A stretch of 64,000 nt of DNA from NCBI GenBank assembly GCA_024704765.1, contig JAKMXF010000022.1, forward strand, positions 511,055 to 575,054, in the 5' to 3' direction. The DNA is from Oopsacas minuta. Lineage: Eukaryota; Animalia; Porifera. Under the pieces are notes generated by a model. The model worked only from the letters and a program-made list of their open reading frames with translations, ran no database searches and had not been told where the DNA came from. The position numbers and the translations under genes were made by a program. This document shows positions 1 to 64,000 of this stretch, piece by piece (within the stretch, counting starts at the first letter, position 1; each line of letters begins with the position of its first letter).

Positions 1-938
1 GCATCTTCAAAGTTTCCTGATATAGTCAATGCCTTAAACCATTCAAACTCTGGATCTGGATAACCATATGCATTGCAATTGAGAACGATACTCTCTCCCT
101 CAGTAACATTTCTAGATTCTGGAAAACTGTATATAGTTGCAGCTACGTGTTCTTCAACTAGAATCTCATTTGATACTTTGAACTTAGATTCACCATTAAT
201 ACTACAGAAAGAAAGAATACGGAATTGAATATTATCGCCAAGAGACAATCCACTTAGTGTATATGAATAAGATCCAGCTTTTTCATCTATAATGTTGAGA
301 ACCCGCTGTTCGAGATAAAGCCATTCGAGAGAGTTAGGTCCCTCTGATGAACTGCTCCAAAATCTGTAGGATATGTTGAAAAAGGTAAGGCAGTGTGGAC
401 CGTTGTGTGGGAACACTTCCCAGTTCAATATAACATCCCCTTGAGTTGGAGAAGACAGATCAAATGCAGACGGTTTAGGAGGCGATTTCTTTATATTCGC
501 ATCGTCAATAGGGGTTTGTGTTGAAGGATCAGTAGTATATACGTAAGTAGTGGATGCAGTATCAACAACAGTCACCAATGTAAAAGAGTTTCCTAAGGTA
601 CCTGGTAGTACGCAAGTAACGAGATAAGCTCCAGTAGCATTAAAAAATCCTGTCAACGTGGAGTTCTTCCATTCAGAATCGCCCTTAGATGGGCCTTGTG
701 TATTGGTTATATTGAAATTTTCGTTTGTATCGCTAATTATTGAATCTTGACTATAGATTTTGTAGTTCCATATGAAATCCACGTCTACATCTGTAAGAAT
801 TTTAAAGCTTAGACTGAATGGCTCATTAATCAATACTTCAAGAGTTCTCTCAGGAAAAATTTTTTCAGATCGTACAATGTCAAAAAGTGAAAACAGCTGA
901 AGCAATACAACCAAGAAGAAAGGTGGGATCAATTTCAT
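1..938 (-). CDS. Secreted/cell-surface Ig-like + FN3 protein, 5' part; ORF runs off the left edge
   Basis: Not in the ORF track because there is no stop in the window. Open frame from ATG 938: MKLIPPFFLVVLLQLFSLFDIVRS (signal peptide), Ig-like segment (FIWNY...YLVTC), FN3-like segment (VILNWEV...YTLSGLSLGDNIQFRI), then an I-set start (SRNVTEGESIVLNCNAYGYPDPEFEWFK). Confidence 0.8.
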   Translation of the reverse strand, partial: MKLIPPFFLVVLLQLFSLFDIVRSEKIFPERTLEVLINEPFSLSFKILTDVDVDFIWNYKIYSQDSIISDTNENFNITNTQGPSKGDSEWKNSTLTGFFNATGAYLVTCVLPGTLGNSFTLVTVVDTASTTYVYTTDPSTQTPIDDANIKKSPPKPSAFDLSSPTQGDVILNWEVFPHNGPHCLTFFNISYRFWSSSSEGPNSLEWLYLEQRVLNIIDEKAGSYSYTLSGLSLGDNIQFRILSFCSINGESKFKVSNEILVEEHVAATIYSFPESRNVTEGESIVLNCNAYGYPDPEFEWFKALTISGNFED

Positions 939-1911
939 TTCAAGTTGGTTGATAAGTTCAGCTAAATTCAATACAACAAAAGATTACTACTGTCTGAATT
1001 AACAGTTTAATGTATTTATCATAATTTGTAGCAATTCTAGTACGCATATGACAGATTGAAGGCTGAATCAGTGTATTACAATTTTACGTCAATTTAATTG
1101 CTACGGGTTGAGAATCCTGATATTACCATAGCTCGCATGTTAATCGACAAACTGCCTCTTCGGCTGCGGGTGTATCAATAAACTGGCTTCATTTGCCAAT
1201 TAAACTCTCTCTATTTATTATGTATTGACACGCAACTAAGGATGCTTATAGAAGAGATGGCAACAAAGTTGAACAGCGAACTTTTCTAATCTATTCAAGA
1301 TAATATAAAGTTAAGTGGTTTCTAACCACAAATACCAATTAATTGTTCCAGTTGCTAGATAAGATAATATTTTACCTTCCCAGATTATTTATCTGTAAAG
1401 AATTATATGTGAACGTTTTCGTTTGTGTATGAATATACTTGGAGTACTCCAATGAGAAAAGATAGTGTATACCGGTTATAACACACCATGTAAAGGAAAC
1501 ATTCAATTCCTGTTATAACGAACTCGGATAAAACGAAATGCCCGATTATATCAAATCATCGAAATAAGTAAATTATTGTTATCCACCCTTTCTCTTGAAC
1601 TCAGGTCATATAAGTCATGTGAGAGTAATTTTGTGGTGAAAATTTCATCATTTATATTCAATTCATATTCAACTGAATTTAAATAATATGTGACAAAATA
1701 CTGATGGTCAAAAAATTGTCAAAACAATATAAAGATGATATGTTAAATTACAACATGAAGCGTATATTATAAGAATTCAGAATTGACCAGAAACCTGTCA
1801 TTACAAACAACTCAACTGCTAGACAATGACAAGGATTGTAGACTCATAGAAGAGTGGATCAATTTATTAATACAGTAGCACTAGTAGCCGCCGGATGCTA
1901 GCCCGGTATTC

Positions 1912-2388
1912 TCACGAGGAGCTAGTCGGTAGATAAGAAACCATATATAGTATACTAACCTGTAGCTCATCCTTTCGTCTAAGTAACTGGTCCATAACAA
2001 AGAATCTGTTCAACTTAGAAGCATAGTGCAGCACATACATACCTGATTCGTCAGGTTTCTGCAGGAGTTGACTGAATGTTAGCTTATGTTCTCTCCAATA
2101 ATTCATTATGATATTCATGAAATCGCTTTGAGACCAATCTCTAACTGCTTGGAAGAGAGTAGTGGAGTCTAGTTCAGTAGGCACGACTGGAGGATCCAGT
2201 GCGGATTGAGAATGTATATCTTTCTGTTTTGGTTCCATATTTGAAAAGTAGTTAACAAGGGAATCAACTTTTCTAAGTGATTCTATGAATACTGCGCTAT
2301 CTATAGATGTAACTTGTATGCTAGAGTAAGTACTAGTAGATGACCTGCTTTCAGACAGTTCTACATTATCAACTGGTACAACCTGCAT
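1912..2388 (-). CDS. Orphan ankyrin-repeat exon / gene fragment
   Basis: One ankyrin-like motif (DESGMYVLHYASKLNRFFVMDQLL) followed by a good donor CAG|GTTAGT at 1960/1959. Possible tiny downstream exons are 1392-1376 (17 nt) and 1290-1236. No further ankyrin repeats follow. Confidence 0.4.
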   Translation of the reverse strand: MQVVPVDNVELSESRSSTSTYSSIQVTSIDSAVFIESLRKVDSLVNYFSNMEPKQKDIHSQSALDPPVVPTELDSTTLFQAVRDWSQSDFMNIIMNYWREHKLTFSQLLQKPDESGMYVLHYASKLNRFFVMDQLLRRKDELQVSILYMVSYLPTSSS

Positions 2389-4015
2389 GCTGGCTAGCGT
2401 ACGAGATATAAACCACTAGTCCTGAGTACATTAAACTAGTGTTAACTCCGACATATAGCAGTGGTCGGCGACTTGATTTAGGAGACACATTCACAAATTT
2501 AATATGTAATGACTAATGAGGGCCACACCTTAATCAATAGACAATATATCTTAGGAATTTCCATAATTAAAAGTCAAATTGTCATACTGCACACACAATG
2601 GCTTACGGCGCCACTGCCAACCACTAACCTAGTAAGATATTATAATATTTTTAGACATTTTGTTGGAGAAATATTTATGAATAAATAAATAATGTATATC
2701 CATACACTATTGAGAATAATAGACATTTTTATGATAAATAAATAAATAAATCAGGGTTTTTTGGGTGTGCCAACTTCTATCCTGGGGGGCTGTTTTCACC
2801 GAGTGTTTTTAAGAAATGGATAACTTCTATGGAGAGCGCCTCCTCCCCCACTTCGTTTTTTGGCAAAGCAAAACCGCACAAATGCAATTATATAGGAAAG
2901 CCTTTAATGTTCTGATAAAAGCTGATACATTTGATGAATTGACAAAATTATTTTATATCTTAGATAGGGAATGAACTGCTCTCTGGAATTTAAACCTTAT
3001 AAATAGCACAAACTGTGATTCAAATTAGGGGATTATAATTCTTAACAAATTTAATAGAGATTATAAGTTTTCAAAGATTAACCTTGGGGAACTGTAGAAA
3101 GGTAATTACAAATACTAATTTCTGGGGAATCTGCTTAGTAAATAATTCGATTGTAATCAGATCGATTTTGACATCAAGCTAATTAATAATTTAAAGAATT
3201 AGAGCTCTTAGTGCTGAATAAAGTGAATAGAATCCCAACCACCAATTAACGGATTAAGAATGCAGCAGTACGGCTTGTTTGATAAGAGCAAATTTAACAC
3301 ATTATGATAAAGAAATCAGGTTTCTCAATGTGCCATAACGACTAGATACGATTATTCTATTCAAATAGTATTCTATGGGTTTAGGAGTCATGATGAGACT
3401 TAGTGTAATGTCTAGATTCCTTAGTACCTCTAGAATCAGTGTCAGAATCAGCACAAACTCGTCATCAATGAATAATTAATTATTTATCAGTGATGTCTAC
3501 CATATGGGACATATTGTTGTCTCATTAGTAATCATAAATTATCAAAAGAGATCTGACACAAAGTATATGTGTAAAACCAAAATTAACTGTATTCTAGGAA
3601 GCTAACCGAATAGGGCGGGGAAATGTGTGATTTTATGACGTCAAAAAGGTGCTAAAATTTCGTTTTGGGTGCCGGAATTTGTTAAAACGAAGAAGTAAAC
3701 TTTTAGTTTTTCTTCTCATAATGAACGTATAACTACAGCCGTAATCGGTTATGACTGATAGAATTGTATTTAGAGAATGGTAAGGAAAATAATATTTGTT
3801 ATTGGGATATACAGGAGATATGATAGGGATAGAGAATTAGAGGTAGGGATCCACCGAAAAAATGGCAATAATTATTCGATCGTATGTTGCAATGTATAAC
3901 CACGTTACTTATGGTTATATATTATGTTTTAAGTTTTTCTGAAGAATAAATTTAATTTATTAAGCGGAAAAATCGATTTTCCTAAACATTTAATGAAGAT
4001 CCTGAATGCCTATTC

Positions 4016-4017
<2 letters not shown>

Positions 4018-4055
<38 letters not shown>

Positions 4056-4056
4056 G
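4018..4056. repeat. (TTG)13 microsatellite
   Basis: Perfect trinucleotide run read directly from the sequence. Confidence 0.95.
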
Positions 4057-4478
4057 CATAAGTTTGTTAAAAAATTATGCGATTTCGCGAATGGTTAAAA
4101 CGATAGGTTATGATAAATTTCAACAAGAGTAATGATTGGCAAAATTCAAGAAATTCTACAGATTCCACCTAATTGCAACGATTTGTAAAAATAACCCATC
4201 ATTAAACTTAACTAACGACAGAATGACCATATGTGAATGCAGATAATAATCAAATATTAATTAACCATTTTCTTACAATTACAAGTCTATTATTTCTATT
4301 TGAATGCGAATAAGAAAAGGGAAATGGACAGAAGTAGTTATTTGGGAAAATTTTGTGAAGAGTAACTGCTATCAGGTAGACATAAAATTCTGAAATATTG
4401 CCTAGACAAATAGCTTGGTATTTAGCTATCAGTAAATTTACAAATTATATAGAAATATTTTTTGACACTTAAGAATTA

Positions 4479-6954
4479 TTATTTAGTATGTTTAGAAACA
4501 GGCCTGGGTTTGAGAAAACTGAACTCAGTCTCTGTAGAAAAATATCTACCAGTCTCTCCTTGCTTCTTTTCCGCGGAATTAGGATTATAGATCTCAATAC
4601 CTTGAATAGGAGTGAATGCTATTGATGACGTAGTACCAGACACTTGTCTTACAGTTGATCTCCCTCCTGAGTATATCTGTTGCTGTCTCTGAATCTCTTT
4701 TTGTAGTTTCTTAGAAATGGTAATCTACATACAGAATATGATAACAGAAGCTAGTAGCGTATTTCTAAGGGGCTATAAACCTCAATTATTGCAAGGCAGT
4801 GTTAGCAAACTGTGAAAGTGTGTTACATTGCATAGGGCACCCTTTTTCACCTATGTACTCCCGATACCAATTTTAACAAATTCTGTGAACTCCTCCCATA
4901 GACTGCATTGAGATCATGCGGACCACCAAGGACGACACCCAAGTTGACAACCCCTGGCGTAGGGGATGAGAGAGAGGTCAAGATTAAATACGATAAACAT
5001 TATTTTATTATAGAAAAGAGCATATTTACCTGATTTCTTGAAGTTACAGCTGGACCTCTCACTCTACCTGTGTTCTCCTTCCGTCCTAGAGTTCCCACCC
5101 CAAATCCTAAATCAGTTTGATAAACATCTTCCTCAATCTGTCCAAACACAATCCGGTTACTCTGTTTCCTAACTTCAGTCAGAGCGTGTTTCTCCTTCAA
5201 GCGGCGAATTCGTTTCCCTCCTCTCTTCTTTCTGGGAGCATCGTCTGGTTTAGGGAGAGGCTTAATGTTCTTAACTGGAGCAGGCTCTTGGAGTTTATCA
5301 ATTTTCTTTCTAACTTCAGCTAGAATACCCTGACCTTCTTCTCCAGTGGGACTACCAAAATAAGAAATTCAATAAAACTACAATCCATACTTTAATTCGT
5401 GCATAAATACGTAAAAGAAAAGTACATACAGTAAATGCAAAATACGATAAATAGTAAGAGAATGTGTAGATTTACTAAGCGAAATAGTTAAAAGCTCACA
5501 CACTTTGCAATACATATTTAAAATTAGAACATGACTCATATAAATTACAGAATACGAAATACTTTTAATATGAGTTTGCAATAAGCTAATGAGTAATGGT
5601 TTATACTTTCATTATTATTAGTACATTATTATTAGTACATACCAGGCGTGAAAAGTGTCCAGTCTAGCTGCAATAGTGCACTTAGCTGCTATTATTCTAA
5701 CAGCCTTCATTTTGACGTCATCTGACACGCTCTGCACTAACTCAGAGAAATACAGGAATCCAGAGTGAGGTAGTACTGAAGTTACTGAGAACCCAGCTAA
5801 CACCTTTTTCTGTGCTCCCAGTAGCTGAACATTACAAGCTGGCATCTTAGCCAGAGGGTGCAGTCCTCCAGCCACACCCACTAGCTTAGCTGCTATAGAC
5901 GGACCTGTAGAGACGAGAGAGCATTATAATAATAATAAGGAAAATTGTCCAATCGATAATAAGGTATAAAGTAGACTATATTTTAAAGGAACTGATATCA
6001 TATCGGTAGATTTCAGGGAGTTAATTGAAATTATGGTGATCATGAACTCCCATAAATATTCTACAAAATTCAAGCGCGTACTAACATATTATCTCGAATA
6101 GTAGTTGAGCGTTCTTTTTAGATCCTGTGTGCTACTATTCGAGTAAATAATATATCCATAATTATTATGAATATTTGGTTAAACCCTACAATAAATAAAC
6201 TGCTTCTCACCAATAATAGAGGACAAATTAGGAGCAATAAGATTCATATAGGACTCTACAAACTCTAGAATCAGTCTGTATGAGTCTGTCAGCTCCTCAG
6301 CAGTAGCACACGCTTCTAATACATTGTCTAGCTCAGAATCTGATAGAGGTTTCCCCTGTGTAGTGGAAGCAGCTACACTTACAATCATGATGGTAGCTGG
6401 AGCTAGTATTTCTGAGAGATCAGTCTTCGTAACTTCAAGATGATTCCGTAATCTCTCTACAGTCCTCATGTAGTCAATAGATTTGTGTACTAGTTGTTCT
6501 AACTCTGGGAATCTCAACGAGTAGAGATCTCTTACCAGTCTGTGTACCATGTTAATCTAAGAGACATTAATTCAAAATCATTCCAGTATATAAATCTAAC
6601 AAACATTACTTCGTTATCAATCTCCACTAGAATTGCATTACAGTCCACAATCAGTTTGTACTGGGGACTATCAGATGATAGTCCACCTGAACTAGCTAGT
6701 ATATCTTCTACTGTTCTCTCTTGATTCATATACTGATGCTCTATGCTAGAGAGGATTAGCTTCAAACGGTCTGAATGCGCTACACGAGCTATGTATTGAA
6801 CTGTATTACTCTTGTCTTTCTGTCCGAATTGTAACTGTAAGTCCTTTAGCGTTGATTCATTCTCATTGAGAGGGGTGATATCATTATCAGGTAACTCACT
6901 TGGTGATAACTCGTCTTCATCTAAATCATTCAGAAGTTCTTCTGCTAGAGACAT
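4479..6954 (-). CDS. PRPF31: U4/U6 snRNP protein Prp31; exons 6954-6610, 6556-6211, 5904-5643, 5351-5030, 4724-4479
   Basis: MSLAEELL start, Nop domain (RFPELE...APNLS, KMPACN, AAKCTIAARLD), RKKRGGKR NLS, FGQIEED and SSIAFTPIQGIEI motifs. All four introns are GT-AG and keep the frame. Confidence 0.96.
4797..4956. mobile_element. Degenerate hAT-like MITE in PRPF31 intron 4
   Basis: Imperfect termini CAGTGTTAGCAAACT / CAGGGGTTGTCAACT (reverse complement); no clear TSD. Confidence 0.3.
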
Positions 6955-7045
6955 GCTGAGATTTTAGAATAATATAACTTTATATTCTCTTAATAAATTT
7001 CAGGGATCGTTCAAGTCCAGAATCCGGCAATAACCGATACTCTTA

Positions 7046-7216
7046 CAGTCAACTCTCGTTATATCGAAGTTTAAGGCTGCGATAATAGTTCGATATGACC
7101 GAAGAAATTTTTGTAACTTTGACGGTTTGGGAAATATTGTACAATTCCAATTCCATCGATATACGTATGTTGATATTTTGATATATCCGCGTTCGATGTA
7201 ACGGGGGAGTTAACCA
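7046..7216. mobile_element. Tc1/mariner (pogo/Tigger-like) MITE
   Basis: TA-flanked; TIRs CAGTCAACTCTCGTTATATCGAA / TTCGATGTAACGGGGGAGTTAACCA. The internal CTTTGACGGTTTGGGA is shared with 48957-49124. Confidence 0.7.
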
Positions 7217-7522
7217 TAATTAGCCAGGGTTAAAGCTCTTTAGAATACAATGGATTTGGACATTCTTGACTTCGATTTACTAAACACAATTTTAACAATG
7301 AAATTCAACGATCAGCCTCATAAAGATTCTAACAAGTACAAGTGTGGTTATCCCTATAAATGCTGCGCCCTATGAAATGGCATAACACCATTCCTGTGGA
7401 TCTAAGAAGTACATACATTTAATAGTTTAAATATTGGGTATAAAACCGTTTATAAATAATACAATAGATACAAATAGCCTGTACAATAACAAGTGTTCGG
7501 GTTGCTAAGACCAGATAAGTTA

Positions 7523-8170
7523 TCAAACTTGTTCTAACGGTTGTACTTTCTCTAAAACTGTGTTTAGTTTAGATTTGAAATCATTTCTTTGTTCAGTAAC
7601 ATCCAAAAGATTAGCAGAGATATAATTAGCTTCTAACCAGCTGTTTTTCTCATCACAAACCTTGGTTATACGAGTCTTTTCTTCTTTAGAAAGCTTCCCA
7701 GTGAAATTCTCAGGTGTGAGCACTATGCTACGTGCATAACTTATCTCATCTCTAAATTTTTGTTGAAAAGCTAGAAATTTGAAGAACTTGAGAACTTCTT
7801 CCTGGCCATATCGTTGTGCTATATCTTCTGCAGTTTCTCCATACACAGTCTTAGCCTTAAGGTTAGCTCCCAATCTTACCAGTGCTCTCATAGCAGGCAC
7901 TACTCCCCAACAAGCAGCCATGTGTGCTGCAGTATACCCTGTAGTACTACAGCTAGTGACGTCAGTCCCAGCAGTGACAAGTAAATCAATGAACTGAGCG
8001 CGACCAGGGATGAGACATGCAGCCTTGAGAGGTTCCACAAGATATCTACTGTTCTTAAGTAAAGTGACATAAGCATTATCTTGAGACTCTTGTGTCAATA
8101 GGAGAGATAGATCTTCAAGTTTATTGTCTTCTATCAACTTCACTAACTCATCAATTAATTCTTCAGACAT
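7523..8170 (-). CDS. ANKRD45: Ankyrin repeat domain protein 45-like, single exon
   Basis: Two ankyrin repeats (GYTAAHMAACWG; GETAEDIAQRY) plus a C-terminal helical region (GKLSKEEKTRITKVCDEKNSWLE) resembling ANKRD45. Confidence 0.75.
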   Translation of the reverse strand: MSEELIDELVKLIEDNKLEDLSLLLTQESQDNAYVTLLKNSRYLVEPLKAACLIPGRAQFIDLLVTAGTDVTSCSTTGYTAAHMAACWGVVPAMRALVRLGANLKAKTVYGETAEDIAQRYGQEEVLKFFKFLAFQQKFRDEISYARSIVLTPENFTGKLSKEEKTRITKVCDEKNSWLEANYISANLLDVTEQRNDFKSKLNTVLEKVQPLEQV

Positions 8171-8361
8171 TCTATTCTAAGCAATAGATATAAATTTGTA
8201 CTAACAATTTGATACACAAAGTTTGCATTATTCCAGGCTATTCAGATAAATACTACTATGTAGCTATATACGAACATTAATTGAAGTTTCAAACAATAGC
8301 TAAACGAAATATTGTAATTATAATATAAACTAATGATAATAACGTGAAGGGTCTGTGTAAA

Positions 8362-10620
8362 CTATTTCTCGATGAATTCATTTCTAAACTTAACAAAGTT
8401 ACAATTGAGTAGACTACTCTCTTTTCTGAGTTTCGCTGCATCTTGTTTCAGGACTTCAAGTGCATTTCTCTCTTCATCTAACTCAAATGATTTCTGTTTC
8501 AGTTTAACTACTCCTCCATCAAATTCTCTCAAAAGTCCCTGGATCAATTGATCCAAATCTCTCCTGAATAGGGCACTACAGCCTGACACAAGAGATGGTT
8601 GAATATTGTGTAATTCTCTTTCCAGCCGACTGACTAACTGAGCTCTTAACAATCCTAGTTTCGCTTCTTCATTGAATAATGACCAATCGGCTAAGCCTAG
8701 TGTTGCTAAACCTCCTCCGCTAACAAGGATAAATTTCCAACTAGTCACCTTCTGTACAAGAAAAGTTATAGATAAAGCAGTTGCTATAGTAACGGCAGGA
8801 ATGCTGAGAGGCCCTCTGTATATCATTGAAGAAAATCCTGCAGGGAGGGTTCTAACGACAGAAGAGCATATGGAGAATAAACCAATCCTATTCAAGAAAG
8901 GGGCGAGTCGAACAGGACTTAAAATAAAATGGTATTCCAAGTCAGGTTTGAAATCTTGTAAAAGGTGAGCACAGTCTGGACGCATTTCTGTTTTGAAATT
9001 TACAAATTGCGCGTTTTGCACTGATTCCTGTCCCAGCAAGTCCATAGACATTCTCCTGTCTATAGGAGCGATGATTTTACTGGTGATGTCATGAGTAACT
9101 TTATGGAAAAACTCAGTAAGCTGAGTGGAAGACTCATTGTTGAGTTTCTGAGTCAGCTGATTATCAATGAAGTCAATGAGACCAGTTTGGAAATGTTCAG
9201 CTTGTTCTGAAGAGAAATTTTGTTCAAACCTGTCTGCCAGCTGAGATAAACTGAGGCGTTCTCTGCGGCAGATATCACATACAATATTCCTCGCCTGAAT
9301 TAGAAGAGGACCGGCCTCTCCTTCTTGCACCTGTATCAGTTCCAATCTTCTCTCCTCCATTAGGCGTAAACTTTCGCGACATTCTGTTTGATCTCTCAGG
9401 AGAGCTTTGAGATGGTCTTCAGCTTGTTGCTCAATTTCCCGCATCAGCTGTTCCAAACTATCCACAACCTCTACTCCCTTTTGAATGTGTTTTGAGAACT
9501 TTGTCCTAACAGCTGAAGTACTCAAACATTCCAGAAGTTTCAATTCGAAACGTTCAAACTCAAATTTCCTCTCCACAGCCAGATTATCTACACTTGATAT
9601 CTGTTTAACCGAAGTTCTCCTCTCTACTGCTTCTTTCCCAGACACAAAATAAATTCTCTCTTTAGCAGTAAATAAATCAACTGATTTCAGTTCCTTAACT
9701 AAGAATTCCTGACATCTTTCTATATGTTGATGACGTATCTTAGCAGCTTCTTTAGTAGCAGCTGGCATATCCCATCTATTGTTAAGAACGAATATATTAG
9801 GAGAACTGAGTCTCTCAGCTACTGTAGAGAAGAATCTCTTCTCTGCTCGCATCAATGTAGATTCAGAATTAGCTACTAGTACGAACACATCAGCATCAAG
9901 ACAGTGCTTATCAATCCAATCATCTGTATAGTCATCTATGTCAATTCCAGGACTGTCAACAAGTTCTACGTCATATCTAAGCAGCTCACAATGCTCTTTC
10001 GGCCAGTGTACCCTCACTATACTTCCTGCATCTAGTTTGTCATCTTGTAAGGCATTAACCAGCTGATCTACTGAGGTAAGAGGGAGTTTCTCGCCCTTGT
10101 CACTTGGACCAACCAACTCCATATACCCCTCTCTCTCCTCTGACCCCACTACACTACAGAAACAGCATGTGGTATGTCCAAATCCGCTCGGTAACACTTG
10201 TTCACGTAGCATCGCGTTGATACACGTGCTCTTGCCGTTACTAGTACGTCCGAAAAATACAATCTTCATTTGTCTTCGTGAAATAATATCTTTTATTCCT
10301 GCAGCTTGTGATACCCATTCACTCACAACTTTAGTGTTATCATCCACCAGCTGTATCAACAAGTCTCCTTTGATTTTAGGGTGTCGTCTCTGAGTAGAGA
10401 GGAAGTGCTCTGACTGTTTGAGTGAGTCTATGAGAGTTGAAAATATGTTTAAAGCTTTAGACTTAACTTGAGCAAATCTCTCAAGAGGTCTAGCTTCATG
10501 CAAAGAAGGTAGCATGTGTTCATGAATAGTTATAGATTTTGTGAGAGGGAACACGCCACCCTTGGTTGATGTGGGGCTAGAAAGTGGCAGGGACTGGTCC
10601 AGGAGGTCCATTGAGGCCAT
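8362..10620 (-). CDS. MFN: Mitofusin (Fzo/Marf) dynamin-like GTPase, single exon, ATG at 10620
   Basis: G1 motif FFGRTSNGKSTCINAML, LPSGFGHTTCCF, LVDSPGID, FILNNRWD-type G4 (FVLNNRWD), hydrophobic membrane region and C-terminal coiled coil. Confidence 0.95.
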   Translation of the reverse strand: MASMDLLDQSLPLSSPTSTKGGVFPLTKSITIHEHMLPSLHEARPLERFAQVKSKALNIFSTLIDSLKQSEHFLSTQRRHPKIKGDLLIQLVDDNTKVVSEWVSQAAGIKDIISRRQMKIVFFGRTSNGKSTCINAMLREQVLPSGFGHTTCCFCSVVGSEEREGYMELVGPSDKGEKLPLTSVDQLVNALQDDKLDAGSIVRVHWPKEHCELLRYDVELVDSPGIDIDDYTDDWIDKHCLDADVFVLVANSESTLMRAEKRFFSTVAERLSSPNIFVLNNRWDMPAATKEAAKIRHQHIERCQEFLVKELKSVDLFTAKERIYFVSGKEAVERRTSVKQISSVDNLAVERKFEFERFELKLLECLSTSAVRTKFSKHIQKGVEVVDSLEQLMREIEQQAEDHLKALLRDQTECRESLRLMEERRLELIQVQEGEAGPLLIQARNIVCDICRRERLSLSQLADRFEQNFSSEQAEHFQTGLIDFIDNQLTQKLNNESSTQLTEFFHKVTHDITSKIIAPIDRRMSMDLLGQESVQNAQFVNFKTEMRPDCAHLLQDFKPDLEYHFILSPVRLAPFLNRIGLFSICSSVVRTLPAGFSSMIYRGPLSIPAVTIATALSITFLVQKVTSWKFILVSGGGLATLGLADWSLFNEEAKLGLLRAQLVSRLERELHNIQPSLVSGCSALFRRDLDQLIQGLLREFDGGVVKLKQKSFELDEERNALEVLKQDAAKLRKESSLLNCNFVKFRNEFIEK

Positions 10621-11351
10621 AAGATAAAATGCTAAAGTAAACTTCAAAGTAGAAACAGTAGACAGATAAATTGTCTGAATATATTATTACTTGTATTTAC
10701 GTATGATTAGTACAAACAAAATCATCATAGTGGTAGAGATCTAGGCTTAAACAGATCTGAGCTTACACAGGACGATACATGACGGGAAAATAGATGACTT
10801 GAAATTCATTGTAGAGACAATTAGTGACAAGACAATTATTCGTGTCAGGACAATTGGTTGCAAGTAATATTTGCTTAAATAATATCTACGCAACGGAACA
10901 TACTCCTATATTAGAGATGCGATAGAGCTCCACATCTGCATCTGTGGAAAGGGAAATCTCATTGAAGTCCAATCCCTCATTCAAAAATCAATCAAATTCA
11001 TATTCACCCATTACAGTATTTAGTTTTCTAACAAATTCGAAAGTACATATAAATAAGATGAGTATGTCCTATAATTATTACGATTTCTTAGTTGAATAAT
11101 AGAGAAATGCCACGTAATGGGGAAGACACCGTTTAAGAGTTAAATTGGAGAAATGGCAAACTTTCTCCAATACCTCATCACTTGTATCTACTCTGTATCC
11201 TATATCATATGATAAAATTAATCATGGCAAATATCAATTATAATAATTTATAAGATTGAATTTAATTGTATTCTATAAACTTACGAAGAAATGTTGTTTT
11301 TAGTTTTATTGAAATAGTAAAGCAGAACAGCTTCATAGTAGAAGATTTAAA

Positions 11352-14300
11352 TCACAAATCAGTGCGGATAGAGTCGAGTGACTCATCCAAACTCTGAGAT
11401 TCAATGACGTCACCTTGTAGATTCTTATTCTTAAGATTACCAATCGTAAACGCGTCTGTACAATTGTTAACACCAAGCATTGCCTTCACACGGAACACAA
11501 ACATCTCGAGAGATTTCCTTAACGGCGGTACATAGCGAGTCAGTGAGATATCCTTTAGATTCTTAGAGTGTGTACAATAGTGTTGCAAACACCTAGTCCC
11601 ATGCTGTAATGTCTTGAGAAGACTGGTAACCTCACTGTTCTTTTCTCTGAATACAAAGTCAAGTAGAGGCATTCCTAGTTTGAGGAAAGTATCTATGTAG
11701 AAGCGACTGCATCTGAGTACTGTACTCAAGAATAAGCGATTATCAAATGACTTCACAATGTTAACGAGGATTGAGAATAGCCTCACAGATATTTCTAATT
11801 TGAATAGCCTTTGTAAATGTAATTCCATTGAATCTGAAGGTTGGAAAGGAGGATCTTGTAAAGTTTTCAGATCGTAAACTAACTCAGAGAATATAACTTT
11901 ATAATAAACATATATAGTAGATGTGTTGAGAGTTGGAAATAGTTTTGATCTGTTGTTATCCTCTACCAATAATTCTGGCATAGCATTGCCTGCGAGTTCT
12001 TCAATAGCTAAGAGAGGCGATTCATGGAAATTCACATAAAATTTAACAATATCCTCGAAATGTGAAGGTTTGTTCGTACCATAATGAGGCCATTGGTGTT
12101 TCAATATTTTTCCAAGACTCTCAGAAATAGTTTGCCTTATTCTCGGTTTTTCATGAAGCAGAGATATGTAATAGTATATCTTACAAACAGGCTGTACGAA
12201 TGTAAATATGTTTCCACGGAATAATAGTGAATCGAAGTAATCGATAGCATTTACAATCATCTCATCTCTTCCCAATAAAACTTGATCTGAATTCGATTGG
12301 AAGAAATCAGAAATGTCTTTTAGAATTAAATCAAATTTATCAAGATCTTTGTTGTGGGAAATGAGATGGAAAATCGTCTCTAAACACGAGAATAAGAGAG
12401 AAATAAATTCCATCTCTTCTTGTGTTTGGAAGAAATCATTTTCTGTAGTGTCCATTGAATCAGCAGGTGTCTTATCAACTAGCTCTAGGAAGCAACACAG
12501 ACGTGGAAATATGTCACATACCAATTCAAGTACTTGGTTGTCAGGGGTACTTGTCCTGCCAGAATGGCTACTAAAGCCAAATTGCCTTGAAGGCAGGAAC
12601 TTATCTAGTTTGTGTTTTAAAGCGTAAAATAAGAATGTACATTCTTCTAAATTAATAAGGAGCTTATTCCAAAATTCATCAGAGTTTGTCTGACGGGCTT
12701 CATCCATATTAATTTCAATGTTTATGAGCATTACAGAGTGTAGTGAGAGTTGTTCATAGAGGGGGGTAGGGAGAAAATTAAAGTGTTGCTTGTCAGAACT
12801 AGTTTTAACCTTCTCAATGAAATTATGTTTCTGTTTAATCTTTACAAAATCTATTGGTGTCAACACCTGATCAGCATGTGTAGCAGTTACTGCTTGAAGA
12901 ACAGATTGGGACATATATTTTGGTAGAGAATATAGCTGTGTTGCATATTTATTAAGTAATCTTTCTACTAGAATTAGTTGTGATAAACATTGGTATACAG
13001 GGGATTGAGATCCTGCATCTCTCACTGAAGAGTATACATTTATTAACTCACAAAGCCAGGCAGATAAGATCAACAAACTAGACACGATAATTTGCGAACT
13101 CTCTGCAGAGAACTGATCAGGCTTAGTTAATTCTTCTTGTTGAATGAGTAGGATAGGAGAAGTGAGGAGGTGTTCTATTTCTTGGAGACTGCCATTCAGA
13201 TGTTGACAACATATGGAAACTAACTGTAGCTGTGGTAACAGAGAAAAGAGACTGCGAGAATCTTTTGTACGATCTACCTTATTGATTTGTAGTGCATGTA
13301 CTAATTGTAATAACTTCAAGGCTACAGTAGGCTTGTCTTTCTTCAAACCTAATATCAATTTAGGTTTGAGTTCACCAATCGAGTCAAATCCCTTCTTATT
13401 CAGTTCAATCATAAATTCAGCTACGAATTCTTTTTTCAGTCCAGACATTACCCAACTTAGAAACTTTTCATTTCTTCTAGAAGCGCGCACGATAGTAGCT
13501 AGCTCAGAGTAGAAGAGGGCCAGAGAGGCAGGATGGGAAGAGAGAATTTGTTTCAATTGTAAAATCGGTTTGGTTAATCTTCTCAGCTCAGTATCATTCA
13601 AATCAGTAGAGTATTGTTCTAATAATAAACGAATACCTACTGCCACGCCAACTACACCAACATTCCTAATTGACTCATCTCCGTTACCTAGCAACGAGTT
13701 TACTGACTCATGGAATGTGTCATCGATATATGTTTCATCTGGATTGTCAGAATGCAAAGCTAGATTAGCTGTTAGTTCAAAGAATTTCATAATATTTTTT
13801 TGTGAGAAAGTGTGAAGTTCGGTGTACAGATATTGTAGTTTAGGTACATAAGGTAGGAGAATGTCTTTGTTAGATTCCGCGAGTGAGATGAGGAGAATGA
13901 GAGGAGGCATGGGTTCTTGTTGTGGATCCAAACACAGAGTTTGAAGAATGAAATCTAAAATAGATTGTCTTCCATCAGTTTCTGCTGCTAGAAATAGAGA
14001 CCGCAATAGATTCAGTGTAAAAATGGATTCATTTGTAATAAAAGGGGTCTGAAACAGCGCGAAAAAAGACGCAGAATCTTTAGACACACAGTGTGCTAGA
14101 ATAGAAATATCCTCCAAAATAGTTTCAATAGAAATTCCTTGTTTAAGTTTAGCCTTCAAAGCATTCTGCACTCTAACCTGTACACAACTCATGCTATACA
14201 TTATACATAGTACACATAAATCAACAGCTCTAACTTCTGGACTAGGTGATAGCTCGATATATCGCAGCCAGCTTTCAAATATCAACGGCTGGAATCTTAA

Positions 14301-15230
14301 TACACTCTCTAGTGTGTGGATGATGACTACATTCCTATGCAACCCTCTGGTAGTCATGAATATTTCAGAGCTTCTAACATGTGTAACAACCTCGTCGCTT
14401 TCCTCTTGATTAGATGGATGTAAAATAAACTTTAGTAAATATTCTAAATCATCGCTAGGAACAGATGTAAGCATAGAGAGAGCTGAATCTCTGAATTCCT
14501 CCATCAAATCAGGATTCAGATTAAAATTTGATACGGTGTCAATGATGACAGCTGTCAGTTTGATTTGAGATACTAGATCTTTCAGCTGTTGGGCTACGAA
14601 AATGTGTTCAGAGTCCTCCACTATATCTGGAAGACATAGTACAATCAGACGCTTTAGAGGTAGAGGAGATGAGCTGAGAACCTTCAGAATCTTGGTGGAG
14701 AATTCTCTTGGTTTTGCTAGCTTACTGATCCATCTTAATTGAGAAAGAATCAGATTCGTATTCTCATTGACCTCATCATGCTCTAAAGTTTTAGAGTATT
14801 CCTCCAGTTTAGTGAGTAAGAAAGATAGGATAAATGGTTGGAGACTGAAGATGTCTAATAGGAGGCGTACTAGAGTAGGCTGCCCCATGTTACTGAGAGA
14901 GTATTCAGGAGGTCCCGAATAATCCAAAGGTTCCATCGACGCCTTTAGTCGATCTTCAGTGCCTAAATGATATTCAATTTCTTCTTGCAATGCATCCATG
15001 CTAATTGGTAGTGAAGACAGCTTGAGATTGAATGTACGAGTGAATGTGGAAATATCACAGTTTATATTGTAACTCAATTGAGATATTTTTATACCACAAT
15101 CCTCTAGTAGAATTGCAAAGTTCTCAGCTAGTTCAGTTCTAATAAAATCTCTCGCTTTCTTACGCGTATTCTTCTTGGTTATGCCAGTAGAATTGAGTGA
15201 TTGGTTTGCCTTTCCTTTAGGTTTATACAT
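11352..15230 (-). CDS. FANCD2: Fanconi anemia group D2 protein, single exon, ATG at 15230 (~1292 aa)
   Basis: LILSQLRWI, LPDIVEDSEH, FLKLGMPLLDFVF and the characteristic C-terminus FRVKAMLGVNNCTDAFTIGNLKNKNLQG. Confidence 0.93.
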   Translation of the reverse strand: MYKPKGKANQSLNSTGITKKNTRKKARDFIRTELAENFAILLEDCGIKISQLSYNINCDISTFTRTFNLKLSSLPISMDALQEEIEYHLGTEDRLKASMEPLDYSGPPEYSLSNMGQPTLVRLLLDIFSLQPFILSFLLTKLEEYSKTLEHDEVNENTNLILSQLRWISKLAKPREFSTKILKVLSSSPLPLKRLIVLCLPDIVEDSEHIFVAQQLKDLVSQIKLTAVIIDTVSNFNLNPDLMEEFRDSALSMLTSVPSDDLEYLLKFILHPSNQEESDEVVTHVRSSEIFMTTRGLHRNVVIIHTLESVLRFQPLIFESWLRYIELSPSPEVRAVDLCVLCIMYSMSCVQVRVQNALKAKLKQGISIETILEDISILAHCVSKDSASFFALFQTPFITNESIFTLNLLRSLFLAAETDGRQSILDFILQTLCLDPQQEPMPPLILLISLAESNKDILLPYVPKLQYLYTELHTFSQKNIMKFFELTANLALHSDNPDETYIDDTFHESVNSLLGNGDESIRNVGVVGVAVGIRLLLEQYSTDLNDTELRRLTKPILQLKQILSSHPASLALFYSELATIVRASRRNEKFLSWVMSGLKKEFVAEFMIELNKKGFDSIGELKPKLILGLKKDKPTVALKLLQLVHALQINKVDRTKDSRSLFSLLPQLQLVSICCQHLNGSLQEIEHLLTSPILLIQQEELTKPDQFSAESSQIIVSSLLILSAWLCELINVYSSVRDAGSQSPVYQCLSQLILVERLLNKYATQLYSLPKYMSQSVLQAVTATHADQVLTPIDFVKIKQKHNFIEKVKTSSDKQHFNFLPTPLYEQLSLHSVMLINIEINMDEARQTNSDEFWNKLLINLEECTFLFYALKHKLDKFLPSRQFGFSSHSGRTSTPDNQVLELVCDIFPRLCCFLELVDKTPADSMDTTENDFFQTQEEMEFISLLFSCLETIFHLISHNKDLDKFDLILKDISDFFQSNSDQVLLGRDEMIVNAIDYFDSLLFRGNIFTFVQPVCKIYYYISLLHEKPRIRQTISESLGKILKHQWPHYGTNKPSHFEDIVKFYVNFHESPLLAIEELAGNAMPELLVEDNNRSKLFPTLNTSTIYVYYKVIFSELVYDLKTLQDPPFQPSDSMELHLQRLFKLEISVRLFSILVNIVKSFDNRLFLSTVLRCSRFYIDTFLKLGMPLLDFVFREKNSEVTSLLKTLQHGTRCLQHYCTHSKNLKDISLTRYVPPLRKSLEMFVFRVKAMLGVNNCTDAFTIGNLKNKNLQGDVIESQSLDESLDSIRTDL

Positions 15231-15500
15231 TCTATCCAACAACTAAAACAACTTACAATACTACCATAATTTTAAATAGAATTAATTGAGATCATCAATA
15301 GAGATGGGAGCCTAGACAGTAAGTGGTATGATGCTAAATTTTTTCCCCGTCTTATTTGTGATGAAAATCAATTTGCTGACCACTTTACTAACATAATAAT
15401 GTATGAAATTTCCTTAATAATCGTAGGCAATTTATCTACAAAATCGAAAATAGTTAATTGGTAACAAATCCAAAATTTCAAATGTATGAAAATAAGTGAA

Positions 15501-16052
15501 CTATGACCAGTGGGCATTCACATGGTTAGTTTCAATAATGTCCATGTAAGCATGCGTTTGTAGCCATGTAGAGTCTACTTGTAGTTCAATCAATAAGCTC
15601 TCAGCTATCTCAACTCCCTTCTTTCTAGACTGGTCAGGTTTCATAACTATCTCTAGTTCTAAGAAGTAGCCAATTCCCTCTACTTTATCTAAACGTACGT
15701 GTGTTTGACCGATAAAGTAAAGTAGTCTCTCTTTAGTAACCTCCCCTCTCTGAAGCAATGTTTTAGAAAGAATTTCTTTCATTGAAATAGGGTCTTGAAT
15801 TGGACTTTTTGTGTAGTGACATTGTTTGGATGCAGTATCAGCCGGTTTTTCATAAAATATCAATGTTGCAACACTTCGACCTCTCCCTTGTTGCTCCCTT
15901 AGTTTCAAAATACCTTTTGAAGAGTGGTAGAAAGTGTCACGTTGTAGTACTTGAGTACCCTCAGATTTTGTTTTGCGATTCAAATGTAAACGGACGTGTT
16001 CAAATACCATCAAATTTGGTAACCTTGCTTTTATTTCAATATTATATGGCAT
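15501..16052 (-). CDS. CYTH-domain protein, class IV adenylyl cyclase (CyaB)-like
   Basis: NIEIKAR (ExExK-type motif), QRDTFY, LKLRE, VTKERLLY, LDKVEGIGYFLELE and terminal AYMD motifs. Enzymatic activity cannot be inferred from sequence. Confidence 0.88.
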   Translation of the reverse strand: MPYNIEIKARLPNLMVFEHVRLHLNRKTKSEGTQVLQRDTFYHSSKGILKLREQQGRGRSVATLIFYEKPADTASKQCHYTKSPIQDPISMKEILSKTLLQRGEVTKERLLYFIGQTHVRLDKVEGIGYFLELEIVMKPDQSRKKGVEIAESLLIELQVDSTWLQTHAYMDIIETNHVNAHWS

Positions 16053-16883
16053 TATTGAATCTAGGAACGTAAAAGATGATAAAACAATTAACTAAACGAA
16101 AAAATTATCTCCCCAAATATTTCTATTTCAAACGGTGTCATTGCTAATAACGTTCTTAGGAACACATTCACTAAGGAATAATGTTCCCCGCCCAACAATT
16201 TGTAGAACTATCTAAGATAAGTGATTCTAGAGCGCGTTGAGACACTTGCTTAACAGGCAGTTTTTCTCAATAAAGAGGAGTCAACTTTATGAAATGACAA
16301 TGATTGAAACTAGCCGTGATGGCTAAGTTTTATAATGCGTATTACGTAAACAGGTTATAAGTGAGCTATTTGAAAGTATTTTACTTCTTAGTATATTTCC
16401 AAATGGTACAATTTGACATCGTTAAACTTATGGTAATTTCATAATGTTTTCATTCAAGAAATTATTGTACATCGGGAATCCAGAAGTTACAGCTGAAAAT
16501 TTGTAAAAATTAACAATAATTTGTAATTTGCATATTAGGCAATCATTTGACAGAATTTCCAAATTTCATACCCAGTAACGACTGTAACGCGTTAATTAAA
16601 TATTCGCATAATGCATCTTTGATTTTAAAATTATAGCAAGCAAACAAGTTATAACATTTCTCAATTTAGACTTCAGAGCATGGACACATAAAATTGATTA
16701 CGTAACAAGACATACAAAAGATATATCAGAGAGGGTAAACGAGTATTTGAATACTCTAATAAAGTTGGAATCTACTTTATCAGAATAAACTAGAATAAGT
16801 AATAAGGTTCTTCAAAACAAGTGAGTATTGAATATAGTAAGTTGGGTATTGTGGATTATGTAGTTATAGTCGTATAAGACTTT

Positions 16884-17867
16884 TTACAACTGTACATTGA
16901 ATCCAATTCCTGGAGGAAATTCAGTAGGTAATGTAGTCTGTCGTTGGAGAGGGTTTGTAGTGTCTTGTGGCATAATAAATCCAATGGCTGAAGGATTGAT
17001 TACATTAGTGTTAGTTCTTACAGAGTTTGGAAGAATAACAGGTCCTGATTCATAATATGGTTGGTAGGGAGGGTGATTTGCAATGGGGTTATGATAAATA
17101 GCAGGATTAGCAGGGGGTTCGACAAACGTAGTGGGCATGGTGTAAGGATACTGGCCAAGGGTACTATTAGATATAGTAGGAGGCTGACCAAGGGTGCCAC
17201 TTGGCATTGGATGAATAGGATAGCCAAGGTTGTTACCATTGGGTGGTGATGAAGGATGATAACTAATTATGTCAAGGGATTGTGTAGAAGTAGGTGGACC
17301 AATGTAATCACTGGGAATTGTAGGAAGATACCCGAGAGAAGGTTGTTGACTACGTCCAGATGTGTTTTCGGTAACTATAGAAGAATGTTTGGTAAGTTTC
17401 ATTGTGGAAGTTGGTTTGTGGGAATTTGTAGGAGGAGACTGTGTTTGCTTTATAGCTGATTCTTGAGTAGAATAACTTTGTGAATCAATCTTGAGTAGTT
17501 TGTATGCCTCCTCCCCAGCTCTTGTACCTTCAAACATGGCAAATAAAGAATGTTTATCTGATTCCTTCAAGTTCAGTTTGTTATACTTTATTAATTCCTC
17601 TAAACAATTGAACTGATTACCTTTGTCGGTACCCATTGCAGTAATTAGAGAAATTGCTTCATCTAGTTTGCAAACTGACATTTCTTTCATTAATAGATTG
17701 AATCCTGTCAACTTAGCATCTGAGATAGTAACAGGCTCTAATAGTTGCAATATTTGTGAAACGTTAAACTTCTTGGCTACATAGCATTCCATAATGTCAA
17801 TCTTGCTAACATTGTATTTACTTGATTTCACATCTTGCAGCAACTGGGAGAATTGTTTGCTTTCCAT
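16884..17867 (-). CDS. PROSER1-like protein (N-terminal DUF4476-like helical domain + Pro/Ser-rich tail)
   Basis: The N-terminus MESKQFSQLLQDVKSS...FNVSQILQLL...AKLTGFNLL resembles the PROSER1 N-terminus; a long Pro/Ser/Tyr-rich low-complexity C-terminus follows. Confidence 0.55.
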   Translation of the reverse strand: MESKQFSQLLQDVKSSKYNVSKIDIMECYVAKKFNVSQILQLLEPVTISDAKLTGFNLLMKEMSVCKLDEAISLITAMGTDKGNQFNCLEELIKYNKLNLKESDKHSLFAMFEGTRAGEEAYKLLKIDSQSYSTQESAIKQTQSPPTNSHKPTSTMKLTKHSSIVTENTSGRSQQPSLGYLPTIPSDYIGPPTSTQSLDIISYHPSSPPNGNNLGYPIHPMPSGTLGQPPTISNSTLGQYPYTMPTTFVEPPANPAIYHNPIANHPPYQPYYESGPVILPNSVRTNTNVINPSAIGFIMPQDTTNPLQRQTTLPTEFPPGIGFNVQL

Positions 17868-18234
17868 GTGTATAATTACTGGTATTTATTTAGTTATTAA
17901 TTGAATATAGTGTACATACATGCCCTATTTATATTTATCCCCGTTTGAATTTTCGAGTTATTCAGTTTGTGCAATCATACAAGTTCTAATTTGTATGATT
18001 TAACGAGTAGTGTAATCTTACGTGAGCTGTCCTAGACACTAGAGTGTAGTAATTTTATAGCGTCGCTAAATTTAGCAGGGTTTCATTCAAAAATTATGCT
18101 CAGAATATTTATACCGAACAAAAATTTGGAAATTTATGCTTAGCGAGTTGCCCATGTAGCGAATTGTTTGAAGAGTGAAGTATCCATGTAGCGAACTGTC
18201 ATTATTCCTCATTTCTACTCTACTCTGTCATAGT

Positions 18235-19326
18235 ATGTCTTATACCCACGAAGAAGCAAACAGCTTCTCTCAGTTCAAGCAGTTAGCAGAAGATCTCAGG
18301 ATGAAGATGGAAGAAATCCATACAATTACCCCTAGTGCACGTAAGAGGTTCATAGAGGAGAATACTGAATCTGGAAACATTCAGATACTTCTTAGCGAAA
18401 TACTTAGCTGTCATAACAAGTGTGTAGCGCAGAGAGATCAGATAGAAGACGAGTTTCAGAACGAACAGGAAATGTCAGATTCCGCGAATGACAAGCTCCT
18501 CGAGTCAGAGCTACACCTTCAGATATTGAAGGATGAAGTGAATGATTTGAAGAGATTTCGCGCTTTAGGAGATGGAGGGAGTAATCCTAATGAAGTTATC
18601 CGTACTAAATTACAGGAGCGAGCTAAACTCACGACTAGAATGGAGCAGCTTAAACTCGAGGAGATGAATGCTGCTCACAGTCTGTTAGGAAGAAAAGCTG
18701 AGTATGACAAGCTCAATTCCAAGCTGTCACACCTGCAAGAATTCTTTCCTCTATTCTCACAATCACAGCCTATTTACTCAGAGACAGTTGCAGCAATGGG
18801 ACAAGGCATGATACCTCAGGAAGTTTACAAGCTTCCTCTCCCTCTATTCATGATATACATGCGTCTTACTATCTACGTCATCAACAGAATGGATCCTGAG
18901 TTAGAATGTGTTGTGCAAGAATCAGAGAATAACTCTACTGACTCGAATACAGCTGTTCCTCATGCCTATTCTATTGTACTCCGTTATAACCAAAAACAGA
19001 TTGCTTTCTACTATCATCCTGGACTACAGGTCATCAGTGTACGTCACAATTTACCCACTCAATACGGGATATTGATCGGACTATATCCTAACGATAATGG
19101 TAATGTATCTCCCAATCCCTCCACTTACTATCTGTTAAAAACCGCGATTCCTACCCTCTCAATGGATGAATTAGTGTCTGGGGGACATACAGGTAGGATG
19201 TACCGATGGAGTCAGGTCCTTGCTGGCCTATTCTTCTATCCTGAAAATCAAAATGAGTTGACGATACAGGTTACATCGTTTGATGTCATTCATCAGTTAG
19301 ATATTGTGTTATCAGAAGCTGTCTAG
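18235..19326 (+). CDS. THOC5: THO complex subunit 5 (FMIP), C-terminally short, ATG at 18235
   Basis: Coiled-coil N-terminus, YKLPLPLF, LYPNDNGNVSPNPSTYY and YRWSQVLAGLFF match THOC5 motifs (LPPPLY; LYPGDHGKKTPNPANQY; YLWVQKLGGLHF). Confidence 0.82.
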   Translation: MSYTHEEANSFSQFKQLAEDLRMKMEEIHTITPSARKRFIEENTESGNIQILLSEILSCHNKCVAQRDQIEDEFQNEQEMSDSANDKLLESELHLQILKDEVNDLKRFRALGDGGSNPNEVIRTKLQERAKLTTRMEQLKLEEMNAAHSLLGRKAEYDKLNSKLSHLQEFFPLFSQSQPIYSETVAAMGQGMIPQEVYKLPLPLFMIYMRLTIYVINRMDPELECVVQESENNSTDSNTAVPHAYSIVLRYNQKQIAFYYHPGLQVISVRHNLPTQYGILIGLYPNDNGNVSPNPSTYYLLKTAIPTLSMDELVSGGHTGRMYRWSQVLAGLFFYPENQNELTIQVTSFDVIHQLDIVLSEAV

Positions 19327-19442
19327 AGTGCATTTTACATCTTTCAAATTAGTTTATCATTCTTTACGTATCGGAATTAATATTGAGTTTCTTAATCAAT
19401 TAATCAATAATTTTGATACTTGTGTAATTACCTGTGCAAGAA

Positions 19443-21854
19443 ATGATATTGGACATTGATGGCCTCGAAGTATTGTTCCCATTCGAGTGCATCTTCCCAG
19501 AACAGTATGAGTATATGCTGGAATTGAAGAGGGTACTAGATGCTAGAGGTCATGGAGTGCTAGAGATGCCGTGTGGGACTGGTAAGACAATCTCTCTCCT
19601 CTCAGTGATCCTCTCCTACTCCCTAAAACACCCTCACCTCGTGTCTAGACTGGTCTACTGCTCTAGAACTGTCCCAGAGATAGAAAAGGTCCTAGAAGAA
19701 TTGAAAGTTTTATTCGCAGCATATCATCAAGAACGAAAAAAGCCTCTCGATATACTTGCTATAGGTCTCAGTGCTCGTAGGAATCTATGCATTCATCCTG
19801 AAGTCTCACAAGAGACAGATGGAAGAGTTATAGATGGGAAATGTCAAAGACTGACATCGTCATTTGTACGAGAACAGAGACAAATAAACCCGATACTCCC
19901 TCAATGCGATTTTTTCGAACGTTTTGAGTCTTACGGCAGAGACGCGCTTTTACCCGACGGTGTATACACGATAGAAAGTCTTAGAAATTACGGCAAGGAG
20001 CAAGGGATATGTCCATACTTTATGGCTCGTCACGCTATACAAAATGCTAAGATAATAGTGTATAGCTATTCTTATGTATTAGATCCAAAGATAGCAGATA
20101 TAGTGTCTAAGGAGATACCTAGAAATACTGTAGTTGTGTTTGATGAAGCACATAACATAGATAATGTGTGTATTCAGTCCATGAGTGTTAAACTGACTCG
20201 CACAACATTGGGAGGAGCTCTCAGGAACCTGGACACCCTCTCAGAAGAGGTGGAGAGGATTAAGGAGCAGGATGCTAACAAACTGAAACACGAGTACCAA
20301 AGGTCAGTACTACAAATCTACAATCACCTGTTTTATTGAATTATTATTGTTTTATTATTTGTAAGGTTAATAGAAGGTCTTAAAGAAGCACGGTTGGCTA
20401 GAGATACGGACCTGTACCTGGGTAATCCTACACTCCCAGATGCTGTCCTAGAAGAAGCTGTACCTGGAAATATTAGAAAAGCAGAACATTTTCTAAACTT
20501 TATGAAGAGATTTGTAGAATATCTTAAAAGTAGATTACGGAGTTCTAGAGTTATTTCAGAGACTCCTCCTCTCTTCTTAACTCACATCAGCAGGACTGTA
20601 TGTATTGAAAGGAAACCACTGAGATTCTGTTACGAAAGACTCAGGTCACTTCTCTCCACAACAGAAACCTTCAATATAACCGATTTTTCTCACCTTATCT
20701 TAGTTGCTAATTTCGGAACTCTAGTTGCTACTTATGATAAGGGATTCATGGTACTGATAGAACCATACACAGACCTAAATCCTACTACCTTGAACCCAGT
20801 CATGCATTTGTCCTGTCTCGATGCGTCTGTTGCTTCTAAGCCAGTGTTCGAAAGATTCCAGAGTGTCATTCTAACCTCTGGGACTCTGTCTCCTCTAGAT
20901 ATGTACCCAAAGCTCCTTGCATTCCAACCTGTCCTAACCGTATCCCTGAGTATGTCACTAGCTAGGCCGTGTGCATGTCCTCTAGTGATTTCTCGTGGAA
21001 ATGATCAGATGGCTATCACTACAAAATTTGGAGATAGAGAAGATGCTAATGTAGTTAGAAACTATGGGAATCTCTTATCAGAGTTGTCTTATATCGTACC
21101 GGATGGTCTCGTGTGTTTCTTCACTAGCTACACCTATATGGAGTCAGTAGTAGCTGCATGGTGTGAACAGGGTATCCTCAGTAAGGTACAGAAAAATAAA
21201 CTAATTTTCATTGAGACACAGGATTCTTGTGAGACACGCTTAGCCCTGACTAACTACTGGCGTGCCTGTGAGACGGGTAGAGGAGCTGTGTTACTGAGTG
21301 TAGCTCGAGGTAAAGTTTCTGAAGGAGTAGATTTTACTGGTCATTATGGAAGATGTGTAGTTATGCTTGGTCTACCTTATGTATACACACAGAGTAGATT
21401 GTTAAAGCTGAGACTTGATTACTTAAATGAGAATCTACAGATACGGGAGAATGATTTTCTTACTTTTGACGCGATGCGGCATGCTGCTCAATGCATGGGT
21501 CGAGCTATTAGAGGTAAGAACGATTACGGGTTGATGATATTTGCAGACAGACGGTTCGGTCGCGTAGACAAACGAAAGAAACTCCCGAAATGGTTGCAAG
21601 ATACTATGCCAGATTCTAATTGCAACCTCTCTACAGAAGAGGCGATACAAATCGCAAAACATTTCTTCAGACAGATGGGACAACCATTCCGTCGAGAGGA
21701 TCAATTGGGTGTGTCACTTCTAACTTTAGAACAAGTGAGGGAGAGAGAAGCGAGGAGGAGAGCAGAGGAACCTGATTATGGGATGGATCAAGAATTGGAT
21801 TATGAATTCGGAGAGAATGCTGAACTTCCTGAAGATACAATGGATACTGTTTAG
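19443..21854 (+). CDS. ERCC2: TFIIH helicase XPD; exons 19443-20302 and 20366-21854 (~782 aa)
   Basis: EMPCGTGKT, four Fe-S cysteines, [29 protein letters not shown] and [10 protein letters not shown]. The 63-nt GT-AG intron restores EYQR|LIEGL. Confidence 0.97.
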
Positions 21855-22908
21855 AAATATTTATTATTATTGTAGTTCATTTTGATATCAGTTTCAATTA
21901 AAATTATTCTCTAATTAAAGACAATGAATATATTTGGAATCAAGAGAGGCTAATAGTATTCTCGCAACACGTCCACACACCTTTCTATGCAATTGAGTTA
22001 TTTCCAAGTTGCAATTATTCACTCTACAGATCAGTGTTATCCGATGATGACCCACAAAGTTCATGCCATGTATATGCCACACTCTTGAATATAGATACAG
22101 TACGTTGAGCGTTATTAATATGAAGGTCTCATGAGTCAGGAAGACTTGATGTATACATTTAGATAATGATTGCTATAAAAACCTTTGATTTTGACATTTA
22201 TTTGTTATTTATTACAGGTACATTCATCCACAAACAAACCTTTGCATTACTTCAGCATATTTCTTTGTACGAATACTCTCTAAAATATTCACTAAGGAAT
22301 TGCAAATTTCATCAAAAATCTATTTTGTATACGGATATTTATTTTTCCAAATACCTTTGCTCCAATAACTTAATTAATAAACATACACCATTGAATTCTC
22401 CTTACAATAGAGTCAGATATCCTATCACCCAACCCATACATAGGACCATTCAATAATCAACTAACAACCAAATTAATTACATGTTATGTCACAGCCAATT
22501 AGTGTGGTAATGTTTTGTGGAGCAATATCATGTCATGTGACCTATTCTAGCGAGTTCTCAAATACTCAAATAACAAGAAAATATGCTGTCAGTCTACCAT
22601 ATATCATATTATCCTATCGTATTTCATGTGTTTTCAACTGCCCATATAAACCCTAATTCTGCTCATTTATTCAATCATTCTGATCTCTTATCTATCTTTT
22701 GAATCTGTTATTATTTCGGTGAGTTTATTAAGACTAATGATATGAATTGAATAATTCCAAATTATCACTACAGTTTACAAAACCAATTGAACCTCGTGTT
22801 ACGCGTTTTTACGCGATTTTAATTAACTGCCTTTTTGAATATTTGTTTTTTGGAGATTTGATAATTTCTTTACATCATTTATGTATTTCAAATATTTAGG
22901 AAATTTCT

Positions 22909-25900
22909 ATGAAGTCAATTATCCTTCTTGCTCACTGCATTATCTTGCTTGTGTATTACTTTGTAAGTTAAATATTATTCATATTTACACCTTATCATAC
23001 TCATATCAGTCCTGGAGACAGGCTGGAGTCAATTACTCTTAAATGTAATATATTACACTTACAATTCGATTCCAAAATAAGATATTAGACCTTTCCTGGT
23101 AACGGAAAAAAATATACTAATAGACATCAATGAGATTATTTCATGTTAGGGATGTGACTTTTCACTGTACATATTATACTTAACTTTTCGCAGGAAGGAA
23201 CATTGGGGACAGGAAAGCTTACTGTTAACTACAAAACCTACGATACAAAGGGGAGAGATTCTGGAGGATCTAATTGCGACTACTGTATCTTCTGTTACAG
23301 TCCATGTGATCCAATTTTCCGAATTTGTTTGAGGTTTGGCCACACCACTTCTACATTCACTTGTAGCTCTAGTTCAGTAGTAAATCCCAAGATTACTTCA
23401 GGAGAGTATTCAAGTACAGATTACGTGACGTTTGGTACAAGCATCGGAGGAACAACTAATCCTGTTGTCTATAACACTGACAATACATTTGATGTAAGTA
23501 TTTATTATAATGATTAACTTCTATCTAAATGTGCACTAGTTTTAATTACATTATTTCCATTTTTTTAGGGAAGATTTGAAATATCAGTAATTTCAGTTGA
23601 TGAAGATGGATTCTTCAGTGGAGATGATGATATAGATACTACAATCATTCGAATTACAGCTACGAAGCGAACATCTTTTACAGCTACATTATATTACGAT
23701 GGTTTACGTAGCTCTTATAAAACTAGCACTGGTCTCCAGTACAAGTTTATTTGTGATTCTAACTACTATGATACATATTGTACTGAGTTCTGTCAAGCTA
23801 ATGACGATACTTTCGGTCACTACACTTGTAATACTGTGACTGGATCAAAAATTTGTAACACTGGCTATACTGGAACAGATTGTGATATTGGTAAGTACAG
23901 GTATCTTCTTATTTGGCTCTTATCGTTGCTATGTAACACAATGTGAACTATACAGTTACTGCTTTATAAATTAAGATTATACAGAGCATTAGTACTACTA
24001 AATTATTGAAGTACGCTCCACATATTCAAAGGTAACACACTTCATCTTTTTAATATAAGTAGCTATGATTGTACATTATGGCACAATCATAGATGCTTAA
24101 ATTATAAATAAACCATAAAACAATTATTTCAATAAAAGAAGTACACAATACGTACTTAAGTTTTAAAAATTATATCCAATATAGGAATATGTTCAACTGG
24201 ATACGAATGGGATGCAGTTAGTCACAGCTGTAAGGACATAGATGAATGTAACCTGAACACACATCAATGTGACCAGATATGTACCAATAATGTTGGAAGC
24301 TATGTGTGTTCTTGTATGACTGATTACTACTTATCCACAGAGACAGTTTGCAGTATTGTGACGTTTGATACGTTGATATCAGGTTCTGCATTATCCAGCA
24401 AATCTCTACAGATAATTTGGCAGACAACTTACGTTCCAACCGATCACACCGCATCTCTCACATATAAATTGTATTATCGTGACATTACATTCTCCACACC
24501 CGCGTTTATAGAATATGGAGAAACTGACCAGTTACAACAAGATATCACTGGTCTACTTCCTCACAGGCACTACGAGCTCTATGTCAGTGCCATTGGAAGT
24601 CTAACTAGTGAAGATTCCAATATTGTGACAGTGAAAACAGATGAAGACATACCGAGTATGGCTCCAACCATTTATATTTTAACAGTTGATAGTGCCACAC
24701 AGATCAGTATCTCCTGGTCTGCTCCTAGTATTGAATCACAGAATGGTATTATAGATAATTACGTCATTCTAATCGACAGTACAGAGCTCACTGTAAGCGC
24801 TTCTTCTACTTTCTACACAATTACAGGTCTGAATCCATACACAGAATACACACTCCAGATAGCAGCTGCTACTTCTGTTGGAACAGGACCTTACAGTACT
24901 TCATCCACAACCACTACCCTTGAGAGCACTCCTACATCTTCTCCTCTCCTCTCTGTCACTACCATCACTGAGACTACCATCACACTCACACTCAGCCCTC
25001 CCACTGATACAGACACCCTCAATGGTGTCATCACCTTCTATACTGTCACATACACAGGTGTCAATGTTGACACTACTACACAGACTGTGATGGTTACACC
25101 ATCCACTACAGACTATCTGTTAGCTGTTGATTATATAGTGAATGGATTGCAAGAAGGTGTTTCGTACGAAATTCAAGCATCTGTGAGTACAAGTGTGGGA
25201 AGTGGTCCTAACACTGACGTCATTACTGTGACAACTAATGAGATAGCTCCTACTGGCACTCCTCAGAATATTGAATTAACCACCATCATGACTACCAGCC
25301 TGTCTTTAAGCTGGGACTCTCCTTCTCTGAGTGAACAGAATGGAGTTATATCAGGATACAGGTTATCATATGAGGGAATTTACCATGATACTGAACTGAA
25401 GGGTATATCTGTAGCAACAACTAGTGCCACGATAGATAATCTTAAAGAAGGTAGTGAGTATCATATCCACATCTGTGCAGTTAATAGCATGGGAACAGGC
25501 CCTTGTATTTCCGTAAATGGGAGAACATTAGAAATTCTTCCTTCTGGCTCTCCAGCATTGTTTAAAGTCGAAAACAGAGCTTCTAATTCTCTTTCATTTT
25601 CATGGATACTACCTCTTATCGAGGAACGAAACGGATATATCATAGCATTCCGCTTGGTAGCAACTGATCAGCAAACTTTTGCTGTTTCTGAAGCTGAAGT
25701 TAGCGGAACGGAATTTTTCTATCAGTTCACAGGTTTGGAAGAACACCGTGAATATTCTATATTGATTCAAGCAGGAAATTCAATCGGCTACGGACCAACT
25801 ACTGAGTTGATAGTTTCAACAACTGAATCATCTCCTGGAGAAGCTCCATTAAGCTTTACTGGTGTTCCTACAACTAACAGCATTGCGTTGTCGTGGGTAG

Positions 25901-28900
25901 CTATCCCAGCTGATCAACACAATGGACAGCTGACTTACTACGAGATTACGTATTTCACTCAAGCAATGTTTCTTATACACACTCACGTTCATACGAACGT
26001 ATCCGTATCAGAAGTAACATATACTGTAGCTGGCCTAGAAGAATATGTAGAGTACTATTTGAGTATTAGAGGTTATACTTCAGTTGGACCAGGTCCATAC
26101 TCCCCAGAGATAAATGTCAGAACTCTAGAAGCTCTACCATCTAGTCCTCCTACTGATTTCACTGTGTCTGTGTTGTCGGCTACTGAAATACAACTTGAAT
26201 ACGATTATCCTCTTGCTATTGATCAAAATGGAGCAATAACAGCATTTGACATTAGTGTATCCTCTAATACTGATTCTCTTCCACAGATATTCTCTACAGA
26301 TCTAACAAGCTACACTATACAATCTCTCCATCCTTTCACTAGCTACTCCATTCAGATCAGAGCTATCAATTCTATTGGAGCTGGTCCTTACACTCAAGTT
26401 ATCATAGCTATAACCAACCAAGCACTGCCAGTTGATGCACCAACACAACTCACTCTCTCACTGGTCACACATAACTCTGTCAACTTCTCCTGGAATCCGA
26501 TCTCTTCCTCCTCCCTCAATGGAGAGTTTGTGAGCTACACTGTTCTTGTCACTGATACTCAATCAACAACTTCCTTCTCTCACACTTCCATCTCTCCTAA
26601 CACTATCATCCCTAACCTCACTCCCTACACAAATTACTCACTATCAGTAGCAGTTATCAACACTCAAGGAACAGGTCCCTACTCCTCTGATCTCACCTTA
26701 TCTACTCACCAGTCATCTCCCTCACAAGGACCTGAGATACTCTCTATTGATGACATAACTGACACCAGTGCTGTTGTACAGTTCTCTTCTATTCCAATAG
26801 ACCTACAGAATGGACCCATTATATCCTACACACTCTCTCTCTACATCAGTACAGACAGTGTTCCTGTTACCTCGGTTACCCTCAATACCCTCTCACACAC
26901 CTTAACCAATCTACTTCCATACAGAAAGTACACTGTAGAGATAATAGCTACCAACTCAGCTGGTACCAGTCCTCCTTCTTCAGTGATCTTTATGACAATA
27001 GAATCTGTACCAAGTGGTCCCCCCACCTCCATCTCTGCCACTCCTCACTCCACTTATGTCACTCTGCGATACCAGCCTCCTGTAGCGTCTAAACAGAACG
27101 GAATTATCATTGGTTACTCAATTCAATTTGGTACTTCTACCAGTACTACCACGTATACTACAGACTTAACTGAATATACTATCAATGATCTTGAAGAATA
27201 TACAGAGTTTCAATATAGTATTGCTGCTTCTACTAGTATCGGGATTGGACCTTACAGTACAGTATTATCGATAAAAACTCTTTCAGCTCCTCCCTCTGTA
27301 GCTCCACAGAATGTAACAGGTACACCTGAATCATATCAATCTATATCCGTCAGCTGGAATCATATTCCTGATATCCATCAGAATGGAGAAATCACCAGTT
27401 ATATTGTGTACTATGGGGGGCAAGAACATGACACTAGTGTTGGAAAGAAGACAGTAGATGCCACAAATACTGATACCATCATTTCCCCTCTGAAACCAGA
27501 TGAGTTGTACTCTATTATTGTTGTAGCTGTTAATTCTGGAGGTATCAGCCCTCTATCTGTTCCTATCTATATCAGAACTTTCGAGGGATTACCAACTGCT
27601 GCTCCTACTGAAATAACTGTCGTGCCTACGTCATCATCTTCATTTACGGTATCTTGGGTTAGAATTCATCCTCAGCATCACAACGGATTGTTATTGTCTT
27701 ACGAAGTTGTATACCAAGGTTCATTATATGACACAGCTACCTTGAGTATAAGAACTGATGTTGATGCTACTTCTGCAGTAGTTACTGATCTACATCCTGC
27801 AGTAGAATACACTGTGTATGTGTATGCATTGAATGCAATTGGAAACGGCCCAGATTCTGATTCAGCAACTGTCTTATTGCTAGAATCAGTTCCTAATGTA
27901 GCTCCTTCTATTACACACTCTTCTTCAGGGCCAACTTGGATATACGTAGTCTGGCAAGAAATTGATGGAATAAATCGTAACGGAGTTATTACACATTATG
28001 AAATTCGATACACACAATCTTTGGACACTGAATACGTATACTTTATTGTCAGTGCTCCTGTCCTTCAAGCTAATATAACAGGCTTAATATTGGATACATT
28101 TTATACTGTAGATATACGAGCATATACCATTATAGGACCTGGACCTTACTCTTTAGAAGTATCCCTACTCACAATGCATCATGTATGTACAGTGTGTGAT
28201 AACGGTAACTGTGTTGAAGAGTTTGGTGAAAGCATCTGTCAGTGTATTCCAGGTTTCACAGGTGATATATGTGATACAAACATTGATGAATGTCTTGGTG
28301 CTAGCTGCGATCATGGTACTTGTATGGATGGAATCAATAGCTTTACTTGTGAATGTGATAACGGTTATCAGGGACAGCTGTGTGGCTTGACGACTGCCAC
28401 ACCTGTATGCGGAGAAGAAACTTATCTCAATTTCGAGTGGCCTAATACAGCTTATGGCAGTACAGCTGTTCTTCCTTGTTCTGATTCTCACTCTCTACTC
28501 TTCGGTGATGCAAGTCGTATATGCTCAGATGCTGGCTCCTGGTTGTCAGCTGACGTGAGTAATTGCCTGAAGAAAGCATACTCTGATTTACAGGAGGGTC
28601 TGGATAACGAAGATGACGAAATTCCCACTCCTGACGAAATTGTTGAGACCGTTACATATCTTCAGGATCTTTTCTGTGTAGATAATTCGGCCTCTTTATT
28701 CCCAGCTGAGATTCAAATCTTGATTAATGTTATAGTGAATATCATTGATTCAATAGACCAACAGGATGAGTCTATTCGAGTAGAACTACTTCCTCAGGTA
28801 ATGCCTGGCCTTCTGTGTATGCTATCTGGCATACTCGACACCAAGAATATTGAGTTGTTACAAACTAATTCTACAATAGCGATTTCAATTAACGAGCTCT

Positions 28901-30102
28901 TAGAGAGAATTGCTAAGTTAAATGCAGACAATTACGACTCCACTAATTCAGATCCGACACTCTTCTCAACAGAAAATATATACTTGTACATTACTCCTCT
29001 GACTAATGGACAATCTATCATAATACCAGATTACGAGCTGTCAGCTGTCCAAGATACAGGTCTATATCCAAACAGTATATCAATCCCAGAAAGTGAAGTA
29101 TCAAATCTGTTCGCCGATTCAAACGGAGAAGTGCCTGTAATTGCTGTTCTATTTAGTAGCTACTTGGGTCAAGCAATTGGTACTTCTTCTCTAAGCTTTG
29201 GACTAGATTCTACTTCCACCATCAGTACAGGTGTAATCTCTGTACAGAATAGTTTGGGAGAAGATCTCACTTTCTCTTCTCCTATTACGCTAACTTTAAC
29301 ACTATTCACAACTCCTGAATCAAATCTTGAATATACTTGTGTGTATTGGGACAACATTAAACAAACTTGGACTTCTTCTGGATTGAGCTACACTGGAGGG
29401 AGCACGGACTATGTCAGCTGTTCCAGCACTCATGCTACTAGCTTCTCTGTACTCTCATATACTGTATCTATTACAGATGCCCAAAAACAACGTACTTTCT
29501 ATGCTTTTGCAGGAGCTGGTGTTGTACTCTTGTGTCTGGTATTAGCACTAGTATGCTGCTTTTTGTGCGTTTGTATATGTCTCGTGCGTCACAGAAGGAA
29601 AAAGCATTTGATTGCTCTACGTAGAGAGTCTACTCAACCTCTACGACAACCAGATCCCAATTTTCATAATCCATTGTATGGTCTTGTTTCTGAAGAATTT
29701 GCTAAAGGTGGAAGTTTGAAGAAAGGAGACTCACTACAAAAATTCGAAAATCCTTATGAATATGCTTCTGTTAGTTTGCTACCAGACGAATGGGGAATCA
29801 ACAGTATAAATCCAGGATTCGAAATCTCAGGTTGTTATTCTGATGTTAACCCAGGATTACATGTTGATACAGATAACCCTTATTCAGAAATAAAAATAGA
29901 TAATTCTGCGAATCCATTCACTGAGGTGATTAACACTGAACATATTGACAAACCCTCAGGGATAGATTTCAACCCATTTTTAATAGACCCTGAACTTCGT
30001 TATCCCACGGACGTAAATCATATTGTGAATCCTACATACATGTCCATGGCTCCGCATACTGAACCCCAATCATCTGTTCTTTCTCATGAAGATGATGTAT
30101 GA
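22909..30102 (+). CDS. Chimeric Notch-ligand/adhesion-GPCR-like single-pass protein: SP-MNNL-DSL-half EGF-cbEGF-13xFN3-2xEGF-HormR-GAIN/GPS-1TM-NPxY tail; exons 22909-22962, 23194-23493, 23569-23890, 24185-30102 (~2197 aa)
   Basis: All introns are GT-AG with phases 0,0,1 and join in frame. The DSL reads CDSNYYDTYCTEFCQANDDTFGHYTCNTVTGSKICNTGYTGTDC and the MNNL includes CDPIFRICLR and NPVVYNTDNTFDGRFEISV. The GPS reads CVYWDNIKQTW...CSSTHATSFSVL. There is one hydrophobic helix (29497-29586) followed by RHRRKK. Confidence 0.88.
24472..25370. repeat. Inverted-repeat block 1, near-identical to 40578-41476 (FN3 repeats 1-4 of both receptors)
   Basis: Direct reverse-complement match by eye with only scattered substitutions. 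Confidence 0.9.
26131..27318. repeat. Inverted-repeat block 2, near-identical to 35695-36882 (FN3 7-10 vs FN3 17-20)
   Basis: Direct reverse-complement match (~1.19 kb); the translations are almost identical (LPSSPPTDFTVSVLS...PPSVAPQNVT). Confidence 0.9.
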
Positions 30103-30428
30103 TGATATCTGAACGTATAAATGTTTTTACCCAAACTTTTAACGATTATTTTAATTAGTTTTATCTTTTGTATATCTTATGGTTTTCGTAAGCTTTTTTT
30201 TAATCTCCCCTGTACTTGTATATTTGTATAGAATATTATATAAATTCCTATTTATGAAGTGTGTTAAAATTCTCTCAATTAATGACAATTAATATAATTT
30301 CGCATTTCCATTTTACGTGAATATTTCTCTTCCATGTTTGTTTATTGATTTGTAAATTTGCCAGTATTATCAATTTTTATATCATAATTTATTTCAATGT
30401 AATTCTCGTGTTCTTTTATTCAGGAGCT

Positions 30429-31295
30429 ATGATTAGCGATGTAAAGGGAAACGAAGTTAACGGTCAAATTACCATAAATCTAACTGAAAAATCTAGAATT
30501 TCTTACTTACCCCGACCGGTTCGTTGTTTTAATCCTGAACACAAATCCCGTCCCTTCACCAGTAAAGATCTACAACAAATCGGAAGGAGGCCCTCTTCTT
30601 CTCCATTCAATCGGAGGGTGAGCGGCCTCAGTCCGGATGAACATATTCCTGGTACCCTGCAAGGTTACAAAGTCTTCCACTCTTCAATGGATGTCTCGCA
30701 TATTCGTTCTAGGATAGGTTCATTCGAAAACATACTATATCAACCACAAGATAGTAACGTTAAAATATTCAATAAAAATCCATCCTATTCTCATATACAA
30801 ACCACGATTCCATCACCAACAATTGTCCCTAATTCTAAGCCGGAGAAACCTGTAAAGATTTTCAATCAGAAATTTGATTATTCACATGTTAATCCACTTG
30901 TGTCATATCGTGAAAATGAGCAGTACACTGCAGGAGGAGGTAATGTAGCAATTACGAGCCAAAAACTAAACTTTAGCGAGTTCGCGAAACATAAAATTGA
31001 TTCCAAATCCAATCACATTCCAAAGATCCCTACCGTATCTATTCCAATTCAAAAACTAAATTTTAGAGATTTAGCAACTTCTAGAATTGACTCAAAAAGG
31101 GATTTGGCTCTCAAAGAAACGCCAAAAAATACTCGACATCTAATCGATCTTCTGACTGTGAGCCTCCCAGATCTACGCATAACTAAGGAAACTACGTCAG
31201 AGCCTCCCGATCACTTTGATATCCTTACTACCACGCCTCCTCAGGGCTACTCTACTGAACCAAAACAACCGAAACCTTTAGATAACGAATTATGA
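30429..31295 (+). CDS. Tau/MAP2/MAP4-like microtubule-binding repeat protein (~288 aa)
   Basis: Basic Pro/Ser-rich N-part, then ~31-aa repeats: SHIRSRIGSFENILYQP..VKIFNK, YTAGGGNVAITSQKLNF, AKHKIDS, QKLNFRDLATSRIDS. There is a probable 5'UTR intron at 30352-30423. Confidence 0.72.
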   Translation: MISDVKGNEVNGQITINLTEKSRISYLPRPVRCFNPEHKSRPFTSKDLQQIGRRPSSSPFNRRVSGLSPDEHIPGTLQGYKVFHSSMDVSHIRSRIGSFENILYQPQDSNVKIFNKNPSYSHIQTTIPSPTIVPNSKPEKPVKIFNQKFDYSHVNPLVSYRENEQYTAGGGNVAITSQKLNFSEFAKHKIDSKSNHIPKIPTVSIPIQKLNFRDLATSRIDSKRDLALKETPKNTRHLIDLLTVSLPDLRITKETTSEPPDHFDILTTTPPQGYSTEPKQPKPLDNEL

Positions 31296-31590
31296 AGTAT
31301 TCATTATAAGCAAGTAATTTGATAAATTATTTATATTTACCAATTAATTTCCTTCCAAAATCTACCACTTGAAACCCTTAGTGAATAGAGAATATATATA
31401 ACTTCATTAACTTGTATATTTAAAGATTTCGAGGGTTCACATACGTACTTCAACATTATAATCAACAACTTTCTATACTAAATATACAAAATAATAACTA
31501 TATAGCGAATGCAGGAATATAAATCCACTGCTGCATACACATAGGGGAAGAAGTTAATATAAAAGAATCTAATATACGCAATTACGTATA

Positions 31591-34500
31591 TTATACATCA
31601 CTGTTATCTGCGTTATCAGTACCCTCTGTTAGATTGAGCTTGCCTACAGCCATGTAAGATGGGTTCTCAAAACCGGTATCAGCTTTAAGTAACTGAGCTC
31701 GGGGTAGAGCTGAGTACGTGGGGTTTTCGTGTGCAAATCCTTCGTCAACAAACTGAGGCATATCATCTTGTGGAGATACTCCAGTATCATTTTCGGGATT
31801 AATCATATCTTCTGTACATTCCACATTAACGTCATTAGCATTAGCATTCTCTTGTTTAGCTATAGGTTGATTATGACCATCAAAACGAGGCTCTGAGTAA
31901 ATATTACTTTCATCTTTATCTACATTTGCAGAGAAAGGATTTACATGTGTTTCAGCACTCACTTGTAAATTTGAAGCCTCAATTCCTAAAAATGGATTAG
32001 CAGTAGAGTCTTCATTGATCTCCATATAAGGATTGTCGTATCCAGCTGGATCATGGTGAGCACCTGATATCTTCATTGACTGGTAGGGGCTAACCAGAGG
32101 AATTTTTGTGGGTTCCTTTGCACAATGAAAACTTTCTTTGTGATTAAGTTTATCAATATCTTCTGGATCCAAGTTGATCGCATTGTAGAGAGGGTTAAAG
32201 TAGTCGCTATTAGCTCCAGGAGGACTCAATTGGTAAGTGAAATCTTCTGAGACCGATAACAGACGATGTTGTGAAGGTCTTCTGGTGTCATTCCCAAGTT
32301 GTGGATCCTGGTTGCTTGTATCTGGTGTGTTTTTCTTAATCCTGAATACCTTCGATCTTATGAGTTTGATTGGCAGTACAATAGAGAGTAAGAAGACTAC
32401 ACCTTGTGTTATGTAAGTTATTGTGAAAATCCATTTGAAGAAAATGAATTGAATGTACATATTAACAATAATCAATATCCAAGGTGCGGACAGCAGAATA
32501 GATAATATGACAAGTCCAAACATTGCTCGTTTTGCTTGGTTATGCCATTCCTCTTTAAGCTTTGACGTTGAGATACGACAAACTAGAAAGAACGACATAA
32601 CAACATCTATAACAGCTATTGCTAATATCGGTCCAACAATCATCCAAAATGTAGTACTGTCTTTAGATGTCCAGCAGTATGAATCAAGCACTCCATAGTT
32701 AATCCAGTTGATACCACTTGTAGCTGCTGTGATGATCAATGGAGTAACCCAACCAATTGGTATGAAAATGAAGAAAGTACGAATCAGTCTATTCCTTGCG
32801 AATAGCATGTATATCGATTGAACTGCAATACAGAAGATCCAACAAACTGAAGCCAGTGTTGAGTATTGGAATGCTATAGTGAACAGCTTACATGTTATTG
32901 GTATTGAAGTAATGGGGTGGAGGCCAATAATGCAGAATATCAAAGCTAATATCAGTGATATTGCGAGGTTAATATGGCAGATTAGTTGATCACTTCTCAA
33001 GAGATCCTTCCCTAGGATTAGTAAGAGAATTACACCTGTTACCAACGAAATAAAAGATATGATTCCTAAGGTGTAGATAGCTATTCTAAGTATCAAATGC
33101 TGTTCTTCTGGAACACGAGGTTCTGGCTGTAATGAGAATAATATAGCAAAGCTAGTTGTGTGAGTGCTATAGCAAGAAATTGTATGTTTAGATCTTTCTG
33201 ATAGATAAAGACCTTCATCACTCCACTTAACTCCATCCCAAGCTACACACGATGCTACCTGGCTTGTGTTGTAAGGATCGAATACCCAGTATTCGAGAGT
33301 GATAGGAGAAGTAAAATTAAGTGGTTGTCCTAGACTCGTTTGTATGGTTATTACTCTAGTACCGATAGGAGAGAAACCCAATGTCGTGCTTTGAGAGTGA
33401 GCACCCATTGCTTGACCCAAATAGCGACTGAATACAACAGCAATTACAGGTACTTCTCCATTCGATTTGGAGAACAGATCGGATACCTCACTATGTGGGA
33501 TTAATACGTTGTCTGGATAGAGACCTGTATCTTTGACAGCTGATAGCTCATATTCTGGTAACGTGACAGATTGTCCATTAGTCAGAGGAGTAATATACAA
33601 GTGAATATTTTCTTCTGAGAACAGTGTGGGATCAGAATTTGTAAAGTTGAAGTGCATAGCATTCAACTTTGCTATTTTCTCTATTACTTCATTGATATCG
33701 ATTGCTTTGAGGGAGGAATTTGTGAAAGTGAATATTTGTAGATTTCCGATATTCACAATGCGCGATATTATACAGAGTAAGCTAGGGGTCATTTGTGAAA
33801 TCATCATTGCTTGTGTTGAATTATCCTGAGCTTCAATTGATATCATTAATTGAGTCAAAACGCCTGTGATAACTGAGATTTCGTAAGGATAGAAAGTAGG
33901 TTCAATTGACTCAATAATCTCAGTCTGATTGGTACATATCTCTTGAGAAAGACGATCCACTAGATCAATAGAAATAATGGGATCTAGGTATCCTGTAACT
34001 TTGACATAATGGTTAAAATGGTAATCAAGATCGCGAAAGGTTGGACGAGCACAATCAGAAATATCCAAGTCTGCCCAATCTCCATCTGGTTTACAATATC
34101 TCGTTGCATTTCCAGTCAGCCCTTTTATTGCTAAACCACAAGGTATTTTCCTGGAATTTCCATACCCAGTTTCTTCCCAATAAAATCCAGCTAACTCTTG
34201 TTGTTTGCAAGTATCTCCGTTGCTTGGAATCTCGCAGTATATGCCCTTGAAACCAACATAACAGTTGCATTCATAAGATTCAAGTTGATCAAAACATTCT
34301 CCATATTTACACGAGTTTTTTCTACAATCATCAATGTTGATGCTACAATTCTCTCCTTCATAACCAGGCTCACAAGTACAAGTATAAGAATAATTCTCCC
34401 AAAGACATGATCCGTGTAGACAAGGATTTGCTACACAGGTGTTAAAGAATTGACAAAAAGTCCCACTATAGTTATCTGTACAATTACATGTGTACTCTTC

Positions 34501-37500
34501 TATTCCATCTACACAGACAGCTCCGTTAAGACAAGCATTATCTCCACAATCATCTATATTATAATCGCAATACTCTCCTGTATATCCCCTACCACAAACA
34601 CAAAGATAGCCGTTAACTTCATCTATGCATTCGCCTCTGTCACATTGGTTCTCTTCACAATCATCAATGTCTGTAAGGCAATTTAGCCCGGTGTACCCAG
34701 CAGCACATTGACATCGATAAGCTTTACTATCATCAGGTAGACATACTCCATTATTATAACACGGGTTGTAGAAATACGTATTAAAGAATTCGTAGCAGTT
34801 AATCAATGCTGGAGCTGTGGTGCCTGCTAAGAAGGTAGAATAAGGACCTGATCCTACAGCTGTATATCCTCTAACTCCAATCTCATACTCCGTACCTACC
34901 TCCAAATTGGCTAGATGCGTATTAAGTATTTCTCCAGTAATATTTTGATACAAAGTCGAATATACATCACTGGTTTGAGGAGATTTACTGGAATATTTCA
35001 CTTCATATGCCGTGATTATTCCATTTCTTTCACTGACAATTATACCCAACCATACTATGTATATTTCTGTTTGAGAAGCAACTGTAATCGCTGTAATAAC
35101 AGGTGCGCCACTGGGATTTGATTCAGGTAAGAGAACATTGACTCTTGGCGAATTTGGTCCGTTACCTACACTAGTGTATCCCCGAACGAACAGCTGATAC
35201 TCAACAGCTGGATGTAGATCTTCCAATACAGCTTCAGTAACATTTCCAGGAGTAGTGAATTTGTATTGGCTTGAATCGAATGTGCTGTCACTTTGGTATA
35301 TTATCTCATATTGGGTAAGAATTCCATTCGTTTCGTCCGGAGGAATGGCTGTCCATTTAGTACGAATAGATGTGGCTGTTATTGAAATTGCGGTAATTCC
35401 AGTAGGAGCTACTGAGGGGTAACCTTCAAAAGTGCGGGCGATTGTTGGAGGATCTGAATTAGGGCCAGAACCTTGATTATTTTCGGCTGCTACAGTAATT
35501 TGGTAGGATTCGTAAGGTTTGAGATGTTCGAGAGTTGCACTAGTACTACTCCCTGATTCAACTTGTTTCCTTTCACTCGTTTCGTATTGTTCTCCTTGGT
35601 AGTAAACAATGTAACTTATGATTTCTCCATTATGATGGATTTCAGGAACAGGATTCCAGCTGACGAATATTGATTGATAGGATTGAGGGATAGCTGTCAC
35701 ATTCTGTGGAGCTACAGAGGGAGGAGCTGATAGAGTTGTTACATATAATTTTGTACTGTAAGGTCCAATCCCGATACTAGTAGAAGCAGCAATACTATAT
35801 CCAAACTGAGTTAGCTCTTCAAGATCATTGATGGTATATTCAGTTAAGTCTGTAGTATACGTAGTAGTGCTGGTAGAATTACCAAATTTAATTGAGTAAC
35901 TAATGATAATTCCGTTCTGTTCAGAGTATACAGGAGGCTGGTATTGCAGAGTGACATAAGTGGAGTAAGGAGTGGCAGAGATGGAGGTGGGGGGACCAGT
36001 TGGTACAGATTCTATTGTCATAAAGATCATTGAGGAAGGAGGACTGGTACCAGCTGAGTTGGTAGCTGTTATCTCTACAGTGTACTTTCTGTATGGAAGT
36101 AGATTGGTTAAGGTGTATGAGAGGGTATTGAGGGTAACGGAGGTAACAGGAACACTGTCTGTACTGATGTAGAGAGAGAGTGCGTAGGATATAATGGGTC
36201 CATTCTGTAGGTCTAATGGAATAGGAGAGAACTGTACAACAGCACTGTTGTCAGTTATGTCATCAATAGAGAATATCTCAGGTCCTTGTGAGGGAGAAGA
36301 CTGGTGGGTAGATAAGGTGAGATCAGAGGAGTAGGGACCTGTTCCTTGAGTGTTGATAACTGCTACTGATAGTGAGTAATTTGTGTAGGGAGTGAGGTTA
36401 AGGATGATAGTGTTAGGAGAGATGGAGGTGTGTGAGAAGGAAGTTGTTGATTGAGTATCAGTGACAAGAACAATGTAGCTCACAAACTCTCCATTGAGGG
36501 AGGAGGAGGGTATCGGATTCCAGGAGAAGTTGACAGAGTTATGTGTGACCAGTGAGAGAGTGAGTTGTGTTGGTGCATCAACTGGCAGTGCTTGGTTGGT
36601 TATAACAATGGTAACTTGAGTGTAAGGACCAGCTCCAATAGAATTGATAGCTCTGATCTGAATGGAGTAGCTAGTAAAAGGATGGAGAGATTGTATAGTG
36701 TAGCTTGTTAGATCTGTAGAGAATATCTGTGGAAGAGAATCAGTATTAGAAGATACACTAATGTCAAATGCTGTTATTGCTCCATTCTGATCAATAGCAA
36801 GAGGATAATTGTATTCAAGTTGTATTTCAGTAGCCGACAACACAGACACAGTGAAATCAGTAGGAGGACTAGATGGTAGAGCTGCTAATGTAATATTCGT
36901 GATTAATGCTGTATATGGACTAGGGCCGATGCTATTCTTTGCTCTGACTTGTATGGAGTAGCTAGTATCTGGATGGAGAGATTCTATTGTAATTTGTGTT
37001 TGATTTGTAGAATATATCTCTTGAAAGGAGTTAATAGTTGAAACTAATCTGACGTCATATCCAGTTATTTGTCCATTCTGTTCTAGTACTGGAGGGGGTA
37101 GCCATTTCGCTATAATTTGATATGCTGTTATTACGGTAAGTTTTAAATCAGTTGGGGGACCAGATGGTAATGATTGTTGTGTGGTAGCACTAATGTATCC
37201 AGTGTAGGGACCAGGACCGATACTGTTGATAGCTCTTATCTGTATAGTATATTGAGTGTTTGGCTGGAGATTTTGAAAGGTGTAGCTAGTTTGTGTTGTG
37301 GAGTAGATCTGTAGAGTTGAATTCGTTGATGAATGGACACTGAACTCATACCCAGTGATTTGTCCATTCTGTTCTAGAACGGGAGGAGGTCCACATGTAC
37401 TTAGTATTTGAGTAGCTGATAAAGTGACGAGTTGGAAATTAGTTGGTGTGCTAGATGGGATAGCTTGTTTGGTCCTGACACTAATCTCAACGGAGTAAGG

Positions 37501-40500
37501 ACCTGGTCCGAAGGAGGTGTAGGCTCTGACTTTTAACTGATAAAGCACATCTTCGTGGAGATCATATATCATGATATAAGTCTGTGATGTTGATACATTT
37601 GTCAATACACTATGTGTATTTGTCAGGTAGTTTGAGAGTACATAGTACTCTATCTCGTAGTAAAGTAGCTTTCCATTATGAAGATGAATCAATGGCTCTG
37701 ACCAGGACAGTTTGATGGTAGTCTCAGTTGATTTGTATGTTAAGTTCAAAGGTGCGCCGCCTGAAACATCTTCTGACGTCACTACGGTGAGTATTCTTGT
37801 ATAAGGGCCAAACCCGATAGCATTTCTAGCTCGAACTTGAAGCTTGTATTCATGGAACTCTTCAAGGTTATCGAACTTGTAAGACAACGTATATTCGCTA
37901 ACAATATCTTCATATATATTGGTATCGTGTTGTTGTCCAACAGCAATAACCTCATACCCAGTAATGACTCCATTTTGCTCCTCAAGAGTAGGAGGTTCCC
38001 ATGATATTGTAGTGCTTGTAGAAGTTATTGCTCTAACCTGAAGGTTCGTAGGAGCCTCTGTAGGTGTTACTTCAGAAGTTGTGCTGTATATCTGAGCACA
38101 GGGACCGAATGCAATAGTATATGCACATATGGAAATGTCATACTCAATGCCTTCTTCAAGATTTGAGAGTCTATAACTGGTATATGGAGTAGAAATAGTT
38201 TTATCATTTATATCAATAGTTACCCCGCTGTAGGTTATGGAGTAAGTTGAAATGTTTCCGTTTTGTAGATTTATATTTGGAGCTTCCCAACTGAGTATAA
38301 TGTATGTTGTAGAAGCGATTGCCTGTACATTTTGAGGTGGACCTGAAGGTGGTGCTTGCTCTGTTGTTACGGTTACAGGCGTTGAGTATGGGCCAGATCC
38401 AGGTTGTGTATTTGCCCTTATTTGAATAATGTAATCTGTATAGGGATGCAAGTTGGTAATAGTGATGGCATTGATTGATCCTTGAACGGATAATACATAG
38501 GAGCTATGAACTGTGTCTACTTTGATTTCGTATTCAGTGAGTACGCCATTTAGATCTGCCATGGGGGGGTCTAGCCATTCCACTATTATCTCAGTATCAG
38601 AGACATATACTATACTGACTGCAGTCGGAGCGGCGCTTGGAGGGGCTTCAAGTGTCCGTACATACAATACTGTAGAGTAAGGTCCTGGCCCAAATGAAGT
38701 GTAGGCTCGTACTTGAATTTCAAAAAGTTCGTTCTCATGTAAGTTAGGGATAATAATTCTTAATTCCGTCTCAAAGAGGCTGTTGTTTGCACCAGATAAG
38801 ATATCAATGTACTTCACTTCGTATTTAGTAATTACACCATTGTGATCAGGAATTGGTGGAGTACTCCAGATAATGAATAGTGAAGTTGTACTAGCAATTG
38901 CGTTTACATGCTGTGGTGCAGAGGATGGAGCAGCATCATTTGTAATTACTGAAATATTTTGTGTGTAAGGTCCATATCCTGCACTGTTTGTTGCTGACAT
39001 GCTGACATAATAAAGATGTCCTTCTTCAAGGCTACTCAGTGTATATGCTCTCAACGTAGAATTTGTATCTATATGATATACAGATGAATCATGCTGTAAT
39101 CCAACCACAACAATCAAGTATCCTATAATTGCTCCATTCTGTGTGTTTAAACTTGGCGGATTCCATGAAATTAGAAGAGATGTCGAACCGCTTGGCAAAA
39201 CTGTAAAGTCAGATGGTGGAGCGGTCGGAGGGATTGCCTCAGTAGCATTATACACGGTTAAATACGGCCCATTACCAACATATGTGGTGGCGCTTATAGA
39301 AATCTGATATTGATTCCCCTCTTTCAAATTGTTGAGGGTTGCATGTCTGTATGTTGTACTTAAATTCCTAGTTTCTGTATCCAATCCTATGCCTCTGTAT
39401 TTTACAATATACCCTGTGATTATTCCATTTTGTTCTGTCTCATCGACATCCTGCCATCTTATAGAAATGCTCGTAGTAAATATTACAAACTCAACATTAT
39501 TCGGTGTGCCTGAAGGAGCAGCTTGATACGTCTCAAGTGTTAATGGTACAGTGTATGGACCAGCCCCAGGACTAGTCTCAGCCCTCACTTGAATGGTGTA
39601 GTTGGTGTAAGGATGTAGGTTAGAGAAAGTATAAGAGTTACGAGAGGCTGCCAATAAATAGTCTCTTTGATAAGTATTATCCTCTGAATGTATCTTCAGC
39701 CCGAATCCTGTTAACACTCCATTTTGATCAATTAATGGTGGACTCTCCCATTCAAAACTGATGTCGGTAGCAGAAAGGACGTTACTTTGAATGTTTATGG
39801 GAGAAGCTGAGGGAACATCTTGTAGTGTTCTGATAGCTAATTGGGCAGAGTACGGTCCTGGTCCTATAGCAGTGTATGCCCTTATTCGGAATAAATAAAA
39901 TTCATATTCTTCTAGATTGGTAAAATTGAAATTTAAGTCAGTCGTGTTTACTAATGTATGGCTATTTGAAGTACTTCCAAGATCTTCGTAAGCGATTTCA
40001 TAATTCGTAATATCACCGTTGTGATCAACTATAGCAGGTGCAATCCATTTCAAATATATCCAAGTCTTTCCGAATTTGTCTGCCAAGTTTTGTGGGGCAG
40101 AACCTGGCACAGATTCTAAAGTAGACAGTATAATGGGACTAGTTCGAGGTCCATATCCTATTTCGTTATATGCCCTAATGGTTACTTCATAGGAGTGGCC
40201 TTCTTCTAAGCCACTGAGTGTATACTCGCGGCTATTTTCGCTTACATTTTTGGTGTAAATATTTGAGTCATGCTCTCTTCCTATTACTTCAATCTGGTAA
40301 CCCTTTATTACTCCGTTCTCTGCCTCAGCATTGAGAGATGACCATTTTACAGAAATGGAAGTTGAACTATCTGACCTAACCACGACGTTAAGAGGTGTTC
40401 CAGTTGGAGCTATCTCAGCTGTTGTTTTGATAATACTTGTTGATGAACCAACACCCGCACTATTTATTGCTGATATTTCAATTAGATACTCCGAGCCTTC

Positions 40501-43500
40501 TTCAAGATCAGTAAGAGTGGTAGATGTGGTCGTGACAATGACAGATTTTACTTCAGTATCAATGGTAACTCCATTATATGATATCTTGTATCCTGTTATA
40601 ACTCCATTCTGTTCACTCAGAGGAGGAGAGTCCCAGCTTAAAGACAGGCTGGTAGTCATGATGATGGTAAATTCAATATTCTGAGGGGTGCCAGTAGGAG
40701 CTATCTCATTAGTTGTCACAGTAATGACGTCAGTGTTAGGACCACTTCCCACACTTGTACTCACAGATGCTTGAATTTCGTACGAAACACCTTCTTGCAA
40801 TCCATTCACTATATAATCAACAGCTGACAGATAGTCTGTAGTGATTGGAGTAACCCTGACAGTCTGTGTAGTAGTGTCAACATTGACACCTGTGTATGTG
40901 ACAGTATAGAAGGTGATGACACCATTTAGGGTGTCTATATCAGTGGGAGGGCTGAGTGTGAGTGTGATGGTAGTCTCAGTGATGGTAGTGACAGAGAGGA
41001 GAGGAGAAGATGTAGGAGTGCTCTCAAGGGTAGTGATTGTGGATGAAGTACTGTAAGGTCCTGTCCCAACAGAAGTAGCAGCTGCTATCTGGAGTGTGTA
41101 CTCTGTGTATGGATTCAGACCTGTAATTGTGTAGAAAGTAGAAGAAGCGCTTGCAGTGAGTTCTGTACTGTCGATTAGGATGACGTAATTATCTATAATA
41201 CCATTCTGTGATTCAATACTAGGAGTAGACCAAGAGATACTGATCTGTGTAGCACTATCAGCTGTTACAGTATCAATGGTTGGAGCCATACTCGGTATGT
41301 CTTCATCTGTTTTCACTGTCACAATATTGGAATCTTCACTAGTTAGACTTCCAATAGCACTGACATAGAGCTCGTAGTATCTGTTGGGAAGTAGACTAGT
41401 GATATCTTGTTGTAACTGGTCAGTTTCTCCATATTCTATAAACGCGGGTGTGGAGAATGTAATGTCACGATAATACTCCTTATAAGAGAGAGATACGATA
41501 TATCCGGTTGGAGTGTAAGTAGTCTTCCATTCAAGATTTATGGCACTGCTTGATGTTACAGAGGCTTTCGCATTAACACTGAAACCTATAGGCTCACAGG
41601 TTATATCAGTCGGTTGGTAGTAATCAGTAGTACAGCTGCAGTCGTAACTTCCTATTGTGTTAGTACAGCCCTGATCACATTCATCAGTTTCGAGGCTACA
41701 CTCATTTATGTCCGAACAAACTCCTGCTACCTCTAAGGTATATCCAGTCATACATTGGCAAGTATAACTCCCGTCAGTGTTTGTACAATAGTGCTCACAT
41801 ATATCTGTATTTTCATTACATTCATTGACATCTTCGCACTTGTCCGGCTCGGCAAGAATCGTCCTGTATCCGGTAAAACAGGAACAACTGTAATCCCCGG
41901 CTCCGTCGATACATTCTTGTTGGCATATATCTGTCTCCTCCGTACATTCGTCAATATTATCACAGGTTTGGGTAACAGAATTCCATCTGTACCCTGAGGA
42001 ACAATATTCACAATGGTAGCTACCATCCGTGTTTATACACTTTTCAGTACAACCACCATTATTCGTGTCACATTCGTTTACATCGTTACATTGTGTTCCA
42101 ACGTATGTGTAACCAATCTTACAAGTGCAGGTGTAACCTCCTACACTGTTATCACACTCCTCATTTGTACCACAAGGATCTGTATAGCACTCGTTAATAT
42201 CTATGCAGTCAATTCCAATTCTCTCATACCCAACTCTACATAAACACGAGTAGCCTCCATCTGTGTTTGTACATAATTCAGTTGCACTGCAAGGGTCTAT
42301 ACCGGTAGTACATTCATCAATATCTAAGGGTTATATTTTCATTAATTAATGTTTCTTGTTCAGGTGCGTCACGTCTGAAGCGCGCTAGTTAAATTTAAGA
42401 TTAGTTGTTTTCAGGTCTCTCAGCCTGCAATCGTGAGATGTGTGATTTAGTATAAGTTTTTACGAAAAGATAAGGATACGTAGTAAGTGAATAAGCTGGA
42501 CAAAATGCAGCTCCGGGATCGTGATCCCTATGCTGCGTCGCCATAAGATGTGACCATAGATTATTAGAACTACGGTTGTCAAGCACTTGTTATAACATTT
42601 CACGTCGATTACTATTTCCAGGGACGGCGCAAACGGTCAAGTTATCGCCTGGCCACTTTTCTGCCATGACAGTGCCTGACCGCTATTTAGTACCGTCTGC
42701 CGCCCTTGATTTCTATCAATTTCTAGTAAATCCTGAATAACATTTCTTCAATATAATCAAAATACGGAAGACCCATGCGGCTGAATAACTACCTCCCTCT
42801 TAGTCTAGCCAAGCAAAGGAGTTGGAAATTGTTCTGAATGATTTTTCAGGTCTAATTAGTGACAAGCAACAAATTTTAATTTCCCTTAATTAAGTAATAC
42901 TTGTCCGTCTGTTCGAAAACAGGGAAGCCTCAAATATATTATTATCCACATTAGCTTCATTGAATCGCAATGTCCCTACCACTCCTGCCTGGAAACACAT
43001 TCACAGATCCTTCTAAAGACAAGTTCCACGTGTCTCAGTCGCTTGGCTATAAGAACGGCTACCCGCTCACTAAGCTCTCGGCTAGAGGGATAGGAGGGGA
43101 GATACACGCAGTCACGAAATCAGACCAAATGTCAGCTGCTGAATTTGACGAGATAGCACAAATGAAGCCTACTCTTACGTACGGAGACCCTGTACCTGAT
43201 CACCCAGTTCAGTTCGTACCAGCTCATGTGGCTTTTGATAAGAGAGTTCTCCAATTCAAAGCATTCTTCAATCAGACAGTACGCGAATCAGCTGTTGAGG
43301 ATTATAGAGTGCGTTTCGTGAAAATTTACTACTACCTGGAAGATGACAGCATTTCAGTAGTGGAGCCTGTGGTGGAAAATTCTGGGATTCCTCAGGGAAA
43401 ACTTATAAAGAGACAGAGATTGCCAAAAGATGAGATGGGGCAGATTTGGCATTGGAAGGATTTGAACATAGGAATCGATGTAAGTCTATACGGAACTAGC

Positions 43501-46211
43501 TTCCATGTGTATGATTGTGATGATTATACGCGTAATTTCATGGAGAGTGAAGGTATGGATATCAACCTACCAGAGGGGAGTCCTGCAGATCCATACACAC
43601 AGCGTAGGAAGGCACCTCAGTACGTCTACCAGACGCCAGCTGCCTTTGACAAGCTCAAGAAATTCATGGACATGGATAGGAAAGTGTTACGATTCAATTG
43701 TGTGTGGGATGACAGAGACAATATGTTTGGGGAGATGCGTAAGTTCGTATTACACTATTATCTAGTGGATGACAGTGTTGAAGTGCTGGACTTAAGACAT
43801 ACCAATGATGGACGTGATCCATACCCTGTCTTCCTTAGAAGACAACGACTCCCTAAGGACCGATCTGCTGTTGCAAGGGACTTCCCAGGAGTAGTGCTAG
43901 AGGTGACTGATCACGAGATCGCAGATTGGTACACACCCTCTGATCTAGGCATCGGACGTACTGTTGATGTTCTGGGAAGGAGATTCCTCCTTTACGATTG
44001 TGACGATTTTACTAAGATTTATTACAGACAAATATTCAATGTACAGGACTTTACACCTATTGACCTAGCATCTCCACGATCTACTCTGAGACAGCCTGAA
44101 CTCCCTCCCTACAATGGATACGGTACCATAGAGGATTCTATACAGAATTGTCGATCTCTCATCCCACAACCTCCGAAGAAAGATTTCATTCGTATGCTAG
44201 AGAATGATGGAAAAGTGCTACGATTCTCAGCATCCATGGTTTCAAAATTCACAGAAGATAAGAATAGAAAGTTTATTATTTCTTATCGTCTCTCTGACGA
44301 TATGTTCACAATATACGAGCCTCCTCAGAGGAATGCTGGAATTATTGCGGGTAAATTCCTTGAACGAACTCGTATCAAGAAACCAGACTGTGATCCTCAG
44401 AAGCCTGAATACTACGGCCCTCATGACCTCATTGTAGGACAAACTATTCATGTGTTTAGTCATAAATTTTTAATTGAAGATGCTGACGAGTATGTTCTCA
44501 AATATATGGAAGAGCGAAGTTCTGAGTTTCCCTCAGAAACTATAGAAGCTCTTAGGAAGAAACATGCAACAGCTGGAGCACCTGAGAGTGCCACTTCGTC
44601 TTAATATCTTAGCAAATCAGAATATTTATGCCAACCTTATTTAATCCTGTTTCTATCGGTACTGTTCTCATTACACATATTAACAATAATGCACCTATTT
44701 AGCTATGTATATCAATTCTTTACGTTTTATTGTATGATTCTGTTCTCGTTAATACTAATTTCTGGATATACACTTCATCGTTTATATTAATTAAGTCATA
44801 GTAGGCTATGATTAAGTGCTAGTTTTCGTTGATAATACACGCACCTTCTATAACAGTTCCTTCTTCTAATTCTATCGACTAATAATCTATATCAGTTAAA
44901 TATTATGTACGTACTTGTGTTACAAAAAACAATCAACAGTTGAAAACATATTGCCTTCATCTTAACCGAATACTTACGGCAATTTTTATGATCTTTTGTA
45001 GGTAAAAATTTTTTTACGGGAATTGTGTAAAACGTGTTGCTTCATTACAATAGTAACAGCAAGAAAGTGCTCAGTTAATAGTATTTAGTTTTCACTCGTA
45101 AAATATCTACGTACAATACAGTGAATACAATATAATAGAGTATATCGAATACTAATTTAGGTGATAATATTAATGAATAATAACCTGTGTTGCAATCAGT
45201 ATCTTCCCATCCTGTAGTACAATCACACTCTGAGATTTTTAAAAGGTTACAAGTACCTCCGTTATAACAGGTGTAAGAGAAGTATTCAGTATTTGTTACT
45301 GTTACATATCTGGTACCTACGCTGTAGGTAGTCCTAATTTAAATATAAGTAATAATTAATTGTGAATGATTCTAATTTTGATGAATTTACCTTGGTTCAA
45401 TTTTGAGCTGTGCACAATCGAAAATCATACACCAGGATGTGTAGATGACATTTGTGTAATAAGTGTTAGTAATTATGTATGTTTCCATAACTACACTATT
45501 AGTTGTAACAGAGTACGAACAAGTTAAAGTTGTCGCTCTCTTAGAAACCGCGTGATTTGACTCGAAGTACAACTCTACATCTATAATGGATAGATAAAAT
45601 AGATAACCATAAAAGAGTTATTTCATAATTATTAGCACAAACATTGCATTGCAATATTAAACAAGCCTTTGGATTGCCCATAAGAAATCACAATACATGT
45701 AGATATAAAAAACTTACTTCGTTACCTATGCTCTGCGGAGCCGTTGAGGGCAAGCCTCCCTGCATTTATATTTTGAGATTTCAATTTTTTGTTTACTTTT
45801 ATATTCATAAAAACAACAATAAATTTAGTAACAGAAACTTGAAAATGCTAAATTCGGGGAAGAGATTGACATATGGAATTTGTTATCATATTTTCACACC
45901 TTTTACAATCATCTCAAAAGATATCCATCATTGACACTAACAACTAATCAGGAAATAATTAATGAATAAAAATGACCCCAGCTACCCTACCAATTAATGT
46001 TTTATGACAATAATTCGTGCCATAAATCATAATATACTATACCCTTTACTCACCAGCTTCAGACAATTGTGAGTTTATGTCAAAGTCATTTGCTCCTCCC
46101 TAAACATAAAAACACAACATTATTAATTCATTATTGCTAAAAGTATGTATAACTTACCAATGCAATGATTCCTGAAATAAATAAGACGATGAGATGTATG
46201 CTCCACCTCAT
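31591..46211 (-). CDS. Giant adhesion GPCR: SP-EMI-like-7xEGF-23xFN3-5xEGF-HormR-GAIN/GPS-7TM-NPxY tail; exons 46211-46158, 46099-46054, 45580-45391, 45333-45185, 42323-31591 (~3723 aa)
   Basis: The ORF-track frame stays open upstream to an acceptor at 42324, giving a 10,733-nt exon. Four small upstream exons splice in frame (MRWSIHLIVLFISGIIAL|GGAND...|...CNT D|IDEC). The GPS reads CVAWDGVKW...CYSTHTTSFAIL, followed by seven hydrophobic segments with family-B motifs (HINLAISL, GWVTPLII, YCW). Confidence 0.92.
42859..42870 (+). promoter_or_regulatory. Candidate RFX X-box upstream of EFHC1
   Basis: GTGACAAGCAAC fits GTNRCN-RGYAAC and lies 100 bp upstream of the ATG of a ciliary gene. Confidence 0.35.
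42970..44604 (+). CDS. EFHC1: EFHC1/Rib72 axonemal DM10-domain protein, single exon, nested antisense in receptor intron 4
   Basis: LPLLPGNTF..FHVSQSLGYKNGY start and three DM10 domains (KRVLQFKAFF, RKVLRFNCVWDD, GKVLRFSA); no EF-hand tail. Confidence 0.93.
   Translation: MSLPLLPGNTFTDPSKDKFHVSQSLGYKNGYPLTKLSARGIGGEIHAVTKSDQMSAAEFDEIAQMKPTLTYGDPVPDHPVQFVPAHVAFDKRVLQFKAFFNQTVRESAVEDYRVRFVKIYYYLEDDSISVVEPVVENSGIPQGKLIKRQRLPKDEMGQIWHWKDLNIGIDVSLYGTSFHVYDCDDYTRNFMESEGMDINLPEGSPADPYTQRRKAPQYVYQTPAAFDKLKKFMDMDRKVLRFNCVWDDRDNMFGEMRKFVLHYYLVDDSVEVLDLRHTNDGRDPYPVFLRRQRLPKDRSAVARDFPGVVLEVTDHEIADWYTPSDLGIGRTVDVLGRRFLLYDCDDFTKIYYRQIFNVQDFTPIDLASPRSTLRQPELPPYNGYGTIEDSIQNCRSLIPQPPKKDFIRMLENDGKVLRFSASMVSKFTEDKNRKFIISYRLSDDMFTIYEPPQRNAGIIAGKFLERTRIKKPDCDPQKPEYYGPHDLIVGQTIHVFSHKFLIEDADEYVLKYMEERSSEFPSETIEALRKKHATAGAPESATSS
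45725..45860. repeat. Unclassified interspersed repeat (family X) fragment
   Basis: AGCCGTTGAG..., TATTCATAAAAACAACAATAA and AAACTTGAAAATGCTA are shared with 57420-57540 and, inverted, with 55240-55350. Confidence 0.6.
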
Positions 46212-46340
46212 TGTCTCTTCTCTCCTAGAAGAACATTGATCAAATTTTGAATATACTACGTGATTACTAACCGAATTGACAAATCATTCGAATATTTGAA
46301 TTGTATTCGAGAATCGCGTGAATTGGAATTTATTGATATT

Positions 46341-46501
46341 AAATAGAACCTGCACAATCCGATATTAGTTGGGAGTAGGGACAGAAATTATGTCGGATTA
46401 GCAAATTGTCGGCTCTACCCTGCCAGGCGTTCATTCGACAGTCAGATTATAGAGGTCTATAGGATTATACATGTATGTATAGGATTACGCAGGCTCCACT
46501 G
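46341..46501. mobile_element. Degenerate pogo/Tigger-like MITE
   Basis: Right end GGATTACGCAGGCTCCACTG|TA; degenerate left end TAGAACCTGCACAATCC. Confidence 0.45.
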
Positions 46502-47237
46502 TATTGTGTATTTGAAGGGTACAATTAAACTCCAATTTCATATAAGATAATACCAACTTTGGAATTTACGGCCTTGTAAGATATTTAAGATTAATCACAA
46601 AAGTAGAGTAACTATTCTGTGATCAAAAACTTTCCAAAGTTATACTTGTGTGATGTGTTACTGTAGCCTACTATTTGAAATTGGAGAAGATTCCTACATG
46701 CCACCAAATATTTCATATCACACGATATCACCAAGTGCTCTTAACATGCTTTCCAAGGAAAATTCAACGAGTACTGAATGAAATAGTACGTATCCAATAA
46801 TGTAGAGCTCTTCCTACTTTCCCAAATATAGAAATTGTACTTTCAACTTGACTTCATCAATACATTATTTGCATATTTAATTTATTATCATTTCATCAAT
46901 CCCTCGTCCGACCCCAATAATGCCCAAGTCATGCATTTCTTGTTATGAGATTGACTCACTGTTTTAACATTGCTAGATGTGATTATTAGCCAAAAGAACA
47001 TCGAAGCTAATATCGAATTTATGTAAAGTTGGATTATCTCTTCAATCTGTAATATCATTCCGATTGGGTTAGTATCAAATCTTATTATTATTTGTTGCAT
47101 TTTTCCAATGGTTATCAGTATACGCTCTGTTCTGTTCGAAATGGCGGTTCAAACTAATGAATGTCTAATCTAGTTCAATAAATAATTAGATTATATAATA
47201 CCGGTCAATATACGTGTTCTATTTCCTAATATTTGTA

Positions 47238-48308
47238 ATGTCTGGGTCAGATCGATTGACTGGAGGTGAGCCAATTAAAATAGTTGCAGACTCATTGATA
47301 CAAACAGAAATAATCCAACAATTGAATAGTGCGGGCATTACAGATATTAAGGATATTATCCTTGGCTCCATTCCAGACATAGCTCGTAGATCTCGTCTCT
47401 CAGAATCTGAACTCAGAAGAATTAGACACAGTTTGAGTAAGAGAGTTTCGCTAAATTGTAACTTAGGAATCTCACTTAGCTTACTTACCCCTTCATCTAC
47501 TCTCCAAAACAAACTCAGCACTGGATCTGCTTGTCTAGACTCAGTCCTGGGAGGTGGTATTATCTACCCAGGTCTTGTAGAAATAGCTGGAGAGAGTGGA
47601 GCTGGAAAGACTCAGCTATGTCTACAACTTGCAATCAGTACTCAGTTGCCAGTTGAAATGAATGGAGTTGGTTCAGACAGGAGTATAGCTTACATATGCA
47701 CAGAAGATCATTTCCCTAGCATGAGATTCAAAGAACTAGTAGAAGCGAGATCTGCTCTACTCTATAAACACAGGCAAGTACCAGTTGATAAGAGTTTATT
47801 TGAAGAATTTAGTGATAGAGTATACATAGAGAAAGCAGATACATCATCTGGACTAGAACATTATTTAAATCGTTGGATACCAAAATTAGCAGCAGAAAAG
47901 AAGCTCGGAATAGTAATAGTAGACTCTATAGCCGGCGCTCTGAGAGATGAATTCATGGTTAATACCAATTCACTACGTACAGAGACTTTATGGAGAATAG
48001 CAAAGCTACTACGCTCTATTAGTTTCAATTATAATATCCCTGTTGTGTGTACTAATCAAGTTACAGCGAATATTGATAATAGCGATCTTAGTTCAAGAGG
48101 GCCGAATAAAGCAGCTCTCGGATTAATTTGGTCTAATGTATTGAATGAACGTTATGTTCTGTGTAAGAGAGAGGTTTTAAAGTTTGATATTGATGAATCA
48201 GAATGTTCTACTACAACAGAAAGACTATTCTCTGTTGAATTATCCTCTCATTTACCAAATATTACTTATTCTTATGTTATTAATGCTAAAGGTATTAAGT
48301 TAGTTTAA
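47238..48308 (+). CDS. XRCC3: RAD51 paralog XRCC3, single exon, ATG at 47238
   Basis: LSTGSACLDSVLGGG, Walker A GESGAGKTQLCLQL, YICTEDHFP (XRCC3-type), Walker B IVIVDS and VCTNQV. Confidence 0.85.
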   Translation: MSGSDRLTGGEPIKIVADSLIQTEIIQQLNSAGITDIKDIILGSIPDIARRSRLSESELRRIRHSLSKRVSLNCNLGISLSLLTPSSTLQNKLSTGSACLDSVLGGGIIYPGLVEIAGESGAGKTQLCLQLAISTQLPVEMNGVGSDRSIAYICTEDHFPSMRFKELVEARSALLYKHRQVPVDKSLFEEFSDRVYIEKADTSSGLEHYLNRWIPKLAAEKKLGIVIVDSIAGALRDEFMVNTNSLRTETLWRIAKLLRSISFNYNIPVVCTNQVTANIDNSDLSSRGPNKAALGLIWSNVLNERYVLCKREVLKFDIDESECSTTTERLFSVELSSHLPNITYSYVINAKGIKLV

Positions 48309-48956
48309 ATTTATTTAAGATTTTAATATTACTATACTATCATACTATCAGATTATTACATTGAAACAATATTATAGGATCTGTACATATTTATGAATGT
48401 TGCACAAATGAAGAAATGCTACCAATTTGTGTATTATAGAATTATATATTAATCTGCAGTATTATGGATGTTATTAGGTATTTTCGAAAAAATTAGACCA
48501 TTTTCCAAAGATTTTCTTAGTCTTACGACCGCGACCGGTTTGGATTAGCGAGGGTCTACGTATTTGAGTTGTAGGAGTATATACAACATACTCCTCCTCT
48601 TTTGAGAGAATAAGCTCCTTGAACATGATCTAGTTGTTTACGGGGGTTGTCTTTCTCTTGTAAATATATGCAATAATGTTCCTAAAACAGATTACATATA
48701 GCTACCTCAGTAGAATCTTATTTGCTGTGCGAGTGCGTATCAACCAACTCAGCAATATTGTAATTATCAATAAGTCTTATCTTAGGTCATATCTGCTCTA
48801 GACTAAATTATAAACCTCAGTGAAAGGAAATATCTTTATACGTGGATATCTAACTGAATTAAAACTAGACGAAACTAGTTTACTAGATAACATGTTGTTA
48901 ATCTTTTTTCCTGTCTATTCGTAGAATTCTGACAAGATTAAGCCAAAATGAAATTA

Positions 48957-49124
48957 CAGCAAACTCCCATCATATCGAAGCTCAAGAGACCGCGATACTT
49001 ACTTTGATATAACTGATTACATTTATGTTACTTTGACGGTTTGGGACCATATTGGTACAATTTCAGACTTCGATATAAGCGGGCATTTAGATATATCCGT
49101 GTTCTATATAACGGGAGCTGACTG
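48957..49124. mobile_element. pogo/Tigger-like MITE, same family as 7046-7216
   Basis: TA flanks on both sides; TIRs CAGCAAACTCCCATCATATCGAA / TTCTATATAACGGGAGCTGACTG. Confidence 0.75.
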
Positions 49125-49202
49125 TATTTTAACATTTTAAATATGATCTTGCCAACTATGTTAAATTATGAAATCATTACAAAATTTACATTAAATAATG
49201 AG

Positions 49203-49557
49203 CAGGGCTGGATTCGGTTAGCCGGTTAACCGGTTAACCGCCACTACGTACAGTTAACCGCTATGAGAAAATATATTCGGTTAGCCAGAAATAGTATCAT
49301 TTTCACCTGTATATTCAGTGTTTCTAAGGTTTTGAGAGGTACGAAATTATATATACCCGAATTCCACAAGTTAAGTATTTATGAGTAGTTACATTTTAGG
49401 TCCGTTATCAAAAGATTTCAATAGTTTGTAAGTTACAATCGCATCAAGAATGCATATGAAATGATATTTATTGATATTTCCAAATTTAGCCACCAAACTT
49501 CGTTGATTAGATTTAGGAAAAATTGTAGCGGTAACCGGCTAACCAACCCCAGCCTTG
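49203..49557. mobile_element. Non-autonomous hAT-like element with 7-bp TSD (TAATGAG)
   Basis: ~30-bp TIRs CAGGGCTGGATTCGGTTAGCCGGTTAAC / CAAGGCTGGGGTTGGTTAGCCGGTTACC (reverse complement), GGTTAACC subterminal motifs, and TAATGAG at 49196-49202 and 49558-49564. Confidence 0.75.
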
Positions 49558-49649
49558 TAATGAGATAAATATTTAATTTCCTATATAAGTAACTCAATAT
49601 GTGAGTAACTTAAAATTTCAAGAATTAAAACACAAAAATTCATAATCAG

Positions 49650-51197
49650 TCATAATTCATTCCTCTCTACATGAGATCCTGGTACCTTGTCTCTCAATTT
49701 CTGACTTCTTCCACGAATATTCTCCTCAACAAGCAGGGCAGCGTTTTTCGCTGATATCAGTGACATCTCCATTGCACTAGCTGCCCACTCGATAGCATTA
49801 ATATAAATGAGTTTATCTTCCAACACAATCTGGGGAAAGCTCTGTCCAGGTTTGTATTTAGGATACGCATACCAGGACTTTGATACCACGGTTCTCCTAG
49901 ATAGAAACATGAGATCTAGATCACTCTCCAGCATGGGCTTTCTGGACCATATTTTCCATACTGTGTTATCATCATGTACCAAATATTTCGATACATCATC
50001 AGCGTTCACAACATCCACTGGTATTACCTTCTGAAGCGTTGAGAAATCGACTCGAGGGTTTACCAACTCAGTAGTTAGGATAGCGTCTGGCACTTGAGTA
50101 AGGTCTTCTAATCCAAAGAATTCTGGATTGATTCTTCCTTGTATGAATGTAGCTATCGTAACCTGAAATTCTCTATCAACAGGCTTACTCACTTTCTGTC
50201 TAAGCAATTCAAATTGTACGCCACTCAGTTCCAAAGGATGTGCTATTATGACAAAATCAAATTTGTTGTCTTGAGGGAGAGAAGGATCGCTTTCTAACGT
50301 GTCAATGACGTAATATATATCCGTTTCTTCCTTCAATTCCCTTACTCGGGTTACTGGTGTGTTGTGGAGAATTGCCTGAGATTCTTGTAGCATCTTCTCA
50401 GCTAGAACTTTGTTCCCACCTTGGATAGATCTGAGAGAATCTTGTAAAGACCCGCACAATGAAATCATGCCCACAAATCCATGCAAATTGCAATCCTGTC
50501 CATAATTTCCTCTATTTATGCCAGTGATTAATTCATCAGTCAACTCTTTAGGATAATTCTCGTTCTTCAGGAATGTAAATGTACTCATTTCAGTCATGTT
50601 TAGGAAAAAAGGATCGAGAGAAGTTAGAAACTCCGGTATAGTTTCGAATGTGTATCCATAAGCCTGATACTCATAAATAACTGTAAACTTGTCTAACATT
50701 GAAGATATATATGAAGGAATAAAGAAAAGCTTCATACCATATCTATACATCAGCTTGAAATATTTCAACAAAGGCCAGCCAGTATCAATATACGAGAATC
50801 CGCTCCCATCGTATATTCCCACCTTTGCATCTGGCTCGGAACGTCTCCGTAGACCGAAGTGATCTGATAGAGTCATCATGTAATGGTTAGAAATGTGGAA
50901 AACAGATCCTCCTGCTTCGTATTCACGTCCATCTACTTCCATAACGTGTGCTCTTCCGCCTATACTCTCGCCTTTCTGTTTGAACACATGTATGTCAGCT
51001 GCTAGTCTCTCGTGCAGGAAGTACGCAGCGCCAGTCCCACCCATCCCCGCACCTAGTATAGCTATACGAGGACGTCTGTTTGTTACCAGCTGATGTCCAC
51101 TACCAACCAATAACAAGACGATAGATAGGAGAACGATGTACTTCAATATTCTGTAGAATCCACTCTGTTTTTGTGTAATTTTGCTAGGATCACTCAT
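49650..51197 (-). CDS. PCYOX1: Prenylcysteine oxidase 1(-like), single exon, ATG at 51197
   Basis: N-terminal membrane anchor, FAD motif IAILGAGMGG, EAGGSVFH, WYAYPKY, YINAIEWAASAMEMS and a KDEL-like C-terminus (RNEL). Confidence 0.9.
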   Translation of the reverse strand: MSDPSKITQKQSGFYRILKYIVLLSIVLLLVGSGHQLVTNRRPRIAILGAGMGGTGAAYFLHERLAADIHVFKQKGESIGGRAHVMEVDGREYEAGGSVFHISNHYMMTLSDHFGLRRRSEPDAKVGIYDGSGFSYIDTGWPLLKYFKLMYRYGMKLFFIPSYISSMLDKFTVIYEYQAYGYTFETIPEFLTSLDPFFLNMTEMSTFTFLKNENYPKELTDELITGINRGNYGQDCNLHGFVGMISLCGSLQDSLRSIQGGNKVLAEKMLQESQAILHNTPVTRVRELKEETDIYYVIDTLESDPSLPQDNKFDFVIIAHPLELSGVQFELLRQKVSKPVDREFQVTIATFIQGRINPEFFGLEDLTQVPDAILTTELVNPRVDFSTLQKVIPVDVVNADDVSKYLVHDDNTVWKIWSRKPMLESDLDLMFLSRRTVVSKSWYAYPKYKPGQSFPQIVLEDKLIYINAIEWAASAMEMSLISAKNAALLVEENIRGRSQKLRDKVPGSHVERNEL

Positions 51198-51547
51198 TGC
51201 CTGATATTTTAAAAAGATAGATCTTGTGAGGTGATTAAGAAACAGCAGATAACTACCTAGCTCCTTAGCATATATAAAATAGCATATATAAATCAAATGA
51301 AATTTCTCAGAAATATTTATACTATCAATGATAATTGTATATTTGGTAGTAACTAAGGTGAAAAGTAAATAGTTTGCGAATATTAAACAAAAGGAAAATC
51401 ATACTAAGCAAGCAAGGATAGACACATCGTAAACTCTTTTGTATTAAATTTCTTAGGAAGAGCCTCAATATTTATTGGTCTAATTCTCAAAGAATTTGCA
51501 GTAACATATCCCATTCATTTATTGTTTGTGAATACACTTTTGTACGT

Positions 51548-54443
51548 CAAATTAGAATTTCAAACTGAATTAGCTTAATTATGACCGGAGTAATATTAGG
51601 TACAAGGTCTCAAATGCTGATATAAGGAGAAATAAATTTGATTATGTTATACTGTAAACTTTCCTTATAATGAAGTGCTCAGGACTTTGTTTTCATTTCT
51701 TTTTAAGCGGAGTATGTTAAATGAACATTTGTTTGTAAAGTTATATCGATAATAATGCAAGTATTTAATCAAAGTTCGCAAATACGGATATTGTAACAAT
51801 AAGGTATCAAGTTATGCTAAATTTATTCAACTGGGGTTGTTATCAGCGGACTTCGTTATAACGCGCTGAAATTCAATAGCTTTTGGCCTAAAGGGGTAAC
51901 AAATCCCTTCGTTATAAGCTGAGTTTCGTTGTATCCAGCTTTGTTATAATGGGAGTTTACTATATATATATATTTACAATTGCTGAGGTCTACCAAATTT
52001 CCCAAAATTTCCTTACAGCACAGATTATGTCTAAGAAATTAGGGAAGTCCCTTGTAAAATGTGCATTTGAAATGTTAATCTGTCTTGTTGTATTATCTAG
52101 CTGACTTTGAATATTTTATTGATTAAATAATAATTCGATATGCGTACACATTAATATTTAATTTTCTACTTATATATGTGCATGAATATTATGACAACCC
52201 AAAAAAATGTAATGCCTAGAATTGAATTCATCCAAATGGGGTATCACGTTTAGAATTCCATATGAGTAGGAATATTTATGGTAGCACGCAATAATGAATA
52301 CAATTGATAAAATGTTCAGATCTACTTCCAAAGCTACAAAAGATTCGTGACCGAATAAACACATGTGCATTAAGGAATGTGAACACTTACAGAGGCATGT
52401 GTATCAAATTTAGAAATATTGCTGATACATTTGTTTAACAAATTAGAATAACGAGAACTATCATATGAAATAATCTCTGTGTGCCATGGCCATGACCGTA
52501 CAATTTAGCATTTGAATATTACACGGTGTTGTTATTGTGGTTTATGCAACCGCCAGAACATCACATATTGCTGTTAGCAATCTGTGAAAGAAGCATGAAA
52601 AGTTCAAATTCTTGAAGGCTAAATTACAAATACTCTTTTGTACAGTATTAATTAATTCCCACAAACTTATTGAATTTTCTAATCACTCATGTATTATAGC
52701 AGGAGAGTAGATAGGAGTGACATAGAAAGAAGAACCCAAAAATCCAGGGAGAGTGAAGATGCGGTTAGCAAGTAAAATTAATAGATAAACAGAAAATATA
52801 ATTCAAGGATAGTTGTTCCCATCCCTGGAAATTCACACCACCTGTTCCTCTCATGCACCACAATGTCCAAGTGTCATTAAGACCAAAGTAAATTGAAAGA
52901 TTAATCATTAAGCTATCACATTAATATACACTCTAACAAATATACAAAATATACTATTCTAGAAATATGCAAATAATCTAGAGTGTTGGCAACTCCTGTA
53001 AGAACACACCAATAAGAGCTGAGTTTGATAAACTAGTATTCATTTGCATCGTCTCCTCCTTCATCAGCATCATCACCAGATCCAGTTACTTCAATATAGT
53101 CCTTCTCAAGAGCTGCTAAGTCATCTCTTGCATCGATGAATTCTCCCTCTTCCATTCCCTCACCAACATACCAGTGAACGAAAGCTCTCTTAGCGAACAT
53201 CATGTCGAACTTCTCATTTAATCGCTGCCAGACTGATACAATTGATGTGCTATTAGCCAACATGCAAACTGAGCGATCAATCTAAATGGTAATGAATAGA
53301 AATTACTATTATCCCCGTCAAAGTATATTTATTCATTTTTACCTTGGCCATGTCTCCTTGAGGGGGGATAACTGGGGGTTGCGAGTTGATCCCAACCTTG
53401 AACCCAGTTGGACACCATTCTACGAACTGAACTGAACTCAGTCCTTTGATGTGTTCAATGGACTGAGTAATATCTTTAGGCACTAGATCTCCTCTGTAGA
53501 GTAAACAACAAGCCATGTATTTCCCCTCTGAAGGGTTGCATTTGATCATCTGAGTATTCTTCTCGAAGCATTCCAGAGTCAGTTCTTTAGCAGAGAACAT
53601 GCTTTTGGCAGCCTTACTGCTTGATATTATAGGCGCATAGGATGAGAGAGGGTAGTGGATTCTAGGAAAGGGAACCAAATTTGTCTGAAATTCATTCAAA
53701 TCCACATTCAATTGACCTAAATAGAATAATTATCTATTAGTATGTATACTATTGAAATATAATTATTGCTAATATGCTCTGGTATCATAATACTGACCAG
53801 CAAATCTCAAAGATGCTGTGATGGAAGATACAATCTGACAGATCAGACGGTTGAGGTTTGTATAAGCTGGCCTCTCAATGTCCAAATTGTTCTTGCATAT
53901 GTCGTATATTGCTTCGTTATCGAAAAGGAAGCTACATGTAGCGTGCTCCAGTGTGGAGTGAGTTGTATGGATGGCATTGTATGGCTCCACTACTGCAGTA
54001 CTGACTTGAGGAGCTGGGTAAACAGCAAACTCTAGTTTGTCTTTTTTCCCATACTAAAGATACATATCAATTAATCATATAACAGCAATACAATTATACA
54101 AGTAATCGTTGATTCTGTATTACAAAATAACTTACTTCATTGTGCAGCTCGGACATGAGAAGACTAGTGAATCCTGATCCAGTGCCTCCTCCAAATGAAT
54201 GGAAGATTAGGAATCCTTGTAACACACTACACTGTTCAGTCAGTTTCTTAATCTGCTTCAATGCAGGCTCTTGCATGTTCCTACCAACTGTAAAGTTTCC
54301 ACGAGCGTAATTATTCGCTGCATCTTCCTTCCCCGAAATCAGTTGACTTGGGTGATACAGCTTGCGGTATGGCCCGCTTCGGATGTTGTCTGTTAAATGC
54401 AATCCAATTATAATACATTAATAGATAATTTCCAATTACTGTA
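51548..54443. repeat. Segmental duplication copy 1 (matches 59527-63155)
   Basis: Collinear match with offset 7979 before, and 8712 after, a 733-bp insertion in copy 2. Confidence 0.95.
51652..51962. mobile_element. pogo/Tigger-like MITE (duplicated at 59631-59941)
   Basis: TA|CTGTAAACTTTCCTTATAATGAA ... GTTATAATGGGAGTTTACTA|TA. Confidence 0.65.
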
Positions 54444-55590
54444 TTTTATACAAGTAATGAATTAATTCTACTTTACTCACCTATAACTGAAGGTTCCAAG
54501 TCGATAAATACAGCTCGAGGTACGTACTGTCCAGTACCAACATTGCTGAAGAAAGTACTTAGTGATTCTTCTTTACCACCCATGGTATCTTCGGGTAGAC
54601 GTCCAGTGGGTTCTAGCCCATGTTCCAGACAGTATAATTCCCAACAAGACTCTCCAATCTGACAGCCGGCTTGTCCAATATGAATCGAGATTACTTCGCG
54701 CTACAAAATCAAAATCCATTTCATAAATTTTTAACAGTTTTTGATTTGATTTATTGTAAACCAATTAATAAACCAATTATTATGATTTAAGATTTCCCAG
54801 AATTAATCTATTGTTTCTGCTACATATATGCTATCATATTTGTGGACTGTTACACAATTCCAGACTTGTTATTTGAACCTAACCTATAGGACATCACTTG
54901 TATTTGCAAATGAACTATCTTGTGATATCCAACAACATCTCTGCCCATTCAACTTACTGGTAATTCTTACTCATGTATACATGTGTGATATTGTGAAGGA
55001 ATTATTATTATTATATTTCTATAATTGTAATTCTATAGCTAACATTAATAATTCCAGAATTCTAATATAATCTATGATGTCATATCTCAATTGTTGCTTG
55101 TCTGATTGTCCGTTGTCAAGGAAAGGAAAGCTGGTATGCAATTTTGAAATTCTCGCAAAACTATGTATTTATTGTATTTTTCAAGGAAGTAAATAGAATT
55201 CAATAAAACTGCACGAAATATATCGAACATGCTGAATCCGAATTTCCCATTTTCAAGTCTCATATTCGTAAATATATTGTTGTATTTATGAATATATAGT
55301 AGTAAACAAATTTCAAAATTGAGGTAGAATCATACTTTCAACGACTATACTGATATACTCGAGTATGCTGAGTGTTAATATTGTAAACAACATCAATTTT
55401 AATAAATCTCAATTATTGTTTGTCTGAGTATTTGTCCATTGAATACCTCGAGGCGCAATGTGACGAGTTCATCGCGAAGCGACCAGCCAAAGGTTCGTAA
55501 TTATTAAGTTCGAATCTTGTTAAAAAATAGTGATTTCTGGTGAATCGTATACAATTTGAGGTCAAATATTTTGTAAAACAAACTCACCAT
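53033..55590 (-). CDS. TUBA: Divergent alpha-tubulin, copy 1; exons 55590-55588, 54700-54481, 54389-54136, 54053-53798, 53716-53343, 53281-53033 (451 aa)
   Basis: ATG|GTGAGT single-codon first exon, [59 protein letters not shown] and a C-terminal EY. Confidence 0.93.
55085..55360. repeat. Family X repeat, inverted copy in tubulin intron 1 (contains the empty site of the 57741 hAT insertion)
   Basis: The reverse complement matches 57420-57740 and then continues directly into 59364-59450. Confidence 0.7.
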
Positions 55591-55769
55591 TTTATTGATG
55601 AAATAATAAGTAAAGAATATCTTACAAGTAGCCAAGGATTGTAGAAATATTGTAATTCTACAATTGCCACTGTTTGTTCAGTATTTATATAAAACCCTAT
55701 ATTGGATTCTGTAGTATTCTCTCCATATATTATTATAATATCATAATACAAATTGAATCTATTAGCCTA

Positions 55770-55781
55770 GTGGCTAGCAAC
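55770..55781. promoter_or_regulatory. Candidate RFX X-box upstream of alpha-tubulin
   Basis: GTGGCTAGCAAC fits GTNRCN-RGYAAC and lies 180 bp upstream of ATG 55590. Confidence 0.3.
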
Positions 55782-56305
55782 CCTTTATTGTCTGATATAT
55801 TATTCTCCGAATCCTAAAGTTCTATTGAATAGCTTCATAGTGTTCTCGCTGCCAGGCTCTGAACATTCCACAGCTTCACTAAATATATAGAATCCTATTT
55901 AATTACATTATACCATAAATGCAAAGGTTTTACACCTGTAATAATTATCACCTTATAAACATAATACTATTACAAAGCTAAAGTCTAAAATATGGATATA
56001 CAATTTGTCTCCAGGCATGTCCATTGGAATGTAGTTTCTTTATATTAATAATACATTCGAGGTAGTAATTAGAGTAACAATTAGTACAATTACAATCTAA
56101 GTTAATATAATTGTTGCAACCACAATGATCTAAAGGAATAAACTAAACTAATATTGCTTTTGAAAAGAAAGAGAAGTTCGATATTTTTCGTTTCGAGCTA
56201 TGTGTCTATTAATATTCATATAGGCGACTCGCTTGCAGTTTGGGGATCTCGGCCACTAAAATATTCCTTATCTTAAAACTGGAGACTATAATTTACTAAC
56301 TAAAC

Positions 56306-56587
56306 CAGTAAACCCTCGATTATCCCAAACAGCAGGAATCATGTTTAGTTTAGGAAAATTGTACAAATTTTTGGTGCTTCTGACTACTCTATTACTAGTC
56401 TTTTGAATGCTGTCGTGGTATTAGGCCTTATTGTCATTAATATACAGTAAATATACTAAATTTCAAAATCCAAATCTTCATGTATCATCCTGCAGTGAAT
56501 TTCATGCATCAAAATACACTATTTCAGTTATCCGAACAACATATTTGAAATTCAAAGACGAAGGTTCGGATAATCGATGGTGTACTG
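56306..56587. mobile_element. pogo/Tigger-like MITE
   Basis: 20-bp TIRs CAGTAAACCCTCGATTATCC / CAGTACACCATCGATTATCC (reverse complement), 18/20 identical; both flanks read AC rather than TA. Confidence 0.65.
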
Positions 56588-57376
56588 ACTGCAAATATCA
56601 TCCCAATAGCTACTCCAGGAGTCAATTTCTCATGGAATTAATGAATGAATTACTAACTAGAAGTTAAATAACCCAGGATACATACAATCACTTTTCTGAA
56701 TATTTGTGTTCATAACTAGACTGCACGTAGTAAATATTCCAATGGATAACAACATAATTGCTCCTAGTTCGATATTCTCCACATTTATCAATTAGCCATT
56801 TTAAAATATGGCTGTTATAGACAGGGGTGATGCCAACATATACTGTTGAATTATATCTTTGATGAGTTCTGAGGAATAATATCTGATGATTTTGAATAAT
56901 TGAAAGGTTCAGCTCTCTATTATTTGGGGCTAGTAATTCAGTTTGTGGGGTTTAGTCCCTCTAGGCCCCGTCTCATACATATACGAGTATAGATCCTTGA
57001 ATAAGTAATGTTTCTTATCAAAAATATATCATTCGTTTATTTCTGTTTATAAATATGACAAACAAACCTTTGATTTATTACTTAAATACGCCCCCAAATG
57101 GGCAGTAAATTTATGATAAATTTATGTTTGTTTAATGCTCTCATATTAATGAGTGTTGAGTACGTAAGTGTACTATTCCGTATATTTATTAACTGTAGTC
57201 TGAGGCAAATCTTCGGATATTATTCCATTTTAAATTTCATACGCACTTTTGAGTTGATCTTACAAAATAATTCAATAATATACATTGCATATATGTATAT
57301 TTGTGAATTACATTGTTCTAAATATATCTATATTTTAATACTCAATGGGGCCGTCAATTTGGATAATAATGGATAA

Positions 57377-59500
57377 CTCGAGGTGCAATGCGCCGAGTTC
57401 ATCGCGAAGCGACATACCCCTTTTGTAGCCGTTGAGAGCAAGTATCTACGTAAATCTTGAGATTTGCTAACTTGTTTAGTTTATATCCATAAAAACAACA
57501 ATAATTTACATATGAGAAACTTGAAAATGCTATATTCTGGTTTAGCGTGCTGTGTTACAGCAAACCTGTATATATGTATTTGAAAATTGGAAAATTTGTA
57601 CACATTATATTCATAATAACAACAATAAAATTACATATGATTAATCCAAAGTGTAACAATCAGATTCACCATGTTCGATATATTTAGTGAAGTTTTATTG
57701 AATGATATTTATTCCTTTGAAAAACACGATAAATACATAGCATGGTTCTATCTACTGGGGGGGGAAGCTTCCTCCCCAAACACTTCAGCTTCCCCCCAAA
57801 AATCTCATAAAATGTACTATTAATCGCAATATATTATTCAATGGATAAATTATAGAATATCAATTCATTGTGAAAATACTATTTGAAGTGTAAATGAATA
57901 ACATGTGGGAAACCTGAATCACATTTCATACTTTCTGCAACTGCGAAATAATAACATATGTTGGTAAGTACAGCTTCCCACTATCCATCTGCCTATATAT
58001 TAGTGATGTACGAATTCTTGAGTTATAATATAGCGGAAAAAATTCTTTTGTTAACTTCACATAGGTAATAATTGATTAACCCAGTGTTACCACATGGATA
58101 AATTTGTTATCATTCGAGGAACTAAAAGAAATATTTCTGATTGCAACAATATATCTGAGTCTGAACCACAATCACCAGAGGAAGATGCGATTGTTTCTAA
58201 TCCATGCGCTTCTAAAACAGCTAAAACAATGCGAGCCTACAAGGACAACTTAGTTTATAATCCTACTTGGAAGAATGAATATACTTGGATGGACTACGAT
58301 TCATCTCAAAATGGTATGGTGTGTACGATTTGTAAGGTCCATGGTAAACCACCGGTACAAGCGAGAGGTGCATGGGTGACAAGACCTATAAACAATTGGG
58401 TGAAGGCGAAAATTGCAAGGAAGTCTACAAGCCAAGGATATTGATCTTGCGAGTGTGCCATCGATGGTTGCTAGTACTACTAAACGGCTGTTGGAGTTCA
58501 AAGAAGATGTAACAAGCAGCACATGGTTCAAGGAACATTCTTTGGATTTACTGATGATGCTCAATTAGGGGAGAAACACATCATGGTATTGGAAGAAGAG
58601 AAGAGTGAATTTCTTTACAAGGTGTATCGACCATACTTCCAAAGTGTCATAGATCATATTAATGTCAGGATGGAGTCTACTGAACTCATTTCAGCCATGT
58701 CTGTTTTTGACCCTCGCCATCCCTGGTACAGAAGAAGAATTATCAGAGTACAGAATGGAACAGATTAAGACACTCACGGATTTTATAGTGTTGAACAAAG
58801 GATCAAAGTAGGAGGAGATGAAGGTATATCACAGCCTGACATCGAAGCTAAAGAAACTGAGTCAGAGTGGAAATTGTTTCGACGCTTAATTTTCCTACAG
58901 TACAAAGGTAGGTCCTTACAATTTATACTCTCAAGACTGCTGGGGAACGGAGAGATATATGCTGCATTTCCAAACTTGGCAAAGATAGCCGCTATTTTGG
59001 AAGTATTACCAGTGACAACAGCCACAGTCGAAGGAGTTTCAGCAATACGAAATTACTAAAAACGAGACTTCGCAGCCGAATGAGTGAAGAGACACTTGAT
59101 TATTGTATGCGCATATGTATTGAAGGTCCTGATCACCTATCTGATGAAATTTAGAGGCAGTATTGGAGCATAATAAAGGAATGAAAATTAGAAAATCAAT
59201 TTGTGAGCGGCCCTTTATGTTTTACTACGATAGAAATCTTCATTATTAGGAATTAAATTAAGTGTTTGGTGTTTACTTCAAGGTTGTAATATTTTGATAA
59301 TTGGGTACTAAGGATTTCAAAGCTTCCCCCCAAATTTAACATCCTAGATAGAACGCTGCATAGTTATGCGACAATTTCAAAATTTCCTACCGTGAATCCT
59401 TTCCTTGACAACGAAAATAAAACAAAAAACAATTGAGATGAAATAATATTGATTAATCCAAAAGTGTGAAAATCGGAATCAGCATAGAGTGTAAAATATC
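57377..59500. repeat. Family X repeat, split by the hAT element
   Basis: Starts CTCGAGGTGCAATGCGCCGAGTTCATCGCGAAGCG (a similar motif is at 55447-55483), with internal repeated subunits (CATAAAAACAACAATAA; GATTAATCCAAAGTGT). Confidence 0.6.
57741..59358 (+). mobile_element. Internally deleted hAT transposon with ZNF862/TTF-zinc-finger-type transposase remnants; 5-bp TSD CATAG
   Basis: TIRs CATGGTTCTATCTA / CAGCGTTCTATCTA (reverse complement) with GGGGGGAAGCT subterminal motifs. The N-terminal zinc finger is at 58094+ (W...TWMDY...CTIC...GAWV.RPINNW). A frameshifted hAT dimerization domain (FPNLAKIAAILEVLPVTTATVE...KTRLRSRMSEETLD) is present, but the catalytic core is absent. Confidence 0.88.
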
Positions 59501-59630
59501 AAATTTGGACCCAGAAATTGGTAGAACAAATTAGAATTTCAAACTGAATTAGCTTAACCATGACCGGAGTAATATTAGGTACAAGGTCTCAAATGTTGAT
59601 ATAAGGAGAAATAAATTTGATTATGTTATA

Positions 59631-59941
59631 CTGTAAACTTTCCTTATAATGAAGTGCTCGGGACTTTGTTTTCATTTCTTTTTAAGCGGAGTATGTTAAA
59701 TGAACATTTGTTTGTAAAGTTATATCGATAATAATGCAAATATTTAATCAAAGTTCGCAAATACGGATATTGTAACAATAAGGTATCAAGTTGTGCTAAA
59801 TTTATTCAACTGCGGTTGTTATCAGCGGACTTCGTTATAACGCGCTGAAATTCAATAGCTTTTGGCCTAAAGGGGTAACAAATCCCTTCGTTATAAGCTG
59901 AGTTTCGTTGTATCCAGCTTTGTTATAATGGGAGTTTACTA
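59631..59941. mobile_element. pogo/Tigger-like MITE (duplicate of 51652-51962)
   Basis: Same TIRs, offset 7979. Confidence 0.65.
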
Positions 59942-60482
59942 TATATATATATTTACAATTGCTGAGGTCTACCAAATTTTACAAAATTTCCTTACAACAC
60001 AGATTTTGTCTAAGAAATTAGGGAAGTCCTTTGTAAAATGTGCATTTGAAATGTTAATTTGTCTTGTTGTATTATCTAGCTGACTTTGAATATTTTATTG
60101 ATTAAATGATAATTCGATATGCGTACACATTAATATTTAATTTTCTATTTATATATGTGCATGAATATTATGACAACCCAAAAAAATGTAATGCCTAGAA
60201 TTGAATTCATCCAAATGGGGTATCACATTCAGAATTCCATATGAGTAGGAATATTTATGGTAGCACGCAATAATGAATACAATTGATAAAATGTTCAGAT
60301 CTACTTCCAAAGCTACAAAAGATTCGTGACCGAATAAACACATGTGCATTAAGGAATGTGAACACTTACAGAGGCATGTGTATCAAATTTAGAAATATTG
60401 CTGATACATTTGTTTAACAAATTAGAATAACGAGAACTATCATATGAAATAATCTCTGTGTGCCATGGCCATGACCGTACAA

Positions 60483-61206
60483 CTTGATTGGCGAACACTC
60501 CGTAAACGGACATTTCGCATACGAGTACATCGACAATGGACATTTCGTATGATGGACGTTTTGTCTAATGGACATTTCATATAATGGACATATTGTCCAG
60601 TGGACAATTGTTCTAGATATTGTATAATATATGCTATCCACTAACACTTGTGTATTGATCATAAACACGTCTACGTGGAACATGGTGGAACACGGCCATA
60701 AATAGCTAAAATCTAAGATATCCCTGGTCCTTATTTCCCCAAAAATATAAACAAAGAGCCACTTGCAGCCAGTTTTACCAGAACTTACAACAGTAAAAAA
60801 CACTGTGCTCCTATTGTCCACAACTTAAATACCATACCTCCCACACCAGGCCAGTGCATAGCTATAAGAACTAAACATTCATCACCATATAGTTAGTATA
60901 GAAATCTCCGATTCCCCCTTCATAAAACCTTTTTACTAACTAACCTAACTAATATTCCGTGATGATCCCGTGCTATCTCTTAAATCCCGCGCTTTCCACC
61001 ACCATTTTTGCAAACTTTCTACCTTTTTCTACCTATCTTCAATTATTAAACTACGATAATACATCAAATTATTAGTAAACATGTATTGTACAACGTTTAG
61101 ACTAATTGTCCAGTATATAATATGTCCATTAGACAAAGTCCATCATACGAAATGTCCGCAATACGAATTGTACTATACGAAATATCCGAAGACGAAGTGT
61201 CCGATT
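60483..61206. mobile_element. 724-bp non-autonomous long-TIR element with 9-bp TSD (MULE-like)
   Basis: Present in copy 2 only. Flanked by ACCGTACAA / ACCGTAAAA, with the empty site ACCGTACAA at 52495-52503. It has ~150-bp imperfect TIRs built of GGACATTTCGT repeats. Confidence 0.8.
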
Positions 61207-61744
61207 ACCGTAAAATTTAGCATTTGAATATTACACGGTATTGTTATTGTGGTTTCTGCAACCGCCAGAACATCACATATTGCTGTTAGCAATCTGTGAA
61301 AGAAGCATGGAAAGTTCAAATTCTTGAAGGTTAAATTACAAATACTCTTTTGTACAGTATTAATTAATTCCCACAAACTTATTGAATTTTCTAATCACTC
61401 ATGTATTATAGCAGGAGAGTAGATAGGAGTGACATAGAAGGAAGAACCCAAATATCAAGGGAGAGTGAAAATGCGGTTAGCAAGGAAAATTAATAGATAA
61501 ACAGAAAATATAATTCAAGGATAGTTGTTCCCATCCCTGGAAATTCGCACCACCTGTTCCTCTCATGCACCACAATGTCCAAGTGTCATTAAGACCAAAG
61601 TAAATTGAAAGATTAATCATTAAGCTATCACATTAATATACACTCTAACAAATATACAAATATACTATTCTAGAAATATGCAAAATAATCTAGAGTGTTG
61701 GCAACTCCTGTAAGAACACACAAATAAGAGCTGAGTTTGATAAA

Positions 61745-63101
61745 CTAGTATTCATTTGCATCGTCTCCTCCTTCATCAGCATCATCACCAGATCCAGTTA
61801 CTTCAATATAGTCCTTCTCAAGAGCTGCTAAGTCATCTCTTGCATCGATGAATTCTCCCTCTTCCATTCCCTCACCAACATACCAGTGAACGAAAGCTCT
61901 CTTAGCGAACATCATGTCGAACTTCTCATTTAATCGCTGCCAGACTGATACAATTGATGTGCTATTAGCCAACATGCAAACTGAGCGATCAATCTAAATG
62001 GTAATGAATAGAAATTACTATTATCCCCGTCAAAGTATATTTATTCATTTTTACCTTGGCCATGTCTCCTTGAGGGGGGATAACTGGGGGTTGCGAGTTG
62101 ATCCCAACCTTGAACCCAGTTGGACACCATTCTACGAACTGAACTGAACTCAGTCCTTTGATGTGTTCAATGGACTGAGTAATATCTTTAGGCACTAGAT
62201 CTCCTCTGTAGAGTAAACAACAAGCCATGTATTTCCCCTCTGAAGGGTTGCATTTGATCATCTGAGTATTCTTCTCGAAGCATTCCAGAGTCAGTTCTTT
62301 AGCAGAGAACATGCTTTTAGCAGCCTTACTGCTTGAGATTATAGGCGCATAGGATGAGAGAGGGTAGTGGATTCTAGGAAAGGGAACCAAATTTGTCTGA
62401 AATTCATTCAAATCCACATTCAATTGACCTAAATAGAATAATTATCTATTAGTATGTATACTATTGAAATATAATTATTGCTAATATGCTCTGGTATCAT
62501 AATACTGACCAGCAAATCTCAAAGATGCTGTGATGGAAGATACAATCTGACAAATCAGACGGTTGAGGTTTGTATAAGCTGGCCTCTCAATGTCCAAATT
62601 GTTCTTGCATATGTCGTATATTGCTTCATTGTCAAATAGGAAGCTACATGTTGCGTGCTCCAGTGTGGAGTGAGTTGTATGGATGGCATTGTATGGCTCC
62701 ACTACTGCAGTACTGACTTGAGGAGCTGGGTAAACAGCAAACTCTAGTTTGTCTTTTTTCCCATACTAAAGATACATATCAATTAATCATATAACAGCAA
62801 TACAATTATACAAGTAATCGTTGATTCTGTATTACAAAATAACTTACTTCATTGTGCAGCTCGGACATGAGAAGACTAGTGAATCCTGATCCAGTGCCTC
62901 CTCCAAATGAATGGAAGATTAGGAATCCTTGTAACACACTACACTGTTCAGTCAGTTTCTTAATCTGCTTCAATGCAGGCTCTTGCATGTTCCTACCAAC
63001 AGTATAGTTTCCACGAGCGTAATTATTCGCTGCATCTTCCTTCCCCGAAATCAGTTGATTTGGGTGATACAGCTTGCGGTATGGCCCGCTTCGGATGTTG
63101 T
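61745..63101 (-). CDS. TUBA: Divergent alpha-tubulin, copy 2 (exons 3-6; exons 1-2 presumably beyond the mariner insertion in intron 2)
   Basis: Splice sites and frame are intact; differs from copy 1 by S->N (HPNQ) and F->Y (GNYT) plus synonymous changes. Confidence 0.85.
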
Positions 63102-63155
63102 CTGTTAAATGCAATCCAATTATAATACATTAATAGATAATTTCCAATTACTGTA

Positions 63156-64000
63156 CAGGGTGGCTCCAAAGTTCTGATACAAAATCATGATTAATATACA
63201 ACCATTATCAGGAAGTATTCTCAATGGTGTGCTCTCCCATGACATACCTTATACGCTTCCTAACAAATATTATTTCAATTTAGTGTATTCTATTTCGAAA
63301 AAAATTGTGATTGACCATGGAATCTGAGAGGTCAGCAATTATTGAGTTGCATATGGCGGGGAAAAGTCCATCAGAAATTTTGAAACTGCTGAATATTGCA
63401 AAAAGGACGTAGGGCATTTATCTACAGGACGATAAATCGATATAAGGAAACTGGGGACACTGTAGACAAGCCGAGATCTGGTCGTCCATGCTCTGTAACG
63501 ACCTCAGCTCTCAAGAAAGTGGTGCGAGAACGGATTCGGCGGAACCCACACCATTCGATGAGGAAAATGGCCTTGGAGCTCAATATATCTCGCCGAGCAA
63601 TACAAAAGGTTGTCAAAAGGGACCTAGGAATGCGCTCTTTTAAACGCAAAAAGGTACAATTCCTATCTGGGTCGGTGAAAGAAAAGAGAGTGTCCCGGAG
63701 CAAGAGCCTACTTGCTCTACACGCTATTGGAGTTCTCGAAAATACCATTTTCTCAGATGAGAAAATTTTCACCATTGAAGAGGCTACAAATAGCCAAAAC
63801 AACAGAGTCATCTCGACCTCAGTTTCAGCGATCCCTGATAAGTTCAGATATATCAGTCGGATGAAGAAACCACTGTCGGTGATAGTTTGGGCTGGGGTCT
63901 CTGCTGTTGGTCGGACACCACTGATTTTCATCCCCCCAGGAGTGAAAATCAATGCCAAAACATACCAAGAGCTTGTATTAGAGCCTGTGGTAAAAGGTCT
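63156..64000 (+). mobile_element. Tc1/mariner-superfamily transposon, maT/DD37D-like, truncated by the window edge; transposase from ATG 63317 with a +1 frameshift at A5 63400-63404
   Basis: Inserted at TA (63154-55) with TIR CAGGGTGGCTCC. The + strand translation gives HTH regions (DKPRSGRP, SMRKMALELNIS), then IFSDEKIFTIEE..NSQNNRV and SVIVWAGV...GVKINAKTY. Confidence 0.9.

What the first reader, a model, noticed from the sequence alone, without database searches (positions are those of the whole stretch)
13650..13760. FANCD2 lacks the monoubiquitination lysine (K561 equivalent is Ser)
Seen: the segment reads LALHSDNPDETYIDDTFHESVN-S-LLGNGDESIRNVGVVG, with a TCG codon at 13697-13695 (Ser512 from ATG 15230). 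Known: human FANCD2 reads [23 protein letters not shown]561-QLSSTVFKYKLIGIIG, and K561 ubiquitination by FANCL/UBE2T locks the FANCI-FANCD2 clamp. The recalled sequences align without gaps (H, L and GxxG anchors), and no lysine is nearby. Inference: this intact, full-length FANCD2 may act without ubiquitination, possibly with loss of the FA core ligase in this lineage.
Basis: partly seen in the sequence, partly recalled or inferred. Interest (0 to 1): 0.75.

Follow-up and report, generated by a model that had tools for sequence, protein, structure and literature searches.

The report
Glass-sponge FANCD2 without its ubiquitin lysine
The glass sponge Oopsacas minuta and seven close relatives keep an intact FANCD2 DNA-repair gene, but the one lysine that nearly all other organisms use to switch it on with ubiquitin is replaced, and the enzyme that attaches ubiquitin was not detected, so the protein probably works without that switch.

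Summary
Window 11352-15230 (minus strand) is a single 1292-aa ORF and a full-length FANCD2 ortholog (Pfam PF14631, 436 bits). Codon 512 (13697-13695) is TCG, Ser. HMMER aligns it gap-free opposite human K561.

In two alignments of about 140 FANCD2 orthologs, 128-129 of 132-134 non-hexactinellid sequences have Lys there, including the calcareous sponge Sycon. All eight members of the glass-sponge clade have Ser, Thr or Leu, with no conserved Lys nearby. Contigs from a second study show the same codon, so it is not an assembly error. pN/pS is about 0.3.

The genome has one FANCD2, a FANCI that keeps its K523 equivalent (one relative has Ser) and FANCM. No FANCL domain (four Pfam models), FANCE, FANCC, FAAP100 or FAN1 nuclease domain reached threshold. 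This non-detection is suggestive, not proof: a real FANCM domain scored below its cut-off. UBE2T was inconclusive and USP1 untested.

Best reading: a lineage-wide FANCD2-FANCI clamp that does not depend on ubiquitin. The main rival is ubiquitination of FANCI or of a relocated lysine by an unrecognised ligase.

I found no paper and no earlier scan note on this. Hydra vulgaris FANCD2 has Arg at the same site.

The parts
11352..15230 (-). FANCD2 coding sequence: 1292 codons plus the stop, with no intron
   Evidence: It is a single ORF. PF14631 matches at 436 bits, and the match covers model positions 22-1410 of 1418. PDB FANCD2 chains match at E 3e-104. pN/pS against a close relative's contigs is 0.30.
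13695..13697 (-). Codon 512, TCG = Ser, at the position of human FANCD2 K561
   Evidence: The codon is unchanged in contigs of four runs from two studies.
13647..13724 (-). Acceptor-site segment, residues 503-528. The near-universal R-K-Q-L-S core and the basic K-Y-K-R stretch read N-S-L-L-G and S-I-R-N here.
   Evidence: Column counts are. In the other orthologs: R at -1 in 99/134, K in 128/134, Q at +1 in 89, L at +2 in 105, and K/R at +8, +10 and +11. The glass-sponge version is itself nearly invariant within the clade.
13551..13571 (-). K554 and K560: lysines invariant in all 8 glass-sponge-clade sequences and rare in other orthologs (5% Lys). They are candidates if the acceptor site moved.
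   Evidence: Their distance in space from S512 was not testable, because no coordinates were available.
11361..12113 (-). C-terminal domain, residues 1040-1290. It is the best conserved part of the protein.
   Evidence: It is 45-47% identical to amphibian FANCD2 and 74-83% identical within the clade. It is also the strongest stretch in the PDB alignments. That the C-termini of FANCD2 and FANCI form the clamp around DNA is taken from PMC11358013.

Best explanation
This is the single, functional FANCD2 ortholog of the glass sponge Oopsacas minuta. In the lineage leading to this species and its seven sequenced relatives, the canonical monoubiquitin acceptor lysine and the basic motif around it were replaced (R-K-Q-L-S became N-S-L-L-G). 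The rest of the protein, its partner FANCI and FANCM were kept. The likely mechanism, which is inferred, is that FANCD2-FANCI still forms a DNA clamp that slides on duplex DNA and closes at single-strand/double-strand junctions without a ubiquitin lock. Closure would be favoured by DNA binding and by ATR phosphorylation of FANCI's conserved S/TQ cluster. The ubiquitin-specific layer appears to have been dismantled: the FANCL ligase, other core subunits, and FAN1, which carries a ubiquitin-binding domain (from my own knowledge, not checked here). What is shown: orthology, the missing lysine, clade-wide conservation, purifying selection, presence of FANCI and FANCM, and non-detection of FANCL, FANCE, FANCC, FAAP100 and FAN1. 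What is inferred: that no ubiquitin is attached, and how the clamp is regulated.
For: Ser at the K561 column is shown. All 8 clade members lack Lys there and share no nearby Lys. The clade is monophyletic (support 1.0) on a long stem of 1.23 substitutions per site. Sycon (Calcarea), Hydractinia, an ichthyosporean and bilaterians keep Lys. The codon is confirmed in a second study's contigs. pN/pS is 0.30, with 19 synonymous and 19 non-synonymous changes. FANCI is present as an intact 1334-aa ORF with a conserved SQ cluster. One clade member's FANCI has Ser instead of the K523-equivalent Lys, which fits relaxed need for that site. FANCM is present. No FANCL domain was found, nor FANCE (28), FANCC (50), FAAP100 (51) or FAN1 VRR_NUC (32). 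The same pipeline reported UBC-domain fragments down to 24.6 bits. From the literature: unmodified D2-I closes on dsDNA and on ss-dsDNA junctions, and FANCI phosphorylation promotes closure (PMC11358013). Mouse Fancd2 K559R keeps ubiquitination-independent roles in meiosis (PMC9971320).
Against: FANCI keeps Arg-Lys at its acceptor site in 5 of 6 clade members. FANCI-only ubiquitination is enough for a closed clamp in vitro (PMC9890228). The clade has invariant lysines of its own at positions 554 and 560. FANCL absence rests on Pfam scans with no eukaryotic positive control, in a fast-evolving lineage where a real FANCM domain fell below its cut-off. UBE2T was inconclusive and USP1 was not examined. 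No RNA or protein data were available: no RNA run is on record. The sponge relatives are unnamed ENA assemblies, so 'all Hexactinellida' is not established.
Confidence: 0.55

Rival explanations
1. Ubiquitin control persists but has been rewired. The complex would be locked through FANCI K507 alone, or through a relocated FANCD2 lysine such as K554 or K560. The ligase would be a FANCL too diverged for Pfam to detect, or a different E3.
For: FANCI keeps M-R-K-A-L-F opposite human L-R-K523-A-M-F, and 5 of 6 clade members keep the Lys. I(Ub)D2 is a closed clamp on DNA (PMC9890228). K554, K560, K600 and K633 are invariant within the clade and rare elsewhere. A real FANCM domain scored below its Pfam cut-off, so divergent FA domains can be missed. 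The genome encodes many E2 and E3 genes.
Against: None of the four FANCL domain models gave co-located weak hits. The best hits lie in a Deltex-like protein and a coiled-coil protein. At 75-84% identity, keeping the Lys in 5 of 6 sequences is what any residue would show, and one member has Ser. The whole basic recognition motif around the FANCD2 site is gone.
Confidence: 0.3
2. The Ser or Thr that replaced the lysine is itself the regulated residue. It would carry phosphate, or ester-linked ubiquitin, wedged into the FANCD2-FANCI interface in place of lysine-linked ubiquitin.
For: Seven of 8 clade members have Ser or Thr at the site. UBE2J-type E2 genes are present. That UBE2J2 can modify Ser/Thr is my own recollection, not tested here.
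Against: The most divergent member has Leu. No kinase or ligase motif was identified. There is no direct evidence of any kind.
Confidence: 0.05
3. The gene is a decaying relic that lost its function once the ligase was lost.
For: The stem branch is long. pN/pS of 0.30 shows only moderate constraint.
Against: The ORFs of about 1290 codons are intact in 8 species at 59-74% identity. The segment around residue 512 and the C-terminal domain are strongly conserved. The gene order CYTH - FANCD2 - mitofusin is conserved. The partner FANCI is also intact.
Confidence: 0.04
4. It is an artefact: a wrong alignment register or an assembly error at the codon.
For: None found.
Against: Three independent alignments agree. 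The codon is identical in contigs of four runs from two studies. Seven other assemblies show the same loss.
Confidence: 0.01

Closest known systems
Vertebrate FANCD2 (human K561, mouse K559, chicken K563; PDB 6vaa, 7ay1, 6tni, 3s4w)
   Same: It has the same family and length class and aligns end to end. FANCI is present as partner. The C-terminal domain is conserved.
   Different: There is no acceptor lysine, and the R-K-Q-L-S core and nearby basic residues are replaced. No FANCL was detected in the genome. The gene has no intron.
Engineered ubiquitination-dead FANCD2 (mouse K559R, PMC9971320; chicken K563R, PMC11358013)
   Same: The protein cannot take ubiquitin at the canonical site. The mutants keep ubiquitination-independent functions such as synapsis, crossover control and DNA scanning by the unmodified clamp.
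   Different: Here the change is natural, old and fixed in a whole clade. It comes with a remodelled flanking motif and apparent loss of the ligase, so selection has had time to compensate.
Minimal FA monoubiquitination module of flies, worms, Dictyostelium and early-diverging fungi (FANCD2, FANCI, FANCL, UBE2T; PMC11061109)
   Same: It is a reduced FA gene set that retains FANCD2, FANCI and FANCM.
   Different: In those lineages FANCL and the lysine are kept together. Here neither the lysine nor a detectable FANCL remains.
Hydra vulgaris FANCD2 (XP_065673752.1, isoform X6)
   Same: It also lacks the acceptor lysine: I-F-R-N-L-S-S against Hydractinia I-R-K-Q-L-S-S.
   Different: The change is conservative (Lys to Arg) and the L-S-S and K-R-I-G flanks are kept. 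It is an independent event in a cnidarian. Its ligase status is unknown.

Membership tests
FANCD2 protein family (Pfam PF14631) | Full-length match to the family model above the curated cut-off | tested here: met
   436.3 bits against a cut-off of 27. Model positions 22-1410 of 1418 are covered in one open frame.
FANCD2 protein family (Pfam PF14631) | Closest solved structures are FANCD2 chains, aligned over nearly the whole length | tested here: met
   Human, chicken and mouse FANCD2 match at E 3e-104 to 4e-96. The mouse chain aligns residues 107-1282 in one stretch.
FANCD2 protein family (Pfam PF14631) | Single-copy gene; no paralog that could carry the lysine | tested here: met
   All three matches in the 61.5-Mb genome lie in this one ORF.
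FANCD2 protein family (Pfam PF14631) | Partner FANCI encoded in the same genome | tested here: met
   There is a 1334-aa ORF on contig C298. FANCI_S2 scores 128.8 bits. PDB FANCI matches at E 9e-154. NCBI names it FANCI-like [Oopsacas minuta]. Physical binding was not shown: complex prediction gave no verdict.
Canonical FA monoubiquitination module | Acceptor lysine in FANCD2 at the K561 position | tested here: not met
   It is Ser512, and S, T or L in all 8 clade members.
Canonical FA monoubiquitination module | Conserved basic motif around the acceptor (R at -1, Q-L-S after it, K/R at +8 to +11) | tested here: not met
   It reads N-S-L-L-G ... S-I-R-N.
Canonical FA monoubiquitination module | Acceptor lysine in FANCI at the K523 position | tested here: met
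   K507 in M-R-K-A-L-F. It is kept in 5 of 6 clade sequences; P0019 has Ser.
Canonical FA monoubiquitination module | FANCL E3 ligase encoded in the genome | tested here: inconclusive
   It was not detected. FANCL_C scored at best 17.8 bits, in a Deltex-like ORF. d1 scored 15.7 bits in a coiled-coil ORF. d2 scored 15.4 bits. d3 gave nothing. The weak hits are not co-located. The evidence leans towards absence, but there was no eukaryotic positive control and the real FANCM-MHF_bd domain scored only 17.4 bits.
Canonical FA monoubiquitination module | UBE2T, the dedicated E2 | tested here: inconclusive
   There are 48 UBC-domain matches. I read the ORFs of 33 loci by eye (21, 12) and saw none that looked UBE2T-like. 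Nine loci were not read: the eight long fusion ORFs L024-L026, L029, L033-L035 and L039, and L037. The two candidates I checked were UBE2D/E-like and UBE2A-like. The list is not exhaustive: several expected E2 types were not seen either.
Canonical FA monoubiquitination module | USP1 deubiquitinase | not tested
Canonical FA monoubiquitination module | FAN1 (VRR_NUC nuclease) | tested here: inconclusive
   No VRR_NUC match at E <= 0.01 and no first-look candidates. The same caveats apply as for FANCL.
Canonical FA monoubiquitination module | FANCD2 is actually monoubiquitinated after DNA damage | not testable with these tools
   This needs immunoblotting or mass spectrometry on sponge material or recombinant proteins.

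The most novel reading that the evidence does not exclude
The Ser/Thr that replaced the lysine in 7 of 8 glass-sponge-clade FANCD2 proteins is a new regulatory acceptor at the same interface position. It would carry phosphate or ester-linked ubiquitin, so the clamp lock would have been re-invented with different chemistry rather than lost.
Probability: 0.05. Interest if true: 0.85.

Novelty: new variant of a known kind. Interest (0 to 1): 0.62.

Why it matters
Monoubiquitination of FANCD2 at K561 is treated as the central, universally conserved switch of the Fanconi anaemia pathway. In my sample of about 140 orthologs from animals, fungi and protists the lysine is present in about 97%.

A whole animal clade has kept FANCD2, FANCI and FANCM under selection while discarding the lysine and, apparently, the ligase. 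That makes it a natural separation-of-function experiment. It isolates what the FANCD2-FANCI clamp does without ubiquitin, such as DNA scanning, junction recognition, fork protection and meiotic roles. These functions have so far been studied only with engineered K-to-R mutants.

The sponge proteins could be expressed and compared directly with vertebrate ones. The Arg in Hydra hints that the loss may have happened more than once.

Tried and rejected
- **Complex prediction.** I submitted FANCI 150-620 with FANCD2 120-640. The result was no verdict (score 0.00, folded without alignments). This is neither support for nor evidence against binding.
- **MAFFT --auto.** I replaced it with FFT-NS-2 and L-INS-i on the 260-aa segment.
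- **Representative search.** I reran it with residues 93-1292.
- **Weak FANCL hits.** The FANCL_C hit is a WWE-RING-DTC (Deltex-like) protein. The FANCL_d1 hit is a Lys/Glu-rich coiled-coil ORF.
- **UBE2T hunt.** I read the UBC-domain ORFs of 33 loci by eye and ran two PDB checks. No candidate emerged, but the list is incomplete: nine loci were not read, and several expected E2 types were not seen either.
- **Other non-Lys sequences.** Solemya velum is a partial, doubtful gene model. Bifiguratus shows Lys once realigned. The tree neighbours of the sponge clade are Trichinella and Trichuris, which looks like long-branch attraction rather than relationship.
- **Riesgo et al. 2014.** This paper on FA genes in sponge transcriptomes is not held in the library.
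- **RNA evidence.** No RNA run is on record for this stretch.
- **DUF489 Pfam hit.** It is below its cut-off and I disregarded it.
- **Not attempted.** I did not run a structure prediction, because the tool returns no coordinates and so could not place K554 or K560 relative to S512.
- **Operator limits.** No spliced model was needed.
Full report
**What is there.** The minus strand of the window carries one uninterrupted ORF from 15242 to 11352. Its first ATG is at 15230. From that ATG it encodes 1292 residues. Codon 512 is TCG at 13697-13695.

The protein matches Pfam PF14631 (FancD2) at 436 bits, E 3e-130. The match spans model positions 22-1410 of 1418 in a single open frame. Its best matches among solved structures are human, chicken and mouse FANCD2, at E 3e-104 to 4e-96. 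The mouse chain aligns residues 107-1282 in one stretch.

The genome is 61,460,524 bases in 365 contigs. Those figures match the published Oopsacas minuta assembly: 365 scaffolds, about 61 Mb, 36% G+C and 91-93% BUSCO completeness (PMC10280926). The FANCI protein from this genome is identical to NCBI's 'Fanconi anemia group I protein-like [Oopsacas minuta]'. This confirms the organism named in earlier scan notes.

The flanking genes are a CYTH-domain gene (15504-16052) and a mitofusin (8365-10647). The same gene order is found around the closest relative's FANCD2.

**Is Ser512 really at the K561 position?** Three independent alignments agree.

- phmmer against human FANCD2 aligns residues 489-531 to human 538-580 without a gap and with top posterior marks. 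Counting along that alignment puts S512 opposite K561.
- A full-length MAFFT alignment was built from 142 FANCD2 sequences of at least 900 aa, taken from a search of 1.84 billion representative proteins. The column is Lys in 128 of 134 non-hexactinellid sequences.
- An L-INS-i realignment of the 260-residue segment gives Lys in 129 of 132.

After realignment, three non-hexactinellid sequences still lack Lys at the column:

- Hydra vulgaris has Arg.
- A partial Solemya gene model looks unreliable.
- One sequence is missing the region.

The flanks changed as well. Other orthologs have R at -1 (99/134), Q at +1, L at +2, S/T at +3 and K/R at +8, +10 and +11. The sponge reads N-S-L-L-G ... S-I-R-N. 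In O. minuta the nearest lysine is 30 residues upstream and 42 downstream. No nearby lysine is shared by the clade.

**It is not an error and not a one-off.** Contigs of three runs of one sample are identical to the window across the codon. A contig from a different study ('organism B', about 97-98% identical) covers 13519-14020 with eight differences, none at 13695-13697.

Seven further proteins from unnamed ENA eukaryote assemblies are 59-74% identical over the full length. At the site they read S, S, T, S, S, S and L. With O. minuta they form one clade (support 1.0) on a long stem of 1.23 substitutions per site.

The best non-clade hit is FANCD2 of the calcareous sponge Sycon ciliatum, which has Lys. 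So do Hydractinia, an ichthyosporean, molluscs, arthropods and vertebrates. The loss is therefore specific to this glass-sponge clade, and old.

The 38 differences from organism B split 19 synonymous to 19 non-synonymous, giving pN/pS of 0.30. The segment around residue 512 is nearly invariant within the clade. The C-terminal 250 residues are 74-83% identical within the clade and 45-47% identical to amphibian FANCD2. The gene is under purifying selection. It is not a relic.

**The rest of the pathway in this genome.**

- **FANCD2:** one locus only.
- **FANCI:** an intact 1334-aa intronless ORF on contig C298, E 9e-154 to human FANCI.
  - By my count along that alignment, sponge M-R-K507-A-L-F lies opposite human L-R-K523-A-M-F, so FANCI keeps its acceptor lysine.
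  - Five of six clade FANCI sequences keep it. The most divergent (P0019) has Ser.
  - The S/TQ cluster just downstream is conserved in all six. This cluster is the ATR target that promotes clamp closure (PMC11358013).
- **FANCM:** a helicase exon on contig C24 matches PDB FANCM at E 3.6e-50.
- **FANCL:** not detected.
  - The RING-like C domain scored at best 17.8 bits, inside a Deltex-like WWE-RING-DTC protein.
  - Domain 1 scored 15.7 bits, in a coiled-coil ORF.
  - Domain 2 scored 15.4 bits.
  - Domain 3 gave nothing.
  - None of these hits is co-located with another.
- **Others with no candidate:** FANCE, FANCC, FAAP100 and the FAN1 VRR_NUC domain.

**How much these negatives are worth.** The same pipeline reported UBC-domain fragments down to 24.6 bits. 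It also found FANCI and FANCD2 easily.

Several things weaken the negatives:

- There was no eukaryotic positive control for the FANCL models.
- The tool itself warns that no match does not show absence.
- The MHF-binding domain of the real FANCM gene scored only 17.4 bits against a 25-bit cut-off. Short FA-specific domains in this fast-evolving lineage can therefore be missed.

Four adjacent FANCL domains all vanishing without a trace of co-located weak hits is less likely, so I lean towards true loss but do not regard it as proven.

UBE2T is inconclusive. There were 48 UBC-domain matches. I read the ORFs of 33 loci by eye (21, 12) and none looked UBE2T-like. Nine loci were not read: the eight long fusion ORFs L024-L026, L029, L033-L035 and L039, and L037. 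The two candidates I checked were UBE2D/E-like and UBE2A-like. Several expected E2 types were not seen either, so the list is incomplete. USP1 was not examined.

**Mechanism.** What is shown is a conserved FANCD2 without the canonical acceptor, a conserved FANCI, FANCM, and no detectable ligase. What follows is inference from established work.

- Unmodified D2-I slides on DNA. It can close fully around 44-bp duplex DNA and clamps on ss-dsDNA junctions. FANCI phosphorylation by ATR shifts it towards the closed state. Ubiquitin only locks that state (PMC11358013).
- Mouse Fancd2 K559R retains ubiquitination-independent roles in synapsis, crossover control and germ-cell maintenance (PMC9971320).

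I therefore think the glass-sponge complex works as an unlocked, phosphorylation-tuned clamp in fork protection and/or meiosis (confidence 0.55).

The main rival (0.30) is that ubiquitin control persists in a rewired form. FANCI-only ubiquitination yields a closed clamp in vitro (PMC9890228). FANCI keeps its Arg-Lys. The clade also has invariant lysines of its own at positions 554, 560, 600 and 633. That rival needs an E3 that I could not find.

A speculative third reading is that the Ser/Thr at the site, present in 7 of 8 clade members, is itself modified. The Leu in the eighth member argues against it.

**Comparison with what is known.** The protein is a member of the FANCD2 family on every test I could run. 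It does not meet the defining features of the canonical monoubiquitination module: the acceptor lysine and its motif were tested and not met, and FANCL was not detected.

The reduced FA modules described in flies, worms, Dictyostelium and early-diverging fungi always keep FANCL, UBE2T and FANCI together with FANCD2. That survey used the same Pfam accessions I used (PMC11061109). The same paper states that sponges have a relatively complete pathway, which makes the glass-sponge state a departure.

Three full-text searches found no paper on a FANCD2 lacking the lysine in sponges or elsewhere. The O. minuta genome paper does not mention Fanconi genes. The scan's own notes hold nothing on FANCD2, FANCI or FANCL. 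I classify the finding as a new variant of a known kind.

**Limits.**

- The seven relatives are unnamed assemblies. I infer that they are glass sponges only from their similarity, shared gene order and clade membership.
- No expression data were available.
- The complex prediction gave no verdict.

Noticed in passing
P0041 (Hydra vulgaris FANCD2 isoform X6, XP_065673752.1), around residues 480-490: Hydra vulgaris FANCD2 has Arg at the K561 column (I-F-R-N-L-S-S). The hydrozoan Hydractinia has I-R-K-Q-L-S-S. This looks like a second, independent loss of the acceptor lysine in a non-bilaterian animal.
   Followed up: partly
P0019 (FANCI of the most divergent glass-sponge relative), alignment A2: This FANCI has Ser where the other five clade members and other animals have the K523-equivalent lysine (M-R-S-A-L-L, followed by K-K-K-K).
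   Followed up: partly
G000:C318:35602-37958 (loci L015, L018, L021): Three tandem UBE2D/E-like E2 genes all have Ser where the catalytic Cys should be (H-P-N-I-x-S-x-G-x-x-S). They could be inactive E2 variants or Ser-based ones.
   Followed up: no
G000:C24:32356-35064 (L055:5357-8065): The FANCM gene is split into exons. Its helicase exon matches PDB FANCM at E 3.6e-50, but its MHF-binding domain reaches only 17.4 bits, below the Pfam cut-off. This shows how far FA-specific domains have diverged in this lineage.
   Followed up: partly
G000:C111:1212906-1224796 and C19:59669-66169 (L028, L030, L032, L042, L043): Several paralogous proteins join a UBC (E2) domain to a C-terminal U-box-like tail. 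The E2 part is closest to UBE2A among solved structures. An earlier scan note describes the same family.
   Followed up: partly
window 8365-16052 and L001: The gene order CYTH-domain gene, FANCD2, mitofusin is the same in O. minuta and in the closest relative's 1.27-Mb contig.
   Followed up: yes
window 12859-14600: A run from a second study ('organism B') holds contigs 97-98% identical to the window. This is probably another population or a sister species of Oopsacas.
   Followed up: partly

What the first reader, a model, noticed from the sequence alone, without database searches (positions are those of the whole stretch)
22909..30102. Notch-ligand / adhesion-GPCR chimera: MNNL-DSL head on a GAIN-GPS stalk with one TM
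Seen: three small exons absent from the ORF track splice in frame onto the 5.9-kb exon. They encode a signal peptide, a complete MNNL/C2-type domain and a DSL domain, followed by cbEGF, 13 FN3, 2 EGF, HormR, GAIN/GPS with a Stachel-like TSFSVL, one TM and an endocytic-motif tail. Known: MNNL-DSL defines Delta/Serrate ligands, which activate Notch by endocytic pulling; GAIN domains self-cleave and separate under force. As recalled, DLL1 has phase-0 introns after codon 18 and at FTWP|GTFSL, and a phase-1 intron after the DSL. This gene has the same three (codon 18; NTFD|GRFEI; after DSL), so the head looks like a real Delta gene 5' half. Inference: a Notch-ligand-like molecule on a long FN3 rod with a built-in force-release or shedding point, linking two mechanosensitive signalling systems.
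Basis: partly seen in the sequence, partly recalled or inferred. Interest (0 to 1): 0.92.

Follow-up and report, generated by a model that had tools for sequence, protein, structure and literature searches.

The report
Delta-tipped one-helix GAIN adhesion protein
A glass-sponge gene, confirmed by RNA, puts the Notch-binding tip of Delta on a 13-unit rod that ends in the self-cleaving hinge of an adhesion receptor that has lost six of its seven membrane helices. I found no paper describing this hybrid, and its function is untested.

Summary
Exons 22909-22962, 23194-23493, 23569-23890 and 24185-30102 splice in frame to a 2197-aa protein. It is identical to an annotated Oopsacas minuta protein (NCBI 'PTPRQ-like', UniRef 'Delta-like'). 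RNA contigs show all three junctions plus a 5'UTR intron, and no splicing past the stop codon.

Tests support every proposed domain: signal peptide, C2/MNNL, DSL, cbEGF, 13 FN3, 2 EGF, HormR, GAIN/GPS (H-A|T), one TM helix, and a tail with NPxY and NPF motifs.

New findings here:
- The tail is homologous to the post-7TM tail of the adjacent FN3-rod adhesion GPCR, so the gene is an aGPCR derivative that lost six helices.
- The 1TM family forms one clade.
- The Delta head, with the same two intron positions, is present in all three subclades, including a syntenic ortholog in another assembly.
- No other DSL-head protein that I examined carries GAIN, 7TM or FN3 domains.
- I found no paper describing the combination.

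Notch binding, GPS cleavage and force release remain inference. Two of the five known DSL contact residues are replaced here, and the contact face is degenerate in the paralogs.

The scan had already flagged this architecture on paralogs elsewhere in this genome (s1-248613, s1-266701).

Verdict: a real, new variant built from known modules.

Novelty: the reader's 'would reduce novelty' condition is only weakly met. The protein is in public databases under misleading or generic names, but I found no paper on the architecture.

The parts
22500..22718 (+). non-coding leader exon (left end not determined)
   Evidence: RNA contig of X4 covers 22500-22713 and runs on leftwards; joint 22718/22900, GT..AG
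22900..22962 (+). exon with start codon (ATG 22909); signal peptide, 18 codons
   Evidence: in-frame stop upstream in the spliced leader
23194..23493 (+). exon: first part of the C2/MNNL domain (residues 19-118)
   Evidence: Pfam MNNL; aligned to Delta/DLL structures; RNA joints
23569..23890 (+). exon: second part of C2/MNNL plus the DSL domain (DSL = residues 180-224, nt 23752-23886); ends in phase 1
   Evidence: Pfam DSL E 2e-14; six invariant Cys plus YY, DD, GHYTC, GxKIC motifs; RNA contig bridges to 24185
24185..30102 (+). 5.9-kb last coding exon
   Evidence: one open frame, in phase with exon 3
24235..24345 (+). calcium-binding EGF
   Evidence: Pfam EGF_CA 30.5 bits
24364..28161 (+). 13 FN3 domains (residues 286-1551)
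   Evidence: Pfam fn3 E 1.6e-142; 13 repeats by iterated HMM
28186..28386 (+). two EGF domains
   Evidence: Pfam EGF/hEGF/EGF_TEN; sequence
28402..28569 (+). HormR domain
   Evidence: Pfam HRM 26.0 bits; family profile aligns from position 2 with HormR+GAIN of ADGRL3, BAI3 and LPHN1
28678..29454 (+). GAIN domain with GPS; putative cleavage H1975-A1976|T1977 at nt 29431-29439, followed by a Stachel-like TSFSVL
   Evidence: Pfam GAIN 29.2 and GPS 35.8 bits; profile and fold matches to solved GAIN domains; motif conserved across the family
29497..29586 (+). the only transmembrane helix (residues 1997-2026, Cys-rich), followed by RHRRKK
   Evidence: hydropathy scan; sequence
29587..30102 (+). cytoplasmic tail of 171 aa with NPLY, NPYEY, NPYSEI, NPF x2 and NPTY; stop at 30100-30102
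   Evidence: motifs; conserved in paralogs, orthologs and in the 7TM relatives' tails; RNA depth ends by about 30140, with no joints
31594..41751 (-). adjacent convergent gene: cbEGF + at least 22 FN3 + EGFs + GPS (H-T|T) + 7tm_2 adhesion GPCR. It is the closest 7TM relative and has no Delta head
   Evidence: Pfam; no MNNL/DSL upstream; 43% identity in HormR-GAIN; tail homology

Best explanation
SHOWN. This is a real, transcribed gene of the glass sponge Oopsacas minuta. It encodes a 2197-aa type I membrane protein with this order of parts: signal peptide, Delta-type C2/MNNL + DSL head, cbEGF, 13 FN3, 2 EGF, HormR, GAIN/GPS, one TM helix, and a 171-aa tail rich in NPxY and NPF motifs. It belongs to a multi-copy family (three paralogs in Oopsacas, and relatives in at least four other assemblies) that forms one clade.

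INFERRED FROM HOMOLOGY. The family descends from an FN3-rod adhesion GPCR like the one lying tail-to-tail next to it. An in-frame loss of six of the seven helices kept the GAIN domain, one helix and the original C-terminal tail. The 5' exons of a Delta-type ligand were joined on at a phase-1 boundary in front of a cbEGF.

INFERRED MECHANISM. The GAIN domain (H and T of the triad kept, Ala at -1) probably cuts the protein into two pieces that stay associated. One piece is a long N-terminal fragment carrying the Delta head some tens of nm from the membrane. The other is a short Stachel-TM-tail stub. The head binds an EGF-repeat partner on an apposed membrane, most likely Notch, which this sponge has. 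The tail's NPxY and NPF motifs recruit the endocytic machinery, so tension runs through the rod and the GAIN hinge. The hinge then acts as a force-limited release point: it either lets the pull reach Notch or sheds the head.
For: Gene model and expression.

Domains.

Head homology over both domains: 1140 library hits, 152 at E<=1e-10, aligned over residues about 4-208; solved Delta/DLL1/DLL4/Serrate/Jagged chains, E 1e-19 to 1e-7; AF2 model pLDDT 92.6 whose 24 best PDB matches are all Notch-ligand C2-DSL structures.

HormR-GAIN: the family profile aligns end to end with ADGRL3, BAI3 and LPHN1, and the fold search ranks CELSR1, BAI3, BAI2 and LPHN1 GAIN structures first.

Origin from a 7TM receptor:
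- The tail, from RHRRKK on, aligns to the neighbour's post-7TM tail (E 4e-6) while the GPS aligns about 285 residues upstream of it.
- The same NPLY/NPYE/NPYSEI/NPF blocks are present in the 7TM relative P0011.
- The 1TM clade has 100/100 support against both 7TM relatives.
- The neighbourhood 1TM gene / Tau-MAP gene / DM10 gene / 7TM gene recurs in L007 and L008.

Head ancestral to the family: MNNL and DSL exons with identical intron positions lie upstream of the big exon in L001, L002 and L007, one from each non-Oopsacas part of the tree.

Pathway context: Notch, one canonical Delta and the cleavage enzymes are reported in glass sponges (PMC5684314; PMC10280926). GAIN domains detach at a few pN (PMC10607210).
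Against: No binding, cleavage or force data exist.

Of the five Jagged1 DSL residues known to matter for Notch binding (F199, R201, R203, D205, F207; PMC3415683), this protein keeps F, D and F but has Q and N for the two arginines. The paralogs and relatives are more degenerate still, so the canonical Notch face is not under family-wide constraint.

The DOS-type EGF1-2 that follow the DSL in most ligands are absent.

The GPS triad is H-A|T (H-T|T in the neighbour), not the consensus H-L|T/S (PMC11697300). The AF2 model of GAIN subdomain B is of low confidence, so cleavage competence is open.

The tail comes from the aGPCR, not from Delta, so Mib/Neuralized-type ligand endocytosis cannot be assumed.

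The RNA evidence comes from assembled contigs of one sample.
Confidence: 0.5

Rival explanations
1. Adhesion protein, not a Notch ligand. The C2-DSL tip is used as a generic lipid- or EGF-binding adhesive module, as other N-terminal adhesive domains are used on aGPCRs. The protein mediates or senses contact in the syncytial tissue without touching the Notch pathway.
For: The known Notch-contact residues of the DSL are only partly kept here and are degenerate in paralogs. Many invertebrate proteins with C2-DSL heads have non-ligand architectures, such as multi-DSL arrays and 'draper'/MEGF-like names. A candidate Delta-head 7TM aGPCR exists in another assembly, which fits the head being one more shuffled adhesive module. 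The Notch-ligand C2 domain binds lipids as well as receptor (PMC5538765 abstract).
Against: The whole C2-DSL unit, with all cysteines and the YY/DD/GHYTC/GxKIC motifs, is conserved at 50-60% identity across the family. The only experimentally established partner of this module is Notch.
Confidence: 0.3
2. Partner or modulator of the 7TM relative. Like the Drosophila Cirl 1TM isoforms, which bind Cirl 7TM and tune mechanosensation, this single-helix protein pairs with the neighbouring FN3-rod aGPCR (or others) and adjusts its signalling. The Delta head only adds a ligand specificity.
For: 1TM forms of aGPCRs are produced and functional in flies and mammals (bioRxiv 10.1101/2023.01.11.521585). 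The 1TM gene and its closest 7TM relative are neighbours in the window, and the same neighbourhood recurs in other assemblies. They share rod type, HormR-GAIN (43% identity) and tail motifs.
Against: Nothing shows co-expression beyond both genes being covered in one RNA run. The 1TM family has diverged as its own clade with its own head, which suggests an independent function.
Confidence: 0.12
3. Notch-like receptor working in reverse. Binding of the head to a partner and the resulting tension strip the N-terminal fragment at the GPS. The remaining stub of about 20 extracellular residues then becomes a substrate for intramembrane proteolysis, and the NPxY/NPF tail is released as the signal.
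For: The GPS lies 20 residues before the single helix. The tail is conserved from the 7TM ancestors. Gamma-secretase components are reported in glass sponges (PMC5684314). That short stubs are preferred gamma-secretase substrates is established knowledge and was not tested here.
Against: Purely inferential. No nuclear-targeting or transcription-related motif was seen in the tail.
Confidence: 0.08

Closest known systems
DSL-family Notch ligands (Delta, DLL1/4, Serrate/Jagged)
   Same: Signal peptide, N-terminal C2/MNNL domain and DSL domain in the same order. Homology covers both domains. Type I single-pass topology. Two intron positions are shared with a canonical Delta gene.
   Different: No DOS/EGF1-2 and no EGF array after the DSL; instead one cbEGF, 13 FN3, 2 EGF, HormR and GAIN. 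Both arginines of the DSL Notch face are replaced. The cytoplasmic tail is of aGPCR origin.
Adhesion GPCRs with a HormR-GAIN module (ADGRL/latrophilin, ADGRB/BAI, CELSR), and specifically the neighbouring sponge FN3-rod aGPCR at 31594-41751(-)
   Same: cbEGF-FN3 rod-EGF-HormR-GAIN/GPS ectodomain, Stachel-like TSF(S/A)(V/I)L, and a homologous C-terminal tail.
   Different: One helix instead of the 7tm_2 domain, so there is no G-protein-coupling unit and no target for a tethered agonist. A Delta head has not been described on any aGPCR in the literature I could search.
Single-helix aGPCR isoforms (Drosophila Cirl 1TM, mammalian GPR126 1TM; bioRxiv 10.1101/2023.01.11.521585)
   Same: aGPCR ectodomain with GAIN, anchored by one TM helix.
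   Different: Those are splice isoforms (intron retention) of a 7TM gene with an alternative intracellular region. Here the 1TM form is a separate, duplicated gene family that keeps the ancestral tail.
PTPRQ (the name NCBI gives this protein)
   Same: A long array of FN3 domains and one TM helix.
   Different: No phosphatase domain was detected. The name reflects the FN3 rod only.

Membership tests
DSL-family Notch ligands | N-terminal C2/MNNL domain | tested here: met
   Pfam MNNL 21.2 bits, just under the 22.5 cut-off (paralog P0006 25.2). phmmer to solved Delta/DLL1/DLL4 aligns from residue about 34 on. AF2 + Foldseek: C2-DSL structures rank 1-24.
DSL-family Notch ligands | DSL domain with six cysteines and conserved core motifs | tested here: met
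   Pfam DSL 53 bits. Cysteines are invariant and the YY, DD, GHYTC and GxKIC motifs are present.
DSL-family Notch ligands | EGF repeats (DOS-type EGF1-2 in most) directly after the DSL and making up the stalk | tested here: not met
   One cbEGF and then 13 FN3. No EGF_DL_JAG or JAG1-like_EGF2 hits.
DSL-family Notch ligands | Notch-binding face of the DSL (Jagged1 F199, R201, R203, D205, F207; PMC3415683) | tested here: inconclusive
   This protein has F, Q, N, D, F (3 of 5). Paralogs have Y, I, E, S, S and relatives have other variants. These columns also vary among 86 aligned heads.
DSL-family Notch ligands | binds and trans-activates Notch through ligand endocytosis | not testable with these tools
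   Needs binding and reporter assays. Notch is reported present in the species (PMC5684314).
Adhesion GPCRs (class B2) | GAIN domain containing a GPS | tested here: met
   Pfam GAIN 29.2 and GPS 35.8 bits. The family profile aligns end to end with ADGRL3, BAI3 and LPHN1. Foldseek ranks GAIN structures on top. The GPS cysteines, both tryptophans and H, T, F, L are invariant.
Adhesion GPCRs (class B2) | autoproteolytic triad H-L|T/S (PMC11697300) | tested here: inconclusive
   H-A|T here and in all 1TM relatives and P0011; H-T|T in the neighbour. The His and Thr are kept; position -1 is not Leu. The model of subdomain B is of low confidence.
Adhesion GPCRs (class B2) | seven-helix 7tm_2 domain after the GPS | tested here: not met
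   There is one hydrophobic helix only and no 7tm_2 hit. The stop codon follows a conserved tail. There are no RNA joints, and depth falls to zero after about 30140.
Adhesion GPCRs (class B2) | HormR domain N-terminal to GAIN (a subset of the family) | tested here: met
   Pfam HRM 26.0 vs cut-off 26.2. The profile alignment to HormR+GAIN crystal constructs starts at position 2. pLDDT is 85-93 over the first 50 residues.

The most novel reading that the evidence does not exclude
The protein is a working bridge between two pull-operated systems. Its Delta head engages Notch on an apposed membrane, and the cleaved GAIN hinge sets the maximum force or duration of the pull (a mechanical fuse). When the hinge lets go, the head stays on the Notch cell and the one-helix stub signals back through its NPxY/NPF tail. 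One contact event would then be read in both cells. It would be a natural example of a Notch ligand with a built-in force limiter.
Probability: 0.15. Interest if true: 0.9.

Novelty: new variant of a known kind. Interest (0 to 1): 0.66.

Why it matters
Both Notch activation and aGPCR activation depend on piconewton pulling. They have been studied as separate systems, and synthetic biologists have had to engineer chimeras to compare their force thresholds. Here an early-branching animal has joined the ligand end of one system to the force-sensitive hinge of the other, and has kept the product in several copies across species. If the head binds Notch, the family offers a natural experiment on how ligand tether length (a 13-FN3 rod) and a detachable hinge shape Notch signalling.

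The family also shows a simple route by which aGPCRs become single-pass adhesion proteins: internal loss of six helices with the tail retained.

Even if the head does not bind Notch, the finding shows that the C2-DSL unit is a mobile exon module in sponges, and it corrects a misleading public annotation ('PTPRQ-like').

Tried and rejected
Rejected readings:
- Mis-joined neighbouring genes. Rejected: an RNA contig bridges the DSL exon and the big exon, and no alternative joints appear.
- Hidden downstream exons supplying TM2-7. Rejected: the stop codon follows a tail conserved in paralogs and orthologs; there are no joints in 28300-33800 and RNA depth is zero at 30140-30323; the next ORF is a Tau/MAP-type gene.
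- PTPRQ-like phosphatase. Rejected: no phosphatase domain.
- A Delta head on the neighbouring 7TM gene. Rejected: only cbEGF repeats lie upstream of its ORF, and its ortholog locus L008 also lacks a head.

Searches that led nowhere:
- The word-indexed homolog search with the head alone returned only the query itself.
- A search with the L004 HormR-GAIN-7TM exon found only unannotated ORFs, so a Delta-head 7TM protein could not be confirmed in any annotated proteome.
- A second canonical Delta gene for the intron comparison could not be fetched. Human DLL1 was not examined.
- The AF2 model of GAIN subdomain B is too uncertain (pLDDT 30-65) to judge the geometry of the cleavage site.
- The iterated FN3 HMM also hit residues 1813-1899 inside GAIN subdomain B. 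I treat this as contamination of the self-built profile, not a 14th FN3.
- The organisms behind the ENA assemblies (ERZ25071281, ERZ25069837, ERZ25072730, ERZ25766962, ERZ20067936) were not identified.
Full report
**Source and gene model.** The window is from the glass sponge Oopsacas minuta. The 2197-aa product of the proposed exons is identical to a public protein of that species, named 'Phosphatidylinositol phosphatase PTPRQ-like isoform X5' by NCBI and 'Delta-like protein' by UniRef.

The four coding pieces are 22909-22962, 23194-23493, 23569-23890 and 24185-30102. All have GTAAGT donors and pyrimidine-rich AG acceptors. The intron phases are 0, 0 and 1, and the joined frame has no internal stop.

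Of four public runs holding this DNA, three behave as genomic and one (X4) as RNA. X4 covers exons only and its contigs carry joints 22962/23194, 23493/23569 and 23890/24185, all GT..AG. One 561-nt contig spans the DSL exon and 166 nt of the big exon. In the spliced leader an in-frame stop lies 27 codons before the ATG, with no ATG between.

At the 3' end, RNA contigs run to about 30139, depth is zero at 30140-30323, and no joint occurs anywhere in 28300-33800. The expressed protein therefore ends at the stop at 30100-30102.

**Domains.**
- Pfam finds DSL (E 3.8e-14), MNNL (21.2 bits, just under the 22.5 cut-off; paralog P0006 passes at 25.2), cbEGF, fn3 (12 stretches), EGF, HRM (26.0 against 26.2), GAIN (29.2) and GPS (35.8).
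- Hydropathy shows only the signal peptide and one helix, 1997-2026, followed by RHRRKK.
- The 171-aa tail holds NPLY, NPYEY, NPYSEI, two NPF and NPTY.

**The head is a true Delta-type module.**
- Residues 19-227 hit 1140 proteins in the 1.8-billion representative library, 152 of them at E<=1e-10. Most alignments cover residues about 4-208, that is both domains.
- Against solved structures, the head aligns across C2 and DSL with Drosophila Delta (E 1.7e-19), DLL1, DLL4, Serrate and Jagged1/2.
- An AF2 model built on 86 aligned heads has pLDDT 92.6. Its 24 best PDB matches are all Notch-ligand C2-DSL structures, including the DLL4-Notch1 and Jagged1-Notch1 complexes; generic C2 domains follow.
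- All six DSL cysteines and the YY, DD, GHYTC and GxKIC motifs are present.
- Of the five Jagged1 residues that form the Notch-binding face (F199, R201, R203, D205, F207; PMC3415683), this protein has F, Q, N, D, F. Paralogs and relatives are more degenerate.

**The stalk is a true HormR-GAIN module.**
- A profile of the family's HormR-GAIN region aligns end to end with ADGRL3 (E 4e-14), BAI3 and latrophilin-1 constructs, and with CELSR1.
- The AF2 model is good for HormR and the helical subdomain A but poor for subdomain B (mean pLDDT 64.7). Its best PDB matches are nonetheless CELSR1, BAI3, BAI2, latrophilin-1 and GPR110 GAIN structures.
- The GPS reads C-x-S-(T/N)-H-A|T-S-F-(S/T)-V-L in every 1TM relative and in the 7TM relative P0011. 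The neighbour has H-T|T. The consensus triad is H-L|T/S (PMC11697300). The catalytic His and Thr are kept and position -1 is not Leu, so whether cleavage occurs is open.

**Origin.** The gene lying tail-to-tail at 31594-41751 (- strand) encodes cbEGF repeats, at least 22 FN3, EGFs, GPS and a 7tm_2 domain. It has no Delta head and is the closest 7TM relative in HormR-GAIN (43% identity).
- The tail of the 1TM protein, from RHRRKK on, aligns with the neighbour's tail about 40 residues after its 7tm_2 domain (E 4e-6). The GPS motifs align about 285 residues upstream in the neighbour but only about 55 residues upstream here.
- The same tail blocks (NPLY/F, NPYE, NPY(S/M)EI, NPFTE, NPF) occur in the 7TM relative P0011.
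- The simplest reading is an in-frame loss of six helices inside the single large exon. Which helix survived cannot be told.
- In a tree of the last about 900 ectodomain residues, the ten 1TM proteins form a clade with 100/100 support against both 7TM proteins. Only two outgroups were available and the root is at the midpoint.

**Distribution.**
- Oopsacas has three paralogs: P0001 (this gene), P0005 and P0006. All three carry DSL and GPS.
- Seven further members come from ENA assemblies of unidentified organisms, where only the big exon was called as an ORF.
- In three of those loci (L001, L002, L007), which together cover both non-Oopsacas subclades, tblastn finds the MNNL exon and the MNNL-DSL exon just upstream of the big exon. 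The breaks are at the same places (..F(D/N)|G.FEI and ..CDIG|).
- L007 is also syntenic with the window (1TM gene, Tau/MAP-type gene, DM10 gene). L008, the locus of the 7TM relative P0011, has the DM10 and Tau/MAP genes beside it and no head.
- The head and the 1TM state therefore predate the split of these taxa.
- Among the 150 best representatives of the head, I scanned the 19 longest and mid-length proteins. None has GPS, GAIN, 7tm_2 or FN3; they are EGF-rich ligands or multi-DSL arrays.

**Intron argument.** A canonical Delta gene of Lingula (L003) has introns after the signal peptide (codon 19-20) and at ..FDTWP|GSAF.., matching two of the three introns here. Its intron near the DSL end lies within ..CLPG|W.., about 9 residues earlier than the phase-1 intron here, and it has two more introns in the head. 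The claim that the head is 'a real Delta gene 5' half' is therefore supported for two positions. The third was not confirmed, and human DLL1 was not checked.

**Literature.**
- Glass sponges are reported to have Notch, one canonical Delta, Furin, ADAM10/17 and gamma-secretase (PMC5684314). The genome paper confirms the Notch core and does not mention this family (PMC10280926).
- No paper in the searchable library combines 'DSL domain' with 'GAIN domain', or 'adhesion GPCR' with 'MNNL'. A 2025 survey of aGPCR N-terminal domains that included the Oopsacas proteome does not mention DSL or MNNL (PMC12716839).
- Single-helix aGPCR forms are known as splice isoforms (Cirl 1TM, GPR126 1TM) that bind the 7TM form (bioRxiv 10.1101/2023.01.11.521585).
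- GAIN domains detach from the Stachel at a few pN (PMC10607210).

**Mechanism.** Shown: architecture, expression, homology of each module, descent from a 7TM relative and conservation of the fusion. Everything functional is inferred.

My preferred model is a long, probably GPS-cleaved, single-pass protein that presents a Delta head to an EGF-repeat partner on another membrane, most likely Notch. An endocytic tail supplies the pull and the GAIN hinge acts as a force-limited release point.

The main rival is that the head is just another adhesive module and Notch is not involved. The degenerate DSL face in the paralogs and a candidate Delta-head 7TM receptor in another assembly (L004) favour that rival. 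Other rivals are a Cirl-1TM-like partner role for the neighbouring 7TM receptor, and a reverse, Notch-like receptor role for the stub and tail.

**Earlier notes of this scan.** The same architecture had been flagged on two other pieces of this genome (s1-248613, followed up; s1-266701). These correspond to the paralogs I saw as P0005 and P0006. Delta-head aGPCRs had also been flagged (s1-235691, s1-266700). My results agree with those notes. They add the tail homology, the monophyly of the 1TM family, the conserved synteny and the cross-assembly conservation of the head exons.

**Verdict.** The structural reading is right and the functional reading is plausible but untested. It is a new variant made of known modules, present in public databases under uninformative names, and I found no paper describing it.

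Noticed in passing
L004:9001-14040 (also L005): In an ENA assembly (ERZ25072730), an intronless ORF encodes signal peptide + MNNL + DSL. It ends ..CDIG followed by a GT donor in phase 1. About 2 kb downstream, an AG acceptor opens in the matching phase onto a TSP3-like Cys/Asp-rich stretch + HormR + GAIN + 7tm_2 exon. This is a candidate Delta-head seven-helix adhesion GPCR without an FN3 rod. There is no RNA evidence.
   Followed up: partly
window 31594-41751 (-): A single 3386-codon exon encodes cbEGF repeats, at least 22 FN3, EGFs, GPS (H-T|T) and 7tm_2. More cbEGF-coding sequence lies upstream at 41752-42330. RNA word depth here is several times that of the 1TM gene in the same run.
   Followed up: partly
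window 30345-31295 (+); L007:12883-13743; L008:18470-19375: A small gene with Tau/MAP tubulin-binding repeats (Pfam E 1.3e-18) sits between the 1TM and 7TM genes. It stays linked with a DM10-domain gene (window 42970-44604) and the receptor genes in two other assemblies.
   Followed up: partly
window 21600-22718 (+): The RNA contig that supplies the non-coding leader exon of this gene runs on leftwards for about 890 nt. It would reach the 3' end of the upstream XPD/Rad3-type helicase gene (stop at 21854). This means either overlapping transcripts in a very compact genome or read-through.
   Followed up: no
window 24550-24591: Six clustered base differences occur in short, deeper contigs of runs X2-X4 but not X1. 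They are probably cross-laid reads from a paralog or a second allele in the first FN3.
   Followed up: no
P0006 residues 1-88: The public model of paralog P0006 starts with about 88 residues that look like a retroelement integrase core, placed in front of the real signal peptide. This is probably an annotation artefact.
   Followed up: no
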